Positions 1 to 56,298 of a DNA stretch of 56,298 nt are shown piece after piece (positions within the stretch are counted from its first letter, which is position 1; every line of letters starts with the position of its first letter). The translations under genes were made by a program, and so were the position numbers. Origin of the DNA: a virus. Lineage: Duplodnaviria > Caudoviricetes. The stretch lies in the IMG/VR virus record IMGVR_UViG_3300037861_000279, positions 1 through 56,298 of that record; one strand, 5' to 3'. The notes under the pieces are model-generated. The model saw only the letters and a program-made list of their open reading frames with translations, ran no database searches and was not told where the DNA came from.

Positions 1-144
1 CAATTCGGATCCGCACTACAGAAAATCTCTAGACTTCTCTACCATTTGCAAGAAGAGACTGGAATTGGCAGCAACCCTCGAAGCTATTCAGTTGAAACTC
101 GGGCGTGGTCTTACTCCAAAAGAAATCTCCGACACCAGGCTACA
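1..144. repeat. Terminal direct repeat copy 1 (circular assembly overlap)
   Basis: 1-144 equals 56155-56298 except C27 vs T56181; the reading frame continues across the junction. Confidence 0.97.
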
Positions 145-3100
145 CATGAAGGGCCTGCAGCAAGCCGGAGCTGACATCGAGGTATCATGTGGTGCCTGCT
201 ATGTTGACTCTGCCAGGATCAAAATCGGTCTTGCCGTGGAGAGATTCATTCGATTGTTTCCTGATTTCGCCCAACACAAAGAGGATCTCCTTTTTCAGCG
301 GGGGCTCGATAAGCTAAAGAGAGATAATCCGGATGTATTCACCAAGTTCACCAGCTACATTGCCCCGCAGAATATCAAGGCATCCGAGTCGAGGACAGAT
401 TATGACTCTGACATCCTCTTCTTGCCGCAAAAATTGGTTGACCTCTTTAACATCAGGTCCGGTTTGAGGTGGCAGTCATGGTCCGATTTCGAGGTTCCTC
501 ATCTTATCGATGCCATGCAGGCAGTCGTTGATCATGCCGCCAGGGGATTAAAGGCCCACACCTACACGAAGGTACCCCTTATGGCCGAATTGTTCGGCAG
601 AACAGGGATTATGATGAACATGTCCCTTATCCCGAAAGGCACTGGAGTTAATAAGGATGGATCTCTGGACTTTGATCCAGTCGAGGGGATGCCTTTTGAT
701 GTAGCCAAAGAACTGCGTAACAGGAAAGAGCACAGCAATACAGTGGGTACCATCGCCATCGGTGTTACTGATGAGAATATCCTGGCCATGATGGCAGATC
801 CTGATATCGACTTTATCATCCCATACCACAAGTCTGGCCTGCCAAAGATCATTGCAGACCGAGAGGGAATGGAAGCTTGGCAAGATTACACCGACTCACA
901 AAACAATAAAATCGGTGATAAAAAGCTGTTCGCCAAGTCTCGGTTCAAGGACATCGACGACTTCAGTGATTGGGACTCGACTCTTGCCTGGTGGGATGTC
1001 ACAAAGACGGGTGATGAGAATGCCAGTGTGTATCTAAAAACTGCCAGGGACGCTGGAGTAAAACCGAAATTTGCCAAGTTCAGCAATAAGCCTGGCTATT
1101 GGAAAACACTCATCGACCGGAAGATGTTCAACAACGATGGGGCCCAGATTATCCAGCAGGCACTTAAACCTGTCTACGACATGGAACTGGTGAACAAAAC
1201 CATCAGCGAGTACCAGGCCCCAAGGTCAGAGGCGGATCCACAGATTGTCGATGATATCGCCAATACAATGCCAAAGACTCTTTCCAATGAAGAGATAAAG
1301 ACAGGATCTCATAAGACCCAGTCACAGCACGACCTTCTTCTCTCGAAAAAGAAATCAGATCGCAGCAAGTCTGAAGAGAAAAGGATTGCCGGCATAAAAG
1401 ATAAGATCAAGAACGGTGTCAAGGCTGAGACTCTCAGATCTGATGGTGCCGCCAAAAAGGAATTGACCAAACCAGAGCAGGTTGGATTGGCTTACCTCTT
1501 CGACCTTCATAAGGCCCAGCAGATGTACCCTGGCGATTATGATCGGTTGATGAAGCTGTATACCAAGGCCGGAGGTCAGTTCTCTTTCTCCAGCCCTGCA
1601 GCCGGAAAAGCCGAGGAGGCCGAGCCAGCACAGGCAGATGGTGAGATCCAATATTCCATCCGGACAAAGCCAGCTCCGAAAGAGACCAAAAAGGCATACA
1701 AATTATTCAGGAAAGTAGGCGATGCAGCACACGCTCTATTCATAGGTCGTTCTATGCCCATGAAAGAAGGAACGTGGTATGACGCACAGTCTCCGCTCAT
1801 AAAAGACTTGGAAGGCCTTCCCGTTAACAAAACATATCTGATCGATAAAAAGGGCAATGCTGTTACCAAGAGATTTGCCAACAAGCAACAAGCTCCAAAC
1901 AAAAAGCTTATAAACGAGGCAGGCTTAGACGGAACAAGATACGTGCTGATCAAGGAGCACAAAAAGACAGGCGAGAGGCTATACCACAACTGGGGCATCA
2001 ATGGCAGTGGTGGAGTCTCCACCTTCGCCATGCGACCAGGCTGGCACTCTACCAACGTTCCGTCAGCTCGACATATAGGTGAGCAGGTAGACGGCAAAGT
2101 TGCCTACCGCAGAGAAGATGAACAATGGGCAGAGATAGAGGTCTCCGCCGATAAAGACTACAACGAGGAAGCAAACAGTCGAGCCTCAAAAGATATACCC
2201 GAGAATATCCCAGAAGACGGTTGGTACTCCTTCCAGACGAATACGAATGCCAACAAGGCACAGGATTGGTTTATCGGGGGAAGCATCAAGATCAACCGAT
2301 TTCTGTCCGACTTAGAAGCACAGGAGATTTCACTGGCTGACGGGTACGAAGCAGACCTGCCTAGAAAGAATGCTACAGAGGTCTCCGAGGCACCAGAAAC
2401 TTCGCTCAAACAACTCAAAGAAAAGCACAGTGGTTCAATCGGCACCATCCTGATCAGTGAGTCTGGCAACGACATTAAATTGGCTTCTATAATTGTACAG
2501 AAAGACAATCGTAAACAAGGCGTGGGTACTGCCTTCATGAACGATCTTGTCGCTCTAGCCGATTCTCAAGGTAAACGAATTTTGCTATCCCCAGGTCAGA
2601 AAGATGACAAGCACGGTACGTCCTCAAGATCGAGATTAGTCAAGTTTTATAAACGGTTCGGTTTTGTTGAGAATAAAGGAAGGAATAAAGACTTCCAAAT
2701 ATCCGAAGGAATGTTTCGTGATCCTGCCGACGATGTCTCCGAGTCTCCAGATACCTCCAAAGAAACAGGTCCGGTACAAGAGACCACACTCGGCGAGATC
2801 CTAAATAAAGCCCAGACCGAATCTGTTAACGAGGGAGTCCGGAAGTTGTCCAAGCTTCTCGGGCAATTCATCCCAGCAGAAAAACTAAAGATCAAAGTTG
2901 TAATCGATCCATCGGCGAGGTCTTCGAGCTTCAAGTCGAACAAAAACACAGGGTTTAAACAGATCACAATAAAGTCATCACTGAAGCATGGAGTTAACTT
3001 GCATGAGATCGTCCATGCAGTCACTGTGCTTGAAATGAATAGCAACCCCGTTCTCAGGCAGAAGGTCAAACACTTGATGCATCAAGTCAAAACGGACCTG

Positions 3101-6100
3101 ATTAAGAACGGTGTCATCTCCAAAGAATTACTCGATGCGGCTGCAGAGTCCAAAACAAGCAGAGAGTTTAAGAGCAACTTCAATGGCAAGATCGACAAGA
3201 CGGTGGGTGATATCGTCTATGCCTTCTTAAATGAGAAAGAGTTCCTGGCCCAGGCATTCTCTTCCAATAAATTCCAGAATCTTCTCAATGGTATTCAGGT
3301 CCGTGATAAGGGTGCTATGAAAAGTGCCTGGGACGCCTTCGTTGAGCTGGTAATGAAAGGTCTCGGAATAAACCCCAAACATGACAATGCCTTTTCTGAG
3401 GCGATCAAACTGGTTGCTGAACTGGCAGGGAAGGAGGCCACAACCGCAGACACAATCTCCTTGGAAAATATGTTCTCTCCAGATTGGTATTCAAGATTAC
3501 AGGGAACCCTGCAGGAAAAAGGAAGTACACAAACTGCAGACCAGTGGCTGAAGTCTATTTCCAGCTGGAAGAAAAAAGGCACCTTGCCTGCTCCGGTTCA
3601 AGAAGAACTTGAATGGTCAGGCCTCGAAGACTACCTGGCAGGACTTGGTAAGGAAAAGGTCTCCCGTGAGCAGCTGGCAAAATTTGTTGCTGACAATGGG
3701 GTTAAACTTGAGGAGGTTGTAAAGCAGGGAGGTAATCCAGACGGAGGTAATCCAGACGGAGACTGGGAGGATGCAACATCAGAGGAAATCCTCGAAGCGT
3801 ATATGGCCATGACCGGTCAGACCGAAGACGAGGTGCAGTGGGTTACCGAGGGAGACATGATAGTAGAACTAAACATGGAACTCGACCCATCAAATGATGC
3901 AGCAAAGTTTGTGGAATACCAACTCCCTGGCGGAAAGAATTATAAAGAGCTGTTGATCACCTTGCCCAAAAAAGAGAACACTCCCGAGAGAAAGAAGTTC
4001 GAATCCTTTATTGGCAAGATGGAGACGAAATATGGCGATGACTGGATAGACGAGATAACAAAAGCGGAAGAGGACGAGAGAAACATTCTCGCAAGGGACT
4101 CCGCAAATTCACAGGATCTCCAGTTCGATTCATCCCATTACGAAGAAGCCAATATCTTGGCTCATATCCGCTTCAACGAACGTTTGGACCCCGATGGTAA
4201 GAAGGTTCTTTTCCTTGAAGAGATCCAGAGTGACTGGCATCAGTCTGGAAAAAAGAAAGGCTATAAGGGAGACAGTGCTAAGTTCACCGAAAAATGGAAA
4301 GATCATGTTGAGAAGATAGAGCCTTACGTTAGTGCAAACAATGAGAACATAGCAGGTGAGGATATAGCGAATGTTGTCGGAGACCCCCTTGTCCTTGAAT
4401 CTATAGGAGTGCCTGAGGCAATAATAAACGAAGGCCTGGCGTTGGTTAAAGAGATGAATAGCGACTTGTCATCAGTGCCAAACGCACCATTCAAGAGCAC
4501 ACCGGCATGGACGATGTTGGCGATGAAACGGATGATACGCTATGCCACGGAGAACGGGTTTGACAAGGTTGCCTGGACTACTGGCGAGCAGCAGGCAGAA
4601 CGGTATGATCTGAGCAAGAAGATAAGCAGAGTTGTCTATGATCCAAACGATAAAACTCTTTTTGCCTATGACCTCGACAGCAAGCAGGTCATGAAAGAGC
4701 GCAATGTAGGAGAAGGTCAGATAGAGGATCACATTGGCAAGGAAGCTGCCAGGAGACTCACCTCAAAGGAAAACACCAATCTCAAGCATGAAAGCAAGGG
4801 AGGAGGAGTAAACTTCTATGAGATAGAAGGCGAAAATCTCAAGGTTGGCGGCGAAGGAATGAAGGCCTTCTATGACAAGATGCTCCCCTCCAACACGCAG
4901 AAATTCATTAAGCAGTTTGGTGGAAAGGTTGAGAATTTTCAGGTCGACGTCGGGTCTCAAGACTGGGTAAGTGGAAGCATGGTCATGGACTCAATGGGTA
5001 TTCCGGAAAAAGACCAGTCAGCCTATTGGGGAAACCTCGAGGCTGAAGAGCGTGATCAACTCCAAGACGACTACCGGAAAGAAATATCACATAGCAACCA
5101 GCAGGGGTTCTCAATAACTCCGGCCATGCAAGAGTCTGCAGGCATGCCTTTGTTCGCACCGAAAAGTTTAGAAGACGATGTGTCCGAAGCACCCCCAGGC
5201 GAAGACTCGATAGAGGGCATCATGTCCAACCTTCGTAAGACTGCCACAACCAAGGCAGATCTAGAGAAGGCTGGCATAGCAAAAGAACAAGAAATAATCG
5301 AACAATATCGGAAACTTGAGACACTTGCGAGAGATCCGCATTCTTCTATCGCAAGCAAGCAGGCGATGATCGCATCCTTCCTGAAAGTTCTTCCCGTGAA
5401 CGTCCGTGCAAAGGTCATCACTCCTTTGACTTTCATCAGCAGGTTTCTGGGAATTGGAACTCATACGAAGCGAATGGATGAGGCCCTTGCCCGTGCGGAA
5501 AAAGAACTTGTCAGTTACTTGAGTCGTGAGATAATTGCCGGTATTCAAAAGGGGATCACTCCCAAGAAACTGGCCAAAAACAGAATCAAGAAAGATACCA
5601 TCGGGCCTGCTGCAGCAAGAGATCTTCAGTTCATCAGGGACACTCTGAAAGAAGAAGATATCGAGGCGATTGCGGTACAGGTCGATGCTCAGATTCTAAG
5701 GAAAGAAGATGAACTCGAGGCGGCAACCGACAAGGAGGCCCTGGTAATCGAAGATGAATTGTCCGATCTCCGGTCTCACAGGAATATCATTGAGACATTT
5801 GGAGATCTCAAAACTCAGAACCTTGAGGATCTGTTGTTTGCCAAGGAGGCCCTGAACTCGATTGTCTCTGAGGGAAGAGCCCTGTGGAGAGCACAGCAGG
5901 AATCTTTCAAGGCAGCATTGGGACCAGTCGTTGCCAAAGTCCAACAGGACATTTCCGGCCAGGAAGATCCGACTGTTGAGTCAGCTGCAGAGGCCACCAA
6001 AAGAAGGGAGAAAGAGGACACAGTTAAGGGACGGGCGAAGAAGACTTGGAATGCAGTTGAGAACAGCATCCTGTCCTGGGAATTTTTGATGAACAAACTC

Positions 6101-8284
6101 TCTACTCTTGCCGGCGATAAAGTCCTGCAGTCATATACAACGAAGAAGATGTTATCAGTGGCCAAAAAAGCAACCGATGACGAGATCCTCTATAAGGATG
6201 AATCTGATACGACTATTCATTCAAAAGCTATGGAGATTTTCAACACCAAGAAGGATGCTGACCTGAATGAGCTTTTCATGGATCAGGAGATAAAGCAATC
6301 CGGAGAAGTCTTCGCATATGGCGAGATGGGGAAACAGCTTGGTGACTTCACCATGTCTCCCATGGAAGCTGCCTACATGTATGCCGTCCGGAAAAACCCC
6401 GACAGTATTCCGACATTCGAAGGCATGCACATGACCGACAAGACCTTCGATGAAATTGAGAAGTTTATCGGGCCGGAGCTGAAAGCGTGGGTCGACTATA
6501 ATGTCGATGAGTATCTGCAGGATTTCCACTACGATGTGAATCAGGTTTACCGGAAAGTTTTCGGAACCAATCTCTCTAAAACACCAGGGTATATCTCATG
6601 GTATCGAGATGTTCCCGGGAAGGTACAGGAAAAGGGTATAGCGGCGAGCCCTTCAGAGTCCGGAACTAAGGGAATGGCGAGGGGTGCATTCAAGGAAAGA
6701 GTCAAGAACACCAACCCCTACCGGATGATGAGCTTCAACGATGTGCTGATGAAGCATGTCGATGAGATGAACAACTTCCGTGCCTGGGCCATGCCTACCA
6801 AAGTTATAAACGGAGTGTTCAATAATCGACAGACACAACGATTGATAACTCAGCACCATGGGGCAAACCTGGCCAAGAATATTAAGCAATTCCAGACGGA
6901 CTTCACCAAGTCTCCGACAGAACTCCGTGGAGATCTGCCGTGGCTCGACCAGTTACGAGGCAACATCACAACGGCAATGACTGCCCTCAATCCTACAATC
7001 TTCCTGAAACAGTTGACCTCAATCCCAGCACTGGCAGAATCAATTCCAGCCAGTGCCTGGGCGAAGAACTCTGCCTTATTTTGGACAAATCCTCTGAAAG
7101 CCTGGAACATATTAAAAGATTCCAAAACCTGGGAAGGACGGAGACAAATGGGCATGGAGCGGGACATACGAACTGCCCAGGTCGTTTCCGGATCACAGGC
7201 TATTGCTAATGTCCGGAACCTGAAGAACAGAGCAATGTTTCTCGTAAAGTGGGGTGATGGTGCGGCTATTCTGGTGGGCGGATATCCTGTTTACAAATAT
7301 CATTTCGACAAAAATTTGAGTGAGATGGGCAAGGCTGCAGCTCACAAGTTTGCCCTTGGTAAGTTCGAAGAGGCCATGGACAGAACCCAGCAGTCTAGCG
7401 GCATAAAGGACCAGGGTAATATCCAGCGTTCCGGCAGCTATGCCAAGCTGTTCACCATGTTTATCACATCTCCAAAGCAATACACCTCCCAGATAACTGC
7501 AGCCATAAGGGGAATACACGCTAATCCAAAGGATGGGGATGCATACAAGAGACTGTTTATTTTTGGCGTACTCATGCCGTCCTTATTCAAAGCGACAGCT
7601 ACTGGCCTCCTTGGTATAATCGGTGGTGATGATGACGATAAAGAAGAGTTTGTCAGTGGCCAGATAAAAGCGATCTTGACCTCTCCTCTCAACGGGATCC
7701 CCATAGTTCGTGATCTCCAAAATGCTGTGTGGGAATCAGCTGTGGGAGAATGGTACGGTACCGATGTCGATTATTCTCCGGCCACTCAGGCCGGAAGTTC
7801 TTTGATGGGCGCCATTTATCATGGGGCAAAGTTGTTGTCCAGTGAAGAGATGACTCCCGAGAAGAAAGAGAAACATCAGAACTTAGCATTGAAAAATTTG
7901 TTTGAAACCGTTGGCTATCGTTTCGGTTTACCTGCCAATACCGTGCGGAAAATGGTTTTGGAAAACTGGGCTGATGTTGCCTCTGGAGAAACCGATTACC
8001 CAATCAGGAGGAGTCTCGGGTTTAGTCGTTATGCCATGGGCGAAAAAGCAAGTCGGTACACCAGAAACAAAACCAAGGTGGAAGATGCCACAAAGCGGAG
8101 AGAGGACAAAGAGCCGAGGGAAGGAGACGGTAATCTCTTAAAGCTCAATGGTTTTCTAAAGGACACAGAAACGAGAGTCAGAAGATTAAAAAAGCTCAAG
8201 GGCCTGGCAAAAACCAAAGAGAGCAAAGATGGCTATTCAGAGAAAATAGAAAAGGTTAGGTCACAATTTAATAATCGGTTCTAG
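2..8284 (+). CDS. Giant polyvalent virion/ejection protein, C-terminal part (continues from 52475 across the junction; whole protein 3987 aa)
   Basis: Frame is open from base 2 (NSDPHYRKSLDFSTICKKR), so the TTG at 65 is not the real start. Contains C-x46-CxxCY, an RPGWH domain, a GNAT (RKQGVGTAFM...FYKRFGF), a HEIVH zincin with EFLAQ, an EEIQSDWHQ domain and a long helical C-terminus. Last gene of the ejection-protein cluster. Confidence 0.9.
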   Translation, partial: NSDPHYRKSLDFSTICKKRLELAATLEAIQLKLGRGLTPKEISDTRLHMKGLQQAGADIEVSCGACYVDSARIKIGLAVERFIRLFPDFAQHKEDLLFQRGLDKLKRDNPDVFTKFTSYIAPQNIKASESRTDYDSDILFLPQKLVDLFNIRSGLRWQSWSDFEVPHLIDAMQAVVDHAARGLKAHTYTKVPLMAELFGRTGIMMNMSLIPKGTGVNKDGSLDFDPVEGMPFDVAKELRNRKEHSNTVGTIAIGVTDENILAMMADPDIDFIIPYHKSGLPKIIADREGMEAWQDYTDSQNNKIGDKKLFAKSRFKDIDDFSDWDSTLAWWDVTKTGDENASVYLKTARDAGVKPKFAKFSNKPGYWKTLIDRKMFNNDGAQIIQQALKPVYDMELVNKTISEYQAPRSEADPQIVDDIANTMPKTLSNEEIKTGSHKTQSQHDLLLSKKKSDRSKSEEKRIAGIKDKIKNGVKAETLRSDGAAKKELTKPEQVGLAYLFDLHKAQQMYPGDYDRLMKLYTKAGGQFSFSSPAAGKAEEAEPAQADGEIQYSIRTKPAPKETKKAYKLFRKVGDAAHALFIGRSMPMKEGTWYDAQSPLIKDLEGLPVNKTYLIDKKGNAVTKRFANKQQAPNKKLINEAGLDGTRYVLIKEHKKTGERLYHNWGINGSGGVSTFAMRPGWHSTNVPSARHIGEQVDGKVAYRREDEQWAEIEVSADKDYNEEANSRASKDIPENIPEDGWYSFQTNTNANKAQDWFIGGSIKINRFLSDLEAQEISLADGYEADLPRKNATEVSEAPETSLKQLKEKHSGSIGTILISESGNDIKLASIIVQKDNRKQGVGTAFMNDLVALADSQGKRILLSPGQKDDKHGTSSRSRLVKFYKRFGFVENKGRNKDFQISEGMFRDPADDVSESPDTSKETGPVQETTLGEILNKAQTESVNEGVRKLSKLLGQFIPAEKLKIKVVIDPSARSSSFKSNKNTGFKQITIKSSLKHGVNLHEIVHAVTVLEMNSNPVLRQKVKHLMHQVKTDLIKNGVISKELLDAAAESKTSREFKSNFNGKIDKTVGDIVYAFLNEKEFLAQAFSSNKFQNLLNGIQVRDKGAMKSAWDAFVELVMKGLGINPKHDNAFSEAIKLVAELAGKEATTADTISLENMFSPDWYSRLQGTLQEKGSTQTADQWLKSISSWKKKGTLPAPVQEELEWSGLEDYLAGLGKEKVSREQLAKFVADNGVKLEEVVKQGGNPDGGNPDGDWEDATSEEILEAYMAMTGQTEDEVQWVTEGDMIVELNMELDPSNDAAKFVEYQLPGGKNYKELLITLPKKENTPERKKFESFIGKMETKYGDDWIDEITKAEEDERNILARDSANSQDLQFDSSHYEEANILAHIRFNERLDPDGKKVLFLEEIQSDWHQSGKKKGYKGDSAKFTEKWKDHVEKIEPYVSANNENIAGEDIANVVGDPLVLESIGVPEAIINEGLALVKEMNSDLSSVPNAPFKSTPAWTMLAMKRMIRYATENGFDKVAWTTGEQQAERYDLSKKISRVVYDPNDKTLFAYDLDSKQVMKERNVGEGQIEDHIGKEAARRLTSKENTNLKHESKGGGVNFYEIEGENLKVGGEGMKAFYDKMLPSNTQKFIKQFGGKVENFQVDVGSQDWVSGSMVMDSMGIPEKDQSAYWGNLEAEERDQLQDDYRKEISHSNQQGFSITPAMQESAGMPLFAPKSLEDDVSEAPPGEDSIEGIMSNLRKTATTKADLEKAGIAKEQEIIEQYRKLETLARDPHSSIASKQAMIASFLKVLPVNVRAKVITPLTFISRFLGIGTHTKRMDEALARAEKELVSYLSREIIAGIQKGITPKKLAKNRIKKDTIGPAAARDLQFIRDTLKEEDIEAIAVQVDAQILRKEDELEAATDKEALVIEDELSDLRSHRNIIETFGDLKTQNLEDLLFAKEALNSIVSEGRALWRAQQESFKAALGPVVAKVQQDISGQEDPTVESAAEATKRREKEDTVKGRAKKTWNAVENSILSWEFLMNKLSTLAGDKVLQSYTTKKMLSVAKKATDDEILYKDESDTTIHSKAMEIFNTKKDADLNELFMDQEIKQSGEVFAYGEMGKQLGDFTMSPMEAAYMYAVRKNPDSIPTFEGMHMTDKTFDEIEKFIGPELKAWVDYNVDEYLQDFHYDVNQVYRKVFGTNLSKTPGYISWYRDVPGKVQEKGIAASPSESGTKGMARGAFKERVKNTNPYRMMSFNDVLMKHVDEMNNFRAWAMPTKVINGVFNNRQTQRLITQHHGANLAKNIKQFQTDFTKSPTELRGDLPWLDQLRGNITTAMTALNPTIFLKQLTSIPALAESIPASAWAKNSALFWTNPLKAWNILKDSKTWEGRRQMGMERDIRTAQVVSGSQAIANVRNLKNRAMFLVKWGDGAAILVGGYPVYKYHFDKNLSEMGKAAAHKFALGKFEEAMDRTQQSSGIKDQGNIQRSGSYAKLFTMFITSPKQYTSQITAAIRGIHANPKDGDAYKRLFIFGVLMPSLFKATATGLLGIIGGDDDDKEEFVSGQIKAILTSPLNGIPIVRDLQNAVWESAVGEWYGTDVDYSPATQAGSSLMGAIYHGAKLLSSEEMTPEKKEKHQNLALKNLFETVGYRFGLPANTVRKMVLENWADVASGETDYPIRRSLGFSRYAMGEKASRYTRNKTKVEDATKRREDKEPREGDGNLLKLNGFLKDTETRVRRLKKLKGLAKTKESKDGYSEKIEKVRSQFNNRF
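3728..3761 (+). repeat. 15-bp in-frame tandem duplication (GGNPD x2)
   Basis: GGAGGTAATCCAGAC twice, then GGAG. Confidence 0.9.
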
Positions 8285-8333
8285 GCTTTAAAAATGGTAT
8301 CGTATAAATAAAAATTCAAATGAGACCTCTATT

Positions 8334-8705
8334 ATGATAACTGCAATAGCAAACGAAGATGGAACCGTTGCTCTGGTTGGAAAGCAAGGGACCACTTGGG
8401 ACATATCACTAACTTTATTCCAAGATGAGGCCGGAACTGTTCCTTTTGATCTTACCCTGTACCTGGCTCGTGGTGAATATCGGAAAGACTACAAGACAAC
8501 ATCTCTTCCCCTTCTCGCTTTTACCTGTACCCCAGACCTAGGTGGGGATGCCAATGTGTTGAAAATAACTGCAACAGCCGCCTTAACAGCGGGGTTAGCA
8601 ATATTGTCTGGAGTGTATGATATAGAAGTTTACAACCAAGATGAGTCCTCTGTTGAGCGAGTACTAGAGGGTAAACTCACAGTGTCCCAAGAGGTCACAA
8701 AGTAA
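8334..8705 (+). CDS. Tail-fibre/baseplate adaptor-like beta-sandwich protein (BppU-N-like)
   Basis: Pattern GTTWDISLTL...FDLT...GVYDIEV...RVLEGKLTV; its stop overlaps the fibre gene start. Confidence 0.55.
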   Translation: MITAIANEDGTVALVGKQGTTWDISLTLFQDEAGTVPFDLTLYLARGEYRKDYKTTSLPLLAFTCTPDLGGDANVLKITATAALTAGLAILSGVYDIEVYNQDESSVERVLEGKLTVSQEVTK

Positions 8706-10846
8706 TGGCGCCCTTTGATCCATCAATAATCGCCAATTCGAATGTGCTGTTGATGGGCTTGGATTCTTCCGGAGTCTCTGCAGATCAAACAGATTTCCCT
8801 TTAACCGTTGCCCTCGACACATCAAACCCACTACACAAACCCATCTTCGAGGATCTCGAACCATCAGCCCTTCTACCTGGCGGAGGTCTTCCAGCAAATA
8901 GATGGGAAACTATGTCTTTTGATGGTTCAACCCTGTTTCCAGATATTGGAACAGTAACAGGAGAGATGACTAACACTCATGTAGCCTACGAGGGTCTCGA
9001 CCTCGAGCCATACCTGTTGGGTGCTGACAGTAATCCTCCTGTGTATGTCACCTTCAGTGAGGTTGTACCTTTCAAATCCATAGTAATTAACGTTAGACCT
9101 CGTGTTAATTATAGAGGGTTGTGGATTTTCAACACTCCTACAAACAACAAACGTCTTTACACGGGAAATACCTACTCCGGACAATATAGGAGGCTGATTG
9201 CTGGTGTTACTCCCGTTGACTTTTGGATAGATGACACGAGGTGGTACAAGATAGTAGTAGTTGAAGGATCTGACAGTGACCATCACTGGGTATGGATGGA
9301 TGGCGTTAAATATCCAACGGAAGTGCTAACCAGTTTTTCCGGATTAATAGACAAACTTGGCTATACTGGAACTGACGGAAATACCGACGTTCCTAGCTGG
9401 AAAGATATCCAGATTTATGACTATGCCTTAACTGATGAAATGGTCAGTGATATCTTCACCCCAAGACCTCAATTACGTATAGCTATAACGGATAACCTTG
9501 GACAGCTTCCAGTTGAGGTCGAGTCATGGGTGCCTGCCGGATCTCCGACTGAAAATGCACTCCCCGTTGCTTTTGATCAAAGCTCTATGTTTAATTCCTC
9601 ATATCAAGCCGACAAAATGTTTGATGATGTTGATTTGAGTCATTGGCTTGCGACAAGTAAGGATCTAGAGTGGGCATCTTGGGACTATGGATCTACTATC
9701 GCCAGTCCAGTAGAAATTTACACCCTTAAAAGGCCACAAGATTCCTCATATAGCAGAGCCCCAAAGGACTGGTATTTCCAAGGGAGTCACAACAACATAG
9801 ATTGGGATACCCTTGACACGGTCACTGAGTCAACTGGCTGGGGATGGCTCGAGCAAAGAGCGTTCACCTGTGACGATACGACCACAGCTTATCGATATTA
9901 TAGAATTTATTGTTTGATCAACAATGGAGACAACTCTTACATGTCCATTGGTAAGCTCCAGGCCCTTTCTTCCCCCCCAGGAAAAGCAGTTCTTCACACA
10001 AAAATTCCAAGTTATCCGTCGTCCTCCGATGGAGAAATAAGACTGCTATGGGACAAGAACCAGCCTGGTAACACTGCATACGTCGGGGACACTGGAGATG
10101 CAGCTGCCCAAAATGTTTGGGACGATGGTTTTGTCGCTGTATATCATATGGCTCAAGACCCATCCGGTGGGGTTGGTTCCATACTGGATTCAACAATTAA
10201 TGTGAAGCACGGTACGCCTGGAGGCTCAATGTCCTCCAGTAATCTGGTTAATGGTCCAATAGGTAAAGCGATAGAGCTTGATGGCGTAAACGATTACATA
10301 GCAACAACGTCGCAACCAACTATCGACAACCTGAGTGCTGAGATAATGATGCAATCCACTGCCGGAGGGTTGTCAGCACAGGTAGCAATAGATACAGGCT
10401 GGTGGGCGGCAGACCCGTCGTTTTTTATATACCAGTCCCGCAACCTTGTTGGGGTGAGAACCAATGCCCTGCTTCAAGAAGAGTCAGCCGTATTTATAGA
10501 TGGTATTTGGCAATTGTGTAGCCTTACCTATGATTCCACTAATCTCGTAGTTTACATGGATGGAGTGCAAACTGGATCTACAACTAAGGCAGGAATGGCT
10601 GGTACGACAGAAGAATTTCTGACTATAGGAAAACAAGCTGAGTCCCTTCGCAATTTCTTTAAAGGGATGGTGGCCGAGGTGAGGATATCAAATGTTGCCA
10701 GGTCTGCTGATTGGATTGCATTGACTAACCTGTCTCTGACCGACCAGCTTATTACATGGGCTGAGATCTCCTTTGGAGCATACCTTGGTGCCGCTAAAGT
10801 AACTGCTGCCTATTTAGGCTCAATTCCACTCTCGAGAATATCATGA
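8705..10846 (+). CDS. Receptor-binding/tail fibre protein: DUF2341-like scaffold with LamG/concanavalin-like and discoidin (F5/8)-like domains
   Basis: TDFPLTV, QLPVEVESW and NVWDDGFVAVYHM (DUF2341-like); PKDWYFQGSHN and YRYYRI (discoidin-like); FKGMVAEVRISNVARSADWI (LamG-like). Confidence 0.75.
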   Translation: MAPFDPSIIANSNVLLMGLDSSGVSADQTDFPLTVALDTSNPLHKPIFEDLEPSALLPGGGLPANRWETMSFDGSTLFPDIGTVTGEMTNTHVAYEGLDLEPYLLGADSNPPVYVTFSEVVPFKSIVINVRPRVNYRGLWIFNTPTNNKRLYTGNTYSGQYRRLIAGVTPVDFWIDDTRWYKIVVVEGSDSDHHWVWMDGVKYPTEVLTSFSGLIDKLGYTGTDGNTDVPSWKDIQIYDYALTDEMVSDIFTPRPQLRIAITDNLGQLPVEVESWVPAGSPTENALPVAFDQSSMFNSSYQADKMFDDVDLSHWLATSKDLEWASWDYGSTIASPVEIYTLKRPQDSSYSRAPKDWYFQGSHNNIDWDTLDTVTESTGWGWLEQRAFTCDDTTTAYRYYRIYCLINNGDNSYMSIGKLQALSSPPGKAVLHTKIPSYPSSSDGEIRLLWDKNQPGNTAYVGDTGDAAAQNVWDDGFVAVYHMAQDPSGGVGSILDSTINVKHGTPGGSMSSSNLVNGPIGKAIELDGVNDYIATTSQPTIDNLSAEIMMQSTAGGLSAQVAIDTGWWAADPSFFIYQSRNLVGVRTNALLQEESAVFIDGIWQLCSLTYDSTNLVVYMDGVQTGSTTKAGMAGTTEEFLTIGKQAESLRNFFKGMVAEVRISNVARSADWIALTNLSLTDQLITWAEISFGAYLGAAKVTAAYLGSIPLSRIS

Positions 10847-11634
10847 CGACTTCAGTAGTTCACGATAACAAGATTACGATTAAAGGATTCACAGGTGGCC
10901 CAATAGGTCGTACAGTCTTAGGTATCGGCACCAAGGGTGATAAAGGTGATCTCGGGCCAGATTCAATAGTGCCTGGTCCTAAAGGAGAGGACTCTGTAGT
11001 TCCTGGGCCTAAAGGCGATATCGGACTTACGGGTCTAACCGGAGCATCGGCTGTTGCAGGGAAACTTCCAAACTCTTATTCGGAAGTGGAGACTCCTGTC
11101 GGGACGGTCAGTGCCGTTTTCGAGGACATCCCTGGATCATCTACTACCATCACCCTTGAGGAATCCGTAGAGATCGCCATCATGGCGTCTTTTCAAATGA
11201 GCACTCAATCGGGCGCCTCAGCATCAACAATTGCCATAGCAGTGAACATAGACGGCACAGATCATGAAGAAATCGAAAGATATCTGTCGGGTGTCAACGA
11301 CACTGGTATTGGAGCTATCGTCCATCGATCCGCAGAACTTGCCCCAGGAACCTATACTCTCAAACTCAGATTCAAAAGAGTCTCCGGAGTATCGACCCCA
11401 GGGGTTGACCGTGCAGACATGTTGGTCATGGCCATGCAGGGAGCTAAAGGTGTTGGTACTCCCGCGGGTGGAACTGCAGACCAAGTGCTCACCAAAGCAG
11501 ACTCTGCAGATTACAACTTCCTGTGGAAAACCCCAGGTGACTTTTTCACATATTCTCTCTGGTCCGGAACGCAGGCAGAATATAATGCTCTCGGAACTTA
11601 TGATCCGTCAACCCTTTACCTGATAACAGCATAA
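10843..11634 (+). CDS. Collagen-repeat tail/whisker protein
   Basis: G-X-Y run GTKGDKGDLGP...GPKGDIGLTGLTG; GGTADQVLTK; C-terminal WSGTQAEYNALGTYDPSTLYLI motif typical of phage fibre proteins. Confidence 0.7.
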   Translation: MTTSVVHDNKITIKGFTGGPIGRTVLGIGTKGDKGDLGPDSIVPGPKGEDSVVPGPKGDIGLTGLTGASAVAGKLPNSYSEVETPVGTVSAVFEDIPGSSTTITLEESVEIAIMASFQMSTQSGASASTIAIAVNIDGTDHEEIERYLSGVNDTGIGAIVHRSAELAPGTYTLKLRFKRVSGVSTPGVDRADMLVMAMQGAKGVGTPAGGTADQVLTKADSADYNFLWKTPGDFFTYSLWSGTQAEYNALGTYDPSTLYLITA

Positions 11635-11636
11635 AT

Positions 11637-11852
11637 ATGAACGGAACAATAGGATTCACAGACAAGAACGGCAGGCAAATAAATATTGGGGATTTAGTTA
11701 AATCACCAGGAGGATTTGCTGGGAAGGTAGTCTTTGCCAATGGGGCTTATAGGTATGATGTTACATGTAAATCAGGGGCGTTTTTGAAACACAATTCTTC
11801 TTTATTGTTTTGTGACTCCTGGCAACCCAAAAATTTTGAAGTTGTGATATGA
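11637..11852 (+). CDS. YopX-like protein (C-terminal type)
   Basis: GFTDKNGRQINIGDLV...FEVV pattern. Confidence 0.55.
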   Translation: MNGTIGFTDKNGRQINIGDLVKSPGGFAGKVVFANGAYRYDVTCKSGAFLKHNSSLLFCDSWQPKNFEVVI

Positions 11853-12163
11853 TGAAATTTAGATTGGTTAGTATTCTGGGATTGGTGCTAATCGCTTCAT
11901 TCCTGATTGCTGGAGTGATCCTGACAAATAAATATGATTACGCAACAGGGAAACCTGCAGAGACAGAAGCAAATTTACTTTTAATTGATGAAGAAAGGAC
12001 AGGTGGTGATGGAAATAATAGATATTTTAAAACTAGGCAAGAGTGTTCAAAATCCTGCAACTGTGAAAAAGTGGACGCAGGTAACAAACTACATTATCGG
12101 CATTTTAACGAGTATTATTGTTGGGTACAATCTGATGTTCCCAGCTCACGCAATACCTCCTGA
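11849..12163 (+). CDS. Signal-anchored small protein overlapping the holin-like gene
   Basis: N-terminal hydrophobic helix; ATGA coupling to the upstream gene; 3' half overlaps the next gene. Confidence 0.35.
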   Translation: MMKFRLVSILGLVLIASFLIAGVILTNKYDYATGKPAETEANLLLIDEERTGGDGNNRYFKTRQECSKSCNCEKVDAGNKLHYRHFNEYYCWVQSDVPSSRNTS

Positions 12164-12293
12164 GACTATTGATCCGGCTGCAAAAGTCCTTGGTGGCCTG
12201 GTGATAGCTTTCAACTTGATTATGAATGCGGCAACAAGTGAAAAGATGGGGATCTCTGGAGCTATAAAGCTCAACAAACTAAAGGCAGGGTAA
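12009..12293 (+). CDS. Holin-like two-TM membrane protein
   Basis: AGGTGG RBS before ATG 12009; two hydrophobic segments; basic C-terminus; located after the fibre genes. Confidence 0.55.
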   Translation: MEIIDILKLGKSVQNPATVKKWTQVTNYIIGILTSIIVGYNLMFPAHAIPPETIDPAAKVLGGLVIAFNLIMNAATSEKMGISGAIKLNKLKAG

Positions 12294-12799
12294 TGGCCGA
12301 AGAAGAAGGTAAGAGACCTCCACCTATGTGCAGGTCTACTCCAGACGGGGTTTGTGGTATGCATGAAGTAACAGAGGAAAGAAGGAACTCGGACAGGACC
12401 AGACTGACAGACCTCAAAACTGAATTCACTAATCACAAAAAATCTATTTATCTCAACATATCAGATCTATGCACTTTTAAAAACAGGACTCTTGGTGTTG
12501 GCGTTTTGGCACTCGTCGTCGTTCTGGGTAGTTACACTTTCACGTATCTGCATATACAAAGATCAGATGCAGCAAGTGCAGTGCTAAAAGTAAAAATTGA
12601 GCAGCTAGCTCGAGATACCTTTGGTAACACTACCCAAATGGCTGTACTGGTAGAAAAGGTGGAAACCACCAACAACAGGCTAAAGGAGACTAACGTTACG
12701 ATAAAAGAGCTTCTGGACTTGATGCGATTAGAAAGGCAGGACTCATTTCAACAGCGACAATTCAATGGACAAGAACCTATTTTGAGACAGGGGGGGTAG
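12293..12799 (+). CDS. Single-TM coiled-coil protein (possible lysis accessory)
   Basis: TM segment LGVGVLALVVVLGSYTFTYL followed by a heptad-rich region; TAATG coupling. Confidence 0.55.
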   Translation: MAEEEGKRPPPMCRSTPDGVCGMHEVTEERRNSDRTRLTDLKTEFTNHKKSIYLNISDLCTFKNRTLGVGVLALVVVLGSYTFTYLHIQRSDAASAVLKVKIEQLARDTFGNTTQMAVLVEKVETTNNRLKETNVTIKELLDLMRLERQDSFQQRQFNGQEPILRQGG

Positions 12800-12902
12800 A
12801 GTGAAAAGGCTCATGATATCAATGGTTTTGCTTCTGTTTTCTCTCGTATTGATTAGAAGGTGCAATAAAAGAACTGTTACAATTCACAAATAAAGGGAAA
12901 CG

Positions 12903-12980
12903 ATGATATGTCCGAGATGTGGTAAATACTGTGCGCTGGGTTCGAGCGAGTGTCCTCTCTGTGATTACTGTTTTGATTGA
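12903..12980 (+). CDS. 25-aa zinc-ribbon microprotein (not in ORF track)
   Basis: MICPRCGKYCALGSSECPLCDYCFD; AAGGGA RBS. Confidence 0.5.
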   Translation: MICPRCGKYCALGSSECPLCDYCFD

Positions 12981-13055
12981 GAGTCAAATGTCCTCCAGTC
13001 TGGAGGTTTAACCGATAAGGTCTTGATTTTTTTTAACGCATTAGTAAGGTGATTC

Positions 13056-13146
13056 CTGAGGACCAGATCGCCTTATCCAACGATCACCAGCTCATTCTCC
13101 TACCTCTTCCCCGTCAAGGCTGACCACCTTGACGGGGTATTTTTTT
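13056..13146 (+). ncRNA. Candidate small RNA ending in an intrinsic terminator
   Basis: Non-coding gap; weak upstream promoter TTGATT-N16-TAAGGT (13023-13050); hairpin GATCG/CGATC; anti-SD tract; then terminator. Confidence 0.35.
13109..13146 (+). terminator. Rho-independent terminator
   Basis: CCCCGTCAAGG-CTGACCA-CCTTGACGGGG followed by TATTTTTTT. Confidence 0.9.
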
Positions 13147-13213
13147 GTCCAAAATCCACAGCTACATCCCTCTTCTAGACGATAAATAAATAACAGTAAA
13201 AGATAAAAAGTTA

Positions 13214-13242
13214 TTGTTTTATTTTGCAAGGCGGGATAGGGT
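13214..13242 (+). promoter_or_regulatory. Putative sigma70 promoter for the cro/replication operon
   Basis: TTGTTT-N17-TAGGGT in an AT-rich intergenic region. Confidence 0.35.
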
Positions 13243-13294
13243 GGAATCTCCATACGATAAAACTTTAACACACACCAAGGAGGTGGTAAACAAA

Positions 13295-13504
13295 GTGGCC
13301 AATTACGTTTTCAACAATAACAAAATCGTTCGATTAAGAAAGACTACAGGGCTATCTCGGTACAAGTTCGCACGTTTGGTTAACAGTTCTTCACATGTAA
13401 TTAAAGGATGGGAGGAGGGGACTTCCTTACCATCGATACCGACACTAATTGTCATTTGTAAAAAATTTGATCTCGACATAACTAAACTCTTTTTAAGGAG
13501 ATAA
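13295..13504 (+). CDS. XRE-family HTH regulator (Cro-like)
   Basis: LRKTTGLSRYKFARLVNSSSHVIKGWEEGTSLPS; AAGGAGG upstream of GTG 13295. Confidence 0.85.
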   Translation: MANYVFNNNKIVRLRKTTGLSRYKFARLVNSSSHVIKGWEEGTSLPSIPTLIVICKKFDLDITKLFLRR

Positions 13505-13505
13505 C

Positions 13506-13610
13506 GTGAAAAAAATCATTGGTGACTTCGTGCAGGGAATTCCGACTTTGATTGTTATGTCTATTCTCATTACTGCCTTCATAGTTCAATGGGGAATCGT
13601 CCAGTGGTAA
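13506..13610 (+). CDS. 34-aa single-TM peptide (not in ORF track)
   Basis: TAAGGAG RBS; VKKIIGDFVQGIPTLIVMSILITAFIVQWGIVQW. Confidence 0.5.
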   Translation: MKKIIGDFVQGIPTLIVMSILITAFIVQWGIVQW

Positions 13611-13966
13611 AAAGAGCGTTAAGCGAGGCAGAGGAATCTTTTGCCATATCAATTAGAGCATTTAAGCACCCTGAACCTGTACGAGAATTTGTCTTCCTTC
13701 CGGATCGGAAATTCCGTTTTGACTTCGCCTGGCCTGATCAAATGGTTGCCCTTGAGGTTGAGGGTGGGATATACGGAGGTAAAAAAACTTCCGGAAAAAG
13801 TAGACACACAACGATAGGAGGATTTGAAGGGGATTGTATTAAGTATGCCTTGGCAGCTGCAGCAGGCTGGAGGGTGTATCGGTTTTCATCTGGGCAGGTA
13901 ATGAAAGGCATTGCCCTGTTACATATGGAGAATGAATTTGAGAAATGGAGAACAAATGGAACCTGA
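13589..13966 (+). CDS. PD-(D/E)xK endonuclease (Vsr/DUF559-like, possible resolvase)
   Basis: PVREFVFLPDRKFRFDFAWPDQMVALEVEGG...H...GWRVYRF; the true start may be GTG 13604. Confidence 0.75.
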   Translation: MGNRPVVKRALSEAEESFAISIRAFKHPEPVREFVFLPDRKFRFDFAWPDQMVALEVEGGIYGGKKTSGKSRHTTIGGFEGDCIKYALAAAAGWRVYRFSSGQVMKGIALLHMENEFEKWRTNGT

Positions 13967-14345
13967 TATTAATTACATTGCCAGAGACTTTTCCTCTGTC
14001 TTGCCGGAACTACGGGCAGGAATGTGTGAGCAGGAACTCACTGAAAAGTTGAACGAAGTAACCAAGGCGTGTCTCTCAACTGGCAAGGCCGGATCTGTGA
14101 CCTTAACCTTAAAAATAATCCCTCAGGGAACTGGCCAGGCTATCGTTGGAGACACCATCAAGGCCGTTGTCCCTGAGTTCAGCAAACAGCCTACTATTAT
14201 GTTCATCGACGCTGATTCCAATCTTGTCCGGAAGAATCCAAAGCAGCTGACCTTTGGCGATATCGTGCAGGTAGGAAAAGGTGAAGATGCGGTATCTGTC
14301 AATGAACAGAGCGGTGAAGTTGTCGATATAGGCGAAAATAAATAA
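13956..14345 (+). CDS. YfdP-like prophage protein
   Basis: TGKAGSVTLTLKI...IMF...NLVRKNPKQL; usual partner upstream of DUF2303. Confidence 0.6.
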   Translation: MEPDINYIARDFSSVLPELRAGMCEQELTEKLNEVTKACLSTGKAGSVTLTLKIIPQGTGQAIVGDTIKAVVPEFSKQPTIMFIDADSNLVRKNPKQLTFGDIVQVGKGEDAVSVNEQSGEVVDIGENK

Positions 14346-14392
14346 TAGATTCAGTTGGATTTCTGAAAAAAATCTTAACAGGAGAAGTAAGC

Positions 14393-15268
14393 ATGAAAGA
14401 AATAGGAAGTTTGATCGGTGAAGGCGAAGTTATTGATGTCAAAGGCCTGCTTAAAGCTGGAGCTGCACTGGCTGAAATAAATGAGACGAAAGAAATGCTG
14501 TATGCGATTGTCCCTTCTGATTACAGCTTGGCCGTTCATGATATGGCTAGAAGGAATAGGGATCTTGATGATGAGAAGAAGGTCATTGAAACAGGCAGGC
14601 CACTTCGCCACACAGGTATACAGGCTGTTGCCGATGTAGATTCTTTCCTCTTGATGGTCAAAAGAGAATCTATTCCCGAAACCACCATTATTCATGCGAG
14701 TCTCGATAGCCAAAACTTCATGGCTATAATCAACCACGCATCAGATGGTCAAACTGCAGGACATTCCGACAGGAAGATCAGTCTAACTCTGAAAAAGACT
14801 TCTGAGTTTGTAAGGTGGCAGGCAAATAATCGCAGACGTTTTAACCAGAGAGACCTCGCAGATTTCTTGGAAGAGAACATCGACTCAATCACCGAGCCGG
14901 ATGCTAATGAAATTATAAATATGATCTCCAATCTGAAGGTTAAAAGAACTAGAGATTACCACTCTGTTGTCGACGTTGAATCCGGTAATCAATCAGTAAC
15001 ATTTTCTGATACCGTTAAAGGTGAAGTGGTTAACGGTACCCAAGAGTTCCTTGGTAAGTTCAAGATTGCAGTACCTCCATTCCAAGGGGCAAAAAGATAC
15101 AACGTTGATTGTCGACTTCGTTTTGGGGTAGCAGAAGGCGAACAGATGGTGGTCTACTTTTCTATGCTGAACTTGGATGCTGTTCTTGAGCATGCCTTTG
15201 AGGTTGAGAATGACCTTGTCAGGGAAGCAGTGGCCGAGATGGAGCTTGAGGTAGTCAACGTACCTTAG
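14393..15268 (+). CDS. DUF2303 (YfdQ-like) protein
   Basis: AIINH...GHSD...EFVRW...FNQRDLADFLEEN...FKIAVPPFQG...RLR. Confidence 0.8.
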   Translation: MKEIGSLIGEGEVIDVKGLLKAGAALAEINETKEMLYAIVPSDYSLAVHDMARRNRDLDDEKKVIETGRPLRHTGIQAVADVDSFLLMVKRESIPETTIIHASLDSQNFMAIINHASDGQTAGHSDRKISLTLKKTSEFVRWQANNRRRFNQRDLADFLEENIDSITEPDANEIINMISNLKVKRTRDYHSVVDVESGNQSVTFSDTVKGEVVNGTQEFLGKFKIAVPPFQGAKRYNVDCRLRFGVAEGEQMVVYFSMLNLDAVLEHAFEVENDLVREAVAEMELEVVNVP

Positions 15269-15459
15269 TGGATGATAACTGTCCAACTTCCGGCATCCCA
15301 GTAGAGGACTGTCTTTCCTGCCTTGGAGAAGCCTGTCGTCTTTGTGGTGCTGGTTGTTGGAATCTTTCGGTCACAGACTGTACCCACGATGTTGCAGAAA
15401 GACACCTTGAAAAGGAATATGAGAATGAAAGCAGAGTCAGAAGAATTCGTAATATCTGA
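15268..15459 (+). CDS. Cys-rich small protein
   Basis: Seven Cys (CLSCLGEACRLCGAGC); start overlaps the upstream stop. Confidence 0.5.
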   Translation: MDDNCPTSGIPVEDCLSCLGEACRLCGAGCWNLSVTDCTHDVAERHLEKEYENESRVRRIRNI

Positions 15460-15916
15460 CAGGTCAGAATTGTCAGAGACCTTTAAAGCAATAGAGGATC
15501 GATACGACAAAAATGGCAGGCAGTTTGTCACCGTCAAGAACGACAACACCGATATGCACGGAAGGTTACGTCGACTTTACTTTCATTTTGTTGGTCAGAT
15601 CATTGAAACGACAGGAAACATTAAAGAAGACGAACACTTTAATTACAAATTCAGGTTTCTTATTTCCATATTTACAAGGGACGGGGATGCTCACCCGATG
15701 CACATCGATGTCATCAAAAACATGAAGATAATAAAGCTGCAGCAACCTGAGATGTTCGCATCAATGCGGGACTTAGTTGTCGAAGGTACCCACTTAAAAG
15801 ACGCATCTGAAGAGGAGTTCAGGGAGTACATAAGATCTGTGGAGGACGATGGCATCAAGCTGGGTGTTAGATTTAAACTTTCCAGATACGAACAGGAATT
15901 GTGGGGAGTTAAGTAA
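15419..15916 (+). CDS. NinB/YbcN-like recombination accessory protein
   Basis: RLYFHFVGQI...HFNYKFRFL...EFREYIRSVE...LGV pattern; precedes the HNH gene. Confidence 0.5.
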   Translation: MRMKAESEEFVISDRSELSETFKAIEDRYDKNGRQFVTVKNDNTDMHGRLRRLYFHFVGQIIETTGNIKEDEHFNYKFRFLISIFTRDGDAHPMHIDVIKNMKIIKLQQPEMFASMRDLVVEGTHLKDASEEEFREYIRSVEDDGIKLGVRFKLSRYEQELWGVK

Positions 15917-15920
15917 AATT

Positions 15921-16199
15921 ATGTTCCAGAAAGATAAGCCAATAAAACTTGCCGGAAGAAAATTACAAGAACTTCGTGAGTACATAGCAGAGAGGGATCC
16001 CATTTGCAGAAACTGCGAAGAAAGGCCTTCTGTTGATAGTCATCATGTGATAAAACGAAGTACCTTGAGGCTGGATACCCCAAGAAATATGGTCGGATTA
16101 TGTAGAAAGTGTCACGATTTAATCGAGGCATATAAGATTAAACTTTCTATCAAGGCAGTAGAATTTTTGGAAGAAGAGCCTGAGTTTTTGGGCAAATAA
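15921..16199 (+). CDS. HNH endonuclease
   Basis: RDPICRNC...DSHHV...NMVGLCRKCH. Confidence 0.85.
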   Translation: MFQKDKPIKLAGRKLQELREYIAERDPICRNCEERPSVDSHHVIKRSTLRLDTPRNMVGLCRKCHDLIEAYKIKLSIKAVEFLEEEPEFLGK

Positions 16200-16216
16200 T
16201 AACATTCTGTAGGAGA

Positions 16217-17104
16217 ATGAAAATGGTCGAAGAACGGATTATCACACCTGGGGTCTATGAAGATATCCCATTCAAAGAATATCTAGGAATTGATGTAATT
16301 TCAAAGTCTACATTGTTCAATGTAGCAACAAGCGAATTCTATTATAAATACATGAAGGACGAGAAGGCCAAGGAGGATGTAGCAGCTCCTGAGGCAACTC
16401 ACTTTGTTCTCGGAAGGGCTACTCATACAGCCTGTCTAGAGCCTGAAAAATTTGATGCTCAGTATTGTATCGCTCCTGTCATAAACAAAAGGACTAATCA
16501 AGGAAAGGCCGATTGGGCAAAGTTCGTTGCTAATTGTATCGAGACCGGAGTAAACCCTCTCTCTTCAGAGCAGTACGACCAAGTCAGGGGAATGGGTGAG
16601 GCTGTTGTTAATCACCCTGCAGCCCAAGATATTCTCTGCGAAGGCGTGGCAGAAACCACAATGATTGATTTCGACGAAGATTTCGACTTGCCCAGGAAGT
16701 GTCGAACAGACTGGATTGTTGAAGATCACATCATCGATTTGAAGTCAACAGGAAGAGGTGCCGGCGAACACCAAATGCTTATGCAGATTCTTGAGCTTGG
16801 CTATTACATGCAGGCTGGCATGTACAAAGACATCTCTCTCAGCTTACTACCTCAAAAACCGAGAAGTTTCTCTTTCATATTTGTTGAATCGAAGAAACCT
16901 CATCAGGTCGGTATTTATTACTGTGACGAGAAGATGATGGATCTCGGGTTGAGAATGTATAAAGCCTTGATGACTAAACTTTTGAGGGCTCAAAGTAGTG
17001 ATGTCTGGCCTCATTACAACGACAACCGGATAGTCAAGGCATCTTTCTATCCATGGCAGGTAGCCAAGATAGAAAAAGAGATAGCTGCCATTCTGGAGAA
17101 ATGA
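16217..17104 (+). CDS. RecE/ExoVIII-like PD-(D/E)xK exonuclease (DUF3799-like)
   Basis: ISKSTL, GRATHTACLEP, KCRTDW...IDLKST, GYYMQAGMY, FIFVESK. Confidence 0.85.
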   Translation: MKMVEERIITPGVYEDIPFKEYLGIDVISKSTLFNVATSEFYYKYMKDEKAKEDVAAPEATHFVLGRATHTACLEPEKFDAQYCIAPVINKRTNQGKADWAKFVANCIETGVNPLSSEQYDQVRGMGEAVVNHPAAQDILCEGVAETTMIDFDEDFDLPRKCRTDWIVEDHIIDLKSTGRGAGEHQMLMQILELGYYMQAGMYKDISLSLLPQKPRSFSFIFVESKKPHQVGIYYCDEKMMDLGLRMYKALMTKLLRAQSSDVWPHYNDNRIVKASFYPWQVAKIEKEIAAILEK

Positions 17105-17463
17105 TTATGAACGAAATGGCAGAGACAGTTCTCGTTATCAGCATATCCAATGAGAATGATCCAAATCCTGTTCCTAGTTTCGTAGGAAGAGTGATTCTCG
17201 ATGTGCCAATATTTAGAGAAGGAATCATTAAGAACGCTACTTTCATTTTTGATATAGGCACAATGCCAACACAGGACGAGATCGTCCAGATAGTAGGTGT
17301 CTTTAGGGAAAAGATGGCTGGCGATGAAATTCCAGATTTAAAAGGTGAAGGATATCAAATTGTAGATCTGGAGTCATTCAGGAAAAATGTTGCACAGGTC
17401 AAGAAAGTTAATGTTGAACTTTCTGGTAAACAAATTTTTGAGGTATCGGGAGAACCACAATGA
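17101..17463 (+). CDS. Hypothetical protein
   Basis: ATGA-coupled between the exonuclease and SSAP-like genes. Confidence 0.55.
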   Translation: MIMNEMAETVLVISISNENDPNPVPSFVGRVILDVPIFREGIIKNATFIFDIGTMPTQDEIVQIVGVFREKMAGDEIPDLKGEGYQIVDLESFRKNVAQVKKVNVELSGKQIFEVSGEPQ

Positions 17464-18557
17464 AAGAAGACAATGGATTAGCAATTGTAAAACCACAAGT
17501 GACTTCAGCTTTGGCTGCAGTTGAGCAGTCTAAAGCTTTGGCAGAGGTCCAGGCCTCCATGCTTTTCGCCATGGGAAACCCCAGGGATGAGGTCCAGGCG
17601 GAAAGAAAACTGATGAATAGCTGCAAGAGCCTGGGGATGGCAGACAGTGCAGCCTATGCCTTCCCTCGGGGTGGCAAGATGGTTACTGGCGCATCTATTC
17701 GGCTCGCTGAAGAAGCCGCCAGGTGTTGGGGTAATATCAAGTGCGGTTTTGATGAAATAGACAGGGGTAAAGATTTCTCCGAAGTGGTTGCATATGCAAT
17801 CGATCTCGAGGCGAATGTTACATTTTCCAGAAAAATAAGAATCCCACATACCCGTGATAAAAATTCTGGAAATGTGGAGCTTACTGGTGAACGTGACAAG
17901 TACGAACTGGTTGCCAACATGGCACAGAGAAGAGTTCGATCTTGTATCTTGCAGATCATTCCTGCTCATATTATCGACACTGCTCTCGAAACATGTGACC
18001 TCACCCTTAAAGGTGGTATTGGTGACATGAAAGAGGCAGTCACCAAACTCCTCACCGCATTCGATGCCGTTGGGGTAACCAAGATAGAGATCGAAGGGTT
18101 TCTCCAGCGCAAGCTTGCATCGATTGTCCCTGCAGATATAATCTCTCTCAGGAAGATCTACTCCTCTATTAAAAATGGCGTTGCCGCAAAGGAAGAATTT
18201 TTCCGTGAAGACGATGTCGAAAAGATGAATGCGAGGTTCTCTGGTAATGGAAATAGAAAGAAGAAAACTGACAGTACCAAGACCAAGGCAGCTGGAGAGA
18301 AGAAGGTCATTGATAAGCCCGAAGACGCCACTCCCCCAGCTGAAGAAAACGGATCTGCAGACGATGCCGGCACTGTCGAGACTCCTACAGAATCACCCGA
18401 CACTGCTGCCTTCGAAGAGTCTAAAGAAACTAAAACAGTAGAGGGTCCGGACGCTAATGGAATGGTTGCCTGCCCTGAAGCTGGTGGCATGCTGGTTCCT
18501 TCTGGAGAGTGTCCGAGCCTGCCTTGTTACAAAGGTTGCCCTGAACACAATGAATAA
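17460..18557 (+). CDS. Putative single-strand annealing/recombination protein with C-terminal Cys cluster
   Basis: PRDE...YAFPRGGKMVTGASIRLAE...WGN family pattern near a RecE-like exonuclease; acidic linker; CPE...CPSLPCYKGC tail. Confidence 0.6.
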   Translation: MKEDNGLAIVKPQVTSALAAVEQSKALAEVQASMLFAMGNPRDEVQAERKLMNSCKSLGMADSAAYAFPRGGKMVTGASIRLAEEAARCWGNIKCGFDEIDRGKDFSEVVAYAIDLEANVTFSRKIRIPHTRDKNSGNVELTGERDKYELVANMAQRRVRSCILQIIPAHIIDTALETCDLTLKGGIGDMKEAVTKLLTAFDAVGVTKIEIEGFLQRKLASIVPADIISLRKIYSSIKNGVAAKEEFFREDDVEKMNARFSGNGNRKKKTDSTKTKAAGEKKVIDKPEDATPPAEENGSADDAGTVETPTESPDTAAFEESKETKTVEGPDANGMVACPEAGGMLVPSGECPSLPCYKGCPEHNE

Positions 18558-18656
18558 TAAGCAGCTACCAATCCCTGTCCTTTTGGTCGATGATGATAAG
18601 GACAGGGGTGTTGATGAATATTTTTCAAAAAAACTCGAGAATTTCAAGGAGAATGA

Positions 18657-19976
18657 ATGAAGATTATAAAGCTTGAAGCTGAAAACGTTAAACGGATTCG
18701 TGCGGTAGAAATCACTCCAGATGGGTCAATGGTCATGATCGGTGGAGATAATGCCCAGGGCAAGTCCTCGGTCCTTGATTCTATAATGGTGGCTCTTGGT
18801 GGAAAAAAGTATGAGTCACTCCAGATGGTCCACGATGGGAAAAAGAAGGGTTTTATCGATCTTGATTTCGGAAAAATCAAAGTTAGAAGAACTTTTACCG
18901 TTTCCGGAGGTGGAATCCTCACTGTAACTGATGCTGATGGTCACAAAATGGCATCGCCACAGACAGTTCTTGATTCTCTAATAGGAGCAGTCTCTTTTGA
19001 CCCATTGTCTTTTGCTGGATCAACTGACGGGCAGCAGGGCGAAATAATCAAAGATCTTGCTGGCATCGATTTGTCTGAACTCGATGCAAACAGAAAAGAG
19101 TATTACGATGAGAGGACTTTGGTTAATCGTGAGACCAAAAAATATGAAACAGCTTTGGCTGAGATGGCCGAGCCAGCCGAGCATGAATTAGACGAGAAGT
19201 ATCTCAAACCTCTTACGACCACTGATGTGCTAAAAGAAATCGCTGATAATGATGAGGTTAAAAAAGGACACGTTGCCGAATACGAGTGGAGTGAAAAACT
19301 TATCAAGGATATCGCTGATGCTGACGCTTTGGTTGTTTTTAATAAAGCCAGGATTTCGGAACTTGAGAAAGAAATAGATATTCTCAAGCAAAGGAATAAA
19401 GATGCTGCCTTGGCCACCGATGCTAATAATAAAAACTTGCAAGAGAGTGAAAAGAAGCAGGCTGAGTTTTCCGAAAAAATCATTCATCCTGAAGTCCTCA
19501 AAAACAAGCTGCAGTCGATTGAAGATCACAATAGAGTTGTCAGAAAAAATGAGAGCTATGCTGCTGCCGAGAAAAAAGTAGCTGACTCTGTCATTGAAGC
19601 TGATAATCTCACCAAAAAAATTACAGATGCTGATACTGAACGTGACAAGACAATCAAAGCAGCATCAATGCCCATATCCGGTTTGTCGTTTAATGAAGAT
19701 GGCATTCTCCTCTACCAAAACATCCCCTTCTCCCAGGCCAGTGACGCCGAGAAAATCAGAGTGTCAGTAGCCATCGGGATAGCAATGAATCCCAAACTCA
19801 AAGTCCTGATGATCCGCAATGGATCTCTCCTTGATGAAAAAAATCTTAGCATGATTGCCAAAATGGCCCAGCTGAAAAATTCTCAGCTTTGGGTTGAGAC
19901 TGTTGGTAAACGTGAAGGTTGTTCTGTCATCATGGAAGACGGCTTCTCAAAAACTCCTGATTCAGAGGATGTCTAA
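18657..19976 (+). CDS. SMC/RecN-like AAA ATPase with coiled coil
   Basis: ENVKRI, Walker A GDNAQGKSS, long coiled coil, degenerate signature ASDAEK and GSLLD. Confidence 0.85.
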   Translation: MKIIKLEAENVKRIRAVEITPDGSMVMIGGDNAQGKSSVLDSIMVALGGKKYESLQMVHDGKKKGFIDLDFGKIKVRRTFTVSGGGILTVTDADGHKMASPQTVLDSLIGAVSFDPLSFAGSTDGQQGEIIKDLAGIDLSELDANRKEYYDERTLVNRETKKYETALAEMAEPAEHELDEKYLKPLTTTDVLKEIADNDEVKKGHVAEYEWSEKLIKDIADADALVVFNKARISELEKEIDILKQRNKDAALATDANNKNLQESEKKQAEFSEKIIHPEVLKNKLQSIEDHNRVVRKNESYAAAEKKVADSVIEADNLTKKITDADTERDKTIKAASMPISGLSFNEDGILLYQNIPFSQASDAEKIRVSVAIGIAMNPKLKVLMIRNGSLLDEKNLSMIAKMAQLKNSQLWVETVGKREGCSVIMEDGFSKTPDSEDV

Positions 19977-20151
19977 AGGCAATTGCCCTGGGTACCCTGG
20001 TGAGCTTCCACCAAAAGAATGGTGTGAGCTTGCTATGGGGTACTGGTGTCGTAAGGCAGTTTGCGGTAGGCACGACGGTAGGCTGATCACCAAGCATCAG
20101 CAGGATAGGGAGAAGCTCGATGGAAAGGGGATATCTAAAACTATGGCGTAA
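19969..20151 (+). CDS. Small Cys-containing hypothetical protein
   Basis: GAGG before ATG 19969; fills the gap between the ATPase and replication genes. Confidence 0.4.
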   Translation: MSKGNCPGYPGELPPKEWCELAMGYWCRKAVCGRHDGRLITKHQQDREKLDGKGISKTMA

Positions 20152-21016
20152 GAGTATTGATTCCATGGTTTTTAAAGACAAAAGCCTCTGGCAGCTTTGG
20201 AGTTATTGCCTAATGAGGACAACGTACAAGACAAGACATGTTTCACTAAAGACTGGTAAAGGTTCAGTGATTGTCACCATAGAGCCTGGTCAATTTATCT
20301 TCGGCAGATACTCGGTTTCCAAGGATCTTGGAGAGAGTCCGTCGACAGTTTGGGACAGAATGAAAAAGTTGGCTAAAATAGGTAACATTACGATAGAGTC
20401 CAACGATCAATACTCTATTGTAAGTATATGTAATTGGGAGTCTTACCAGTCTGACGACGAAGAAATCCAACTACCAACCGACCATCAACCGACCATCAAC
20501 CGACCATCAACCGACACAAACAAGAAGAAGAAGAAAGAGGAGAAGGTAAAGATAACTACTAAGACGGAAAAATCTGATCTAACAAAAGTTGATATTGCTC
20601 ATGTTGATTTCACAAACATCAGTCCACTGATAACAGCAGAGACAATTAAGCAGTTTATCCTTCATAGAAAAGTTAAAAAATCTCCCCTCACACAAAACGC
20701 ACTTGAGCTAACATGCAAAACTGCAATGAAATGCAAAGAGGCCTTTGATCTTGATCCGAATGAGGCGATTCAATACGGAATCGAGAGAGGTTGGCAGAGC
20801 ATAAATGTGAAGTGGATGGAAAAAGATTTCAAGGAGAATAAGGTCAATGGCAGAAGGCAGCAACAACAGCCAAGAATGACGCCCAGGCAACAATACATGA
20901 ACGACTTAACGGAGACACTGGATGAAATCAAAAACGGGAGCACTGGCCAAAATATGTCCACTAACGATGGATCAGGTAGAGATCTCGTTGTTGTCCCTAC
21001 TGATGCACTATCCTGA
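20120..21016 (+). CDS. Replication initiator (replisome organiser, lambda O/DnaD-like)
   Basis: MERGYLKLWRK...IEPGQFIFG...SIVSICNWESYQ; internal iterons; C-terminal HRKVKKSPLT...GWQS. Confidence 0.85.
   Translation: MERGYLKLWRKSIDSMVFKDKSLWQLWSYCLMRTTYKTRHVSLKTGKGSVIVTIEPGQFIFGRYSVSKDLGESPSTVWDRMKKLAKIGNITIESNDQYSIVSICNWESYQSDDEEIQLPTDHQPTINRPSTDTNKKKKKEEKVKITTKTEKSDLTKVDIAHVDFTNISPLITAETIKQFILHRKVKKSPLTQNALELTCKTAMKCKEAFDLDPNEAIQYGIERGWQSINVKWMEKDFKENKVNGRRQQQQPRMTPRQQYMNDLTETLDEIKNGSTGQNMSTNDGSGRDLVVVPTDALS
20475..20515 (+). repeat. Iteron array, probable replication origin
   Basis: CAACCGACCAT x3 plus CAACCGAC, followed by an A-rich tract, inside the initiator gene. Confidence 0.75.
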
Positions 21017-21398
21017 ATCTGGTATAAATGGCAAAGCAATTGGAATGCTTGCAATTGATTACCACCTCGACCTCACAGAGGCTGGAGTAACATCGGCACA
21101 ATTCGACTATGCAATGATAAAGGTCAGGCAAAAGTGTGGTTTCTTCCCAAAAGTTAAGGATTTCATGGAAGCAGTCAGGGGATACAGGGAACAGCCGCCA
21201 AGGCCTGCTGCCAGTAATCTTCTTCCTGAAGAAACATCTGGGAAAGAATGGCTGGAAGAGGAAATGGAACTCAATCGGCAAAAGTTCGTTGTTCTCATTG
21301 ATCAGTCATTAGGGAAAATAACCCAGAAAGTTGCAGAAAAGAAAATTGAGGCCCTGGAAAAGAAGCTGTTGGTCTTCGCAGGGAAGATGGTCAAATAA
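20922..21398 (+). CDS. Helicase loader/inhibitor-like protein
   Basis: YHLDL...FFPKVKDFME motif; overlaps the initiator 3' end. Confidence 0.6.
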   Translation: MKSKTGALAKICPLTMDQVEISLLSLLMHYPESGINGKAIGMLAIDYHLDLTEAGVTSAQFDYAMIKVRQKCGFFPKVKDFMEAVRGYREQPPRPAASNLLPEETSGKEWLEEEMELNRQKFVVLIDQSLGKITQKVAEKKIEALEKKLLVFAGKMVK

Positions 21399-21416
21399 CA
21401 ACTCAGGATAAGGTGC

Positions 21417-21695
21417 ATGCTAAATTTACAAGAACGGTTGACACAAACTACACATGAAGAAGAAAATCCAGTGGTGAGCCAGTTAAAGGCTTTTTTTAGT
21501 GGTGAGCCACGGATATCCGCAACAAAGGTCAAACTGCCAGACGGAACCCATGTCACGAGGGTGACAAGAGATGGGGTCGTCCTGAGTGAAACACCAACGC
21601 CAGCATCTGAAATACGAGAACCGAGAACCTCTTGCTTATATCAACATAGAACCATTGCTGACATGACTTTCAAGAGGATAACTAGGAAGCAATAA
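21417..21695 (+). CDS. Hypothetical protein
   Basis: 92-aa ORF with TAAGGT RBS. Confidence 0.5.
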   Translation: MLNLQERLTQTTHEEENPVVSQLKAFFSGEPRISATKVKLPDGTHVTRVTRDGVVLSETPTPASEIREPRTSCLYQHRTIADMTFKRITRKQ

Positions 21696-21845
21696 GAAGT
21701 GTTAGGCTCTAGTAGATATGAGGAGTAGAGTGCAGCCGAAATGATTCGACAGGTTGTGGGCGAAGTCGTGCAGTGGTGAGGTTACCGGATATGTGTAGGT
21801 AGCTTTACTTTTGGTCAGGTTAATTTAACATTTGGGAGAAAGGTT

Positions 21846-22682
21846 ATGGACAACAACAAAAAAGAATTGTTGCCGATTGAGTTGCGTTCTATTGGCGAGG
21901 GTCAGATGAACACGGTCAATGCCAGGTTACTGTATGAATTCCTCGGGGTAAGGAAAGACTTCTCGAACTGGATCAAAGCTCAGATCAAACGTGCAAGACT
22001 GCAGGAAGATCGGGACTATATTTTGCTCACCCCAGAAGGCGAGCAAACCCGTGGAGGTAACAACAGGATAGATTACTTTTTTACCCTGGAATCCGGAAAA
22101 CATATTGCTATGATGAGTGAGTGCGATAAAGGGTTTGAGGTAAGGGACTATTTTATCGAGTGTGAAGGAATCGCACAGCAAAAATCTCAGTACAATATTC
22201 CACAGACATACCCAGAGGCACTGAGGGTTGCAGCTGACTTTGCCCAGGAAAATCAGGAGCAACGCAAAGTGATTCTCAACCAAAACAAAGAGCTTGAAGA
22301 GGCAAAACCAGCCATAGAATTCACCAATATAGTCGGTCTTACAAATAAACTATTATACCTGTCGGATTTCGCCCAACTTATGTCCAATAACGAGGGGGGC
22401 ATTATCGGCAGAACGAATATATTTAGATGGCTCAGACATGACAAGATATTGCGTAAAAACAATATCCCATATCAATCGTACGTTGACCGTGGGTGGTTTG
22501 ATGTAAGGGAAAGGGATTATGAAAACAAAGGAACAAATGGCCCAAGGGTTGGTTTGGTCACGATGATCACGGGTAAGGGCCAAGTTGCGTTATATAAGAG
22601 ATTTAAACGGTCTAAATCGAGATTCATGTTTATGAACAAAAAAGCAAAAGGGAAAAAGGGAATGAATGCTCAAGTCGGTTGA
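21846..22682 (+). CDS. Phage antirepressor (AntA/AntB N-terminus, KilAC/ANT C-terminus)
   Basis: VNARLLYEFLGVRKDFSNWIK...VRDYFIECE; PQTYPEALR; NIPYQSYVDRGWF...ITGKGQ. Confidence 0.9.
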   Translation: MDNNKKELLPIELRSIGEGQMNTVNARLLYEFLGVRKDFSNWIKAQIKRARLQEDRDYILLTPEGEQTRGGNNRIDYFFTLESGKHIAMMSECDKGFEVRDYFIECEGIAQQKSQYNIPQTYPEALRVAADFAQENQEQRKVILNQNKELEEAKPAIEFTNIVGLTNKLLYLSDFAQLMSNNEGGIIGRTNIFRWLRHDKILRKNNIPYQSYVDRGWFDVRERDYENKGTNGPRVGLVTMITGKGQVALYKRFKRSKSRFMFMNKKAKGKKGMNAQVG

Positions 22683-22716
22683 GAGGTACAGGGATAAAAT
22701 TATATTAGGGAAAGTC

Positions 22717-22878
22717 ATGGATGAGCAAATATACGAAGAAGGTGATCTTTGTCCTCAATGTGGTGATGGTCACCTAGAGCTCCCAGAAGTGGAAAACTGT
22801 ACCTGCTTTCAAGTTGCTCCCTGCAGCCGATGTGAAGGTACTGTTCCCTGCTGCTCGGAGTGTGGATGGGAGGATTGA
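22717..22878 (+). CDS. Cys-rich zinc-finger microprotein
   Basis: CPQC, CTC, PCSRC, CCSECGW. Confidence 0.6.
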   Translation: MDEQIYEEGDLCPQCGDGHLELPEVENCTCFQVAPCSRCEGTVPCCSECGWED

Positions 22879-22977
22879 GGGGAGATAGAGTGCATGTCCG
22901 ATGCAACAAACTCGAAAAAATCAGTAAAATTTAAAGTGGTCAATGCGGTTAAGCATTAAATAAAAACAGGAGATGTA

Positions 22978-23391
22978 ATGATCAACAAAGTAATGCTCAT
23001 TGGAAATTTAGGATCAGATCCAGAAATGCGCTACACACCGAGCGGTACAGCTGTAGCGACTCTCTCGGTGGCAACTTCCAGATCATGGAAAGATAAGGAT
23101 GGGCAGAGGCAGGAAGAGACAGAATGGCACAGAGTCATTGTCTGGGCTCAGTCTGCAGAGTTTTGCGGGAATTACTTGAAGAAGGGTTCGAAAGTATATA
23201 TCGAAGGCCGGCTGCAGACCCGTAAATGGCAGGACCATAGCGGCAATGACAAATACACCACTGAGATTATTTCTAATGCCGTACAGAATCTATCACCAAG
23301 AGAGTCAGATGGTGGATCAGGTGGTGGTGGATTCCAACAGCCTCCTCCGATGCCTGGCGGTGGCGGAACCGGTGAAGATGGCCCATTTTAA
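22978..23391 (+). CDS. ssb: Single-stranded DNA-binding protein
   Basis: [16 protein letters not shown]...TEWHRV...[12 protein letters not shown]; acidic EDGPF tail. Confidence 0.97.
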
Positions 23392-23416
23392 TTACCCCGA
23401 GAGAGGGTAATTAAAA
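23386..23416. repeat. Inverted repeat overlapping the ssb stop
   Basis: TTTTAATTACCC-N7-GGGTAATTAAAA. Confidence 0.7.
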
Positions 23417-23423
23417 ATTAATG

Positions 23424-23468
23424 AAAAAAAATCCGGCACCAGACATATAGTCCGGTACCGGATTTTTT
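23424..23468. terminator. Bidirectional terminator between convergent operons
   Basis: A-tract, TCCGGCACCAGAC-ATATA-GTCCGGTACCGGA, T-tract. Confidence 0.8.
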
Positions 23469-23469
23469 A

Positions 23470-24069
23470 TTAGTTAGACAGATGATCAATATTGATTTTA
23501 TATTCGCCATTCACTTTATCCCGGCAAACAGACTGTAATTTTGACCACCACTCTGTATCTGTTACTTTTTCTTCAGCAACCATCCTTGCGTGTTTTAGTT
23601 CTCGGTAGTGCCTAAACTCACCACTCGGAATAGCCAACACCTTGTAAAACCACAAAGGAATCATGCAGTGCCAATATTTATCAGGGGCAAACAGTTTACT
23701 CTCCGTAATGTTATTGCGGATTGTATAGAACGATGAATGTCCTAGGATGAAGTCTTGCCACTTCGTAGATCTAACTGGCCACCTAGTTGTGGTTTGCTCA
23801 CCATTTGTAGCAAATCCACACATCGTCTCCCACTCTACCCTGTCAAATAACCAGTGAGCTATTTTAGCACCAAGCTCTGGGTGTTTGTCACCGTCTGCAT
23901 CTTTAAGGTTTGTCCTACCCCAGTAACCCCAGTCATGGATAAAGATACAAATCAGTTCCCGCCATGAAGGGAAACTCTTATATATTTTCACCCAGGCTAT
24001 TAAAACCAAAAAAGGGTGAAGGAAAAACTGATGTACTCCAAAAAGTATCGTTTTTGTTCCAAGTGTCAT
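23470..24069 (-). CDS. HD-superfamily-like protein
   Basis: GVHQFFLHP...IFIHDWG...HPELGA...GHS...PDK spacing resembles H-HD-H-H-D metal sites; GAGG RBS before ATG 24069. Confidence 0.5.
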   Translation of the reverse strand: MTLGTKTILFGVHQFFLHPFLVLIAWVKIYKSFPSWRELICIFIHDWGYWGRTNLKDADGDKHPELGAKIAHWLFDRVEWETMCGFATNGEQTTTRWPVRSTKWQDFILGHSSFYTIRNNITESKLFAPDKYWHCMIPLWFYKVLAIPSGEFRHYRELKHARMVAEEKVTDTEWWSKLQSVCRDKVNGEYKINIDHLSN

Positions 24070-24186
24070 TTTTAACCTCATACCTTGGATTGGAAAACCT
24101 GACATGCCTTTTGCCTTGGTCCTCTTTTCATAGGCAACCTCACCAGTTTAATGGTCGTAAAAAGGATGAGACATACCTCCCTTTTC

Positions 24187-24429
24187 TTAAAGCAGACTAC
24201 CACACCGACCGCACTGGTCACGTAGCTTCAATGGAGCTTCATCATGTAGACCGAAGACTCCCTTCTCCTGTCCTTCATTTGTTTGAAAACCGAAACAATG
24301 TCCAGGGGCAGATTGCCTGGTCTCTGGCTTGTGATATCCAAGTAAACACATGACTCTTTGCCACCATGGCATCTCCTTTGGAAACCAAGGCATTGAGGTG
24401 TTGCTGCCTTTAATGTCATCTCCATCCAT
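24187..24429 (-). CDS. Small zinc-finger-like protein
   Basis: AAAGGAG RBS; CLLGYH...CGRCG. Confidence 0.5.
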   Translation of the reverse strand: MDGDDIKGSNTSMPWFPKEMPWWQRVMCLLGYHKPETRQSAPGHCFGFQTNEGQEKGVFGLHDEAPLKLRDQCGRCGSLL

Positions 24430-24626
24430 TTGGAAAGCTCCTTTATTGAGGGTTGTTAAAGTGTTTCGTCCATAGGAGACCACGGGCAGCTGTCGCATCC
24501 CCAGACTCCGTGGTGATCCTGACTTATAGTTCCACCGCACTCGCATGGATACTCTTCCCTTTCATCTTTTGGATCGTCTTCAAATCCCACGCTACTCCTT
24601 GTAGGATATTCAGTTAAACTCTTGCA

Positions 24627-25478
24627 CTACGCCTGACAACAATATGCGTCTTTAACTACATTCCTCGTCATTGCCGGCCTAGCCCATGCTCGTTGAAAAC
24701 GCCTCCACTCTTTGTCGGTATCCCCTTCTTTGTTTTTCCAGAGCATGGCCATAGGCATAAATCCAGCCTCCCATGCTTCAAGTAGCCTTTTCTTTGCTGC
24801 TGTGATGGTGTCTTGTGGCCATCCTATCAAGACATAGCACCGAAGATGGCGGCGAGTGAAGTCTGCATACCTCAGCTTTTCCCCGGCCCTTCTTAAATGC
24901 TCAAGATCGTCAGGAGTATCGTAGGCAAAAAACATCTGGTCTGGTCGCAAATTCCACAACATTGTAACATGCGTATGAGTGAGAACTTTGGCCTCCAAAC
25001 CGCCCGTTAACTGTGCTCTCTTTGGTTGTTTTTTCATCATCTTGAAAACTTCAAGAATGTGCTCAGTTGAACAGGCTAGAATGTTACTATCTAAAAGGTT
25101 CCAGCCCTCATGTATAGGCAATTCACGAATCCCCCCTTCACGCTTATGGACATCACAAAACCAGCAATTATTTGGGCAACCTCGCGATGTCATTAGATAC
25201 CCATGTTTTAAATACATTCCTGGGGTAAAATCTCCACCGTGATCCCCGCAAGCAGGCCCACCAATTTGCACCGGAGCTATACTTTTCCAATCAGTTGCAA
25301 GTCGTTCGGCTTTTGCCATGTCATAGGTAAAAGTGACGCTCACATGAACCTCATCAATGTCGGCGGTAAAGTCGGCCGGTGGAGGTCCAAAGAACGCAAG
25401 TTCGTCGTCGGGTGACGCTGTTGTTTTCCTGGGAAATACTCTTGCAATCCTCGTTATATCTTGCTCCCTTTTATGCAT
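24627..25478 (-). CDS. Radical SAM protein
   Basis: TSRGCPNNCWFC (CxxxCxxC), LLDSNIL, GGLE, FFAYD, CYVLIG. Confidence 0.88.
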   Translation of the reverse strand: MHKREQDITRIARVFPRKTTASPDDELAFFGPPPADFTADIDEVHVSVTFTYDMAKAERLATDWKSIAPVQIGGPACGDHGGDFTPGMYLKHGYLMTSRGCPNNCWFCDVHKREGGIRELPIHEGWNLLDSNILACSTEHILEVFKMMKKQPKRAQLTGGLEAKVLTHTHVTMLWNLRPDQMFFAYDTPDDLEHLRRAGEKLRYADFTRRHLRCYVLIGWPQDTITAAKKRLLEAWEAGFMPMAMLWKNKEGDTDKEWRRFQRAWARPAMTRNVVKDAYCCQA

Positions 25479-25542
25479 CAGCCGAAACTGATATTACTTT
25501 CTCACCAACCGTTTAACTGAGACTCAACCAGGAACTCAGTTA

Positions 25543-25833
25543 TTATCTTGCACTCTGCCTAACGTGATTTATAGCGTACAAAACACACCCAAATGGCCGA
25601 CCAATCAAGGCACTGACGGCTTTACAGGTAGAGCATGGACGCGAACTCCAAGAGTGAGGATCTGCTTGTATAAGGTCGAATGCTGGGCCGGTAATCCTCT
25701 TCATAGAAGCTGATAATAAATTCTCCAAATCTGCCTCGGTGAATCCTTTTTCACCACGTTTTCTCGGTGGTGCCGGTGATGGTTTTGGCCTCACCGCCTC
25801 TACTGGTGGTCCTGGATTACTTTGCTTTTTCAT
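25543..25833 (-). CDS. Hypothetical protein with Pro-rich N-terminus and H/CxxC/C site
   Basis: RPKPSPAPPRK; DPHSWSSRPCSTC...PFGC. Confidence 0.55.
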   Translation of the reverse strand: MKKQSNPGPPVEAVRPKPSPAPPRKRGEKGFTEADLENLLSASMKRITGPAFDLIQADPHSWSSRPCSTCKAVSALIGRPFGCVLYAINHVRQSAR

Positions 25834-26057
25834 AACTTATACACAGAAAGGCAATCTTCTATTTTAGCAAACGTGGCCTTTTGTTTTTCTGTATACCCAA
25901 GTTTATTGTCGTTCAGCGGCCCCCCTATGCAGCTAATGTGTTGCAGGGCGTGTTTCATAGACCCCTCCAGGAGAAGTACTCTATCTTTCAACTTCTCAAT
26001 TTTCCTAGCCTGCCGAACAATCAATTTGTCTTTTTTCACTTGTTGCTCCCTTTTCAA
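25830..26057 (-). CDS. Hypothetical coiled-coil protein
   Basis: Overlaps the neighbouring gene; ICIGGPLNDN-like motif (SCIGGPLNDN). Confidence 0.5.
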   Translation of the reverse strand: MKREQQVKKDKLIVRQARKIEKLKDRVLLLEGSMKHALQHISCIGGPLNDNKLGYTEKQKATFAKIEDCLSVYKL

Positions 26058-26148
26058 TAAAGTCCGTGCAAGATATTACTTTCCAATCAACCTTCCAGTG
26101 ATCGTTCAATTAGATTGATTATAGAGATTCTCCTCAAAAGAAAGTTCT

Positions 26149-26652
26149 TTAATCGTTATGCCTGGATAGGGCCAATCCTCCGCCACACACAGCACAGTAT
26201 TCTTTGCTTTCGTTAAGCTTCTTCACAGCTCCTAAGTGGTCCTTTCCCTCAAATACCTCCTGGCCAAGTGCCTCAACTGCCTTGGCGTATATTTCTTTAA
26301 TGAGTGTCAACTCCAGCGTCTCAGTGTGGATGTAATCGATTCCTCCTCCGCAAACCTCGCAGTCAGGATCTGGTTCATCGAAATAACAAGCACTGCACTT
26401 CATTTCGATCCTTATCTTATACTCACCCGAGAACGTGTATTTTGACCCATTCTTGGCAGTCAAAGATCTGGGCATCAATAGAAGATCTTGTGTAATTGTC
26501 GGAAGAGTAGGCCCAGAGTCTACAAAATGTATCTCGAACTCATCCTCTCCACCTGAGAAATCGCAATGCTTGTCACCCTGGCAGTAAATTGTTCCGCCAG
26601 GTTCTCGTTGTCTTGCCTCACCCAGGCAATGAGGACATACGTATCGTGGCAT
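26149..26652 (-). CDS. Multi-zinc-ribbon phage protein
   Basis: CPHC, CSAC...CEVC and CAVC around MPRSLTAKNGSK...SGEY. Confidence 0.6.
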   Translation of the reverse strand: MPRYVCPHCLGEARQREPGGTIYCQGDKHCDFSGGEDEFEIHFVDSGPTLPTITQDLLLMPRSLTAKNGSKYTFSGEYKIRIEMKCSACYFDEPDPDCEVCGGGIDYIHTETLELTLIKEIYAKAVEALGQEVFEGKDHLGAVKKLNESKEYCAVCGGGLALSRHND

Positions 26653-26655
26653 ATT

Positions 26656-27003
26656 TCATGCTCCTTGTGATCTTTCGATCATATCGATGAGAGACATCTT
26701 ACCTTCGAAGGAAAGTGTCTCTATTTTTTCGAGGATTTCCACTCTTACCCCATTAGTCCGCAAATTATCACGAAGGAAGAAGACCTCCAGGGCTGGTTTG
26801 TTTCCAGTGAAAACGTGTCCCTTCATTGATTTGAAGATTTCCACGAATTCTTCTTCCTGAAACGCAGGCATGTTCCTTCTGACCATCTCTTGGTAACGAT
26901 CAGCAAAGCTGTTGATAGCACCAGAAACGTTAACAGTTCCTCGAACATCGAGCATCGCATTGAGACCGCTCTGCAGGTAGATGTGCGGTTTTCTTTGATT
27001 CAT
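26656..27003 (-). CDS. Putative ribbon-helix-helix DNA-binding protein
   Basis: N-terminal PHIYL strand then helices (VSGAINSFADRY). Confidence 0.45.
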   Translation of the reverse strand: MNQRKPHIYLQSGLNAMLDVRGTVNVSGAINSFADRYQEMVRRNMPAFQEEEFVEIFKSMKGHVFTGNKPALEVFFLRDNLRTNGVRVEILEKIETLSFEGKMSLIDMIERSQGA

Positions 27004-27710
27004 GTCCTCGCCTTTGGGAACTGCCTTACCTGAAGGTTCTCAGGAATAGCCTCCCTGTCTGATTTTTTGCTGCCCGACATCTGCTTCATGAAAAAAGGTA
27101 TGGCAGCATCATAACACTGTTCCATTAAGTCTTCTGCCCAGTATGGTTTCATCTCCCTGGCATTTGGACCTGATTCTCCGCCGCAAATTACCCAGTCTAT
27201 TCTTGACAATTGGCAGGCCAATCTCAAGGAAATAATCCCCAGCATTGGTTCAACGCTTGCAAACCTGACAGGGACATTAAACATTGTGAGAATTTCTAAA
27301 CGTTCAAGGGCCTGCTCGTGGTTTTCACAGGTCACTCCGAGCCAGACGTTTTTCAAGGAACCGAGATCCATTGGCACCCTGGCAAGCATGTTTTCTGGCC
27401 GTTTGGTTAAAATTTGGAAAGTGAGATGGGGATTGTTCCTGATTACAGCCCAGGCCTCATCTCTCCAGGCATCGGCCTCCTCAATAAAAAAGTCGGACCA
27501 GCTGCAGACAAAAACCATCGCAGGTTCTATCCAGTGATTTGGTTTATTGAAGGTTGCAATGCTGGAACGAACAACCGTCTCGGGATCCTTGCCATATCTC
27601 TTTTTGTCTCTTTCCATGTAGCAGTTGTCACAACCTGGGGAGACCTTATGGCAACCCTGCCATGGGTTCCACGTATGATCTGTCCATGCAATTTCACTAT
27701 TCTTTGCCAT
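27000..27710 (-). CDS. Phage Gp37Gp68 (DUF5131) radical-SAM-like protein
   Basis: IAWTDHTWNPWQGCHKVSPGCDNCY, SWSDFF, QILTKRP, NVWLGVT, SVEPML, WVICGGESG, FFMKQ. Confidence 0.93.
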   Translation of the reverse strand: MAKNSEIAWTDHTWNPWQGCHKVSPGCDNCYMERDKKRYGKDPETVVRSSIATFNKPNHWIEPAMVFVCSWSDFFIEEADAWRDEAWAVIRNNPHLTFQILTKRPENMLARVPMDLGSLKNVWLGVTCENHEQALERLEILTMFNVPVRFASVEPMLGIISLRLACQLSRIDWVICGGESGPNAREMKPYWAEDLMEQCYDAAIPFFMKQMSGSKKSDREAIPENLQVRQFPKART

Positions 27711-28026
27711 TTACTTTCTCCTCTTCTGTCTAGTGGCTTTTATGTGGAGCTGCTCTGTCTTGATTATTTGTTCTGTCTTTACTGGCGGAACAGGATCTTC
27801 AATTTTGGAAAAATCAATAGCCACGTTCGCTACATGCCCCAAAAAATACCAAATCATTCTGCCTCCTCCCATACCTTGACTACCTTCCGCCTGGCTTTTA
27901 TCAATTTAAAGATCTGGTTGGCATACCAGCCACCAGGGACGAGGGATTTGTGCACTGCTTCTGCCTCTCGTAACTTCTTTCGAGAATCTGCCAGGATCTC
28001 TTTAATCCAAAACGCATAAAGATCTT

Positions 28027-28257
28027 TCATCCCTTCTCCATCTTATATATTTTGGGGATCTTGGGGATCTTCATCCAGGCCACAACCGATCCGTATGAAT
28101 GTACGCTTCTCATCCAATCGACCCAGCCATATGTAGGCTTTTTACAGTCACTCAGTTTGGCCGTTGCCACCTTTCCGTAGAAAGTAAGAATGAGGACTGC
28201 CTTTCCCATTTTTGGAAGTTTTTTATGTACGCTGATCCATCTTTTCTTGGCCATCAA
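28027..28257 (-). CDS. DUF551-like protein
   Basis: WISVHKKLP...VL...VVAWMKIP. Confidence 0.65.
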   Translation of the reverse strand: MMAKKRWISVHKKLPKMGKAVLILTFYGKVATAKLSDCKKPTYGWVDWMRSVHSYGSVVAWMKIPKIPKIYKMEKG

Positions 28258-28673
28258 TCTATCTCCTCGGGAGCATCATCCCAGCTTAGTTCTAAAGTTA
28301 GGTGACTACCATCCACCCGATAGCCAGAGACCTCATACGGACAACGAATGGTCGATTCATGTTTATTTCCGCAAATATCGACATCAACGGACGATTTAAA
28401 AGGATTTTCTTCGCACGAAAGCCTCTTCCCGACCCAATTAATTAACCGTCCGGATAATCCTGTGAGATCCAAACTAACATCTTCAAGGCAATCCTCGGCA
28501 ATGGGGTAATTGGTTCCAGCGTCGAAACACGGTGTACCCCAGAATTCATAAGCACCTATGCCGTCATTCTCCCAGTTTACTGTTGGCTCGTTTGCATCCA
28601 CAAACCTTTCAATCTCCCAGGTTACAAGGACGATAAGTGATTCAAGACTCTGTGACGTTACCCTCACTATCAT
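28254..28673 (-). CDS. Hypothetical acidic protein
   Basis: 139-aa ORF with NDGIGAYEFWG; coupled to neighbours. Confidence 0.55.
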   Translation of the reverse strand: MIVRVTSQSLESLIVLVTWEIERFVDANEPTVNWENDGIGAYEFWGTPCFDAGTNYPIAEDCLEDVSLDLTGLSGRLINWVGKRLSCEENPFKSSVDVDICGNKHESTIRCPYEVSGYRVDGSHLTLELSWDDAPEEID

Positions 28674-28935
28674 CTACTGTCTCCTTCTTGAGTTCAGGAA
28701 CAAATTTTTTAAGGTTCGGAAATCTATCCTGGCAATGTTTCATGCCGCAGCCTGTTAATGAGAGGAGTCCTGCATCATTTATCACGGCAAGATCTCTCTC
28801 AATAACCCTCTGCACCCAGATCTGTTTGGAGTCTCTGAGGATGGTGTCACCCTTGGTATAGAGGACTTCAAGTATCACCGCCTCATTGGCAAAACCACGA
28901 CCTTTACTTCTGGCAAATTTCCTTCTGTTCATCAT
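28642..28935 (-). CDS. Hypothetical protein (possible winged helix)
   Basis: AAAGGAG RBS; LIERDLA-like helix then LSLTGCG. Confidence 0.45.
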   Translation of the reverse strand: MMNRRKFARSKGRGFANEAVILEVLYTKGDTILRDSKQIWVQRVIERDLAVINDAGLLSLTGCGMKHCQDRFPNLKKFVPELKKETVDDSEGNVTES

Positions 28936-29082
28936 GTCTTGACTCCTTTTATGTTAACGTCTACCTGCTTGATTATTCCTTCCAGCTTCAAACTTGCCAT
29001 TTTCAGAGCAGTAATGGCCTCTATCATCAACTGCTTTTCTCTATCCGTCATATCCACAACCATTCTCCCTTTGACCACTCCT

Positions 29083-30270
29083 TTACAACATAGCTTCGTC
29101 ATAAATTTTTTCCCAATTTGCATTGAGCCCTATCCTATCACCAAAAGCATGGAAGCAAGCCTCCACATCCCCCTTGCTCGGGAGGTATCGACCATCTGTT
29201 GTTATCTGACCACCTTCATTCAACCTGATGCTCAATTCCTCTCTATCCACTGGCATACACTCAAAAGGGAAAACCGTAACGTCACCAGCTGCCGTCTTGT
29301 ATTTTATCCTCGGTACTCCGTAATAGGATGCGCCAGGACTATTGATAACGAGGGAGGCTTCTCCAATTTCACCAGCTATTAGTTTTATCTCTGTGCCTGG
29401 TGACTTAGTGATCATGAAGTGTGCAGTATCACAATCTTTGAATGCCTCCAGTAGCCTGGCTATTTTCTCTGTTGAGCAATGAGTCAGAAACTCGTCTGGC
29501 ATCGTTTGGTAGTGCATGTCAAAAATCTTTTCGACTATATGATCCCATGTTGCCACGTTTTGAAAACCCCTCGTCATAGGGTTAAAACTTGGCATTGAGT
29601 CAATATCTTCAGCTGTTATAGATTCGTTATAGAATGTCCTGCTGGTGATATTCTGCTCAACCTCGATAGATCCAGATAGGATGCCAGATATTTTGTTGTA
29701 TATTTCAACATTTTCCTGCCACACGATGTCCGGATCAAAGGAACTGGTAAATTTAACTTTTCCTAATATCGGTACCGGATATTCGACGGTCTCTCCCTGA
29801 CTCATATTCTCTACTATCCCCAGGATCGGAATGTCCTTTGCCTGAAAGAAAAGCGAGGTTCTATTAACATCAGTCACACTCAACTTGTTTGGCTGAGTGA
29901 CCAGCAGCACACCGGAGATATCTATAGCTGAAATAAGATTAGTGTGGATGTCCGTAATAGATGGTGGTGTGTCTATAAGCAGGTAGTCTGGTTTGAATTT
30001 CCAGACCATCCTCTTTGATTCTGACAGGTACTTCTTTACCATGCTGTTTTGGATATAGATCAAGCCAGCAGACTCATATCCAATAGATCTAACGACTAAG
30101 TTTTCCGGCAAATCATCCTGTTCGAATATTACATGCATCGAAGGTGTATTTACATCAGCATCAAGTATGAACACCTTGTGGCCGGATGCGAGCAACGACC
30201 TTGCTATATTTGCTGTCGTGGTAGTTTTACCGACTCCGCCTTTACCCGAATATACGATTATGCTCTTCAT
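29083..30270 (-). CDS. Mrp/NBP35-like P-loop ATPase (MinD/ParA superfamily) with extra C-terminal domain
   Basis: SGKGGVGKTT, LDADVNTPS, IDTPP, VTQP and the Mrp signature GIVENMS; no following CxxC. Confidence 0.85.
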   Translation of the reverse strand: MKSIIVYSGKGGVGKTTTTANIARSLLASGHKVFILDADVNTPSMHVIFEQDDLPENLVVRSIGYESAGLIYIQNSMVKKYLSESKRMVWKFKPDYLLIDTPPSITDIHTNLISAIDISGVLLVTQPNKLSVTDVNRTSLFFQAKDIPILGIVENMSQGETVEYPVPILGKVKFTSSFDPDIVWQENVEIYNKISGILSGSIEVEQNITSRTFYNESITAEDIDSMPSFNPMTRGFQNVATWDHIVEKIFDMHYQTMPDEFLTHCSTEKIARLLEAFKDCDTAHFMITKSPGTEIKLIAGEIGEASLVINSPGASYYGVPRIKYKTAAGDVTVFPFECMPVDREELSIRLNEGGQITTDGRYLPSKGDVEACFHAFGDRIGLNANWEKIYDEAML

Positions 30271-30354
30271 TCTCTTTCTCCTTTAATTAGCTATCATAGT
30301 CATACCCCAGGAACCACCCTGAGATGACATGGGCCTCACCCCATGTTTCGATAT

Positions 30355-30618
30355 TTAGTTAATATCCCTGGAATTCCAAATTTCCATAGATCGTGCAGTT
30401 GCTCCGCAGTCTTCGCACTCTGGCCCACGATTCCCTTGACCGTCGAGCCATCCTTTAGGATCAACATTCCCGCCACAAAGGGGGCATAGATGATTACCAT
30501 TTTGTCGCTTCTCTTCTTTGTCTCTATGGATAGCAACCTTGATGTCGTTAATTTCGGTTTCAAGAAGGGTTACCCCGTGCTCTTGGTCCATCAGGTCGAA
30601 CAAGTGTTGGTCTGACAT
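30355..30618 (-). CDS. Zinc-ribbon (Lar-like) small protein
   Basis: CPLCGG...ECEDCGA...WNSR. Confidence 0.55.
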   Translation of the reverse strand: MSDQHLFDLMDQEHGVTLLETEINDIKVAIHRDKEEKRQNGNHLCPLCGGNVDPKGWLDGQGNRGPECEDCGATARSMEIWNSRDIN

Positions 30619-30634
30619 GGTTTCCACTCCAGTT

Positions 30635-30667
30635 TTCAGGTGCCGTAATATTTTACGGCACCTGAAT
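30635..30667. repeat. Strong intergenic hairpin
   Basis: TTCAGGTGCCGTAA-loop-TTACGGCACCTGAA. Confidence 0.8.
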
Positions 30668-30682
30668 ATTTAACTACCGACT

Positions 30683-33342
30683 TTATTCACTTTCTCTGCT
30701 CTCTGTTTTTTTCCTTAGAATCAAGAAGGCTTCTTCTGTCTCCTTGTCTATGTAAATAGTCCTGACCTTCTTCATCTCATAATTTATAGATGCCAAGACT
30801 GCAGCCTCCCTGATTTCCGAGGGAGTTAATTCGTTTTGGTGTATCAAACTTTCCAGCGTGTCTACAAGCCTCCTATACACTGGATCGTTTTGATATTTAT
30901 CGTTCATAGTCCACATGGCAATTACTCCGCTGCAGCTAGATTCTGACCTTTGGCAAATGCCTCAAGGATGCCCGTCTTGCTGATCTCGTATTGAAGAGTG
31001 GGGAGGATAACAATATCGATTACATCTACCCTCTTCATCTCCTCATACCGAAAATGCTTGGCATGCCCCACATTGCTGAAAGGAATGACTTCGGTGGTGT
31101 CTGGACCATCGTCCTGATGCTTGATTACTTTTACTGGGTATAGCTTCATGGCTCATCTCCTTCTTCTATTAATCGTTTAAGTTCTTAGCCTGCCTTCGAA
31201 CATCCGAGGACCAAGGGCCATTGCACATCCTTTGACCTTATTTCCGGTGGAAGTGCTGACCTCGATCCACAGCTGACAGTCGTCCTGCTGGCACATGATC
31301 ATGGAGGTAAGAACAACACCTCCGTCTGCCGTCCGGCTGGCTGATCCTGCCGACATCACTGGGCAAAACAGTTTCATGTTGACTCCTTGGTTATAATTTT
31401 AAAAAACTCCCTTATAAGATTTCCAGATCAAGTCTCTCACCTCGTATCTGGTTAAGAATGTGTACTTTTTGTCTTCAGTGAAACGGTACCAGTGACCATT
31501 GACCTTAACTCTGTACCTAGAAGAAGTCCGGATTACGTATGTATTGGTCCGGTTACCCTTTCCATTCCACAAAGAAGAGTTGAAAAGCTCAACTTTAATG
31601 CTTTTTTTGCCCTGAATTGAGAGCAAAAACTTAAAATGGTACTTGTTCTTATCTCCCATGATATCAACACCTTATCGAAATGCACCCAGGGCGGTTCCGC
31701 CAGCTAATGACGATCGCACCAGCTAGTAGAGCCCAACCTATAATTTCCACTGATGACCGCAGTCACTGCAGACGGCAAACGAGAAGTCCATTACCCTTTT
31801 CACTTCAAATGTCCCATGTTTGCACTCTTCTTGAGGATCTTCAGGCTTTGTGAAGAGACCAAGAGATCCGGCTACGATAGCTTTAGACAGTACCGAATGT
31901 TTTTCACCACTCAAAACCATGCTGTTCAGCTGGCCTATGCATGATACGAGCTGTTTGATTTTATCATTCAGCTCATCGACACTATCGCCCATTGCCCCGT
32001 TGCCACACATGGCACAACAAGTATCTTCATCGACGTTGACGTTGGGTCCACATTCCGGACAAAAAGTTATAATATACTCCATCATCCCCAACCAATAGCC
32101 TTACTGGCTCGAACATGGGCCTCATTGCCAATTTCATTTTTCAATGCAAACATCCGTGCGCTGAAATAACTCCCGACCTCTTTGGCGAAAAAGGGACTTC
32201 CCATATCGCCAAATCTCCACTTCCGTAGCAGCTCCCCATACGAGGCATTGTCGATCCACTCTTTCATCTGTTCTTCTGTCATCAGCTCTTCTGCCATACC
32301 CTACCTCCTGGGCTTTCCCCATTTATCTAAATGTAAATGACACTTTGAACAGTTCCCGTACTTAACCGGCATATCGTGTGGGGCTCGAGGAGGCACATAG
32401 CACCCACTCAGGCCCCACGTTAGAAATACCAGTACGATTACCCTCATGACGCCAAAACCTTGTCAGCACACGTACCACACAGCACTTTGTTGCCAATGTT
32501 CTCAGCATGAGCGATAGCCATCATCTCACCATCGACAAATTTGTGATTGCACCAATAACATTTATCCAGTTTTTGTTTATATCCGGACCTGATGTATCGG
32601 TACCTTTCTGTCATCTCGAGATGATCTTTCCTGCACCAAGTAAATGTGACAGTCACGGTTCTAGCAGGAACAACCTTCATCAACCTCATCGAGTCTCCTT
32701 TCACCATTCCGCAATTTTATCCGTCCACATGCGTAGCATTAAGATCTTGGCACGGACCAAAAGAATAGCACTTGTTTTTGCCTCTTCTACGGTGTTGCAA
32801 CCTTCCAGCACAATTTTGGTCATGTTAAGGGTATGGCAGTGCATGATCCACTTACCCTTAAAATCAATATGACCGCAGGTAACAACAATTCGAATCTCTT
32901 CGTACCTGGCCTCAAAGGTGGTAGGTATTCTCTTTTTATCTGACTGCGAAAAAGAGGTGGTATTTTTCCACATAATTTCCTTCCTTTAGACTCTTGGTCT
33001 AAGTAGTGGTTGTCTGCCAATCTCATGCCAAACATGAGTCCTCTTCTGCTCGTACATGATAGTCTCAGCTTCTGGCCTTGCCCTTTCAAACCGATCTTCC
33101 AGGGCAGCAAAGCCGGCTACGTTTATTTTCCAGCCTCCCATTCCTCTTGGTTCCCAGTTTAGAGTGAGGATAGGCACATTGGCCTTCATGTTGCTACTGT
33201 AAACGAATTCACCAACTCTCCACTTTGGCATTGTCACGGGCAGGTTCTTCTTAACCCGTTTTTTATAGGCCTTGGTGTGTGGCTTGATTCCTTTTCTCAA
33301 AAGCTTGACCTCCTCCTTTGAGAGTTTCTCAAATGGCATCAT
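30683..33342 (-). CDS. Cluster of small hypothetical early genes (30683-30916, 30922-31149, 31177-31377, 31399-31659, 31738-32091, 32082-32297, 32444-32707, 32701-32973, 32986-33342)
   Basis: Tightly packed co-oriented ORFs, most with GGAG/AGGA RBS; several carry CxxC pairs; no function recognised. Confidence 0.6.
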
Positions 33343-33403
33343 GCATGTGTCTCCTTGTAGAATTTTGGTGCATTCTCAAATAAATTGAAAATGCACTTTT
33401 TTA

Positions 33404-33802
33404 TTACAGCCTATAAGCGATATAAGTGCCTGGATCGTAGCACTCGGCGAAGAACCCGATGCGACCCAAAGCTTTCCTGAGATCGTTATGTACTCCCAGG
33501 GTATAAATCTTTTCCTGTGGATCATCTGCGTCATAATTGCAGGCCATAACACCATCGATCAATCCACCCTCTGCACAGTCTCCCAGGTGGATGGCACCAC
33601 CTTCATGGTTTTCGGCAATCATGTACGCCTTCTCTGTACTATACTTGGAAGGCCGAGAGACATAGATCCAGTCCATGTCTTTATCGAAAGGATCTATCTG
33701 GAATTCACCTTCATACTCAGATAATGCGTTGTTAATCCTGTTCGCTGCAGCTTTGACTTCTTGTGGCAGGTAGCCTTTTCCAAGTTTGATTGCTTTTTTC
33801 AT
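33404..33802 (-). CDS. Hypothetical early protein
   Basis: CTACAAGGAGA RBS; C-terminal LGVHNDL...GFFAECYDPGT. Confidence 0.65.
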   Translation of the reverse strand: MKKAIKLGKGYLPQEVKAAANRINNALSEYEGEFQIDPFDKDMDWIYVSRPSKYSTEKAYMIAENHEGGAIHLGDCAEGGLIDGVMACNYDADDPQEKIYTLGVHNDLRKALGRIGFFAECYDPGTYIAYRL

Positions 33803-33875
33803 ATCATATCTCCTTGTAGGATTTGGTATTTTAAACATTCATGCCTGCTGACACATGATCAGCAGGTATCAAGGT

Positions 33876-34268
33876 TTAAAACGGGCAATCTTTATGCTTA
33901 TCTGCACATACATTACAGAGATCTTTTTCAGTGTCCCAGTACCATGGGCTCACTTCCTTGCCACAACCAAGACAGTGTACGTAGTCTGCTAACTCAGTAC
34001 CTTCAGAGTCAACAGTAACAGGCCCAGTCACGTATATTTCACTGCAGAACTGCTCTCCCATTTCCGCTCTAGCCTCTGCTTCAGTCTCATGTACAGAGAT
34101 GATGCTCATTTCGGTAGCGATAACAGCATCAGTGAATTTACAGTGAATGTCACCCTCACATACATGGACCCACTTTCCTGCAGCAACCAGAGACTCAACT
34201 TCTTTGCGTTGACAACTTGACTTATACTCTGATCGGCTAAGTGCGAATGCGTTTTGAAGATCGTTCAT
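33876..34268 (-). CDS. First early gene; acidic protein with C-terminal zinc finger
   Basis: AAAGGAG RBS; CLGCG...LCNVC; ends DCPF. Confidence 0.65.
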   Translation of the reverse strand: MNDLQNAFALSRSEYKSSCQRKEVESLVAAGKWVHVCEGDIHCKFTDAVIATEMSIISVHETEAEARAEMGEQFCSEIYVTGPVTVDSEGTELADYVHCLGCGKEVSPWYWDTEKDLCNVCADKHKDCPF

Positions 34269-34490
34269 GTTGTTCTCCTTTATATAGGTGAGGTTTAAAT
34301 CGTTGCAGCTGCCATCCAGTTTGAATAGCAAGTGCAACAACTCAATACTCTGAATTGTTTGGAGCGGAATGTTAATCCCTCCTTTCGGGCGGTGCGTCCT
34401 GGCTTTCGCTCGGCACCATAACCTGTTTTCCATCCAGTCTCTCTCTGGGACACACTGTGAAAACTAACTAAATACTCAACTACAGTCACA

Positions 34491-34519
34491 TTTGTAGCAC
34501 CTATGTCCCACCTGTGCAA
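34491..34519 (-). promoter_or_regulatory. Sigma70 promoter for the leftward early operon
   Basis: TTGCAC-N17-TACAAA with an extended TG on the minus strand. Confidence 0.55.
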
Positions 34520-34632
34520 GAACTTTATTGTTTAATAACGACAAAGCGTTGTAATCATTAGTTAAAATAAATGTAAAAAATAGTGAGCAGAAACATGTCA
34601 GTTACTCCATATCCCTATACACCAGGGTTCCT

Positions 34633-34661
34633 TTGCTTTTGATAAAATTTTATTGTATTCT
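34633..34661 (+). promoter_or_regulatory. Sigma70 promoter for the terminase operon
   Basis: TTGCTT-N17-TATTCT, then an AGGAGG RBS. Confidence 0.55.
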
Positions 34662-34699
34662 GCGTAGATAAGACAACTTTTTAGGAGGAAATAGAGAAG

Positions 34700-35326
34700 A
34701 TGGCTCAACCAAAGGCTAAACGAAAACTTGTAGACTGGGACAGTATCGAACCTCTCTTTAAACTAGAGATGAACAACTGTGATATCTGTAGGCAGTACGA
34801 GGCTGATCACGTTCACTCTCAGGTATGGAAACTAACCGTTGCAGAGTCGGCTATACGCAAGAAGGCAAAGGAAAATGGGTGGAAGAAGAACCTGGCGCCT
34901 CAAGTCAAACAGCAGATAAAAGAGCATCTAGTGCGAGATGAGGTGCGAGATAACGACGATGATTCGCACCAACCGAAAGAGGGGCTATCTGATAATGAGA
35001 TCGTTGACCGTGCTGCCAAGTCTGGAAGTAGCGTAATCCTCAGGCATCGGAAAGAGATAGTCGCATTGTTGGAGCTGGAAGATGAGCTGTTGGATGAGTT
35101 GAAGGACAAGCCGATGAAGTCTTATGTCGGCAATTACCAGGGTGATATCATAACCAAGGAGTTTTCCCTGACTGTTACTGAGAAATCAACTGCATTGAAG
35201 AACCTGGCAGCTGTTCGAGCCCAGAGAATAACTCTCGAACGTCAAGCCCATAACCTCGATGATGAAGTCGACACAGATAAGAAGAGAATTTTGGTTTCAA
35301 GATCAAGTGCAGAGACTGGTCAATGA
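34700..35326 (+). CDS. terS: Terminase small subunit
   Basis: VDWDSIE...ESAIRKKAKENGW HTH and LERQAHNLD; directly upstream of TerL. Confidence 0.75.
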   Translation: MAQPKAKRKLVDWDSIEPLFKLEMNNCDICRQYEADHVHSQVWKLTVAESAIRKKAKENGWKKNLAPQVKQQIKEHLVRDEVRDNDDDSHQPKEGLSDNEIVDRAAKSGSSVILRHRKEIVALLELEDELLDELKDKPMKSYVGNYQGDIITKEFSLTVTEKSTALKNLAAVRAQRITLERQAHNLDDEVDTDKKRILVSRSSAETGQ

Positions 35327-36588
35327 GTTCATCCCAGTATGACTATGAACTAGAGATCTGCGATGATATGTACAATCCTGCCTATCTGCCGTATCTCCAT
35401 CAATCGAGGTCGACAGAGATCTTCTATGGGGGTTCCTCCTCCGGTAAATCAAACTTCATTGCCCAGCGATGCATCGAGAACATCATGGAAGGTGGCCACA
35501 ACTATTTGTGCTGCCGTAAGATGGGGAACTCGATCACCAAGTCTGTTTTTAATGAACTCACCAAGGCCATTACCAAGCTGGGCGTCGATCATCTGTTCAA
35601 TGCAGTCCCTTCCCAGGGGCATATTACCTGCGTAAATGGCTATCAAATCATCTTCTCCGGCCTAGATGATGTCGAGAAAGTCAAATCAATTACTCCAAAG
35701 CTCGGGGTAATCACCGACGTCTGGGCAGAAGAGGCCACTGAGATCAGTTATTCTGACATCAAGCAGCTTCGTAAACGATTAAGGGGTATAGCGACATATT
35801 TGGGGAAAAGGGTTCAGAAGCGCATAATCATGACCTTTAACCCCATCTACAAAACTCACTGGTTGTATAAAGAATATTTTGTCCCGAATGAATGGCGGGA
35901 CGACCAGAAGGAATTCCTCAGTGAGCGTCTCAGTATTCTCAAGACAACTCACCTCGATAATGAATTTTTGGATGAAGAAGATCATCTGCTATTGGAGGAG
36001 GAGACTGATAAGTATTGGTATGAGGTCTACACTCTGGGCAATTTCGGTATTCTCGGCGATGCAATCTTCACCAATTGGAGGATAGCTGACCTTTCTAAGC
36101 TCAAATCTTCATTCGACAGGATTAGAAATGGGCTGGATTTCGGGTACTCGTCAGATCCTAATGCCTATGTAAGAATCCACTATGACAAGCTGAACAAAAA
36201 GATCTACATCTTCAATGCATGGCAGGCCAAGAAGCTCACTAATCCTATGATTGCTGAGAAATTAAAGCCGATTATAGGTAAAGAACCAATCTTCTGTGAC
36301 TCAGCAGAGCCAAAATCGATTGCAGAGCTGCAGGCGGATGGCATTGATGCTCGGCCAGTTAAGAAAGGCAAAGATTCTATCATGCACGGGATCAAATGGT
36401 TACAGAAGCATGAGATAATAGTAGATGTCACGCTGCAGGGTGTTATTAATGAATTCAACACCTACCAGTGGAAAAAGGACAAGGACGGCAACGCCCTGCC
36501 AATACCGACCGGTGACGATCACTTCATCGATGGACTCCGGTACGGCACAGAATCAGAGCACACGGGATTTTTCGAAGGATTAGTTTAA
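35323..36588 (+). CDS. terL: Terminase large subunit, PBSX family
   Basis: YGGSSSGKS, GLDDVEKVKS, WAEEATE, TFNP, GLDFGY, CDSAEPKSI, DHFIDGLRY. Confidence 0.96.
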   Translation: MSSSQYDYELEICDDMYNPAYLPYLHQSRSTEIFYGGSSSGKSNFIAQRCIENIMEGGHNYLCCRKMGNSITKSVFNELTKAITKLGVDHLFNAVPSQGHITCVNGYQIIFSGLDDVEKVKSITPKLGVITDVWAEEATEISYSDIKQLRKRLRGIATYLGKRVQKRIIMTFNPIYKTHWLYKEYFVPNEWRDDQKEFLSERLSILKTTHLDNEFLDEEDHLLLEEETDKYWYEVYTLGNFGILGDAIFTNWRIADLSKLKSSFDRIRNGLDFGYSSDPNAYVRIHYDKLNKKIYIFNAWQAKKLTNPMIAEKLKPIIGKEPIFCDSAEPKSIAELQADGIDARPVKKGKDSIMHGIKWLQKHEIIVDVTLQGVINEFNTYQWKKDKDGNALPIPTGDDHFIDGLRYGTESEHTGFFEGLV

Positions 36589-36611
36589 GTTCTAATTTTA
36601 AAGGAGACGGA

Positions 36612-36881
36612 ATGCAAAATGTGATCGGTAGCTTTAGGACGTTAGAAAATAAGGATAATTGTGATGAGTGCCACTGGCTGGGATGGATCAACAAACTGCC
36701 TGGGTGCAAAAGAGTAGATCTGCCGATAACTGTCATGGCGGATAAGGGCCATCACACTTCAGCAAATGTTTGTGTATGCGACGACTTCGATAAGAGAGCT
36801 ACCGACAGTCTCTTCTTTCACGAGGGAGAAGAAAAGGAGTTTACTATACTCGAGCGAGCCCTGGCATGGTTAAGCCAATAA
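36612..36881 (+). CDS. Cys-rich hypothetical protein
   Basis: AAGGAG RBS; CDECHW...C...VCDDF. Confidence 0.6.
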   Translation: MQNVIGSFRTLENKDNCDECHWLGWINKLPGCKRVDLPITVMADKGHHTSANVCVCDDFDKRATDSLFFHEGEEKEFTILERALAWLSQ

Positions 36882-37585
36882 TTACAGTAGAGAAGCCAGC
36901 CCATGTGGAAGGAACAGCTGGAGCACGAAGGGATTGGGCTGAGATAACCGGACAGGAGTTGACCCTGGCGATGCCAACATTCCTGCATGGGCCTTCTGGG
37001 GAATATTACTGCAATATCCTTGGTGGCATCGCTTATCCAGTATCTGCCGGCCAGGAGATAAAGCCTGGAGTTCTTGTCATTCTCGGCATCCAGAACGAAC
37101 CGGAGGTTAAGTTTCGAATCCTCGAATCATATGAGACAGAGAATGTTTTCAAGTTGATAGAGAAGATGGTCACGATTCGTAGAGAATACGGTTTCGGGAA
37201 AGATAGCCGGATCATCCCTAATTGGTACGGTGATCAGGACAAGTACGGGACATTGATTCTGAAAGCCTCTGAGGCACTGGAGAAGGCACACGGGGTCAAT
37301 GCAGGTCTTTATATTCGTGACACTGTTGATCGCAGGGAGAAGCACAGCTTCCCTCTTTATGTTCGGCAAATATTCAATGCTCTTGAGACATCTCTCTTGG
37401 ATATCAACCAAGATCGAATGATATCCGGACACCTACAGTCATTCCAGAGGGAGGATGCTGAAAATGGGAAAACCGAAGACTTTCCCGTTGTCGGGTTGTT
37501 AGGGGGCATGGTACATTCGTTACGCATCGAGAAGCCCTGGCTAGAAGATGCAGATGGACAAGGAACTGTTTTCAACGTAGAATAA
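36866..37585 (+). CDS. Hypothetical protein, possible degenerate RNase H-like (terminase nuclease-like) fold
   Basis: GGIAYP...GVLVILG...FRILESYE...WYGD strand/helix order. Confidence 0.45.
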   Translation: MVKPIITVEKPAHVEGTAGARRDWAEITGQELTLAMPTFLHGPSGEYYCNILGGIAYPVSAGQEIKPGVLVILGIQNEPEVKFRILESYETENVFKLIEKMVTIRREYGFGKDSRIIPNWYGDQDKYGTLILKASEALEKAHGVNAGLYIRDTVDRREKHSFPLYVRQIFNALETSLLDINQDRMISGHLQSFQREDAENGKTEDFPVVGLLGGMVHSLRIEKPWLEDADGQGTVFNVE

Positions 37586-37603
37586 GAAGTTTAAGGAGAG
37601 AGA

Positions 37604-37876
37604 ATGACACAAGCATGGTTAATGATAGCAGTATTCTTGGCAGGGTGGTTAAGCACACTATCTGGTGTGGCCCTGGGCGGATGGTTGGTTTACAGAACTA
37701 AACGTGACCCGTATGACCCGCTCTTTCCGAGTGGCAGCAACACTGGTTCTTCTTTCAATATCGATGACGATTTGTCCCAGGTTGAAGAAGAGTCTATCCC
37801 AGGAATGCCAAAGGTAACGGCCAAGGCCAATACTGCTTTCGTGCAACAATTTGCAGAGGAGTTAGCGACTAAATGA
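37604..37876 (+). CDS. Small membrane protein
   Basis: N-terminal TM and acidic tail; AAGGAG RBS. Confidence 0.6.
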   Translation: MTQAWLMIAVFLAGWLSTLSGVALGGWLVYRTKRDPYDPLFPSGSNTGSSFNIDDDLSQVEEESIPGMPKVTAKANTAFVQQFAEELATK

Positions 37877-38325
37877 TTCTATCAGCGAGAGGTGAACCTT
37901 TTAAACAGAGGTGGCGAGCGGAAGATGCGATCAAGGGTATGCCTGGTTATCAGGTTGTTGAGCACGAAGGTGGATTTGCTGGTATTGGGAAAGAAGATGA
38001 GACCTCGAGCCATCCTATCGCCATTGCCGCTTATCAGAATGGAGTAATCGCTCTGAAGAAAAAGGACAGGAAGGCCAAGGTTGTCGTGGCAGCTGATGTT
38101 ATCTGTCCTGGGTGCGGTCAGTCTTATCATGAGACCACGCCTGCTTACGATCCGGATCAACCTGCCAACCCTGCCATGTTGGATTTAAAGGAACCATGGA
38201 AAGGTTGGGGATGGGATGATCTGGGCAAAGAGCCTTCAATGGGTTATGGTTGCCTGGTATGTCCCGACTGTGGTAGTGCTTTGGCTCCAAGTGGGAATCT
38301 GAAACTCTCTCAGAGGGAATCGTGA
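37873..38325 (+). CDS. Zinc-ribbon protein
   Basis: CPGCG...CPDCG. Confidence 0.6.
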   Translation: MILSARGEPFKQRWRAEDAIKGMPGYQVVEHEGGFAGIGKEDETSSHPIAIAAYQNGVIALKKKDRKAKVVVAADVICPGCGQSYHETTPAYDPDQPANPAMLDLKEPWKGWGWDDLGKEPSMGYGCLVCPDCGSALAPSGNLKLSQRES

Positions 38326-38546
38326 AGGATGCGCTGGCAGATGACCTGACCTACATGAACATCATGCTGCTTTATGATCTCATGAACCCTATAGATTATT
38401 CCAACATGACTGCAGTATCAGTAACAGGCAGAGAAGAGGCTGCACTGTCAAGGTTCAGGAGTGACACAATATTCAAAACGAGGGTCCAGTGTACCGTTGC
38501 TCATCTTATGGTTGTGATCGATAAGCACTGTGACATTAAAGAGTGA
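38322..38546 (+). CDS. Hypothetical protein
   Basis: GTGA-coupled 74-aa ORF. Confidence 0.45.
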   Translation: MKDALADDLTYMNIMLLYDLMNPIDYSNMTAVSVTGREEAALSRFRSDTIFKTRVQCTVAHLMVVIDKHCDIKE

Positions 38547-38573
38547 ATTGAATTTACTAATCTCTATTGGAGG

Positions 38574-39038
38574 ATGGATATGTATATTGGAACAAAGGTT
38601 TTGAGTGGAGAAGCAATGACACTTGGCGAATACAACCTTTTTCGTGGTTGGACTATCCGAGCTGCTGATGATCCAAGCAAGAAAGGTTTCCTTGTTGTTT
38701 ATGAAGACGGGTATATGTCGTGGTCACCAGCAGAGGCATTTAAGGCTTATAGGCGGATCGATGCCATGACCCTTGGGATTGCCATTGAATGTTCGAAGGC
38801 CGGAAAGAAAGTTGCCCGTAAAGGATGGAATGCAAACGGTTTGTTTATCGTTTATCAAAAAGGATATCCTGAAGGGATCACATGCAACAAGCAAACGGCA
38901 GAGGCCTGGGGGATGAACGAAGGTGACCTGTTCAAGTGTGAACCTTACCTGCAGATCAATACGGTCCATGGATCTCATGCGATGTGGGTTCCCTCCATCG
39001 GCGATGCTCTGGCCGAAGACTGGTACATTGTGGAATGA
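38574..39038 (+). CDS. DUF2829/Tad2-like anti-defence sponge fused to an N-terminal YIGTK...SWSP domain
   Basis: AIECSKAGKKVARKGWN...PYLQI...WVPSIGDALAEDW is the DUF2829 pattern. Confidence 0.75.
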   Translation: MDMYIGTKVLSGEAMTLGEYNLFRGWTIRAADDPSKKGFLVVYEDGYMSWSPAEAFKAYRRIDAMTLGIAIECSKAGKKVARKGWNANGLFIVYQKGYPEGITCNKQTAEAWGMNEGDLFKCEPYLQINTVHGSHAMWVPSIGDALAEDWYIVE

Positions 39039-39186
39039 ATTGGATAGCAAAGATCATAACAGACTTGATATCCAAGCGTTTTTGGGGGAAGATTGTAATA
39101 ACGTTTGAAAACGGGAAGATCACAAGGGCTATAAAAGAAGAGTCTTTAAGACCCGAGTAAAAAAAATATAGGTATCGGAACAACCG

Positions 39187-39228
39187 AGCCCACCAAGTGC
39201 ACAGTGCACTGGTGGGCTTTTTTATTTT
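39187..39228 (+). terminator. Intrinsic terminator just upstream of the portal gene
   Basis: AGCCCACC(A)AGTGCA-CAG-TGCACTGGTGGGCT then TTTTTATTTT. Confidence 0.8.
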
Positions 39229-39239
39229 AAAGGGTAGCC

Positions 39240-41132
39240 ATGACACACAAAGACATTTCCGAGTACACATTGACGAGCCCTCCTCCCGCAGATCATCCAG
39301 AACTGGCACCTTGGGTATGGGGGTTGTTCGAGGATTCATACGCAGAGAAGGAGCGCCTTGGCCTGATGGAGAGGTGGAAAGCGAACTATCGTCTCTTCCG
39401 TGGAAACCATTGGGGTGAGAAGGCCAGGGGGAACCCAGACAAAATCACCATCAATCTGAATTTTGCTAATATCCAGCGTACCGTTGCAAACATCACAGCA
39501 AAAAATCCTGTAGCAAAGGTGATCGATCTCGACGGTAATGAGGACAATGCTGATCAGGTTCTAACCATGAAGATGAAGAAATGGTGGAACGAGACAGAAC
39601 AACAGGGGAAGCTTGCCAGATCCTCTCTAAACAATGAGATATACGGAATCACTACAGAGAAAGCAGTGTGGATCTCCGCAAAAAAAGAATTCATCCCCAT
39701 CATCATGGATGCATATTCCTACTTCCCAGCTCCAGGGTACTATGAGGAACAGGGTGATATGCCTTATGAGATCCATGCCTTCTCCTTGCCAGTATATGAT
39801 ATAGAAAACACTTTTGGCGTTGAGGGTGTGACTGAAGAGAACGTCGACCAGATACTTGGCCGAGAAGACCGAGAAGAGGTCAGGCCAAATACTGTTCTCT
39901 CCGACTCAGGTGTTGGTGTTGTCCTTGAACAGTCAAAGAAAGATCTCGACACGAAAGGTGCAAAAGGTGGCCAGGCCCTAGTGGTCGAATTATGGATCAA
40001 AGATTCAACAAAACACGATGCTGACCTTGTTACCACTGACGATGAGACCGGAGCAGAGACTATCGTGCACACAAAAGGTCAGCTTCTCTATCCTGACGGT
40101 GTTCGAGTTATTACCATCACCAACAAGAATATTTTCCTTAACGATATGCCCAACCCAAATGTGAACTTTGAGCTGGATCAGGAAAAGATAAGAACATCGT
40201 TCGCCTGGGGCAGACGGCCTTTCTATAAAGCTAATTCATACGAGGACACCACTTCGATATGGGGATTTTCTGCCGGAGAGCAGACAGGAGACCTGAATAA
40301 AAAGATCAACGAGATTGTCTCCCGCATTGCTGCCTATTGTAACCGTGTCCTGTTCCCAACACTGATAGTTGAGAAGGGGTGTGGAATCACAAAGAGCATG
40401 ATCAATAACAAGCCTGGGCTGGTCCTGATGCCTACCAGGCCGAATGCCAGGATCGAATACATCCCAGTTCCCAACCTACCGAGCAACTTCTTCCAAATCC
40501 TTGACCTGCTCGTTAATTTCCATGACCGTGTTTACCAAATCGAGGACGCTGATCGTGGAGTGCAGCCGACAGGAGTAACTGCAGCCAGTGCCATCGTTGC
40601 ACTTCAAGAGCGGAATGCTGTTCTTATCAGGCATAAGATTCGAGCAACAGAGTTTCTGTGCCGGATGCGTGGTCGATGGAACATCTCTTTTATCCAGAAC
40701 TTTTCTGTTAAGCCGGAAAAGATCACCATGGCCGATGAAACCGTTTATGAGTTCTCCGGTATAGAACTGGCTGGGCGTGAGTTCAATTATATTATCGAAA
40801 GTGACTCCACTGTGGCAAGGACCAGTGCCGGAGATCAGGAACAGGCAGTCGGGCTCTATAAAATCAATGCCATTGATCGTACTGCTCTTCTCGATGCACT
40901 CAATTACAAGGATAAGAAGCAGATCATCGAGAGGATGGGCGAAACACAATTGGATGAGGCCTTCAATGTTCTGGTTCAGGCCGGAATGGAGGAGGATGCA
41001 GCCCTGCAGCTCAGACAATTCTTAATGCAACCACAGAACGGACCTGAGTCTGAAACTGCTGGTGATGGTGGAGCGGAAACAGCAGCACCTCCGCAAGCAG
41101 GTACCCCAGTAGCACAACAAGGAGTAGCGTAA
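39240..41132 (+). CDS. Portal protein (podovirus type)
   Basis: 630 aa between terminase and scaffold; WGFS, RGVQPTGVTAASAI, Q/P-rich tail. Confidence 0.85.
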   Translation: MTHKDISEYTLTSPPPADHPELAPWVWGLFEDSYAEKERLGLMERWKANYRLFRGNHWGEKARGNPDKITINLNFANIQRTVANITAKNPVAKVIDLDGNEDNADQVLTMKMKKWWNETEQQGKLARSSLNNEIYGITTEKAVWISAKKEFIPIIMDAYSYFPAPGYYEEQGDMPYEIHAFSLPVYDIENTFGVEGVTEENVDQILGREDREEVRPNTVLSDSGVGVVLEQSKKDLDTKGAKGGQALVVELWIKDSTKHDADLVTTDDETGAETIVHTKGQLLYPDGVRVITITNKNIFLNDMPNPNVNFELDQEKIRTSFAWGRRPFYKANSYEDTTSIWGFSAGEQTGDLNKKINEIVSRIAAYCNRVLFPTLIVEKGCGITKSMINNKPGLVLMPTRPNARIEYIPVPNLPSNFFQILDLLVNFHDRVYQIEDADRGVQPTGVTAASAIVALQERNAVLIRHKIRATEFLCRMRGRWNISFIQNFSVKPEKITMADETVYEFSGIELAGREFNYIIESDSTVARTSAGDQEQAVGLYKINAIDRTALLDALNYKDKKQIIERMGETQLDEAFNVLVQAGMEEDAALQLRQFLMQPQNGPESETAGDGGAETAAPPQAGTPVAQQGVA

Positions 41133-41413
41133 TGCCCACGTATAGTTACGAATGCCAGGCCACTGGTTGTACGAAAGTGTTTGACAAACATCTCAGGCTA
41201 TCAGAATATAAGACACCGCAAGCTTGTCCAGACTGCGGTGTAGAAGCAAAGAAGCTTATGACCCTTGGTGGTATACAAGATGATCACCCTGTTTGGTTAG
41301 ACCAGTCGGTCAGAAACCAGCTGCAGGACACTGATTCTCACCATATCCCCATAGAAACACGGAAGCAGTACGACAAACATTTGAAGGACAACGGCATAAT
41401 CCCATCAAGATAG
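41132..41413 (+). CDS. FmdB-like zinc-ribbon protein
   Basis: MPTYSYECQATGC...CPDCG. Confidence 0.8.
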   Translation: MPTYSYECQATGCTKVFDKHLRLSEYKTPQACPDCGVEAKKLMTLGGIQDDHPVWLDQSVRNQLQDTDSHHIPIETRKQYDKHLKDNGIIPSR

Positions 41414-41465
41414 CCGCCCTTCGCAATCAGGGATACCCAGCAATGGCCCCAAAAGGAGTAGAACA

Positions 41466-42335
41466 ATGTCATTACCAGATGAAAGTGTCATAGTTGGCGA
41501 TCAAGCAGCAGCAGACCGAGAAGACGTTACGCCAGATCCTGAAACAGAAGCGGCAGCAGCAGCAGCAAAAGTCGTAGATGATGATGCGGCAGCAGCAGCT
41601 TTAGCAGCAGGGAAGGAAGAACCAACGCTCTTAGCCGGAAAGTTTAAAACCGTACAAGAACTGGAAAAATCTTATTCCGAGCTTTCAAAGAAAATTGGCA
41701 CCCAGGGTAGCAAACTGGGTAAAGCAGAAGAAGAACGTTCTCTTTTGTTGAGCCAGCTCGATAAGATGTCAATCAAAAGTCAGGATGCCCCCAAAGATCA
41801 GGGTAAGGCCGATGACCTCGAAGGACAGCTATCAGTGATAGCCCAGGAAGTTGAAGACGGTAATTTATCAATCGGCGATGGTATGAAGAAAACTGCCTTG
41901 ATCTCTGCCCAGATAGCCCAAAATGCAACTGTTGAGGGCATAAAGAAAGAGCAGACTCAGGCAACGGTCGACCAATCGAAGAAGACATTTGCGGAGACCA
42001 ACCCAGATTTTTTCGATATGCAGCAGTCAGGAGAATTGGAGGGGATTAAGAACACACTCCCAGGATTCCATGATGACATCTCTGCATATTTCGCTCTAAA
42101 GGCAGAGACCTTGCAGTCAACCACTCAGGCTGCAGTAGATGCTGCCAGGTTGGAAGGCATAGGGCTTGGGAAGGCGGAAATGGCAAAGATTGCAGGGGGT
42201 GACGCAAACACCCAGAAAGTCCTCCAGAGTGGGGGCAAATCGGCAGAAGCTATTGGAAGGAAAACCACTCCAATGAAACAGAGTGAAATTAGACAATCCG
42301 GCCTTGATGCATTGAACAAAGCACGAGGCGGATGA
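41466..42335 (+). CDS. Capsid scaffolding protein
   Basis: Acidic N-terminus, LAGKFKTVQELEKSYSEL, coiled coils; precedes the capsid gene. Confidence 0.8.
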   Translation: MSLPDESVIVGDQAAADREDVTPDPETEAAAAAAKVVDDDAAAAALAAGKEEPTLLAGKFKTVQELEKSYSELSKKIGTQGSKLGKAEEERSLLLSQLDKMSIKSQDAPKDQGKADDLEGQLSVIAQEVEDGNLSIGDGMKKTALISAQIAQNATVEGIKKEQTQATVDQSKKTFAETNPDFFDMQQSGELEGIKNTLPGFHDDISAYFALKAETLQSTTQAAVDAARLEGIGLGKAEMAKIAGGDANTQKVLQSGGKSAEAIGRKTTPMKQSEIRQSGLDALNKARGG

Positions 42336-42357
42336 TCTAAATTAAAAGGAAAAAGCC

Positions 42358-43326
42358 ATGTCCCTCGAATTAACAGAAATTCAGGCAATAACTAATGATT
42401 ATTGCGACAAAAAGACCACTGATATCTTTGCAGTGGATAACGTTCTTCTTTACATGCTCATGATGGGCGGAAAGTTCGCCGAGTCTCTCGTTACAGCCGG
42501 AGAGCTTGTAGATGGTGGTGAAAAAATTCGTGTCATCATCGAATATGGCCGAGCGAACACTGGATCTTATGGTAACACCACCAAGATTCCACAGAGCAAA
42601 CAAGAGATCTTGAATGCTGCCCGATTTCGTTGGGGTGGCGCGTATGCTGCTAACGCAATTGATCTCGATGACCAAGTCCAGAATACTGGCGATGCAGCTC
42701 TCGTTGACATGGTTCAGGGAAAAATCAACAACATCAACAAAACCATCCGTGACACCATGGGACAGCAGGTTTACGATGCTGCTGCTACTGAAAAAGATAT
42801 CTTGGGCCTTGGTGATCTGTTCAATGCGACTACCTCTTTGGCTTATGGTTCTATCACTGAAGATGATATCGCAAAATGGAAGCATAACAACACTGCAATT
42901 GGTGCAGCAATATCCTACAAGGTTATGCAGGCTATCCGGAGAACGGCCAAAGTTGGTCAGTCCAAGGATAAGAAGCCCAATCTCTACATTACTACCGATG
43001 TACTGAAGGATGGGTTTGAAAGAACTCTCCAGGCAAACGTCCGGTTTCGTAATGAGAAGATGGTTGATGCTGGTTTTGATAACGTCCTATTTGGTGGTGC
43101 TCCTGTTGTTGCTGATGACCGTCAGGCAGCTGGTAGAATGGATGCTCTCAACCTGAACTATCTCATGTTGAAGACTCATTCCAAGTATCAATTTACCCGT
43201 CCTACCTGGGAATACAGCAAAGATCAGCCAGATACTCTGGTTGCTAATACTCGCTGGATCGGCCAGCTGTGTACCTCACACCGAGCAGCTCACGCACGAT
43301 CTACTGGTCTGACCGAGCCTGCATAA
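42358..43326 (+). CDS. Major capsid protein
   Basis: 322 aa; DGGEKI, AGFDNVLFGGAPVVAD, WIGQL; strong codon bias; follows the scaffold gene. Confidence 0.85.
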   Translation: MSLELTEIQAITNDYCDKKTTDIFAVDNVLLYMLMMGGKFAESLVTAGELVDGGEKIRVIIEYGRANTGSYGNTTKIPQSKQEILNAARFRWGGAYAANAIDLDDQVQNTGDAALVDMVQGKINNINKTIRDTMGQQVYDAAATEKDILGLGDLFNATTSLAYGSITEDDIAKWKHNNTAIGAAISYKVMQAIRRTAKVGQSKDKKPNLYITTDVLKDGFERTLQANVRFRNEKMVDAGFDNVLFGGAPVVADDRQAAGRMDALNLNYLMLKTHSKYQFTRPTWEYSKDQPDTLVANTRWIGQLCTSHRAAHARSTGLTEPA

Positions 43327-43401
43327 GATTGAAGGTTAACGGGGGAGCAATCCCCCTGCTGATTAAATGACAACCCCATAAACTCCCAAGGAGTGAATAT
43401 C

Positions 43402-43761
43402 ATGGATCAAGACATACATTTTCAAAAGCCTGCAGCCTTTGCAGCTGGCGCATTAACTACTTTTTTTCAGGTTCCTTATCGCTGTACCCTCAGAGAAATC
43501 AAGGGAATAGTTCAGGCAGACCCTGGTGACGACGAGACCATTACCGTCACTGGTGGTGCCACTGCAGCTACTGCAACCATTGCCCTGGGTGTTTTGACCT
43601 TCGGCAATACCATTGCAGCTGGCGCAGTCGGGGCATGGGTTCCAGATGCAACCACTGGTGGTACCGTTTTGGAAGAGGGCTCTTTCCTTAAGTTTGTTAC
43701 CTCTGCTGCAGCTGTTGCTGCTGTTGATACTGACATCGAGCTTGACCCCTACGCCAGATAA
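43402..43761 (+). CDS. Capsid decoration-like protein
   Basis: Ala/Thr-rich beta protein directly after the capsid gene. Confidence 0.55.
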   Translation: MDQDIHFQKPAAFAAGALTTFFQVPYRCTLREIKGIVQADPGDDETITVTGGATAATATIALGVLTFGNTIAAGAVGAWVPDATTGGTVLEEGSFLKFVTSAAAVAAVDTDIELDPYAR

Positions 43762-43781
43762 GAAATTTCTGTAGTTGAGAC

Positions 43782-43815
43782 AAAAGGCCTGGGGTAATTA
43801 TACCCTGGGCCTTTT
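43782..43815 (+). terminator. Intrinsic terminator after the capsid genes
   Basis: AAAAGGCCTGGGGTA-ATTA-TACCCTGGGCCTTTT. Confidence 0.75.
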
Positions 43816-43828
43816 CTAGAAGGATGCC

Positions 43829-44497
43829 ATGCAATTATCAGAAATCGTTAAGGCAGTACAAGACGTTGTGCATAATTCAGACTACACCTCGGATATCATC
43901 AAGTCCTATATCAACGAGGCTATCCTGGCCGTTGCCACTGGAGTCGAGATCCCAGGGAGGCGGCAACTTTCTCCACCTTTACCTGATCTGTATATCGCAG
44001 ATGATGTCGAGACCGTTGTTGGTGCTGGGCTCTGCGAGTTGCCTGAGGACTACAACCGCAATGTGGTAATGGTTGTTAATTCAACCGGTGAAACAATCAG
44101 GCATATACCATCGTTTATAAAATTCATGCAGACTTCAGCTGATAAGGCCGGAGGAAGTGTTTCAAAATATGCAGTGAATGGGAAGCAACTCCACTATCGA
44201 GACATCCCTGCAGCCGCCACAACTTTAACAGTCCACTATTACAAAAACCCCGAGCCACTCTCCGCAGATGGGGATATCCCAGAAGGCATACCACCAACGC
44301 TTCATAGAAGCCTGATCGTAGGGTATGCAGCGAGAGAGATCTTTAATCGGATTGAGCTTGGCCTGGCAGGCCCCAAGGTTGATACAGCAAATTATGACAG
44401 TATCTTTCAAGGCGGAATCTTAAAGCTGGTTGATCTAATACCGGAAGACGGTGAACCAGATTACTACGACAACACCACAGACTACGTAGGTAAGTGA
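43829..44497 (+). CDS. Head-tail adaptor
   Basis: IKSYINEA, ELPEDY, VHYYKNP...PEGIPPTLH...GYAA. Confidence 0.75.
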   Translation: MQLSEIVKAVQDVVHNSDYTSDIIKSYINEAILAVATGVEIPGRRQLSPPLPDLYIADDVETVVGAGLCELPEDYNRNVVMVVNSTGETIRHIPSFIKFMQTSADKAGGSVSKYAVNGKQLHYRDIPAAATTLTVHYYKNPEPLSADGDIPEGIPPTLHRSLIVGYAAREIFNRIELGLAGPKVDTANYDSIFQGGILKLVDLIPEDGEPDYYDNTTDYVGK

Positions 44498-44498
44498 T

Positions 44499-45128
44499 AT
44501 GGCGAGATTCTCAGTTAAAGTAAAGAACCTGATGAAGGGATTAAGGCCGAGCAAGCGCAATCCACGGAACAACGGATTCCTCACCACCTGTGCGGGTATG
44601 GTTGGCAGAGATGGTGTCCTGCAGGCCATAGACCCATTCTCGACCATCTTGGCTTATCCGATGCAGGTAATCGGGACAGATCGCCTGAACTATACCTGTA
44701 TTGCTGACCATGTGGCGGCATCGACCAACATTCCGGTAACTGGAGTCGACTGGGCAACATATTGGTCACAGAGTGGTACCGATGGCGAGGTCTGGGTCGA
44801 CGGGAAATCCTACATGACAAACGTGAGTGACGGGTTCCCTTATCCTCAAATTTTTGAATTCAGGCAGATGACAATCGTCTGTGGAAAAACAGACATATAT
44901 GAGTGGGTTGATTCCGCTCTTGTCTTGAGACTGTCTGTAGCTGCAGGGCAGACCTGGCGAGCTCTTGACTTCAACGATTTTATCTACATGACCAATGGTG
45001 TGGTTTCTGTTACCAGGGATCCTCTCACAAAACTCTACTCCGTCTCTGATCAGCCTCCAGCCTATGCACTTTGCAATTACAATGGCCAGGTAGTTATTGG
45101 TTCTCCTCCTACTAATTACTGGGAATGA
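44499..45128 (+). CDS. Tail nozzle-like protein, N-terminal part
   Basis: Follows the adaptor; KGL start; beta-propeller-like FNDFIYMTNG and YNGQVVIG. Confidence 0.5.
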   Translation: MARFSVKVKNLMKGLRPSKRNPRNNGFLTTCAGMVGRDGVLQAIDPFSTILAYPMQVIGTDRLNYTCIADHVAASTNIPVTGVDWATYWSQSGTDGEVWVDGKSYMTNVSDGFPYPQIFEFRQMTIVCGKTDIYEWVDSALVLRLSVAAGQTWRALDFNDFIYMTNGVVSVTRDPLTKLYSVSDQPPAYALCNYNGQVVIGSPPTNYWE

Positions 45129-45129
45129 T

Positions 45130-45768
45130 ATGGGGTGGAAAGACGATAAGAACCTTGACCCATGGAACTTGCCAAAAGTCGATTTCAATTCTTTGGACCC
45201 AGGTCCGTGGAAGTTCAGGAAGACGGCGGCAGACATCAGATATAATGAAGGGACATTTATCTCCGATTCATCAAACCCTATCTTTGTTCCCCCAGAAGCT
45301 CCCCACGATCCAGTGCCAGAAATCCACAGTCCTTGTGGTTACTGGATAAACGAATACACCCAGGGCATTATACTGACGACGCCTCCTTATCCGATAGAAG
45401 CAACTGAAAAAATTGGAGCAGATGACTTTGGTGTGGTGAGTGGTTTTTTTGAGCTGGATTTTGTGATAAAAGATTTTGATAATCAAGAAAGTGTATACGC
45501 ATCCTCTCATGATCTGGTTGGTGGAGTTTTAAGGCTTGCATTGCATTCAGCAACACCTGTCGAAAGTCTCGTAAGTACTGGTAGTTCCGTTGTTAGTGGG
45601 CACTTCAACATAACACTTCACAATATATCGTACACGGAAAGCTTGCAGGACGAAATCACCCTGGCATCAGGAATACTGAGAAAAGCTCTCATTACATATG
45701 ACCATGGACTTCCTGAATCTTTAACAGCAACATCAGCCTTAGTAATCGGAGGATCTCATGGGGTTTAA
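45130..45768 (+). CDS. Tail-associated protein (chimeric)
   Basis: Pro/Trp-rich N-terminus then LTTPPYPIE and repeated ES...SG motifs. Confidence 0.55.
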   Translation: MGWKDDKNLDPWNLPKVDFNSLDPGPWKFRKTAADIRYNEGTFISDSSNPIFVPPEAPHDPVPEIHSPCGYWINEYTQGIILTTPPYPIEATEKIGADDFGVVSGFFELDFVIKDFDNQESVYASSHDLVGGVLRLALHSATPVESLVSTGSSVVSGHFNITLHNISYTESLQDEITLASGILRKALITYDHGLPESLTATSALVIGGSHGV

Positions 45769-46702
45769 AACAAAAGTATCTGGATTTTATAAGATCGAAG
45801 TTAAGAAGATAGTCGATGGTAAGGAAGTTATTACTAGAACTGTGGATTGGTTCCCTAACCTAATAACAAACACTGGCCTGGACCTTCTTGCAACTTCAAA
45901 TTTTTACTTGGGCTATTGCTGTGTCGGAAGTGACAACACCACTCCAGAGGTTACAGATAGTGCGCTTGGTGGGTTAATAACTGCAGATGCAACTGTAATT
46001 TCTAGAGAATGGGGTACAGAATCAGCTTCACCATATTACTGCTGGACTAGATGGACGTACAGGTTCGGTGAGGGTGTGGCAGCAGGGAACTTGTCAGAAG
46101 TTGGTGTATCTGACCTAGAGACAAGTACTGCTCTTCTTTCAAGGGCATTAGTCTTAGATACAGGTGGAAATCCGACGACCATTACTATGCTCTCTGATGA
46201 ATTCTTGGACGTTACCTATGAGATCAGATTTTACCCAAAGCTTACTGACAGTGCAGGTAGTGTGGTGTTTACGGGCAGTATCGGTGGATCATATAGCTGG
46301 GACATGAGAAGTTCTCAGGTTGGGGTGTTTGGTTCCAATGATTCTTCAGATGGCTGGGGTTGGAACCAAGGTGTCAACACTATACTTAGAACAATGCGTG
46401 GTTCAGGTGACGGCTGGAAGGCATACAGTAGCGTGATGGGTCCGATAACTGGAAAACCAGCAACCCTTGTTACTGGAAACCCAGTAGCGGGGGTGACCTC
46501 ACCTGCATATGTGCCTGGTAGTTATGAGGCTTACGGGGTTATTAGGTTTGAGTTAGACGAGGGCAATGACCTTCTTGGTATAAGATCCTTACAGGGCGTT
46601 TTCGGCCTTGGGACTCTTCAAATAGAATTCGATACTCCAGTAATGAAAACAGCCAATGATATCTTTGAGCTAACAATCAAACACTCCTGGGCCAGGTTAT
46701 GA
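45758..46702 (+). CDS. Tail protein
   Basis: WFPNLITNTGLD...VGS...GNLSEVG...LLSRAL...LDVTYE, a fibre-N/baseplate-like pattern. Confidence 0.65.
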   Translation: MGFKTKVSGFYKIEVKKIVDGKEVITRTVDWFPNLITNTGLDLLATSNFYLGYCCVGSDNTTPEVTDSALGGLITADATVISREWGTESASPYYCWTRWTYRFGEGVAAGNLSEVGVSDLETSTALLSRALVLDTGGNPTTITMLSDEFLDVTYEIRFYPKLTDSAGSVVFTGSIGGSYSWDMRSSQVGVFGSNDSSDGWGWNQGVNTILRTMRGSGDGWKAYSSVMGPITGKPATLVTGNPVAGVTSPAYVPGSYEAYGVIRFELDEGNDLLGIRSLQGVFGLGTLQIEFDTPVMKTANDIFELTIKHSWARL

Positions 46703-47271
46703 TCCCAGAAGACATACTCTCAACTACACCTGTCCCTGCTCCTATCGTCGGAGCAAGGGATTATCCGATAACACCAACACTCGACTTTGAAGATGGTGGG
46801 ATTGGAATTAGTGACCCTTCAGAGGGGTTGAATTACCAAGTGTGGAAAGCTGTTATACAAGATACAAGGAATGTTTATCTCGAGGCAGCAAACACTCCCA
46901 GGTTTATCCTTTATGCCGGTGAGGGAATAACGGAAATAAGTTTTACGTTTGACCAAAACATGCGACCTGTTCTGGTTTTTGTTGAAGAGGGACGTCCTAA
47001 GATGAGGTGGTACGATTCATCGGCTGGGGAACAGGTTGTCACTCTTCTTGATAAGAACATGGTTAACCCCAGGGTATTCCTTGATGACAAGAGAATTTTG
47101 GAGACGGGGAAAAGTGATATCATCCTTGGGTACATCAGGGCTAATAATTTGTATTTCAGGATGCAGAGGGATAGGTTTGGTGTGGAATATTTACTAAAAA
47201 AGAAAATAAATAGCCTGCACAAGATCGGCATGAACAGCCAGTTGCGGCTGCAGTTTATGATTAATCCTTAG
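46699..47271 (+). CDS. Tail protein
   Basis: EDGGIGISDPSEGLNYQVW, FTFDQNMRP, LDDKR, QRDRF; ATGA-coupled. Confidence 0.65.
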   Translation: MIPEDILSTTPVPAPIVGARDYPITPTLDFEDGGIGISDPSEGLNYQVWKAVIQDTRNVYLEAANTPRFILYAGEGITEISFTFDQNMRPVLVFVEEGRPKMRWYDSSAGEQVVTLLDKNMVNPRVFLDDKRILETGKSDIILGYIRANNLYFRMQRDRFGVEYLLKKKINSLHKIGMNSQLRLQFMINP

Positions 47272-47327
47272 GACGTTTTATTTAATAGTGTTAATTTTTA
47301 CACGGGTATACAATAAAGGAGCAGCAA

Positions 47328-47789
47328 ATGGCAAACCAAGTTCCCAATAGTGCAAAAGTGATGTACCGGAAGGGTCAAATTAAGGATTCTGATATGGCGG
47401 GAACTGGTTCCGCCGACACATTTAAAATGATCCTACTGGCCCCAGGTTTCGTCTTTGACAAAGACAATCACAATTCGTATGCCGATGTCATCGCATTTGA
47501 GGTTCCCAATGGCAATGGATATACAACAGGTGGAATAACCCTGACTGGCGTAACATGCGTTGTTGACGACACAGCAGACCAGGCTAAGACCTCTTGGTCA
47601 AACGTTCAGTGGAATGCTTCAGCTGGTAGTATCTCTGCCTCTGGAGCGATTATCTTTGACGATACCACCGATGGCGTAACATCTGACTATGCGGATGCAA
47701 TCATCAGCTATAAAGATGCCTTGGGAACTATCACTGCAACCGATGGAACTCCGATAATTTTTAGCTCAATAAAAGAGACTTTTAGCTAA
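47328..47789 (+). CDS. Structural/tail protein
   Basis: DTFKMILL...EV.NGNGYTTGG.TL...GAIIFDDT pattern. Confidence 0.65.
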   Translation: MANQVPNSAKVMYRKGQIKDSDMAGTGSADTFKMILLAPGFVFDKDNHNSYADVIAFEVPNGNGYTTGGITLTGVTCVVDDTADQAKTSWSNVQWNASAGSISASGAIIFDDTTDGVTSDYADAIISYKDALGTITATDGTPIIFSSIKETFS

Positions 47790-48862
47790 TGGCCGAATTA
47801 ACGCTCAACACTTCTAATGTGATAGTGAGATCCCAGGGGATAGTAAGTATATTCCCTGGTGCTCCTTTAGACTATGACAAGCTGATCACCATCAAATGGT
47901 ATGGTGACGGTGATGATGTGGTCTCGGGCTCAGAAGGCTCATTCAATCCCAATAAATCAGACAACACAACTCACATGGTTGCAGCCTCAGAGGGCTTCTA
48001 TGTAGAGTATATATTGCACGATCTCGCTCCAACCAACATGACAGCAGATAGTTATGGTGAGATGTGGATCGATGCCAACAAGTCAAATTGGATTGCCTGG
48101 TCTGATATTGGAAGTCTTGATTTCACGATTAAAAGGTCCAATGTCGCAGGCAACATGCCTCTCGATTGGAAGGGCTTTGTCCACAATATTCAAAAGCTGG
48201 AGAGTAAGGTTATTGCCTACGGGACCAAGGGCGTTTCTATCCTTACCCCTGCAGGGAAAGCCTACGGGTTGAACACAATACACAAGGTAGGGTTAAAGGG
48301 CAGAGACTCTTTTGCCGGCAACGACTCTGTACATTATTTCATTGATAGTCTCGGGTGCATGTACAGCCTGTCGGATAAACTCAAGAAGCTTGATTACAGG
48401 GAATACTTTTCCCTTATGACTAATCCGGTCATGACCTTCGACGAGGAACAAAACCTCTTGTATATTTGTGATGGCGCCATTGGTTACATCTATTCGCCTG
48501 AATCAAAAAGCCTGGGAGCAGGCCCAGTGAATGTAACAGGGACATCCTCATCCTCTGGGATGATTACGGTACCAACGTTTGAGATATGTACAGACATTTA
48601 TGACTTCGGAACCAGGCGGATGAAGACTATCTACCAGTTTGAACTTGGAACAGATGTCACTGGCATCCTGTCTGCAGCTCTGGATTACAGGGAAGAAAAA
48701 TCTTCTCCATTCACCACCACACCGTGGGAGAAGGTAAAAGGTCGGGCAACTGCCAAAATAATCCGGAAAGGGGTTGAATTCAGGTTCAGGGCAAGGCTCG
48801 GTTCGTATGAAGATATGGAGCTGGATAATCTTACAATTGACGGTGACATTCACGTTCACTAG
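47789..48862 (+). CDS. Tail nozzle/stabilisation protein, C-terminal part
   Basis: IAWSDIGSLDF, VIAYG, HYFID propeller blades; terminal GVEFRFR strand. Confidence 0.55.
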   Translation: MAELTLNTSNVIVRSQGIVSIFPGAPLDYDKLITIKWYGDGDDVVSGSEGSFNPNKSDNTTHMVAASEGFYVEYILHDLAPTNMTADSYGEMWIDANKSNWIAWSDIGSLDFTIKRSNVAGNMPLDWKGFVHNIQKLESKVIAYGTKGVSILTPAGKAYGLNTIHKVGLKGRDSFAGNDSVHYFIDSLGCMYSLSDKLKKLDYREYFSLMTNPVMTFDEEQNLLYICDGAIGYIYSPESKSLGAGPVNVTGTSSSSGMITVPTFEICTDIYDFGTRRMKTIYQFELGTDVTGILSAALDYREEKSSPFTTTPWEKVKGRATAKIIRKGVEFRFRARLGSYEDMELDNLTIDGDIHVH

Positions 48863-48871
48863 GGAGAAGGC

Positions 48872-49204
48872 ATGGATCAAGAAGTTAAAGACTACATCGA
48901 CACAAAAATTGAAGGGCTCTACTTGTCACTGACAGAAATAGTCGGGAATGCAATGGCTCACCAGGCCTTTTGCAACAAGGTCAATTCCAAATTTTATAAA
49001 GACTACCCCGAGTTCAAAGACAAAAAAGAAATTGTGGCCTCTGTCGTTGAGATGATGGACGGAAAAGACCCAGGATCTGAGTACGATAAAATTCTGGAAT
49101 TAGCAGTTCCAAAGATCAGAGAGCGCATTGCGATGACCCAGGGAATGAACATGACCTCTGTCGATCCTCCAAAGAACAGGGACTTCGGGAATGGTGCGCT
49201 ATAA
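48872..49204 (+). CDS. Hypothetical helical protein
   Basis: GGAG RBS; FYKDYPEF motif. Confidence 0.6.
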   Translation: MDQEVKDYIDTKIEGLYLSLTEIVGNAMAHQAFCNKVNSKFYKDYPEFKDKKEIVASVVEMMDGKDPGSEYDKILELAVPKIRERIAMTQGMNMTSVDPPKNRDFGNGAL

Positions 49205-49641
49205 TGTTTATCGAACTGATACAAAAGCAGATCCCTGTTTTCTGGGACACCATTAAGTATGCCTGCGTAAATGCGAACGTTTTGCACAAGGACAATTATC
49301 TTCCTTACTTCAATGAGCTCCTTCATGCCCTGCTATCAAGCAAGGCCCAGTGCTTTGTCCGTCTTGATGAGAACAGGGTTATTATTGGGGTTTTAGTTAC
49401 TCGTATAAAAGGCAACAAAGTTACCGGAGAAAAAGAACTCCTCCTTGAGAGCGCATACTCGTTTAAGCCAGAACCACAGGAAACCTGGCAGAGAGACTTT
49501 GATGTTGTTCTGAAGCTGGCGTTAAAGCGAGGCTGCACCAAACTCACCTTTGTAACAAACAATCCAAAGCTCGCCAGTCTCGGCCTGAGTGTTGGGTGTA
49601 AAGAAGTTTCTAGATCGTATGAATATCCGATAGGAGGTTGA
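49204..49641 (+). CDS. Degenerate GNAT-like virion assembly protein
   Basis: GVLVTR...LALKRGCTKLTF...GC; at the usual position upstream of the ejection genes. Confidence 0.55.
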   Translation: MFIELIQKQIPVFWDTIKYACVNANVLHKDNYLPYFNELLHALLSSKAQCFVRLDENRVIIGVLVTRIKGNKVTGEKELLLESAYSFKPEPQETWQRDFDVVLKLALKRGCTKLTFVTNNPKLASLGLSVGCKEVSRSYEYPIGG

Positions 49642-49642
49642 C

Positions 49643-50563
49643 ATGGGTGGAGGTGGTGGCGGTGGTGGTGACAGTGAAACAACGATACGATACGCAAGTT
49701 ATATCGAAACTAATCATAAAGCTTTCCTGAATGAGACCCAGGCCCAAAGAATAAAAGCTGTGGCGGCTGATCCTTTTGCAGGGTATTCCGACATCGAAGT
49801 AGACAGTGCGTTTTTTGGTGCAGGTTATGCCATCACCAGCTTTCCGTCCCTGTACGATATGTATGGGAAGTTCATGGCTGGGTTGGACATTGATGCCCTC
49901 TACACCCAGGTTCTAGATCACGTTGTCAACAACCCTGTCGTCGGGGATCTAGTCGGAGCAGAGGCAGCACTGATGCAGGATGACATCGAGGCGAACTCAT
50001 ACCCGAGGCTGGAGCTGGGGGCAAGAGACCTGAACTCCTCCAATGGCAGCACTATGCTCGTTGCGAAGGCTCTTGTCGAGGACGCAAAGGTAAAGTCTCT
50101 TTCTAAATTCAGCGCACAACTTAAATACAACCTAATCCCAGTTGCCCAAGGGGTTTGGCAGACACACCTCGAGTGGAATAAAGGCGTGGTCGGGATGTAC
50201 TCTGAGATCATGAAGTTCTACTTCTCCTCAAAAGCAGATATCGACGAAATCAATTACGCAATGGCGGCTAAAAGTGCATTATGGCCATTCACAGTGTTGG
50301 ATTTCGAGCGAGCAGCTCTCGGGGCCTTGCAAGGTGCAACCGTCCAAAAGACTGATGTTGCTGGTGCTTCTACCGCATCAAGGGTTTTAAGTGGGGCCTT
50401 GAGTGGAGCAGCAATGGGGGCAATGGTAGGGAACCAGATAGCTCCAGCTGTTACAGCAGGTTCTGCAGCCGCCCAGGGTGGTGCAGCCGTGTCAGCTGGT
50501 GGTGCAGGTTGGGGTGCGGCAGGCGGAGCAGTCCTTGGAATTGGAGCCGCCTTAACCTATTGA
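49643..50563 (+). CDS. Ejection/internal virion protein A
   Basis: MGGGG start; C-terminal Gly/Ala zipper. Confidence 0.7.
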   Translation: MGGGGGGGGDSETTIRYASYIETNHKAFLNETQAQRIKAVAADPFAGYSDIEVDSAFFGAGYAITSFPSLYDMYGKFMAGLDIDALYTQVLDHVVNNPVVGDLVGAEAALMQDDIEANSYPRLELGARDLNSSNGSTMLVAKALVEDAKVKSLSKFSAQLKYNLIPVAQGVWQTHLEWNKGVVGMYSEIMKFYFSSKADIDEINYAMAAKSALWPFTVLDFERAALGALQGATVQKTDVAGASTASRVLSGALSGAAMGAMVGNQIAPAVTAGSAAAQGGAAVSAGGAGWGAAGGAVLGIGAALTY

Positions 50564-50578
50564 TATACCTGGAGAAAC

Positions 50579-51433
50579 ATGGGTGGAAGCAGCAGTAGCT
50601 CAGATTCTGAAGACACGGTAAGGTTTGCCTCGTATATCGAGAGCAAACACAAATCTGCTATCCAAGAGGCCGTTACCACAAGAGAAAAGATTATAGAGCA
50701 TTCTCCCTATGCCGGATATTCATCGTTGTCTGCTGACGATGCGTTTTTCGGCATAGGTTTTATGGTGAGCAGCTTCCCCTCCCTTTATGACACTTTCGGG
50801 AAAAATCTTGCTGGACTAGATATCGACTCATTGTTCACAAGTGCCGTCTCCGCAAAGATGTCTGACTCCGAAGATGTCCTTAGGTCAGAACTTGCTCTCA
50901 TTGACGATTCTATTGAGCAGATGCAGGAACATAAGCTTTCTGCTAGAGATCTTAACGCAACAAACGGAAGCACTTTTTTAATGGGCAGTGCAACCATTGA
51001 ACAGAACAGGATAACCAAGACAACCGACTTCCGGATTGCCATTAGGTATGGCCTGATTGCTGGGGTTGTTTCTTCATGGACCGGTACGTTGAGCTGGAAT
51101 GAAGATTTGGTTAAAAGATATGCTCAGAGTTTAAGAGATTATTACCTCTGTCGAGTTAATGCAGATGATTTTGGCTACAAGACTGAATCTAACGATACTC
51201 TTTGGCCCATAACTGTCCTCGACTTTGAGAGGAATATGCTCGCAGCAATGACAGGTTCTAGGGCATCAAAGGCAATGACCGAGAAAGAACGGTCTAATAT
51301 TTCCAAGGCCTTCCTGGTAGCAAGCCATACGGCAACTGGAGCACAGGTTGGCTCTATGTTTGGCCCATATGGTACAATCGTTGGTGGAGCTGTAGGTTTC
51401 GTGGTAGGTATGGCAGTAATGTTACTAGAATAG
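50579..51433 (+). CDS. Ejection/internal virion protein A' (paralogue of the previous gene)
   Basis: Shared blocks ASYIE, SFPSLYD, AGLDID, ARDLN, LWP.TVLDFER; C-terminal Gly zipper. Confidence 0.75.
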   Translation: MGGSSSSSDSEDTVRFASYIESKHKSAIQEAVTTREKIIEHSPYAGYSSLSADDAFFGIGFMVSSFPSLYDTFGKNLAGLDIDSLFTSAVSAKMSDSEDVLRSELALIDDSIEQMQEHKLSARDLNATNGSTFLMGSATIEQNRITKTTDFRIAIRYGLIAGVVSSWTGTLSWNEDLVKRYAQSLRDYYLCRVNADDFGYKTESNDTLWPITVLDFERNMLAAMTGSRASKAMTEKERSNISKAFLVASHTATGAQVGSMFGPYGTIVGGAVGFVVGMAVMLLE

Positions 51434-51445
51434 GAGACAAAAACG

Positions 51446-52474
51446 ATGGCATCGGTAGAAAGAAGTTCAGCATTAAGAAGACTGTCTGGAACAAAGAAAG
51501 GTGTCGATCTTTCCCTCCCGACAGCAGGCGATAACCAACAGCAATTATTGGAGCGTAAATCTGGCCTTCCTCCGGCAACTGAGGAAAAGAAGCCCATGTC
51601 CCTAGACGGCAGTTTGTCTGGACCTGCAGCCGAAGGACCGACTGCCCCTGGAGGCCCGACCGTACCTGATAGGGGTGCAACCGTCCTGGGGATTCCTGTG
51701 AATAAGTTCTCTCAACTGGCTGGAGGTGCTGGCTTTGCATTGAACCCACGTACCCCAATGGGACGACTGGGAGGCTTTGTTTCAAGAGTGGCGAGCCGAG
51801 AACTTGCCAAGGAAGACCGGAACGTAATCAGGACCGAAGACCGAGCCAACAAACTCGAGGACAGAACGGCCAAGTGGGCTCACGAAGAAGAGGTCAGTGA
51901 TGAAAGGGTTGCAGCTGAAGAAGTACGATATAAGCGAAGGCAGGATGAGAGTGAGACACAGTACCAACGGAGACTCGAAAACACTGAGCTTGGCATGTAC
52001 AAAAATGATCCAGAGGGATACGAAAAGTTCAAACAAGCTGGCAGAGCAGACAAGACAACCTCTCTTCTGACTAATTTTCAAGCTGCCAAGGCGGATGGAT
52101 ATCAGGGATCACTGTCAGACTGGAAGGCCGTTGGCAAGGAAGGTTCCAAAGACGCAGACCCTATGAAAGCCGCAACGACCACGCTCAGTAGGTACAAAGG
52201 TGCTATTAATGATGAGGGTGGTAATGTCAGGCCTATGGACAACTTGAAGAAGTTAGCCACCTCTGGAGATAGGGTGGCGATGACTGAGTATATCGACGTA
52301 GCACAGGCTTTTAATATCCTGCCAGAAGGCACATTGAGACCTGTTCAAAACAACGTCACCAAGGAAAAGCTCTTCTTCAATGAAGAGTCAAACTCCTATT
52401 ATGACATTAATGGGAAGCAGGTCAAAGTGGCCAAGGCTAAAACAAAACAACCAGCTGACATGAAGGCACATTAA
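51446..52474 (+). CDS. Ejection/internal virion protein B
   Basis: Low-complexity N-terminus, Gly-rich hydrophobic patch, charged coiled coil; precedes the giant gene. Confidence 0.6.
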   Translation: MASVERSSALRRLSGTKKGVDLSLPTAGDNQQQLLERKSGLPPATEEKKPMSLDGSLSGPAAEGPTAPGGPTVPDRGATVLGIPVNKFSQLAGGAGFALNPRTPMGRLGGFVSRVASRELAKEDRNVIRTEDRANKLEDRTAKWAHEEEVSDERVAAEEVRYKRRQDESETQYQRRLENTELGMYKNDPEGYEKFKQAGRADKTTSLLTNFQAAKADGYQGSLSDWKAVGKEGSKDADPMKAATTTLSRYKGAINDEGGNVRPMDNLKKLATSGDRVAMTEYIDVAQAFNILPEGTLRPVQNNVTKEKLFFNEESNSYYDINGKQVKVAKAKTKQPADMKAH

Positions 52475-55400
52475 ATGGCACTTAAACAAGGATTCACCGA
52501 TGGTTGGGCTACCGATGAAGATGTCGAGACTGCTGAGTTAAGCAAACAGACTGCTGATGTCAGCAAACAGACCGATGATACTCTTTCTTCCGACTTCTCT
52601 GACGGGTGGTCTACAGCTGAACCTGTTGCAGAACCTGAACTGGAGACCGGAACAAAGCCCGAGGATTATAGTAGATCTCTGGCCGTTGGTTTAAACAGAT
52701 TTGGTCAAACCATTGGCCGAGCTATCGATGTCGTCGGTAATGTTGATCCGACAGGTGTCTTGGACAAGGTCGGGCAGGATGTGGAATCCTTCTATAAGAA
52801 AGAGGCAGAAGAGGACCAGGCAGCACTGTCTCCCGCAATGCAAGCGGCACAGGAGTTGAAGTACACCACCGATGTCGAGGAGTCATGGAAAGAGGCGCCA
52901 CTCAAAAACTTCATGAGTATTTTCCAAGGCGATGCCTGGAAGAGTCCCGAGAAGGTGGCTGGCAGTTTGCTGCAGTCAGCACCTAGTACCATCGTCGGTA
53001 TGGGAACCGGTATGGGTATCACTCAGGGCTTGATTAAAGAGAGCGCCAAGTTGGTGGCAGACAAGCTGATCAAGAAGGGCATCTCTAGTGGCCTGGCTGG
53101 TGTAATCGGTGGTTTCATTGGAGAGGGTGGAACTGCATCTATCGAGACTGGAAAAGATGTGTACGACTTGGTCATCACCGCACCATTGGAGGTTATCTCC
53201 AAAACTCCTGAATATCAAAAAGCATACGAAGCACTCTCCGGTGAGAAATTAACTGAGAAAGAAAAAGAAAAGCAAGCCAGAGAACTTGTAGCTGACCATG
53301 CCGCCATGAAATCGATGGCAAAGGTGTTTGCTGCGACAGGAATGCTCGGGAGTGTCTCCGGCCATTACATGGGTAAACTCATTGGTGGTGAGGCAACCGG
53401 AGGTGTAGCCAAGAAGGTATTGATCGGTGCCGGAACTGAGGGACTGCAGGAAACACCACAGAGCGGGTTCGAAATAGTCGAGCAGAACTTACAAAAGAAA
53501 AAATTCGTCAACCCAGAGCAAGACATCTGGGAGGGAGTCAAGGAGGGATCTGTCGAGGGTGGTGTTCAAGGAATGGCCATGGGCGGAGGTATGGCAAGTA
53601 TCCCTGCCGTTCTAAGCAGAGGTGGAGTTCAGGAAGAAAAGCGCATCGACAACTCTGCCCTCACAACCCTCAAGGAGGGTGGCCACATCATCTCAGATGA
53701 CTCTGCAGCCGGCGTGGACATCCTCGGGGGTTTCGGATTCGTTAATCAGCCTCTTGATACGGTTATAGAATCCCTGGCCGATGCCCCGATAGAGGTCTTG
53801 ATGGAAAGACTCACTGACGATGTTCTTTCCTCAGAGCATTTCCAGAACATTATTGGCGAGCTGGAAGAATCTGGCGTGAATGTAGAAGACGATGCCGAAG
53901 TCAAGCAGGCCATAATCGAAAGGGTTATTCCGACAATGCAGATGAGCTTGCAGGTTGGTCTCGCAACCTCCAACATGACAACAGTCCAAAAGAGACAGGT
54001 GATCTCAGACCTGAATAACGCAGAGGATCCCAGTGCCAGGGTTAAGGCCGTTGAACAAATAGAGAAAGCGATTGAGAATAAAAAAGTTGCTCAGTCTTGG
54101 GCGAATACTGCTCTTGATAAGATTGATAAAGGGGCAGAGATTGTCCTCGATCAAAGCTTCATCGACTTCGCAGCACAAGACGAGGGAACCCTATCAAGCT
54201 TACGAGAGGAAAGTGTCGGGAATGCCAATGCCGAATATGCCGGAGAGCTGCAGCGTAAACTGAACAACTTGGAGGCACACAAGAATCCTTCCGATAGTGT
54301 CAAGTCAAACATCATACAGATCAAACACCAGATCGGTCAGCTGGAGGAAGGTCTCAAGCAGAACAGGTTCAATATTCTCAAAGCAAAAGCAGAGGGAACC
54401 CCAGCTGAATCTATTACTGTTGATGGTGTTCAGCAAAAGGTTGATGGTATCGAACCGGAGCTTTTAACCTCTGAAGAGCAAATAGAATATGTCGCTTTAA
54501 AGAAAGAGTTCGGCCAGGAAGCTGCAAAGGCACCAGAGAATCAAATCCCAGCCGGAGAAAGTAAAACTGCCGAGCAGGAATCGACTGACAAAGCAGTTAA
54601 GAAAAAAGAGGACTCCTCATCACCAGGGAGTGCCGAGAGTGATCTTCTCTTGGATATGGCAGAAGAGGCCGAGGCTGTTCAGGAAGGTGAGAACACAAAA
54701 AAACGAAAGGCAGACTTCGAAAAGCTATCTGGAGTTGCCTCCGACAAGGCGAAGGTACCTCTTGCTCCAGCTAAAGGTGCAGTTGTCGATGCTGAACTTA
54801 CAAAAGGGGATCCTGTTTCCACCTCCGAGACAACTCCTCGACAACGCAAGGCCCAGAAGAGATTGGATGAGCTTGCTGAAAAAGCAAAGTCATATACTTT
54901 GACTCCGATGGATATGGTTGAGCGTGACGATCTCAATGATGAACTGAAGTCCGGTGTGAAGTATTCCATCAAGGTTCAGGAAGACAGGACCATAAGCAAG
55001 GAAACCACCTTTAACGAGAACCTCTTTGTGTATCTGGATCCCATTAACTCTTCGCAAATGGAAGAGAGGATGGGTAGAGAAAAACTACTGAAACGACATT
55101 CACACGACAATATAGAACACACTTCATCACAATTTGGTGGCTGGAGGGTTTTGTATAAAAACGACAACGGTGACATCGTAGGCTCAATACAAGGTGTGAA
55201 AAATCCGAACAGTGGAGAGGTTATTGTCTCCAATGCCTATGTTCGTCCAGACTTTAGAAGGAAGGGTATCGGAAAAACCCTGATGGAAGAGGCTGAAAAA
55301 AGGTTCAAGAACATAACTCTCAGCGGGGATAATTCAATAACGGGTGCGGCACTGGTGGATAGTGTTGTCAATAAAGAGCAGTATTCCGTGGAGGACTCCA

Positions 55401-56298
55401 CCGGATCGCCAGTAACAATCGAGTCAGTGCGGCAGGCCTTCCCTGGACAGACGGTAAACGAAGGTGCCGATGGTAGCTTCATAGTGCACACCACAGGGGG
55501 GATGGTTGTTACGGTCCATCCGAATGCTGACATCGAAGTTGATGCGACTACTGCATCTGCCGCATACCAGAAGACGATCAAGCCTGGCACCAAAGCAGCA
55601 GGCTCTTTCCAGATGATAGGGGGGAAAGCTGTTATCCAGTTGTCCAAAGAAGCTGGCACCAATCCTCTCAAGCACGAAATATATCATGCCGCCGAGGAAA
55701 TGGTACTCACCCAGGCAGAGATTGAGGCTATTCGTAAGAAACACGGGAACTCTGAGCAACGAGCAGAAGCATACAACAACTGGGATGGCGAGACATCTGC
55801 CCCTCTTTTCCAGAAGATCAAAGAATTTTTCCAACAAGTTGCCAAGGCTCTGGGCCTGAAGGTCGACACCAGTGCTGCAGATTCTCGGAAGGCATTTGGT
55901 AAGATCGAGTCTGGCGAAGTTTGGGCAAGAGACCCCAACGACCCCGATGGTTCTATCTCTGTAGACTATTCTATCCGGTCCTTGCCTGGTACCGAGAAAA
56001 GACTGATCGCCTGGAATGCCGAGCACAAGATGGTCCCTGCTGCCAAAATGAAACAGTACATCAAAGATCTGCAGTCAGTTTCTGCGATGATTCTCGGTGG
56101 ACCAGCATCACTGGATTACATTCCGACCAAAGACATCTACAAGGCACTCAAGGACAATTCGGATCCGCACTACAGAAAATTTCTAGACTTCTCTACCATT
56201 TGCAAGAAGAGACTGGAATTGGCAGCAACCCTCGAAGCTATTCAGTTGAAACTCGGGCGTGGTCTTACTCCAAAAGAAATCTCCGACACCAGGCTACA
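52475..56298 (+). CDS. Giant polyvalent virion/ejection protein, N-terminal part (absent from ORF track; joins 2-8284)
   Basis: ATG directly after the upstream TAA; hand translation shows no stop to the window end; 56156-52475 is divisible by 3, so it joins the frame of base 2. Contains Gly-rich hydrophobic segments, EGLQETPQ, a GNAT (YVRPDFRRKGIGKTLM) and a HEIYH zincin. Confidence 0.92.
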   Translation, partial: MALKQGFTDGWATDEDVETAELSKQTADVSKQTDDTLSSDFSDGWSTAEPVAEPELETGTKPEDYSRSLAVGLNRFGQTIGRAIDVVGNVDPTGVLDKVGQDVESFYKKEAEEDQAALSPAMQAAQELKYTTDVEESWKEAPLKNFMSIFQGDAWKSPEKVAGSLLQSAPSTIVGMGTGMGITQGLIKESAKLVADKLIKKGISSGLAGVIGGFIGEGGTASIETGKDVYDLVITAPLEVISKTPEYQKAYEALSGEKLTEKEKEKQARELVADHAAMKSMAKVFAATGMLGSVSGHYMGKLIGGEATGGVAKKVLIGAGTEGLQETPQSGFEIVEQNLQKKKFVNPEQDIWEGVKEGSVEGGVQGMAMGGGMASIPAVLSRGGVQEEKRIDNSALTTLKEGGHIISDDSAAGVDILGGFGFVNQPLDTVIESLADAPIEVLMERLTDDVLSSEHFQNIIGELEESGVNVEDDAEVKQAIIERVIPTMQMSLQVGLATSNMTTVQKRQVISDLNNAEDPSARVKAVEQIEKAIENKKVAQSWANTALDKIDKGAEIVLDQSFIDFAAQDEGTLSSLREESVGNANAEYAGELQRKLNNLEAHKNPSDSVKSNIIQIKHQIGQLEEGLKQNRFNILKAKAEGTPAESITVDGVQQKVDGIEPELLTSEEQIEYVALKKEFGQEAAKAPENQIPAGESKTAEQESTDKAVKKKEDSSSPGSAESDLLLDMAEEAEAVQEGENTKKRKADFEKLSGVASDKAKVPLAPAKGAVVDAELTKGDPVSTSETTPRQRKAQKRLDELAEKAKSYTLTPMDMVERDDLNDELKSGVKYSIKVQEDRTISKETTFNENLFVYLDPINSSQMEERMGREKLLKRHSHDNIEHTSSQFGGWRVLYKNDNGDIVGSIQGVKNPNSGEVIVSNAYVRPDFRRKGIGKTLMEEAEKRFKNITLSGDNSITGAALVDSVVNKEQYSVEDSTGSPVTIESVRQAFPGQTVNEGADGSFIVHTTGGMVVTVHPNADIEVDATTASAAYQKTIKPGTKAAGSFQMIGGKAVIQLSKEAGTNPLKHEIYHAAEEMVLTQAEIEAIRKKHGNSEQRAEAYNNWDGETSAPLFQKIKEFFQQVAKALGLKVDTSAADSRKAFGKIESGEVWARDPNDPDGSISVDYSIRSLPGTEKRLIAWNAEHKMVPAAKMKQYIKDLQSVSAMILGGPASLDYIPTKDIYKALKDNSDPHYRKFLDFSTICKKRLELAATLEAIQLKLGRGLTPKEISDTRL
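56155..56298. repeat. Terminal direct repeat copy 2
   Basis: Identical to 1-144 except T56181 vs C27. Confidence 0.97.

Follow-up and report, generated by a model that had tools for sequence, protein, structure and literature searches.

The window analysed here is the whole of virus record IMGVR_UViG_3300037861_000279 (Duplodnaviria; Caudoviricetes), 56,298 nucleotides long. Its ends overlap by 144 nt, with positions 56155-56298 repeating positions 1-144 except for a single mismatch at position 27 in a Ser/Phe codon. This overlap marks the record as a circular or terminally redundant phage genome, here in circularly permuted form because it is cut within a giant open reading frame (ORF). For the same reason, the ORF that runs off the right-hand end continues from the left-hand end, and the two parts encode one protein of 3,987 amino acids (Table 1).

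Table 1. Features of the giant ORF, its three-cysteine module and comparator genes in the window. Residues written as S159 and the like are numbered in the frame that begins at position 2.
Feature	Positions	Strand	Remarks
Giant ORF, N-terminal part	52475..56296	+	Residues 1-1274 of 3,987 aa; from the ORF list and translation
Giant ORF, continuation	2..8284	+	Residues 1228-3987 of the 3,987-aa protein
N-terminal extension of module	55967..56154	+	About 63 aa, from YSIR to a conserved NSDPHY; kept in close homologues
Module core	2..1300	+	Conservation fades near residue 405 of the frame, about nt 1216 (110 sequences)
First Cys of triad	47..49	+	Residue 1243 of the whole protein; within a conserved DF[ST]TxCxKR stretch
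CGACY, second and third Cys	188..202	+	Residues 1290 and 1293; followed by an aromatic residue (Y; F in distant relatives)
RWQSWSDFE	467..493	+	S159, S161 and D162 invariant
YTK	563..571	+	Y188, T189 and K190 invariant; within HTYTKVP at 557-577
NMSLIPKG	617..640	+	S208 invariant; MMNMSL at 611-628
IDFIIPYHKSGL	806..841	+	I273, P274, H276, S278 and G279 invariant
Lys/Glu-rich linker after module	1301..1651	+	Poorly conserved, falling to nothing
Third YSI[RK] motif	1652..1663	+	Opens the next module; other copies at 54962-54973 and 55967-55978
Stand-alone DUF5131 gene, comparator	27003..27710	-	PF07505, E 1.8e-70; motifs CDNCY, SWSDFF, LTKRP
Canonical radical-SAM ORF, CPNNCWFC	24630-25478		Protein distinct from the module

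A giant, probably virion-type protein

On the genome, head, portal, adaptor and tail genes flank the giant ORF on one side and tail-fibre genes on the other. In a PHROG scan, residues 152-393 of its product matched phrog_2206 'virion RNA polymerase' (E 2.8e-7), a weak match by which the N-terminal region appears to resemble the N-terminal part of an N4-type virion RNA polymerase. A GNAT domain (PF00583, residues 889-946, E 2.8e-9 in a Pfam scan) and an HExxH motif at residue 1067 follow. The continuation encodes the three-cysteine module studied here with its linker, as well as another module that has no name. It also adds a second GNAT domain and a second HExxH motif, bringing the protein to two of each, and its C-terminal part includes a single hydrophobic segment. 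Homologues bear ART-PolyVal, LPD38, LPD22, LPD3, MuF_C, PBECR3, RadC and methylase domains. The module takes different positions among these polyproteins, with shuffled effector domains as its neighbours.

Very large, multidomain, equipped with several effector-type domains and encoded in a late/virion gene block, this looks like a phage polyvalent, virion-type protein of a podovirus-like genome. An earlier reading made from the sequence alone (the sequence-only reading) had proposed a virion polyprotein, and the phrog_2206 match, the gene position and the polyvalent domains of homologues all agree with it. The likeness to the polyvalent proteins of Iyer, Burroughs, Anand, de Souza and Aravind (2017) lies in size, multidomain build and late/virion gene block, and also in the HExxH motifs, which resemble the MPTase proposed for self-processing in that paper (PMC5512222). 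The three-cysteine module sets the protein apart, matching none of the Pfam families reported for its homologues; the terms 'cysteine', 'radical', 'Fe-S', 'iron' and 'TIM barrel' are absent from the main text of the 2017 paper.

An invariant cysteine triad in a large phage family

The module spans about 490 aa, approximately residues 1165-1657 of the 3,987-aa protein. Its first cysteine, CGACY, GLRWQSWSDF (461-490), HTYTKVP and MMNMSL, all quoted in the sequence-only reading, were found where it had placed them, in frame 2 of the + strand. That reading had also taken YSIR motifs as the boundaries of the module. Both are present in the window, directly after a D codon at 55964 and a Q codon at 1649, and all three YSI[RK] copies of the giant protein directly follow an acidic or Pro-rich linker. 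As a boundary the motif is only partly general: 69 of 255 homologues have a strict YS[ILV]-type motif ahead of the module.

The triad has the spacing C-x46-CxxCY, and the whole 3,987-aa protein has no further cysteine. By comparison, 173 cysteines occur among the 12,713 aa encoded by the window's 59 remaining ORFs; at a structural-gene frequency of 0.75%, the probability of three or fewer in the giant protein is 5e-10. The same depletion was seen across 248 long homologues, in which cysteine makes up 0.10% of residues outside the module versus 0.92% inside it, and 61 of which have no cysteine at all outside the module.

All three cysteines, whose conservation the sequence-only reading had named as a check on its proposal, were retained in every one of the 257 rows of the larger homologue alignment. 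They were likewise kept in 110/110 distinct homologues, in 23/23 viral loci with identity down to 30%, and in all five loci whose tblastn match began downstream. Of 11 bacterial-assembly loci, 10 have the triad, and the remaining one, L135, carries in-frame stops that make it unreadable there. Conservation of the triad exceeds chance. A fourth column, Ala in the window, is Cys in 229 of 257 homologues and otherwise A, L or V, so it does not supply a ligand. Conservation extends well beyond the cysteines: among 110 sequences, more than 60 module columns are at least 95% conserved, and most of these are polar or charged positions where a hydrophobic stretch ends. The invariant residues include basic ones (K18, R19, R72, K126, R131, R156, K190, R239 and K368), H167, H276 and many acidic ones.

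A profile search of 1.84 billion representatives found the module in 2,541 protein clusters at 50% identity. The best 150 matches all belonged to the same family and were almost all giant phage proteins (681-4825 aa). A search for free-standing forms returned only 19 shorter proteins (204-1089 aa), many on contigs of a few kb and none labelled GP88 or DUF5131. With tblastn, the module had no match in 50,697 isolated-phage records or 72,556 plasmids. A second viral scan that used a GP88 alignment as query brought up no loci beyond the closest 80 already found. All 12 bacterial-assembly matches came from bins labelled Clostridia, Eubacteriales, Bacteroidales or their genera; these anaerobe-type lineages bear out an earlier hint of an anaerobic host and are compatible with an oxygen-sensitive cofactor. 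Neither DUF5131 nor an Mrp/ParA-type Fe-S carrier was encoded in any of five related viral records, so the module is not generally accompanied by Fe-S genes like those of the window.

Similarity to DUF5131, GP88 and DUF7227

The module had no match in Pfam, PHROG, NCBIfam or the PDB. In Pfam scans, 23 module members gave no match to the radical-SAM profile PF04055 up to E 10, and neither the module nor 23 relatives matched DUF5131, GP88 or DUF7227. No radical-SAM family of NCBIfam matched the module, and PHROG scans of the module and its relatives gave nothing relevant. Sequence and profile searches of the PDB brought up a StAR-related protein (E 1.8) and MICAL3 (E 0.45), which we set aside as chance matches; the DUF5131 profile likewise found no PDB relative.

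The DUF5131 gene that the sequence-only reading had singled out in the same genome is real, with its three motifs in the order described (Table 1). Its product also matched TIGR04471 'radical SAM mobile pair protein A' at E 3.2e-16, below the cut-off of that model. PMC9477430 places DUF5131, as Megacluster-5-2, among the subgroups of the radical-SAM superfamily, and RadicalSAM.org lists it there too. The spore photoproduct lyase subgroup is listed beside it on that site.

Aligned with DUF5131 by hhalign (93 sequences below 70% identity; 36-sequence template), the module scored 30.0 with P 0.003. None of 60 column shuffles scored as high (mean 16.5, maximum 27.4), and the reversed template scored 11.3. 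A more diverse 54-sequence DUF5131 template lowered the score to 24.7 (P 0.018), and hhalign probabilities for the module were at most about 20%. When four non-overlapping module segments were aligned singly, the first three fell colinearly on CxxCY, SWSDF..TK and ID.VI..SG. The segment-wise Fisher P of 1.2-2.3e-4 was reached by none of 40 shuffles, although hhalign P-values look somewhat optimistic, as Fisher P was below 0.01 in 2 of those 40. Ten module residues identical to invariant DUF5131 columns were paired in all three template versions: C63:C27, C66:C30, Y67:Y31, S159:S70, S161:S72, D162:D73, T189:T102, K190:K103, I273:I175 and G279:G181. RWQSWSDFE aligned to F74 of DUF5131 as well, and in one template version the fourth Cys column paired with column 199 of DUF5131, which is 93% Cys. 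The segment at 806..841 was placed on IDWVIcGGESG of DUF5131 in most runs but not with hhalign -M 50. The colinear core of DUF5131 (CxxCY, SWSDF, LTK, I.VI.GGESG) is thus found in the module, with the register of its third block depending on the -M option.

Other measures were less favourable. The module did not reach the Pfam gathering cut-off of DUF5131 (28.9 bits), and HMMs that we built for DUF5131 and the module cross-scored at 2.4 bits at most. The profile-profile alignment nevertheless shows a similarity that is colinear, weak (P 0.003-0.02) and above shuffled controls. For calibration, DUF5131 against GP88 in the same set-up scored 27.9 (P 0.0028); by this scoring, the module is about as close to DUF5131 as DUF5131 is to GP88. 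GP88 and DUF5131 are also linked through the Pfam GP88 HMM, which matches DUF5131 genes at seven shared places.

In an ESM Atlas feature search, GP88 accounted for 25 of the 30 nearest clusters (0.93; 193 of 256 features shared), followed by DUF7227 at 0.91 and DUF5131 at rank 22 (0.76). The Atlas 'recognition' value of 2020 lies under the tool's own line of 2300, which makes this weak evidence by the tool's own text. The top hhalign alignment of the module to GP88 was out of register and was rejected as spurious. Against DUF7227 the score was 26.0 at P 0.01 (range of P 0.003-0.01), in register on KAxTYT...INMS but with only five sequences. HMMER cross-scores of the module with GP88 and DUF5131 ORFs were 3.7 bits at most. 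Both sets of ORFs ranked above decoys (Mann-Whitney P 5e-20 and 7e-6, respectively), ranks that carry little weight, given the non-independence of the sequences and the wrong register of the alignments to GP88.

Motif by motif, the module shares with DUF5131 three invariant cysteines ending in CxxCY; SWSDF, xTK and I..I...SG in the same order; a D-to-T spacing of 27 residues versus 29; and a semi-conserved Cys in a helix ahead of a G.P.F motif. It differs in length (about 490 aa versus about 240), in carrying inserts after CxxCY and after NMSL plus an extra C-terminal region, in its first Cys, which lies 46 residues upstream of CxxC rather than 6, and in being found, among the matches listed, only fused within giant proteins. 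GP88 (PF17338, mycobacteriophage L5 gene 88) has C-x6-C-x3-CY, HWDGDFF and YTR; DUF7227 (PF23872) has CxxCY, KAYTYTH and INMS, in register with KAHTYTK and MNMS of the module. Both GP88 and DUF7227 bear a C-terminal CxxCxxC that the module lacks, and both stand alone as phage genes of early type, 200-370 aa long, whereas the module is fused. Our literature search found no paper on DUF5131, GP88 or DUF7227 and no tested activity for these families.

With canonical radical-SAM enzymes (PF04055) the module shares a three-cysteine site and, it seems, polar motifs after successive hydrophobic stretches, as a beta/alpha barrel would show. SWSDFE, NMSL and GTIAIGVTDE, read by eye only, are placed where SAM-binding motifs would be. 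It has neither CxxxCxxC nor a recognisable GGE motif nor a PF04055 match. Exactly three cysteines are invariant, as a radical-SAM site would require, yet their spacing is non-canonical. Stretched cluster loops do occur among radical-SAM enzymes, for example in a QueE with CX14CX2C, but we know of no case that approaches an insert of 46 residues. The radical-SAM likeness raised by the sequence-only reading thus gains a weak colinear alignment to DUF5131 and GP88/DUF7227/DUF5131 language-model neighbours, while no HMM library places the module there and its first Cys is off the DUF5131 position.

A candidate iron-sulfur enzyme and its alternatives

The interpretation that we favour, at about even confidence, sees in the module a divergent Fe-S enzyme of radical-SAM-like type, built into a polyprotein that the virion delivers. 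It would be one enzymatic unit and a very divergent fused relative of the DUF5131/GP88/DUF7227 group. Cys 1243, 1290 and 1293 would hold three irons of a [4Fe-4S] cluster whose fourth iron would bind S-adenosylmethionine, and the strand-end motifs SWSDFE, YTK, NMSL, GTIAIG and IPYHxSG may line a beta/alpha-barrel active site.

The main rival, which we consider doubtful although well worth weighing, is a structural or catalytic site for zinc or another metal, formed by the triad with conserved His, Asp or Glu in a fold other than radical-SAM; the module could then be, for example, a hydrolase, nuclease or transferase that resembles DUF5131 by convergence or chance. C-x46-CxxC departs from the spacings of radical-SAM enzymes, extra ligands could come from H167, H276 and the many acidic residues that are also invariant, no HMM library ties the module to a radical-SAM family, and hhalign probabilities are low. 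A zinc site would also outlast an Fe-S cluster in a particle. Chance is nevertheless an improbable reason for ten invariant DUF5131 residues to pair colinearly with the module, given the shuffle controls; the nearest language-model families all belong to the GP88/DUF7227/DUF5131 group, and exactly three invariant cysteines followed by an aromatic residue are what DUF5131 and GP88 also have.

Kinship with DUF5131 and GP88 could be genuine and the cluster still not serve SAM radical chemistry. We think it unlikely that the cluster instead plays a structural part, senses redox state or binds nucleic acid, like the clusters of Fe-S primases and DNA repair enzymes. The many invariant basic residues would suit nucleic-acid binding, a GGE-type SAM motif is not recognisable by eye, and we found no paper demonstrating SAM-dependent activity for either DUF5131 or GP88. 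Three-cysteine sites with an open fourth iron are, however, typical of SAM binding. DUF5131 is moreover curated inside the radical-SAM superfamily (PMC9477430), and the window's own DUF5131 matches the 'radical SAM mobile pair protein A' model. Least probable to us is that the module has no enzymatic role and forms a structural or ejection-related part of an internal virion protein, its cysteines acting as a metal staple or disulfide. Its constant embedding in giant proteins (681-4825 aa among the matches listed) fits such a role; the many near-invariant polar and charged columns at the ends of hydrophobic stretches follow an active-site pattern instead, and its variable place in the polyproteins among shuffled effector-domain neighbours likewise speaks for an enzyme.

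Returning to the Fe-S enzyme that we favour, we infer that the module is packed in the particle, because the giant protein is polyvalent-like and lies among virion genes. A ready-made holo-enzyme is awkward here, as an oxygen-labile cluster would have to sit in the particle and pass through the tail channel. The packed module would probably lack its cluster, be released into the cell together with the DNA, gain the cluster inside the cell and act early. Its most plausible target would be nucleic acid: it might repair or modify the genome that has just entered, or host nucleic acid or nucleotides. The sequence-only reading had suggested defence signals as a further conceivable target. This fuller scenario is tentative, with a less than even chance of being right: an injected radical-SAM-type Fe-S effector, delivered cluster-free in an otherwise Cys-free polyprotein and loaded with [4Fe-4S] by the host, whose early radical chemistry would target the injected DNA or host nucleic acid or nucleotides. 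One possibility within it is that, like spore photoproduct lyase, the enzyme reverses DNA damage directly. The scenario would also imply the longest cluster-loop insert known for the superfamily, at 46 residues, with the first ligand moved to an N-terminal helix.

Polyvalent virion proteins are thought to hold a phage's first-strike toolkit, so far described as hydrolases, transferases and nucleic-acid binders. The module, which has no family name or structure and on which our literature search found no paper, is among the commonest parts of such proteins in uncultured anaerobe-linked phages (2,541 clusters at 50% identity). Even as a zinc site, it defines a large unannotated enzyme family, and the near-total absence of cysteine from the giant proteins offers a separate clue to their packing and ejection. 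Should the module prove to be an Fe-S radical enzyme, the effectors that phages inject would be shown to include radical chemistry, and the uncharacterised DUF5131, GP88 and DUF7227 families would gain a functional context, namely action at DNA entry.

A conserved cysteine triad in a giant phage protein

The last 144 nucleotides of the 56,298-nt virus record repeat the first 144 with one mismatch, indicating a genome, either circular or terminally redundant, that has been opened inside a gene, and the two parts of that gene join into a product of 3,987 residues. The mismatch, a C/T difference at position 27 between 1-144 and 56155-56298, turns a Ser codon of the giant ORF into Phe and could be either polymorphism within the population or an error of assembly. 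A sequence-only reading had proposed a radical-SAM-like domain around a cysteine triad in this protein; all of the features it quoted were found where it had placed them, including CDNCY, SWSDFF and LTKRP, in that order, in the DUF5131 gene of the same genome.

Features of the window discussed in the text
Feature	Position	Strand	Detail
Giant ORF	52475..56296, continued as 2..8284	+	joint product
First triad Cys codon	47-49	+	then 46 residues
CGACY	188-202	+	46 residues after first Cys
GLRWQSWSDF	461-490	+	
HTYTKVP	557-577	+	
MMNMSL	611-628	+	
YSIR motifs	55967-55978 and 1652-1663	+	
Further YSI[KR] motif	54962-54973	+	
DUF5131 gene	27003-27710	minus	E 1.8e-70
Radical-SAM-type ORF	24630-25478	minus	283 aa; PF04055, E 5.8e-4
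Mrp/NUBPL-type ORF	29086-30270	minus	395 aa; PF10609, E 2.4e-33
Tad2-like ORF	38574-39035	+	PF11195, E 8.1e-21

The module, the region containing the triad, is one member of an extensive family. In a word-indexed search, 730 proteins of 1,518-4,830 aa matched at E ≤0.001, and a profile search run in full over 1.84 billion representatives gave 2,541 matches at that threshold (2,057 at E ≤1e-30); the best 150 of these 2,541 have lengths of 681-4,825 aa. When conservation of the three cysteines was checked, as had been advised, they were invariant in every set examined: 110/110 distinct homologues, 23/23 viral loci down to 30% identity, 257/257 rows of a larger alignment, all 5 loci whose match started downstream, and 10 of 11 bacterial-assembly loci, the eleventh having stops in that frame. 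Besides the triad, more than 60 module columns are at least 95% conserved, mostly polar and following hydrophobic stretches. A fourth cysteine column holds Cys in 229 of the 257 rows and otherwise Ala, Leu or Val (Ala in the window), substitutions that point to a buried residue rather than a ligand. Judged by its sequence, the triad would almost certainly bind a metal or a cluster.

Conservation begins at an NSDPHY motif and ends near residue 405 (second frame), where a Lys/Glu-rich linker follows. In closer homologues the start lies ~63-69 residues further upstream, at a YS[IL][RK] motif, so that the module spans the record junction from ~55967 to ~1216. The suggestion that YSIR motifs bound the module held in part: the motif is present at both sites, but the upstream one, by the strict pattern, occurs in only 69 of 255 homologues. 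Across 248 giant proteins YSI[RK] is enriched ~2.3-fold (191 observed versus 84.8 expected), and each of its three copies in the window's protein lies directly after an acidic/Pro-rich linker, at a module start. YSI[RK] can be read as a module-start, module-junction or linker signature, and possibly as a processing site.

Probable relationship to DUF5131, GP88 and DUF7227

Pfam, PHROGs and NCBIfam gave no match for the module or 23 relatives, PDB searches gave chance matches only, and tblastn against 50,697 isolated-phage records and 72,556 plasmids returned no match. An ESM Atlas feature search placed GP88 (PF17338) first (25 of 30 matches, score 0.93, 193 of 256 features shared), then DUF7227 (PF23872; 0.91), with DUF5131 (PF07505) at rank 22 (0.76); the recognition value of 2020 falls below the tool's 2300 line, making this weak evidence by the tool's own text.

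The comparator families are themselves connected. GP88 and DUF5131 Pfam models coincide on genes at seven places in the bacterial genomes searched (G138:C4, G122:C25, G243:C36, G285:C1, G296:C67, G042:C14 and G270:C1; GP88 E 2e-5 to 4e-4), sequence-level evidence that the two form one superfamily. Mycobacteriophage L5 gene 88 is a GP88 protein (E 1.4e-56) with a weak DUF7227 match too, and carries C-x6-C-x3-CY, HWDGDFF and YTR. PMC9477430 lists DUF5131 among the radical-SAM subgroups. The window's DUF5131 protein also hits the 'radical SAM mobile pair protein A' model, with a score under its cut-off. Our literature search found no paper on DUF5131, GP88 or DUF7227, and no member with tested activity.

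We then compared profiles, using a module alignment of 93 sequences (<70% identity) and DUF5131 alignments of 36 sequences and of 54 more diverse sequences from bacterial genomes. The module scored 30.0 against the first (P = 0.003, probability 10%), 24.7 against the second (P = 0.018) and 26.0 against five DUF7227 sequences (P = 0.01), the last in register on KAxTYT...INMS. Against the 36-sequence alignment, 60 column shuffles averaged 16.5 (maximum 27.4), and reversing the template gave 11.3; the DUF5131-GP88 calibration pair, though related, reached the same score level (27.9, P = 0.0028) in this set-up, which is shallow and uses no secondary structure. The top alignment of the module with GP88 was out of register and was discounted, and HMMER cross-scores were negligible.

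When the module profile was split into four non-overlapping segments, each aligned separately to three DUF5131 templates, the best matches fell in order along DUF5131. Module residues 59-69 (CxxCY; numbering from nt 2) matched DUF5131 23-33 (P = 0.008-0.04 over the three templates), 155-196 (SWSDF..TK) matched 66-109 (P = 0.0005-0.0035), and 264-302 (ID.VI..SG) matched 166-200 (P = 0.07-0.12, with a register altered under another hhalign option); 339-360 fell on 190-211 with two of three templates, not significantly. Combining the first three segments by Fisher's method gave P = 1.2-2.3e-4, a value reached by 0 of 40 shuffled templates; 2 of 40 fell below 0.01, so the segment P-values are somewhat optimistic. 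All three templates pair C63:C27, C66:C30, Y67:Y31, S159:S70, S161:S72, D162:D73, T189:T102, K190:K103, I273:I175 and G279:G181, and these ten columns are invariant in DUF5131.

Relative to the three families, the module retains the CxxC[YF] end of their motif but has lost the proximal first Cys; the module has an invariant Cys in DF[ST]TxCxKR, 46 residues upstream, and this Cys may serve in its place. Among DUF5131 proteins, variants of 345-384 aa (L188, L189 and L191, in genomes G164, G211 and G142) carry a ~46-residue insert directly after the Cys motif, showing that the family can accommodate long inserts at a point where the module has one too. It is probable, but not certain, that the module is a distant and greatly enlarged member of this group, and if that homology holds, a [4Fe-4S] cluster with SAM would be the likeliest chemistry.

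Host labels and neighbouring genes

The anaerobic host guessed earlier fits the labels of all 12 matches in one-per-species bacterial assemblies, which lie in Clostridia-, Eubacteriales-, Clostridiales-, Faecousia-, Ructibacterium-, Ruminiclostridium-, Bacteroidales-, Bacteroidaceae- or Tidjanibacter-labelled bins, most on ~28-72 kb contigs resembling binned phage genomes. These labels are compatible with an oxygen-sensitive cofactor.

In the early region, an ORF with the canonical radical-SAM motif CPNNCWFC, a weak PF04055 match and no NCBIfam equivalog match is a second, unrelated radical-SAM-type gene. Near this ORF and the DUF5131 gene lies the gene of a protein that matches the Mrp/NUBPL 'iron-transfer P-loop NTPase' family over its first ~160 residues; it may be an Fe-S cluster carrier encoded by the phage. 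Neither a DUF5131 gene nor an Mrp/ParA-type gene was found in any of five related viral records (three at least 90% complete), so these genes do not generally accompany the module. Directly upstream of the portal gene, one ORF encodes a Tad2-like domain (Thoeris anti-defence 2).

Virion-type architecture and cysteine depletion

The giant protein carries two GNAT domains, two HExxH motifs and one hydrophobic segment close to the C-terminus. Several lines point to it as a putative virion protein. Its N-terminal part gives a match (E 2.8e-7) to a PHROG with the annotation virion RNA polymerase, and the gene order is terminase, portal, SU10-type adaptor, further unassigned ORFs, the giant gene and then Laminin_G_3/tail-tip-domain genes. 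It fits the description of phage-type polyvalent proteins by Iyer et al. 2017 (PMC5512222), who argue for packaging of such proteins and their delivery together with DNA. In module-bearing homologues, ART-PolyVal directly follows the module in 3 of 13 scanned, other domains include RadC, methyltransferases, PBECR3, PARP, LPD38, LPD22, LPD3, MuF_C and C5 DNA methylase, and no Pfam family covers the module itself in those scanned. The terms 'cysteine', 'radical', 'Fe-S', 'iron' and 'TIM barrel' are all absent from the main text of PMC5512222. The literature searched contained neither a description of the module nor a polyvalent or virion protein with a domain of radical-SAM type.

An unexpected result was that the triad cysteines are the only ones in the whole giant protein. 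Cysteine frequency is 1.36% in the window's other 59 ORFs and 0.75% in structural genes, and at the structural-gene frequency the probability of three or fewer in the giant protein is 5e-10. Among 248 long homologues, cysteine makes up 0.10% of residues outside the module versus 0.92% inside; 61 have none outside it and 16 have exactly three in total. Cysteine depletion is general in these giant polyvalent proteins. The scarcity of cysteine outside the module suggests that stray thiols are selected against where a protein stays for a time outside cells or has to unfold on leaving the capsid; the module would then travel without its cluster, which would be loaded in the host.

Follow-up and report, generated by a model that had tools for sequence, protein, structure and literature searches.

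Two types of junction peptide in a giant phage polyvalent protein, one of them associated with an embedded zincin-like domain

A polyvalent protein with two HExxH domains

The window, i.e. the whole stretch of 56,298 nucleotides analyzed here, is the circularly permuted genome of an uncultured phage, with a terminal overlap of 144 nt containing one mismatch. Because its ends overlap in this way, the frames P0002 (52475..56296, 1274 residues) and P0001 (2..8284, 2760 residues) are parts of one ORF, and removal of their 47-residue overlap before joining gives a protein of 3987 residues. The gene lies downstream of portal, capsid, SU10-type adaptor and tail genes. The ORF and the modules of the protein are:

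52475..56298, + strand: giant ORF, first part, residues 1-1274 of 3987; exits at the window end and resumes at base 1
2..8284, + strand: giant ORF, second part, residues 1228-3987; the first 47 residues duplicate the window end
55073..55312, + strand: GNAT-1 acetyltransferase domain, residues 867-946 (PF00583, E 2.8e-9; also PF13508 and PF13673)
55397..55954, + strand: zincin-1 domain, residues ~975-1160, HEIYH at 55673-55687 (cluster 3, 13 segments)
1661..2368, + strand: RPGWH domain, function unassigned, residues ~1781-2016 (phrog_30118, E 1.3e-23)
2402..2725, + strand: GNAT-2 acetyltransferase domain, residues ~2028-2135 (PF13508, E 4.6e-6)
2756..3442, + strand: zincin-2 domain, residues 2146-2374, HEIVH at 3002-3016
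3488..5146, + strand: EEIQSD domain, residues ~2390-2942, without a Pfam match
5210..8284, + strand: C-terminal region of ~1020 residues, with neither junction motif

The chain thus combines several domains of unrelated biochemistry, as polyvalent proteins do: two GNAT domains, two HExxH domains of different clusters, and the RPGWH and EEIQSD domains, which the HSPs of homologues delineate as separate blocks. At E ≤ 1e-3 the protein has 1488 homologues, and many of the 120 listed carry PF18760, PF18857, PF18823, PF18834 and others; PF18760, PF18823 and PF18834 are polyvalent-protein-associated domains, and P0262, which carries PF18857, is named 'LPD38 domain-containing protein' in one source. 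The EEIQSD domain, whose AlphaFold2 model resembles GNAT-fold enzymes, is common to most homologues among the matches listed, and the C-terminal region is shared by the longest relatives (P0015, P0022, P0025, P0035, P0009, P0069). The N-terminal part weakly matches phrog_2206, a PHROG annotated as 'virion RNA polymerase' (E 2.8e-7). Judged by its sequence matches and gene context, this is a phage polyvalent protein and a putative virion or ejection protein.

Zincin-2 has seven invariant residues (H2228, E2229, H2232, Y2300, N2304, E2307, F2308); E2307 and the HExxH residues H2228, E2229 and H2232 are invariant in 38 aligned proteins, and in the AlphaFold2 model both the HExxH motif and E2307 are located on helices. 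E2307 is presumably the third ligand, of the gluzincin type. By structure, the assignment to the zincin fold is weak. Foldseek returned no match to the zincin-2 model at E ≤ 1e-3, and VIA-align scored anthrax lethal factor (1yqy; Z 5.1, rmsd 4.8, 144 aligned), 4l7a (Z 4.7), PPEP-3 (Z 4.0), ArdC (6sna, Z 3.8) and 3e11 (Z 3.4), none of which rises above the noise level stated for the tool. The sole standout was 8vb2_A of the PhiM1 ejectosome (Z 9.1, rmsd 4.0 over 148 residues, 20% identity).

Further connections to podophage ejection proteins are a sequence match to the 'internal virion protein' 9sfn_G, extending from H-E-x-x-H to the E-F-L-A-Q region (E 0.004), ~30% identity in tblastn to proteins of phiKMV-like Ralstonia phages, annotated 'internal virion protein with endolysin domain', and the position of the giant gene after tail and adaptor genes, as for podophage ejection genes. 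These proteins have ~1100-1340 residues and lack the chain of cargo enzymes seen in the giant protein. In a word search of the accessible text of the PhiM1 paper and the Ar-KM preprint, peptidase, protease and cleavage were unmentioned. Coliphage N4 gp50, an ejected giant protein with an HExxH domain, offers a second parallel; its C-terminal domain is described in the structure paper (PMC13434306) as opening with an HExxH subdomain, behind which comes a large helical part. Unlike in gp50, we found no RNA polymerase module in the giant protein, the middle of which is taken up by GNAT, RPGWH and other modules.

Junction peptides at module borders

Two short motifs recur in the protein, Y-S-[IV] in its first half and an E-type motif, [DE]-V-S-E-[AS]-P with the weaker D-T-I-S-L-E, in its second half:

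54962..54970, + strand: Y-S-I, before GNAT-1, residue 830 (regex)
55382..55390, + strand: Y-S-V, N edge of zincin-1, residue 970; HSPs of P0015 and P0261 start at an aligned K-Y-S
55967..55975, + strand: Y-S-I, C edge of zincin-1, residue 1165 (regex, P0263 HSP)
1652..1660, + strand: Y-S-I, before the RPGWH domain, residue 1778 (regex)
2378..2395, + strand: E-V-S-E-A-P, residues 2020-2025 (regex, HSP ends)
2732..2749, + strand: D-V-S-E-S-P, residues 2138-2143, 2-3 residues ahead of the folded zincin-2 core
3449..3466, + strand: D-T-I-S-L-E, residues 2377-2382, 3 residues past the last zincin-2 helix
5177..5194, + strand: D-V-S-E-A-P, residues 2953-2958, past the EEIQSD domain, where model confidence is low

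The P0263 HSP starts a few residues upstream of the junction at residue 1165, with M-L-S-I-R aligned to D-Y-S-I-R, and at the place aligned with D-T-I-S-L-E P0004 reads N-A-I-S-L-S. Regex scans of the joined protein gave three matches to [DE]VSE[AS]P (residues 2020, 2138 and 2953), four to YS[IV] (830, 970, 1165 and 1778) and two to HExxH (HEIYH at 1067, HEIVH at 2228), and no others; the two HExxH motifs are also the only ones in stop-to-stop frames of at least 100 residues in the window. The four second-half sites had been proposed in a sequence-only reading of this DNA, and their positions (2378, 2732, 5177 and, for DTISLE, 3449) proved exact. The separation of the two motifs within the protein, also noted there, holds as well, the four sites of each kind being fully segregated into two halves (chance 2/70).

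The expected number of VSE[AS]P copies is 0.0078 per protein (at least one copy in 22 of 3000 shuffles; Poisson P for three or more, 7.8e-8), and four or more YS[IV] copies arose in 29 of 3000. Since some 5-mer with four fixed positions and one two-fold degenerate position reached at least three copies in 375 of 400 shuffles, and the real protein holds five such patterns, the recurrence of VSE[AS]P, taken post hoc, is weak by itself. It is the placement of the motifs, not their recurrence, that carries the weight. The three VSE[AS]P copies differ at synonymous DNA positions, which argues for selection on the peptide and not on the DNA.

We took module borders from BLAST comparisons with 119 homologues (186 HSPs). 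HSP ends and starts accumulate at residues 2001-2025 (11 ends) and 2026-2050 (6 starts), 2126-2150 (7 ends) and 2151-2175 (4 starts), 2351-2375 (6 ends) and 2376-2400 (69 starts), and 2926-2950 (59 ends) and 2951-2975 (14 ends). In AlphaFold2 models, the zincin-2 core (2146-2374) has block-mean pLDDT values of 81-96 except for its last few residues, and DVSESP and DTISLE, at its two edges, lie in segments below 50. The model of the EEIQSD domain likewise places DTISLE (model residues 12-17) in a segment below 50 (1-24) and DVSEAP (588-593) in another (578-598), although the motif flanks are also thin in alignment depth, which in itself lowers pLDDT. EVSEAP at residue 2020 falls outside the modeled segments and is placed by HSP ends only. 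The location of the motifs at the ends of the RPGWH, GNAT-2, EEIQSD and zincin domains, claimed from the sequence, is therefore borne out by HSP borders at all four sites and by low-pLDDT linkers at the three that were modeled. The four motifs are genuine junctions between modules.

Junction types and peptidase clades

If the E-type motif belongs with zincin-2, the two should occur together in other proteins. At E ≤ 1e-3 we found 142 representative relatives of zincin-2, of which 19 reach E ≤ 1e-30. In 96 proteins with this domain, [DE][IV]SE[ASG] occurred 16 times against 4.0 expected (13 against 3.9 with the giant protein left out); in 113 polyvalent proteins that lack the domain, 5 occurrences compare with 5.7 expected. 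Among the 95 other zincin-2 proteins, 6 of 39 matches to [IV]SE[ASG] were at most 7 residues from the domain edges, where ~0.3 would be expected; they lie upstream in P0123 and P0130 and downstream in P0130, P0141, P0150 and P0151. A further, looser pattern, E[AS][PL][DE][TS], was found 11 times in 22 core-clade proteins (1.24 expected), with 8 of these copies at positions -3 to +6 of a zincin-2 edge, and 6 times in proteins without the domain (8.5 expected). The looser patterns were picked after viewing the same flanks and their P values are inflated accordingly.

The tails of homologous modules point in the same direction. GNAT-2 homologues end in D-V-L-Y-S (P0016), E-I-R-F-S (P0058) or D-I-T-K-S (P0106) and the giant protein has D-D-V-S-E-S; ADP-ribosyltransferase (ART) tails read P-D-I-R-Y-S or similar in ~25 rows and D-D-I-S-E-A-P in P0004. 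As aligned, GNAT and ADP-ribosyltransferase tails switch from D-I-x-Y/K-S to D-[VI]-S-E-[AS]-P in a small clade. Elsewhere in the same data set, too, tail residues appear to match the zincin cluster as a general principle: in EEIQSD tails ending in P-L-F-x, 4 of the 5 rows with a cluster-2 zincin next in the chain have Q as x (the remaining row, a regex miss, also reads Q), 4 of the 6 proteins with core zincin-2 next have E, and 34 of the 40 rows lacking a zincin within 220 residues have S or A; ART tails end in Q in all six cluster-2 proteins.

The strict motif is limited to a small clade (the giant protein, P0004, P0123, P0130, P0133 and P0141), and as these proteins are related, shared descent explains part of the association. 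Both copies in P0004 sit in one duplicated module, P0128 and P0131 share their flanks, as do P0134 and P0135, and new loci from viral contigs yielded mostly the same or close proteins, hence no independent sample. Strict VSE[AS]P was not found in the close zincin-2 relatives P0007, P0008, P0012, P0014, P0018 and P0036; the flanks of six close relatives lack [IV]SE[ASG] and have M-F-E-L, V-Y-E-D or L-F-Q there. Junction types are mixed in P0004, P0014 and P0122, and P0004 combines E-type, T-Y-Y-A and P-L-F-S junctions with a single HExxH. The expectation that linker motif co-varies with peptidase clade is favored by the enrichment, the clustering at domain edges and the tail residues, and weakened by the relatedness of the samples, the post hoc patterns and the mixed proteins. 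Sequence comparison supports a link between the E-type motif and the HEIVH-type domain in other proteins, and a junction type that tracks a zinc-peptidase domain across related phages is a candidate self-cleavage signal.

Y-S-[IV] flanks zincin-1 in the giant protein and in two of five close relatives; the giant protein and P0015 have it on both sides of the domain, P0261 on the N side. It is a variant of the junction [IVL]-x-[YFKM]-[SQN], which is widespread in polyvalent proteins, including at least six without HExxH or HExxxH in cis (P0006, P0013, P0042, P0044, P0088, P0021), so that a code exclusive to zincin-1 is not supported. Of the two protease/cut-site pairs proposed earlier, the one formed by zincin-2 and the E-type motif has partial support, but the first-half junctions, which zincin-1 might read, belong, to judge from these comparisons, to the common polyvalent-protein class.

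Candidate self-cleavage and its alternatives

We propose that nine modules are joined by eight short junction peptides in one polyvalent virion or ejection protein, and that the second-half junctions, three of the form [DE]-[VI]-S-E-[AS]-P and one D-T-I-S-L-E, may be recognition and cleavage sites of zincin-2. The domain would cut on either side of itself, and the cuts would free the RPGWH domain, GNAT-2, the GNAT-fold-like EEIQSD module and the C-terminal ~1020 residues. We give this reading, with the embedded HEIVH zinc peptidase as the cutter, a probability of roughly 0.4, the highest of those considered; that cutting takes place, which bond is cut, that zincin-2 is the cutter and when it acts, we infer.

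The junctions might instead be uncleaved linker signatures that travel with the modules or with the zincin module, for instance flexible hinges or docking strands, short conserved tails spread by domain shuffling in a protein that acts as one chain. We consider this rather unlikely, though it accounts well for the junction class found in proteins without HExxH or HExxxH, for the fixed offsets of the flank motifs from the zincin-2 core, as expected of inherited sequence (the zincin module may have carried them along by descent, in which case they need not be its substrates), and for P-L-F-[SA], which resembles a conserved terminus belonging to the EEIQSD domain. It also agrees with the N4 vRNAP (gp50), which is reported, in the part of Iyer 2017 dealing with it, to be packaged unprocessed, HExxH domain included (PMC5512222); the passages searched of the N4 structure paper (PMC13434306) do not mention gp50 cleavage. 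Uncleaved linkers account less well for the same peptide on both sides of zincin-2 and at the non-homologous tails of RPGWH, GNAT, ART and, in P0123, a putative methyltransferase (assigned from its N-P-P-F motif alone), for tails of homologous modules that change from one protein to another along with the peptidase clade present, and for the location of the motif outside folded cores.

The sites might also be cut by a different enzyme: zincin-1, if it accepts both kinds of motif, a host protease once the protein has been ejected, or a capsid-maturation protease that escaped recognition. This seems to us less probable still. V-S-E with A or S next to it is similar to the x-x-Glu sites cut by prohead proteases of the T4 (gp21) and phiKZ (gp175) types, with Glu at the putative P1 and a hydrophobic residue two positions earlier; [IV]-x-x-[SA] is common to both junction types; and the junctions in proteins without a cis zincin, if cut, would require a trans-acting enzyme. 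Yet the E-type motif is enriched only in zincin-2 proteins, and no protease family, capsid-maturation protease included, turned up among the other 34 ORFs with 150 residues or more (30 in PHROGs, 4 in Pfam only; 8 overlapping frames excluded), a scan that a remote homologue may escape. Only weak, coiled-coil-type matches, as expected of a scaffold, came from the ORF that lies between the genes for portal and capsid. That the recurrence is due to chance and functionless is very improbable despite the comparable patterns in shuffled sequences, as each of the four sites coincides with a module border that was defined independently, and the motif is found again at the edges of zincin-2 in proteins whose identity to the giant protein is below 50%.

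Picornaviruses (3C) and potyviruses (NIa) have polyproteins that are processed at cognate sites by proteases which the chains themselves contain. Like these, the giant protein has an embedded putative protease with its own flanking motifs and a short motif at every module border; unlike them, it is a putative DNA phage virion protein with a putative metallopeptidase, cutting is proposed only, and there may be two site types per chain.

For the polyvalent proteins known from phages and conjugative elements, the account of Iyer, Burroughs, Anand, de Souza and Aravind (2017; PMC5512222) gives 1-5 MPTase domains per protein in 12 clades, interspersed, as here, in giant chains of unrelated enzymes, and proposes processing by these zincin-like domains, N4 vRNAP-like proteins included. 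It names no junction or cleavage motif ('linker' does not occur, and none of three uses of 'cleavage', in their immediate passages, concerns junctions), and a literature search found no report of cleavage at such motifs by an embedded protease. Zincin-1 and zincin-2 are names given here, and their clades may match those in the supplementary alignments of PMC5512222. The idea that a polyprotein with two proteases and two codes was undescribed accordingly needs narrowing, as several MPTase domains per protein were already on record there. The difference from that account is that the junction peptides are defined at residue level, with one type tracking one peptidase clade, and the new point is the presence of two junction types within one protein.

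Placement of the junction motifs in the giant protein

The following elements of the window lie in the giant gene:
52475..56296 joined to 2..8284, + strand: gene of the giant polyvalent protein
52490-52615, + strand: N-terminal peptide F-[TS]-D-G-W-[AS]-T, present twice, ~34 residues apart
2378, + strand: EVSEAP (residue 2020)
2732, + strand: DVSESP (residue 2138)
3449, + strand: DTISLE (residue 2377)
3488-5146, + strand: EEIQSD domain
3725-3760, + strand: tandem G-G-N-P-D-G-G-N-P-D-G (residues 2470-2480) in a low-confidence insert of the EEIQSD domain
5177, + strand: DVSEAP (residue 2953)

The two parts of the gene, open at both ends of the window, form one reading frame of 3987 codons, the length that the sequence-only reading had assumed; its positions for the three [DE]VSE[AS]P motifs and for DTISLE are likewise exact. 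HExxH occurs only twice in the window, both times in the giant protein: as HEIYH (residue 1067) in the peptidase domain of the first half, zincin-1, and as HEIVH (2228) in that of the second half, zincin-2. YS[IV] sites, the junction type of the first half, are found at residues 830, 970, 1165 and 1778, and those at 970 and 1165 flank zincin-1 on both sides.

Had VSE[AS]P been set beforehand, its three copies would be far beyond chance: 0.0078 were expected, and at least one copy was present in 22 of 3000 shuffles. Read post hoc, the recurrence is weak proof, since some comparable degenerate 5-mer appeared three times in 375 of 400 shuffles; as an explanation of the whole, we nevertheless consider chance very improbable. 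We dropped recurrence statistics alone as proof, and the weight of the motif case rests on placement. At the DNA level, the three copies have only the needed codons in common and differ at synonymous sites, showing that the peptide is kept, not the DNA; this ruled out a DNA-level recombination signal at the motifs.

As to placement, the claim that the motifs mark domain borders held up: the alignment segments (HSPs) of 119 homologues begin or terminate at the motifs, with, for example, 69 starts in residues 2376-2400, and 59 plus 14 ends around DVSEAP within 2926-2975. Two AlphaFold2 models have confident folded cores, that of zincin-2 (2146-2374) with a block-mean pLDDT of 81-96 save for the last few residues. 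DVSESP, DTISLE and DVSEAP fall into segments with pLDDT <50 right at the core edges, a low value caused in part by the thin alignment; EVSEAP lies outside both models.

Junctions in homologous proteins

When 1.84 billion representative proteins were scanned without a profile, 142 relatives of zincin-2 emerged, of which 19 reached E ≤ 1e-30. We compared 96 proteins with a zincin-2 domain to 113 polyvalent proteins without one, after dropping the pieces of the giant protein itself (P0001-P0003) and a fragment (P0127). The pattern [DE][IV]SE[ASG] was enriched in the former (16 observed, 4.0 expected) but not in the latter (5 observed, 5.7 expected). Outside the giant protein, 6 of 39 matches to [IV]SE[ASG] were at most 7 residues from an edge of zincin-2, on either side (P0123, P0130 twice, P0141, P0150, P0151). 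By inspection, both flanks of zincin-2 in the core clade fit the more relaxed x-[FYSNM]-E-[SAG]-[LP], as in V-F-E-A-P, I-N-E-S-L, S-F-E-A-L, N-E-S-P and M-F-E-L. The derived pattern E[AS][PL][DE][TS] occurred 11 times in 22 core proteins (1.24 expected), with 8 of the 11 at −3 to +6 of the edge, versus 6 times in proteins without zincin-2 (8.5 expected); these relaxed patterns were picked after the flanks had been viewed, and several proteins have flanks in common through shared ancestry. An out-of-sample set of 36 viral-contig loci consisted mostly of the same proteins or of relatives with ≥84% identity and is thus no independent sample. Among its few new loci, two are consistent with the pattern (L013, N-Y-E-S-L-E; L012, D-F-E-S-L-D) and two are not (L014, S-F-A-A-L-D; L002, without the pattern in its downstream flank). 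The E-type junction set is absent from the related giant proteins of two cultured phages, Ruegeria phage 45A6 (3912 aa) and Vibrio phage 1.232.O (3292 aa).

The tails of individual modules bear on the proposed covariation of linker motif and peptidase clade. Where the giant protein has D-D-V-S-E-S, the tails of GNAT-2 homologues are D-V-L-Y-S, E-I-R-F-S or D-I-T-K-S. Of the 64 regex rows for tails of ADP-ribosyltransferase (ART) modules, some 25, as counted by eye, read P-D-I-R-[YFK]-S; ART tails terminate in Q in all six proteins with a cluster-2 zincin (HE[ST]GHF type), and in D-I-R-Y-N in a side branch of zincin-2 (six rows; four proteins, P0076, P0174, P0180 and P0182). In the closest relative, P0004, both copies of a duplicated module carry the ART tail D-D-I-S-E-A-P. 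The final residue of the EEIQSD tail, P-L-F-x, is Q before cluster-2 zincins (4 of 5 rows; the fifth, a regex miss, also reads Q), E before core zincin-2 domains in 4 of 6 cases and, for 34 of the 40 rows without a zincin nearby, S or A. Q-terminal junctions (P-L-F-Q, R-I-L-M-Q, R-I-L-Y-Q) were seen in the cluster-2 proteins P0030, P0031, P0045, P0047, P0057, P0063, P0085, P0092, P0113 and P0120. Counting [ILVM]-x-[YFM]-Z over whole proteins for each zincin cluster gave no information, the core tripeptide being frequent within folded domains. Overall, junction residues tend to follow the peptidase clade, the behaviour expected of cognate cleavage sites, but P0004, P0014 and P0122 mix types.

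Of the two protease/site pairs that the sequence-only reading had proposed, the link between the E-type motif and zincin-2 is partly supported; a code private to zincin-1 is not shown, because many polyvalent proteins that have other zincins or none in cis carry the Y/F-S junction as well. We found six relatives of zincin-1 (two of near length class, four of a longer class), too few for testing its code. The HSPs of P0015 and P0261 start at an aligned K-Y-S; P0015 has K-Y-S on both sides of the domain, P0261 K-Y-S upstream and I-Q-Y-Q downstream, and F-Q, L-F-K and M-Y-Q junctions also occur in the wider cluster. One relative of zincin-1, P0260, has lost H-E-x-x-H, and [IVL]-x-[YF]-S junctions were absent from a regex search over all 2058 residues of the protein.

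Protein class, domain folds and the proposed cleavage

The second half has 1488 homologues, giant proteins of 1.6-4.6 thousand residues with Pfam domains of the polyvalent-protein set; for most, the EEIQSD domain (~570 residues) is the sole shared part. The giant protein belongs to the polyvalent class described by Iyer et al. 2017. As far as the accessible text of that study goes (PMC5512222), zincin-like peptidase domains of 12 clades occur one to five per polyvalent protein, and their own metallopeptidase domains are proposed to cut these giant phage and plasmid proteins into separate effectors; whether this would happen in the capsid or after ejection was already discussed there. Several peptidase domains per chain being known, the sequence-only reading, which knew of no described two-protease, two-code phage polyprotein, went too far on the two-protease part. 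The searchable text of Iyer et al. names no junction motif, the searchable literature names no cut site for polyvalent-protein peptidases, and junction motifs linked to peptidase clade were not found in the publications searched. What is added here is that a single chain has one junction type in each of two adjoining halves, and that the two types bracket different HExxH domains.

Among aligned relatives of zincin-2, H-E-x-x-H and a later N-x-x-E-F are invariant. Its model resembles the PhiM1 ejectosome chain 8vb2_A (Z 9.1, rmsd 4.0, 148 residues); its similarity to solved zinc peptidases is only weak (Z 3.4-5.1, below the stated noise level of the tool). In sequence, zincin-2 matches 9sfn_G, a solved 'internal virion protein' (E 0.004), and Ralstonia phiKMV-like internal virion proteins (records H8-H18). 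The solved ejectosome or internal virion proteins of phiKMV/KP34-like podophages contain a zincin-2-family domain with intact H-E-x-x-H; term searches of the accessible text of the PhiM1 and Ar-KM structure papers found no mention of a peptidase. The EEIQSD domain, common to most homologues among the matches listed, has no Pfam match. With its model, the top 50 rows of VIA-align were all GNAT-fold acyltransferases (Z 7.2-9.8, 110-151 residues aligned, across model residues 96-577), uniform but with Z near the noise of the tool; the domain may be a GNAT core with large inserts. Foldseek found no match in PDB at E ≤ 1e-3 for either model.

We tentatively read the E-type junctions as candidate cleavage sites of zincin-2, with a probability of about 0.4. 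Zincin-2 would bind the extended junction peptides and cleave within or beside [VI]-S-E-[AS]-P, putatively at its own two flanks first, with the RPGWH/GNAT-2 and EEIQSD/C-terminal borders to follow. A predicted complex of the zincin-2 core with a 41-residue DVSEAP peptide and Zn scored 0.19 (mark 0.32), which is neutral either way. The motifs could instead be a signature of junctions that stay uncleaved; we regard this as somewhat less likely, and against it, junction residues tend to change with the clade of the peptidase. Cleavage by another protease is improbable; the 34 other ORFs scanned show no protease family, making a prohead-type protease that cuts after Glu unlikely.

The giant protein offers residue-exact candidate sites on either side of one peptidase domain, and the second junction type in the same chain can act as a built-in specificity control. 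If zincin-2 does cut at the E-type junctions, junction peptides would make it possible to predict from sequence what thousands of uncharacterised polyvalent proteins are cut into, and a set of sequence-specific metallopeptidases might result. A wider proposal, which we consider unlikely as it stands, is that every zinc-peptidase clade of polyvalent proteins reads its own junction and that the giant protein holds two orthogonal pairs, its halves being separable, during or after ejection, independently or in fixed order. The HEIVH clade would, for instance, read ...S-E-[AS]-P, the HE[ST]GHF clade ...[YFM]-Q, and other clades ...[YF]-S.

Gene, genome and neighbourhood

Two further regions of the window are described here:
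14393-30270: early/lysogeny-like module
42358-43326, + strand: major capsid gene

Window positions 1-144 are repeated at 56155-56298 with one mismatch (base 27), which alters one residue of the giant protein (S or F). The window is therefore a circular (circularly permuted) or terminally redundant assembly, and the giant gene spans the junction. Upstream of it lie genes for terminase, portal, a coiled-coil scaffold-like protein, major capsid protein, an SU10-type adaptor and tail proteins. Pfam matches in the giant protein are limited to two GNAT domains; in PHROGs, a function-unknown family covers the RPGWH domain, and the N-terminal part weakly matches 'virion RNA polymerase'.

The module at 14393-30270 encodes a RecE-type exonuclease, a NinB-like protein, an SbcC-like ATPase, a DnaD/O-like replication initiator, the anti-repressor Ant, a radical SAM protein and a ParA-like partition protein, a gene content that suggests a temperate or plasmid-like life style. 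The nearest major capsid protein among cultured viruses belongs to Methanosarcina virus MetMV (38.6% identity over 93%), and one giant-protein homologue is labelled as coming from a Micrarchaeia MAG; the remaining genes of the window appear phage-like in the bacterial sense.

Like the giant protein, the homologues P0008, P0018 and P0123 repeat an N-terminal peptide of their own: the first two each have two copies of D-D-I-F-G, and the last has three of V-D-Y-S-x-V-x-L-D-S-V-F-D-D; these repeated peptides may be a packaging or docking signal.

Follow-up and report, generated by a model that had tools for sequence, protein, structure and literature searches.

A conserved junction motif brackets a putative zincin peptidase in a giant phage polyvalent protein and marks candidate processing sites

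One ORF of a 56-kb phage record encodes a 3,987-aa polypeptide in which a short motif, YS[IV], stands ahead of one module after another, one of these modules being a putative zincin metallopeptidase. Are these tripeptides the sites at which the embedded enzyme would cut the protein, or do they mark module borders for another reason? The window (the whole stretch of DNA analyzed, 56,298 nt) comes from a virus record and also encodes portal, large terminase, major head and tail proteins. The first 144 nt recur at its end with one mismatch, i.e. the ends overlap, and the giant ORF spans the junction, running from 52475 to 56298, continuing at base 145 and stopping at 8284:

52475..56298, + strand: giant ORF, first part, aa 1-1274
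145..8284, + strand: giant ORF, continued, aa 1275-3987 and stop codon (bases 1-144 duplicate the window's last 144)
5195..8281, + strand: conserved C-terminal scaffold, aa 2959-3987, by alignments to P0176, P0177, P0178, and P0179

The N-terminal 625 residues form a conserved scaffold (62% identity to P0176), within which phrog_2206, 'virion RNA polymerase', matches aa 152-393; a low-complexity linker follows to about aa 829. The C-terminal scaffold is 69-71% identical to P0176, P0177, and P0178 and 49% identical to P0179, every alignment beginning at aa 2956-2960; P0176, at 71%, is a close relative. The same 3,987-aa polypeptide holds two GNAT matches above Pfam cut-offs and two HExxH zincin-type modules, and so shows what defines a polyvalent protein: several unrelated enzymatic domains in one very large, phage-encoded polypeptide. 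Pfam detects no LPD domain in it at E<=0.1; LPD38, LPD3, LPD23, and ART-PolyVal are found in homologues reached through its zincin, and InPase and PBECR2 domains are likewise carried by homologues. The gene product is best explained as a virion-type polyvalent protein, with an exchangeable string of enzyme modules between conserved N- and C-terminal scaffolds.

Iyer, Burroughs, Anand, de Souza, and Aravind (2017; PMC5512222) described polyvalent proteins from phages and conjugative elements in which zincin-like MPTases are embedded, and predicted that these enzymes autoprocess the proteins. The present protein is of the same kind, a giant phage polypeptide with two GNATs and two HExxH zincins interspersed between other domains. 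Its likeness to two further proteins is one of description: phage P1 DdrB, a capsid-packaged cargo reported to be processed before packaging (cited in PMC5512222), and phi24B gp47, a large polyvalent protein of 2,811 aa abundant in virions (bioRxiv 10.64898/2026.04.10.717836), are in the passages concerned large cargo or ejection proteins associated with the virion, each containing a metallopeptidase domain. Those passages give no cleavage sites, unlike the mapped junction motif of the giant protein. As far as our literature searches show, the new element is this defined motif, the protein class and the prediction of zincin processing being already known: the text consulted in PMC5512222, its supplement aside, gives no cleavage motif, whereas here one is mapped at the flanks of an MPTase family, and another type is paired with a second zincin family.

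YS[IV] occurs in the giant protein at aa 830, 970, 1165, and 1778. An earlier note on this DNA had located these four tripeptides and a weaker QFSFS, and translation of the joined ORF matches all of them:

54956..54973, + strand: junction motif 1, VKYSIK, aa 828-833 (K829 = 54959), before GNAT-1
54974..55369, + strand: GNAT-1 acetyltransferase module, aa 834-965 (Pfam Acetyltransf_1)
55376..55393, + strand: junction motif 2, EQYSVE, aa 968-973 (Q969 = 55379), N-terminal flank of zincin 1
55427..55945, + strand: putative zincin metallopeptidase 1, aa 985-1157
55673-55687, + strand: HEIYH of zincin 1, aa 1067-1071
55754-55756, + strand: E1094, probable third ligand of zincin 1
55961..55978, + strand: junction motif 3, VDYSIR, aa 1163-1168 (D1164 = 55964), on the C-terminal side of zincin 1, opening the Cys-rich module
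55979..56298, continuing at 145-1570, + strand: Cys-rich ('Cys-triad') module, aa 1169-1750
1577-1591, + strand: QFSFS, weaker motif ahead of IQYSIR
1646..1663, + strand: junction motif 4, IQYSIR, aa 1776-1781 (Q1777 = 1649), start of the RPGWH module
1664..2365, + strand: RPGWH module, aa 1782-2015 (phrog_30118)

The module borders were set independently of the motif, from the Pfam GNAT range (aa 867-946), the BLAST match to P0004 (starting at aa 1156), and the tblastn matches of the RPGWH module (starting at aa 1763-1780, i.e. query residues 1-18). They agree with the placement originally proposed, before GNAT-1, the HEIYH zincin, the Cys-rich module, and the RPGWH module: all four tripeptides lie at borders and none inside a module. 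The consensus is roughly hydrophobic-[K/R/Q]-[Y/F]-S-[I/V/L]-[R/K] and forms the first conserved element of its module, after a polar linker.

Could sites 1 and 4 be accidental, with only the peptidase-flanking pair meaningful? The tripeptide is short, and its count in this single protein (4 against 0.77 in shuffles, P about 0.009) is weak evidence because it was tested post hoc and some other tripeptides show as much enrichment, e.g. NRF with 4 against 0.24; the broader [YF]S[IVL] numbers 5 against 3.2 expected. As to site 1, GNAT-1 matches GNAT profiles above their curated cut-offs (Acetyltransf_1 scores 37.7 bits at aa 889-946, cut-off 20.7; Acetyltransf_7, 33.6 against 27; Acetyltransf_10, 30.5 against 23.6), and a homologue search with it found none for comparison. 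The sequence-based case that the motif exceeds chance thus lies with the homologues rather than with the giant protein's own count.

The module that the motif flanks on both sides was characterized through its alignment and an AF2 model. Zincin 1 has 239 homologues at E<=1e-3, and by a crude pattern 142 of 150 carry HExxH followed by Glu; in an alignment of 32 sequences H1067, E1068, and H1071 are invariant and E1094, which opens EQRAEAY (aa 1094-1100), is nearly so. The model (pLDDT 84.2) places HEIYH in a predicted helix at 106-119 (model numbering) and E1094, as model residue 137, in a helix at 136-145. Its top structural neighbors in a VIA-align wide search are zincins (Z 5.8-4.0), including SprT (6mdx), PprI (8sln), and ArdC (6sna), with all such matches below Z 8, a range that VIA-align calls common; 1yqy_A gives Z 5.8 (rmsd 3.9, 123 residues aligned), and 6fpc_A and 9g0j_A each give Z 5.7. 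These best neighbors, gluzincins of the anthrax lethal factor/Pro-Pro endopeptidase type (M34), share HExxH plus the downstream Glu with zincin 1; on this model the resemblance is one of fold only. Foldseek with the model returned nothing at E<=0.001, a PDB sequence search with the alignment profile nothing at E<=1, and no Pfam peptidase family matches the giant protein at E<=0.1. Among the 32 aligned members one matches DUF6782 (0.0035), one matches Peptidase_M78 (0.0074), and the other 30 match no peptidase model; protein atlas neighbors are unnamed viral clusters. The model points to a zincin-like fold, with an intact HExxH...E, in a putative peptidase.

The earlier note had named motif-versus-border statistics across homologues as a check, and these came out in its favor, with enrichment on both zincin flanks and at other module starts. 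Among 116 homologous copies, 21 have strict [YF]S[IVL] immediately ahead of the zincin (2.9 expected); immediately behind it, 26 of 124 do (3.5 expected). For the relaxed [YF][SAQ][IVLA] the counts are 39 of 116 (10.3 expected) and 58 of 124 (12.4 expected), respectively. A scan of the middle residue at these flanks found Ser enriched 7-8 fold and Ala and Gln about 4 fold, with the decoys (the reversed motif and [YF]S[DEKR]) flat. The upstream motif keeps a fairly fixed distance: the four bins spanning -50 to -11 hold 22 strict motifs, and 16 of these fall in the -30..-21 bin. Downstream, the spacing of the motif varies, and the sequence around it is polar and predicted with low confidence. 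Co-occurrence of the two is not above expectation: of 87 copies, 14 have both, 17 the upstream only, 31 the downstream only, and 25 neither. Relatives with the same module after zincin 1 have Y[AQ]LD or MLSIR at the position of motif 3. These sequence data support reading the YS[IV] tripeptides as copies of one conserved junction motif that, in many homologues, flanks the zincin 1 family on both sides.

Moreover, the motif opens modules of unrelated fold, namely GNAT, zincin, Cys-rich, RPGWH, WYS, and ART-like modules. In relatives, YSVR (P0153) and FSIY (P0177) stand ahead of GNAT modules. The Cys-rich module is 34% identical to P0004 over aa 1156-1646, and Pfam GP88 matches the equivalent region of P0003. 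The RPGWH module has 13 related viral loci (38-50% identity), and at 12 of them, representing about 7 of 8 lineages after near-identical loci are grouped, RFSIR, RLSLR, RFSLR, RFKTR, MFRVR, or RFRLR stands at the aligned position with unrelated sequence upstream. Around 160 motifs that lie away from the peptidase zones, 91 BLAST alignment starts fall within -10..+9, against 31 expected, and [RKQ][YF]S[IVL] numbers 83 in 153 homologues against 30.4 +/- 5.7, a count reached by none of 40 shuffles. The bare tripeptide outside peptidase flanks is near background (222 against 179 expected in 154 proteins, 46 of which have none). Across 219 sites the context is linker-like, with K/R at -1 in 75, P/T at -2, and G/S at -4 and -3. 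The conservation of site 4, the independently defined borders, and the GNAT modules of P0153 and P0177 leave an accidental origin of sites 1 and 4 highly improbable. We take as shown the presence of the motif, its position at borders, and its conservation.

A second motif type appears around the second zincin:

2381..2395, + strand: VSEAP before GNAT-2, aa 2021-2025
2402..2725, + strand: GNAT-2 module, aa 2028-2135 (Acetyltransf_7, 27.4 bits against a cut-off of 27)
2735-2749, + strand: VSESP, further copy
2798..3475, + strand: putative zincin 2, aa about 2160-2385, HEIVH at 3002-3016, 19 homologues
3476..5164, + strand: conserved 'WYSRL...ITPxMxxS..GMPLF' module, aa 2386-2948; about 20 homologues align by BLAST, from aa 2370-2389 onward
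5180-5194, + strand: VSEAP, further copy

VSE[AS]P occurs three times in the giant protein against 0.008 expected and is absent from 153 family-1 homologues (307,855 residues); the family-1 HMM does not match zincin 2. In the 19 family-2 proteins, three of four [DE]VSE lie at module borders, two of those flanking zincin 2. By sequence comparison, then, the confinement of DVSE[AS]P to proteins with the second zincin family is supported, and motif type appears to track peptidase family to some degree. Sites within one protein are also slightly more alike than sites between proteins (0.093 against 0.008 +/- 0.036 for decoys), a value reached by 1 of 60 decoys. GNAT-2 is 38% identical to the P0153 GNAT. 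At both GNAT-2 junctions, VSE[AS]P of the giant protein corresponds to YSVR in P0153, and at the remaining one, the VSEAP at 5180-5194, P0176 has RYSIAK. The RPGWH module, bounded by YSIR and VSEAP, had been read either as an AND gate needing both peptidases or as the seam of two fused cassettes. The gate finds no support here, and the exchange of YS[IV] for VSE[AS]P at homologous junctions fits the seam.

A conserved border motif need not be cut. It could instead be a short amphipathic beta strand (hydrophobic-x-aromatic-S-hydrophobic) shuffled with its module, which could serve folding, packing against the adjoining module, or docking to a common partner in a protein that works uncut. Hydrophobic residues alternate in I-Q-Y-S-I and V-K-Y-S-I, Q969-S971 of motif 2 form a short predicted strand (pLDDT about 72), and at the RPGWH module the motif runs on into the conserved N-terminus; an upstream motif at a fairly fixed distance and with a predicted strand could simply belong to the fold. 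P0176 has the motif in a protein that contains no HExxH, and N4 virion RNA polymerase, ArdC, and TraC1, which carry MPTase domains, are given in PMC5512222 as delivered uncleaved, a point that we counted against processing. However, recurrence ahead of so many unrelated folds would be unexpected of a structural part of each fold, the spacing and polar setting of the downstream motif do not suit it, a different motif stands at homologous junctions, and zincin copies in P0011 and P0100, possibly fragments, begin right at the domain without any motif. We regard this alternative as possible but doubtful.

The proposal that the YS motifs belong to peptidase 1 proved too narrow, because the motif is also present in relatives that have no family-1 zincin or no HExxH at all. 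The family-1 domain was found in none of five records carrying the RPGWH module, only one of the five being at least 90% complete. A 4,574-aa relative from the complete record, in which R[FY]S[IV] junctions are abundant, has five [RKQ][YF]S[IVL] against 0.54 expected and no match to the family-1 HMM at E<=1. One junction of P0176 reads DVRYSI; in the G001 protein the motif is a differing HEITH, and P0198 combines HETFH with four RFSI junctions. Such proteins would suit cutting by another protease, be it an MPTase of another clade working in trans, a protease of capsid maturation, or one supplied by the host. Against this, the motif brackets zincin 1 itself with 7-8 fold enrichment, VSE[AS]P is restricted to zincin 2 proteins, and the rest of the window's proteome has the motif at background density (11 in 12,501 residues); a weaker point is that no head protease was recognized in the 20 of about 60 ORFs scanned with PHROGs, several of which had no match of any kind. 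We consider another protease unlikely.

Our preferred reading, plausible if somewhat short of probable, is that the YS[IV] motifs are processing sites cut by the embedded zincin, here the HEIYH enzyme, in a polyvalent protein; the YS tags would then be good candidate sites for division of the giant protein into working pieces. The motif, in extended form, would pair with the edge strand of the embedded zincin (aa 1041-1047) and lie across the zinc site formed by HEIYH and E1094. At YS-type sites the HEIYH enzyme would then cut, releasing GNAT-1, the peptidase itself, and the Cys-rich and RPGWH modules, whether inside the capsid or once the protein has been ejected. Cutting at the motif, the enzyme, the bond, and the timing are what we infer. 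In a complex model of zincin aa 977-1160 with Zn and aa 1758-1797 around junction 4, the score is 0.67 against 0.01 for the best of three controls, a mark that 58 of 80 solved complexes attain, as do 2 of 110 mismatched pairs; these counts apply only roughly here because a custom alignment was used and the ligand included. Runs agree in at least 67% of contacts, with partner pLDDT at least 51. The modeled peptide lies antiparallel on the edge strand, touching H1067, E1068, H1071, and E1094, as zincin substrates usually do. The segment that docks is aa 1785-1797, with Y1793-K1794-L1795 at the zinc site, and YSIR (aa 1778-1781) is not docked, so the model gives no direct support to the YS motif as the bound element.

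Picornavirus 3C and potyvirus NIa are proteases embedded in polyproteins with a repeated junction motif. The giant protein is comparable in having an embedded protease with the same short motif flanking it on either side and recurring at further junctions, and in hints that sites and protease type vary together. It differs in that the enzyme is a zincin rather than chymotrypsin-like or papain-like, that the candidate sites come from sequence, and that the motif also occurs in relatives with no recognizable protease. By analogy with self-excising polyprotein proteases, we counted the motif on both protease sides as favoring processing; PMC5512222 likewise draws the analogy to eukaryotic RNA virus polyproteins.

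A bolder extension, which we rate as quite unlikely, is that these are programmable polyproteins, each module bearing an N-terminal address tag and each zincin family its own dialect ([K/R/Q][Y/F]S[I/V/L] for HEIYH, DVSE[A/S]P for HEIVH). If so, two orthogonal proteases could cut one polypeptide, and modules could be swapped between phages along with their cut sites. Under the bacterial N-end rule, a Tyr or Phe at a new N-terminus makes a protein short-lived; speculatively, a cut just before the aromatic residue would leave such an N-terminus and make the released effector short-lived.

The giant ORF starts at window position 52475, runs off the end of the window, resumes at base 145 and stops at 8284, encoding 3,987 aa. 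The last 144 bases of the window (56155-56298) repeat the first 144 (1-144) with one mismatch, which turns a Phe of the giant protein into Ser. Either a circular assembly overlap or a short terminal repeat could account for these matching ends; the record topology given in IMG/VR is linear. Translation of this ORF recovers the four YS[IV] motifs, and a weaker QFSFS, exactly where the earlier note had placed them:

aa 828-833, VKYSIK, site 1, before GNAT-1
aa 968-973, EQYSVE, site 2, before zincin 1
aa 1067, HEIYH of zincin 1
aa 1163-1168, VDYSIR, site 3, before the Cys-rich module
aa 1753-1757, QFSFS, weaker motif
aa 1776-1781, IQYSIR, site 4, before the RPGWH module
aa 2021, 2139 and 2954 (window 2381-2395, 2735-2749 and 5180-5194), three copies of VSE[AS]P
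aa 2228, HEIVH of zincin 2

The borders of GNAT-1, the Cys-rich module and the RPGWH module were set without the motif, by the Pfam GNAT domain (aa 867-946), a match to the homologue P0004 that begins at aa 1156, and matches that begin at aa 1763-1780, respectively. Within the giant protein YS[IV] occurs four times against 0.77 expected (P about 0.009), and [YF]S[IVL] five times against 3.2. This count by itself is not convincing, because the test is post hoc and other tripeptides are equally enriched. VSE[AS]P occurs three times against 0.008 expected; it brackets GNAT-2 and marks the exact start of the C-terminal scaffold. A small conserved element, [HF]S-x-x-ITP-x-M-x-x-S...G-x-P-[LM]-F, closes the preceding module (window 5099-5164, aa about 2928-2948). 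Many homologues have it again immediately upstream of zincin 1 or zincin 2 (for example QPLFS, QPLFR, MPMFE), and its terminal Phe-x-x is similar to the junction motif.

A phmmer search with aa 966-1170 returned 239 proteins at E<=1e-3. The analysis took on 150 of them, and nearly all of these listed zincin 1 homologues are 1,000-5,000 aa long. Flanking motifs were counted in the 150 and three further proteins, with domain copies anchored on AFPG and SGxVW. Dropping windows that ran past protein ends reduced the 121 upstream and 127 downstream anchors to 116 and 124.

Motif occurrence at the flanks of zincin 1, observed against expected
Strict [YF]S[IVL]: upstream (-45..-12) 21/116 against 2.9; downstream (+8..+45) 26/124 against 3.5
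Relaxed [YF][SAQ][IVLA]: upstream (-45..-12) 39/116 against 10.3; downstream (+8..+45) 58/124 against 12.4

The strict motif is enriched 7-8 fold over expectation, and two decoys, the reversed motif and [YF]S[DEKR], stay at background at the same flanks. When the middle residue was scanned, Ser gave 21 upstream and 26 downstream occurrences, where 2.6 and 3.7 would be expected; the corresponding counts are 9 and 12 for Ala and 6 and 7 for Gln. A clasp joining the N- and C-terminal motifs was considered and rejected: the two show no excess co-occurrence (of 87 copies, 14 have both, 17 the upstream motif only, 31 the downstream only and 25 neither), and the model shows the downstream motif as disordered (pLDDT under 50). 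A scan of viral contigs with aa 823-1274 found one locus, aa 776-1272 matched nothing in the phage collection by tblastn, and the viral-contig scan with GNAT-1 found no locus, so that these searches provide no orthologues in which to compare site 1.

The motif also appears away from the peptidase. Across 154 proteins the bare tripeptide is only slightly enriched (222 against 179.3 expected) and is missing altogether from 46; enrichment is clear for the four-residue form [RKQ][YF]S[IVL], with 83 occurrences against 30.4 +/- 5.7, a count reached by none of 40 shuffles. Around 160 strict motifs outside the peptidase zones, 91 unique BLAST alignment starts fall within -10..+9 where 31 are expected, counts that are not independent since related proteins have a common architecture. 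The context is linker-like, with K/R at -1 in 75 of 219 sites, P/T at -2, G/S at -4 and -3, and R/K at +3. The RPGWH module offers a comparison in 13 viral loci, several of them near-identical, which we group into about eight lineages; a related motif is aligned with IQYSIR in 12, with unrelated sequence upstream of each.

Sequence aligned with IQYSIR at the start of the RPGWH module
RLSLR: 6 loci
RFRLR: 2 loci
RFSIR: 1 locus
RFSLR: 1 locus
RFKTR: 1 locus
MFRVR: 1 locus
No motif: 1 locus

Motif-versus-border statistics across homologues bear out the association with domain borders, the motif both flanking zincin 1 and opening unrelated modules. The observation is confirmed and generalises: the tripeptides are instances of a junction motif conserved among phage polyvalent proteins.

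Homologues found through zincin 1 carry LPD38, LPD3, InPase, ART-PolyVal, LPD23 and PBECR2 domains, which marks the giant protein as a phage polyvalent protein sensu Iyer et al. 2017. In its close relatives P0176-P0179 the N-terminal 625 aa (window 52475-54349) are kept, at 62% identity in P0176, as is the C-terminal region of about 1,030 aa (aa 2956-3987; window 5195-8281; 49-71% identity), whereas the middle parts differ and include an ART-PolyVal module and other zincins. With its ends kept and its middle variable, the giant protein looks like a constant scaffold with exchangeable cargo.

A single-sequence AF2 model of aa 823-1274 was unusable (pLDDT 39.1), and zincin 1 was modelled from a 32-sequence alignment (pLDDT 84.2), in which the HExxH residues show no variation and E1094 is almost invariant. 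The best structural neighbours of this model are zincins, at modest Z: the anthrax lethal factor catalytic domain (5.8), PPEP-2 and PPEP-3 (5.7), SprT (4.7), PprI (4.6) and ArdC (4.0). Foldseek against the PDB found nothing at E<=0.001, and the alignment profile found nothing among PDB sequences at E<=1. No Pfam peptidase model matches the domain in the giant protein; the 32 aligned members gave only two marginal single-member matches, to DUF6782 (0.0035) and Peptidase_M78 (0.0074), and protein atlas neighbours are unnamed viral clusters only.

The pattern expected of a self-processing polyprotein is one motif that flanks the protease on either side and also stands where unrelated modules begin. 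We tentatively take the YS motifs to be putative processing sites of the embedded zincin, the best explanation at hand though held at somewhat less than even confidence. According to PMC5512222, zincins of polyvalent proteins have been predicted since 2017 to cut their own chain; its remark that N4 vRNAP, ArdC and TraC1 are delivered uncleaved counts against cleavage. Ranked second, and rather unlikely, is that the motif is a non-proteolytic strand at module starts: a strand is predicted for Q969-S971 of the upstream motif, which lies at a fairly fixed distance from the zincin domain, so this copy could be structural. Less likely again is cleavage of the motifs by another protease. PHROGs searches of 20 other window ORFs identified a portal, a large terminase, a major head protein and tail and tail-fibre proteins, and no head protease.

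Assignment of the sites to peptidase 1 itself, as the earlier note proposed, is opposed by occurrences of the motif beyond family 1 (the HEIYH family of zincin 1). The family-1 domain is found in none of five RPGWH-bearing records, of which a single one reaches 90% completeness. This record, 43 kb long and complete (L017; 4911-18635, minus strand), encodes a 4,574-aa polyvalent protein with an RPGWH module, at least five [VI]-[RQ]-[FY]-S-[IV] junctions, and five [RKQ][YF]S[IVL] motifs against 0.54 expected, reached by none of 1000 shuffles. It has HEITH at aa 735, and the family-1 HMM does not match this protein. Likewise, the protein P0198 has four RFSI junctions and an HETFH that the family-1 HMM does not match, and P0176, which has a YS-type junction, contains no HExxH anywhere.

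Zincin processing, our preferred reading, was also modelled as a complex of the zincin (aa 977-1160, with Zn) and a segment that includes site 4 (aa 1758-1797). The score was 0.67, against 0.01 for the best of three controls; among solved complexes 58 of 80 attain this mark, and among mismatched pairs 2 of 110, counts only roughly applicable here. At least 67% of contacts agree between runs, with a partner pLDDT of 51 or higher. Placed antiparallel along the edge strand (aa 1041-1047), the peptide contacts H1067, E1068, H1071 and E1094. Docking involves aa 1785-1797, and Y1793-K1794-L1795 occupies the catalytic centre; the cleft holds KAYKL (window 1691-1705, aa 1791-1795), 13 residues downstream of YSIR, rather than YSIR itself. 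YKL is compatible with a relaxed aromatic-x-aliphatic pattern, but forms part of the conserved, hydrophobic stretch with which the RPGWH fold begins, and its docking may be an artefact of taking the peptide out of that fold.

Motif type follows protease type in part, which is in favour of cleavage. In 307,855 residues of family-1 proteins VSE[AS]P does not occur once, and in 19 zincin 2 proteins three of four [DE]VSE motifs lie at module borders, two of these flanking zincin 2. A family-wide VSE[AS]P flank of zincin 2 was rejected, as a DVSE-type flank motif occurs in only 2 of 19 homologues; in most, the ends of zincin 2 read otherwise, e.g. GMP[LM]F or TDTYY. DVSE-type motifs also stand at borders in two other family-2 proteins, P0162 and P0169. 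VSEAP and VSESP of the giant protein correspond to YSVR in the homologue P0153, on either side of a GNAT 38% identical to GNAT-2, and the C-terminal scaffold is preceded by DVRYSIAK in P0176 and DDVSEAP in the giant protein. In these pairs the two motif types substitute for one another at homologous junctions. Sites are slightly more alike within than between proteins (difference 0.093; decoys 0.008 +/- 0.036, reached by 1 of 60). Three successive borders of P0177 (aa 900-1290) read LYSTTED, FFQTAEP and IRYQTSED, and P0178 has KLQTTED, which looks like a lineage-specific dialect. The proposal that both peptidases are needed to free the RPGWH module, as an AND gate, is unsupported, and its alternative, a fusion seam of two cassettes, fits better.

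Full-text literature searches, PMC5512222 and the phi24B preprint, as far as these sources were accessible, name no cleavage site or motif for polyvalent proteins, although the supplement of PMC5512222 might list one. Within that literature the protein class and its predicted autoprocessing are known, and the named junction motif is new. Its position at zincin flanks and unrelated module starts gives exact residues for mutation and exact peptide termini to seek in virion proteomics, making the 2017 autoprocessing prediction directly testable; the value of the giant protein is that this hypothesis can be tested at named residues. If real, the sites would help to delimit the many unannotated modules of giant proteins, and would account for cargo exchange among phages with the same N- and C-terminal scaffold.

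The giant gene is flanked by tail-fibre genes on one side and a tail gene on the other. Part of its N-terminal region (window 52928-53653, aa 152-393) matches a PHROG family annotated as virion RNA polymerase (E 2.8e-07), over profile positions 216-432 of 3,406; in N4-like virion proteins this N-terminal part lies outside the polymerase. Within the structural block, a separate ORF of 209 aa (window 44499-45128) starts MARFSVKVK, with a junction-like RFSVK at its N-terminus that may be due to chance.
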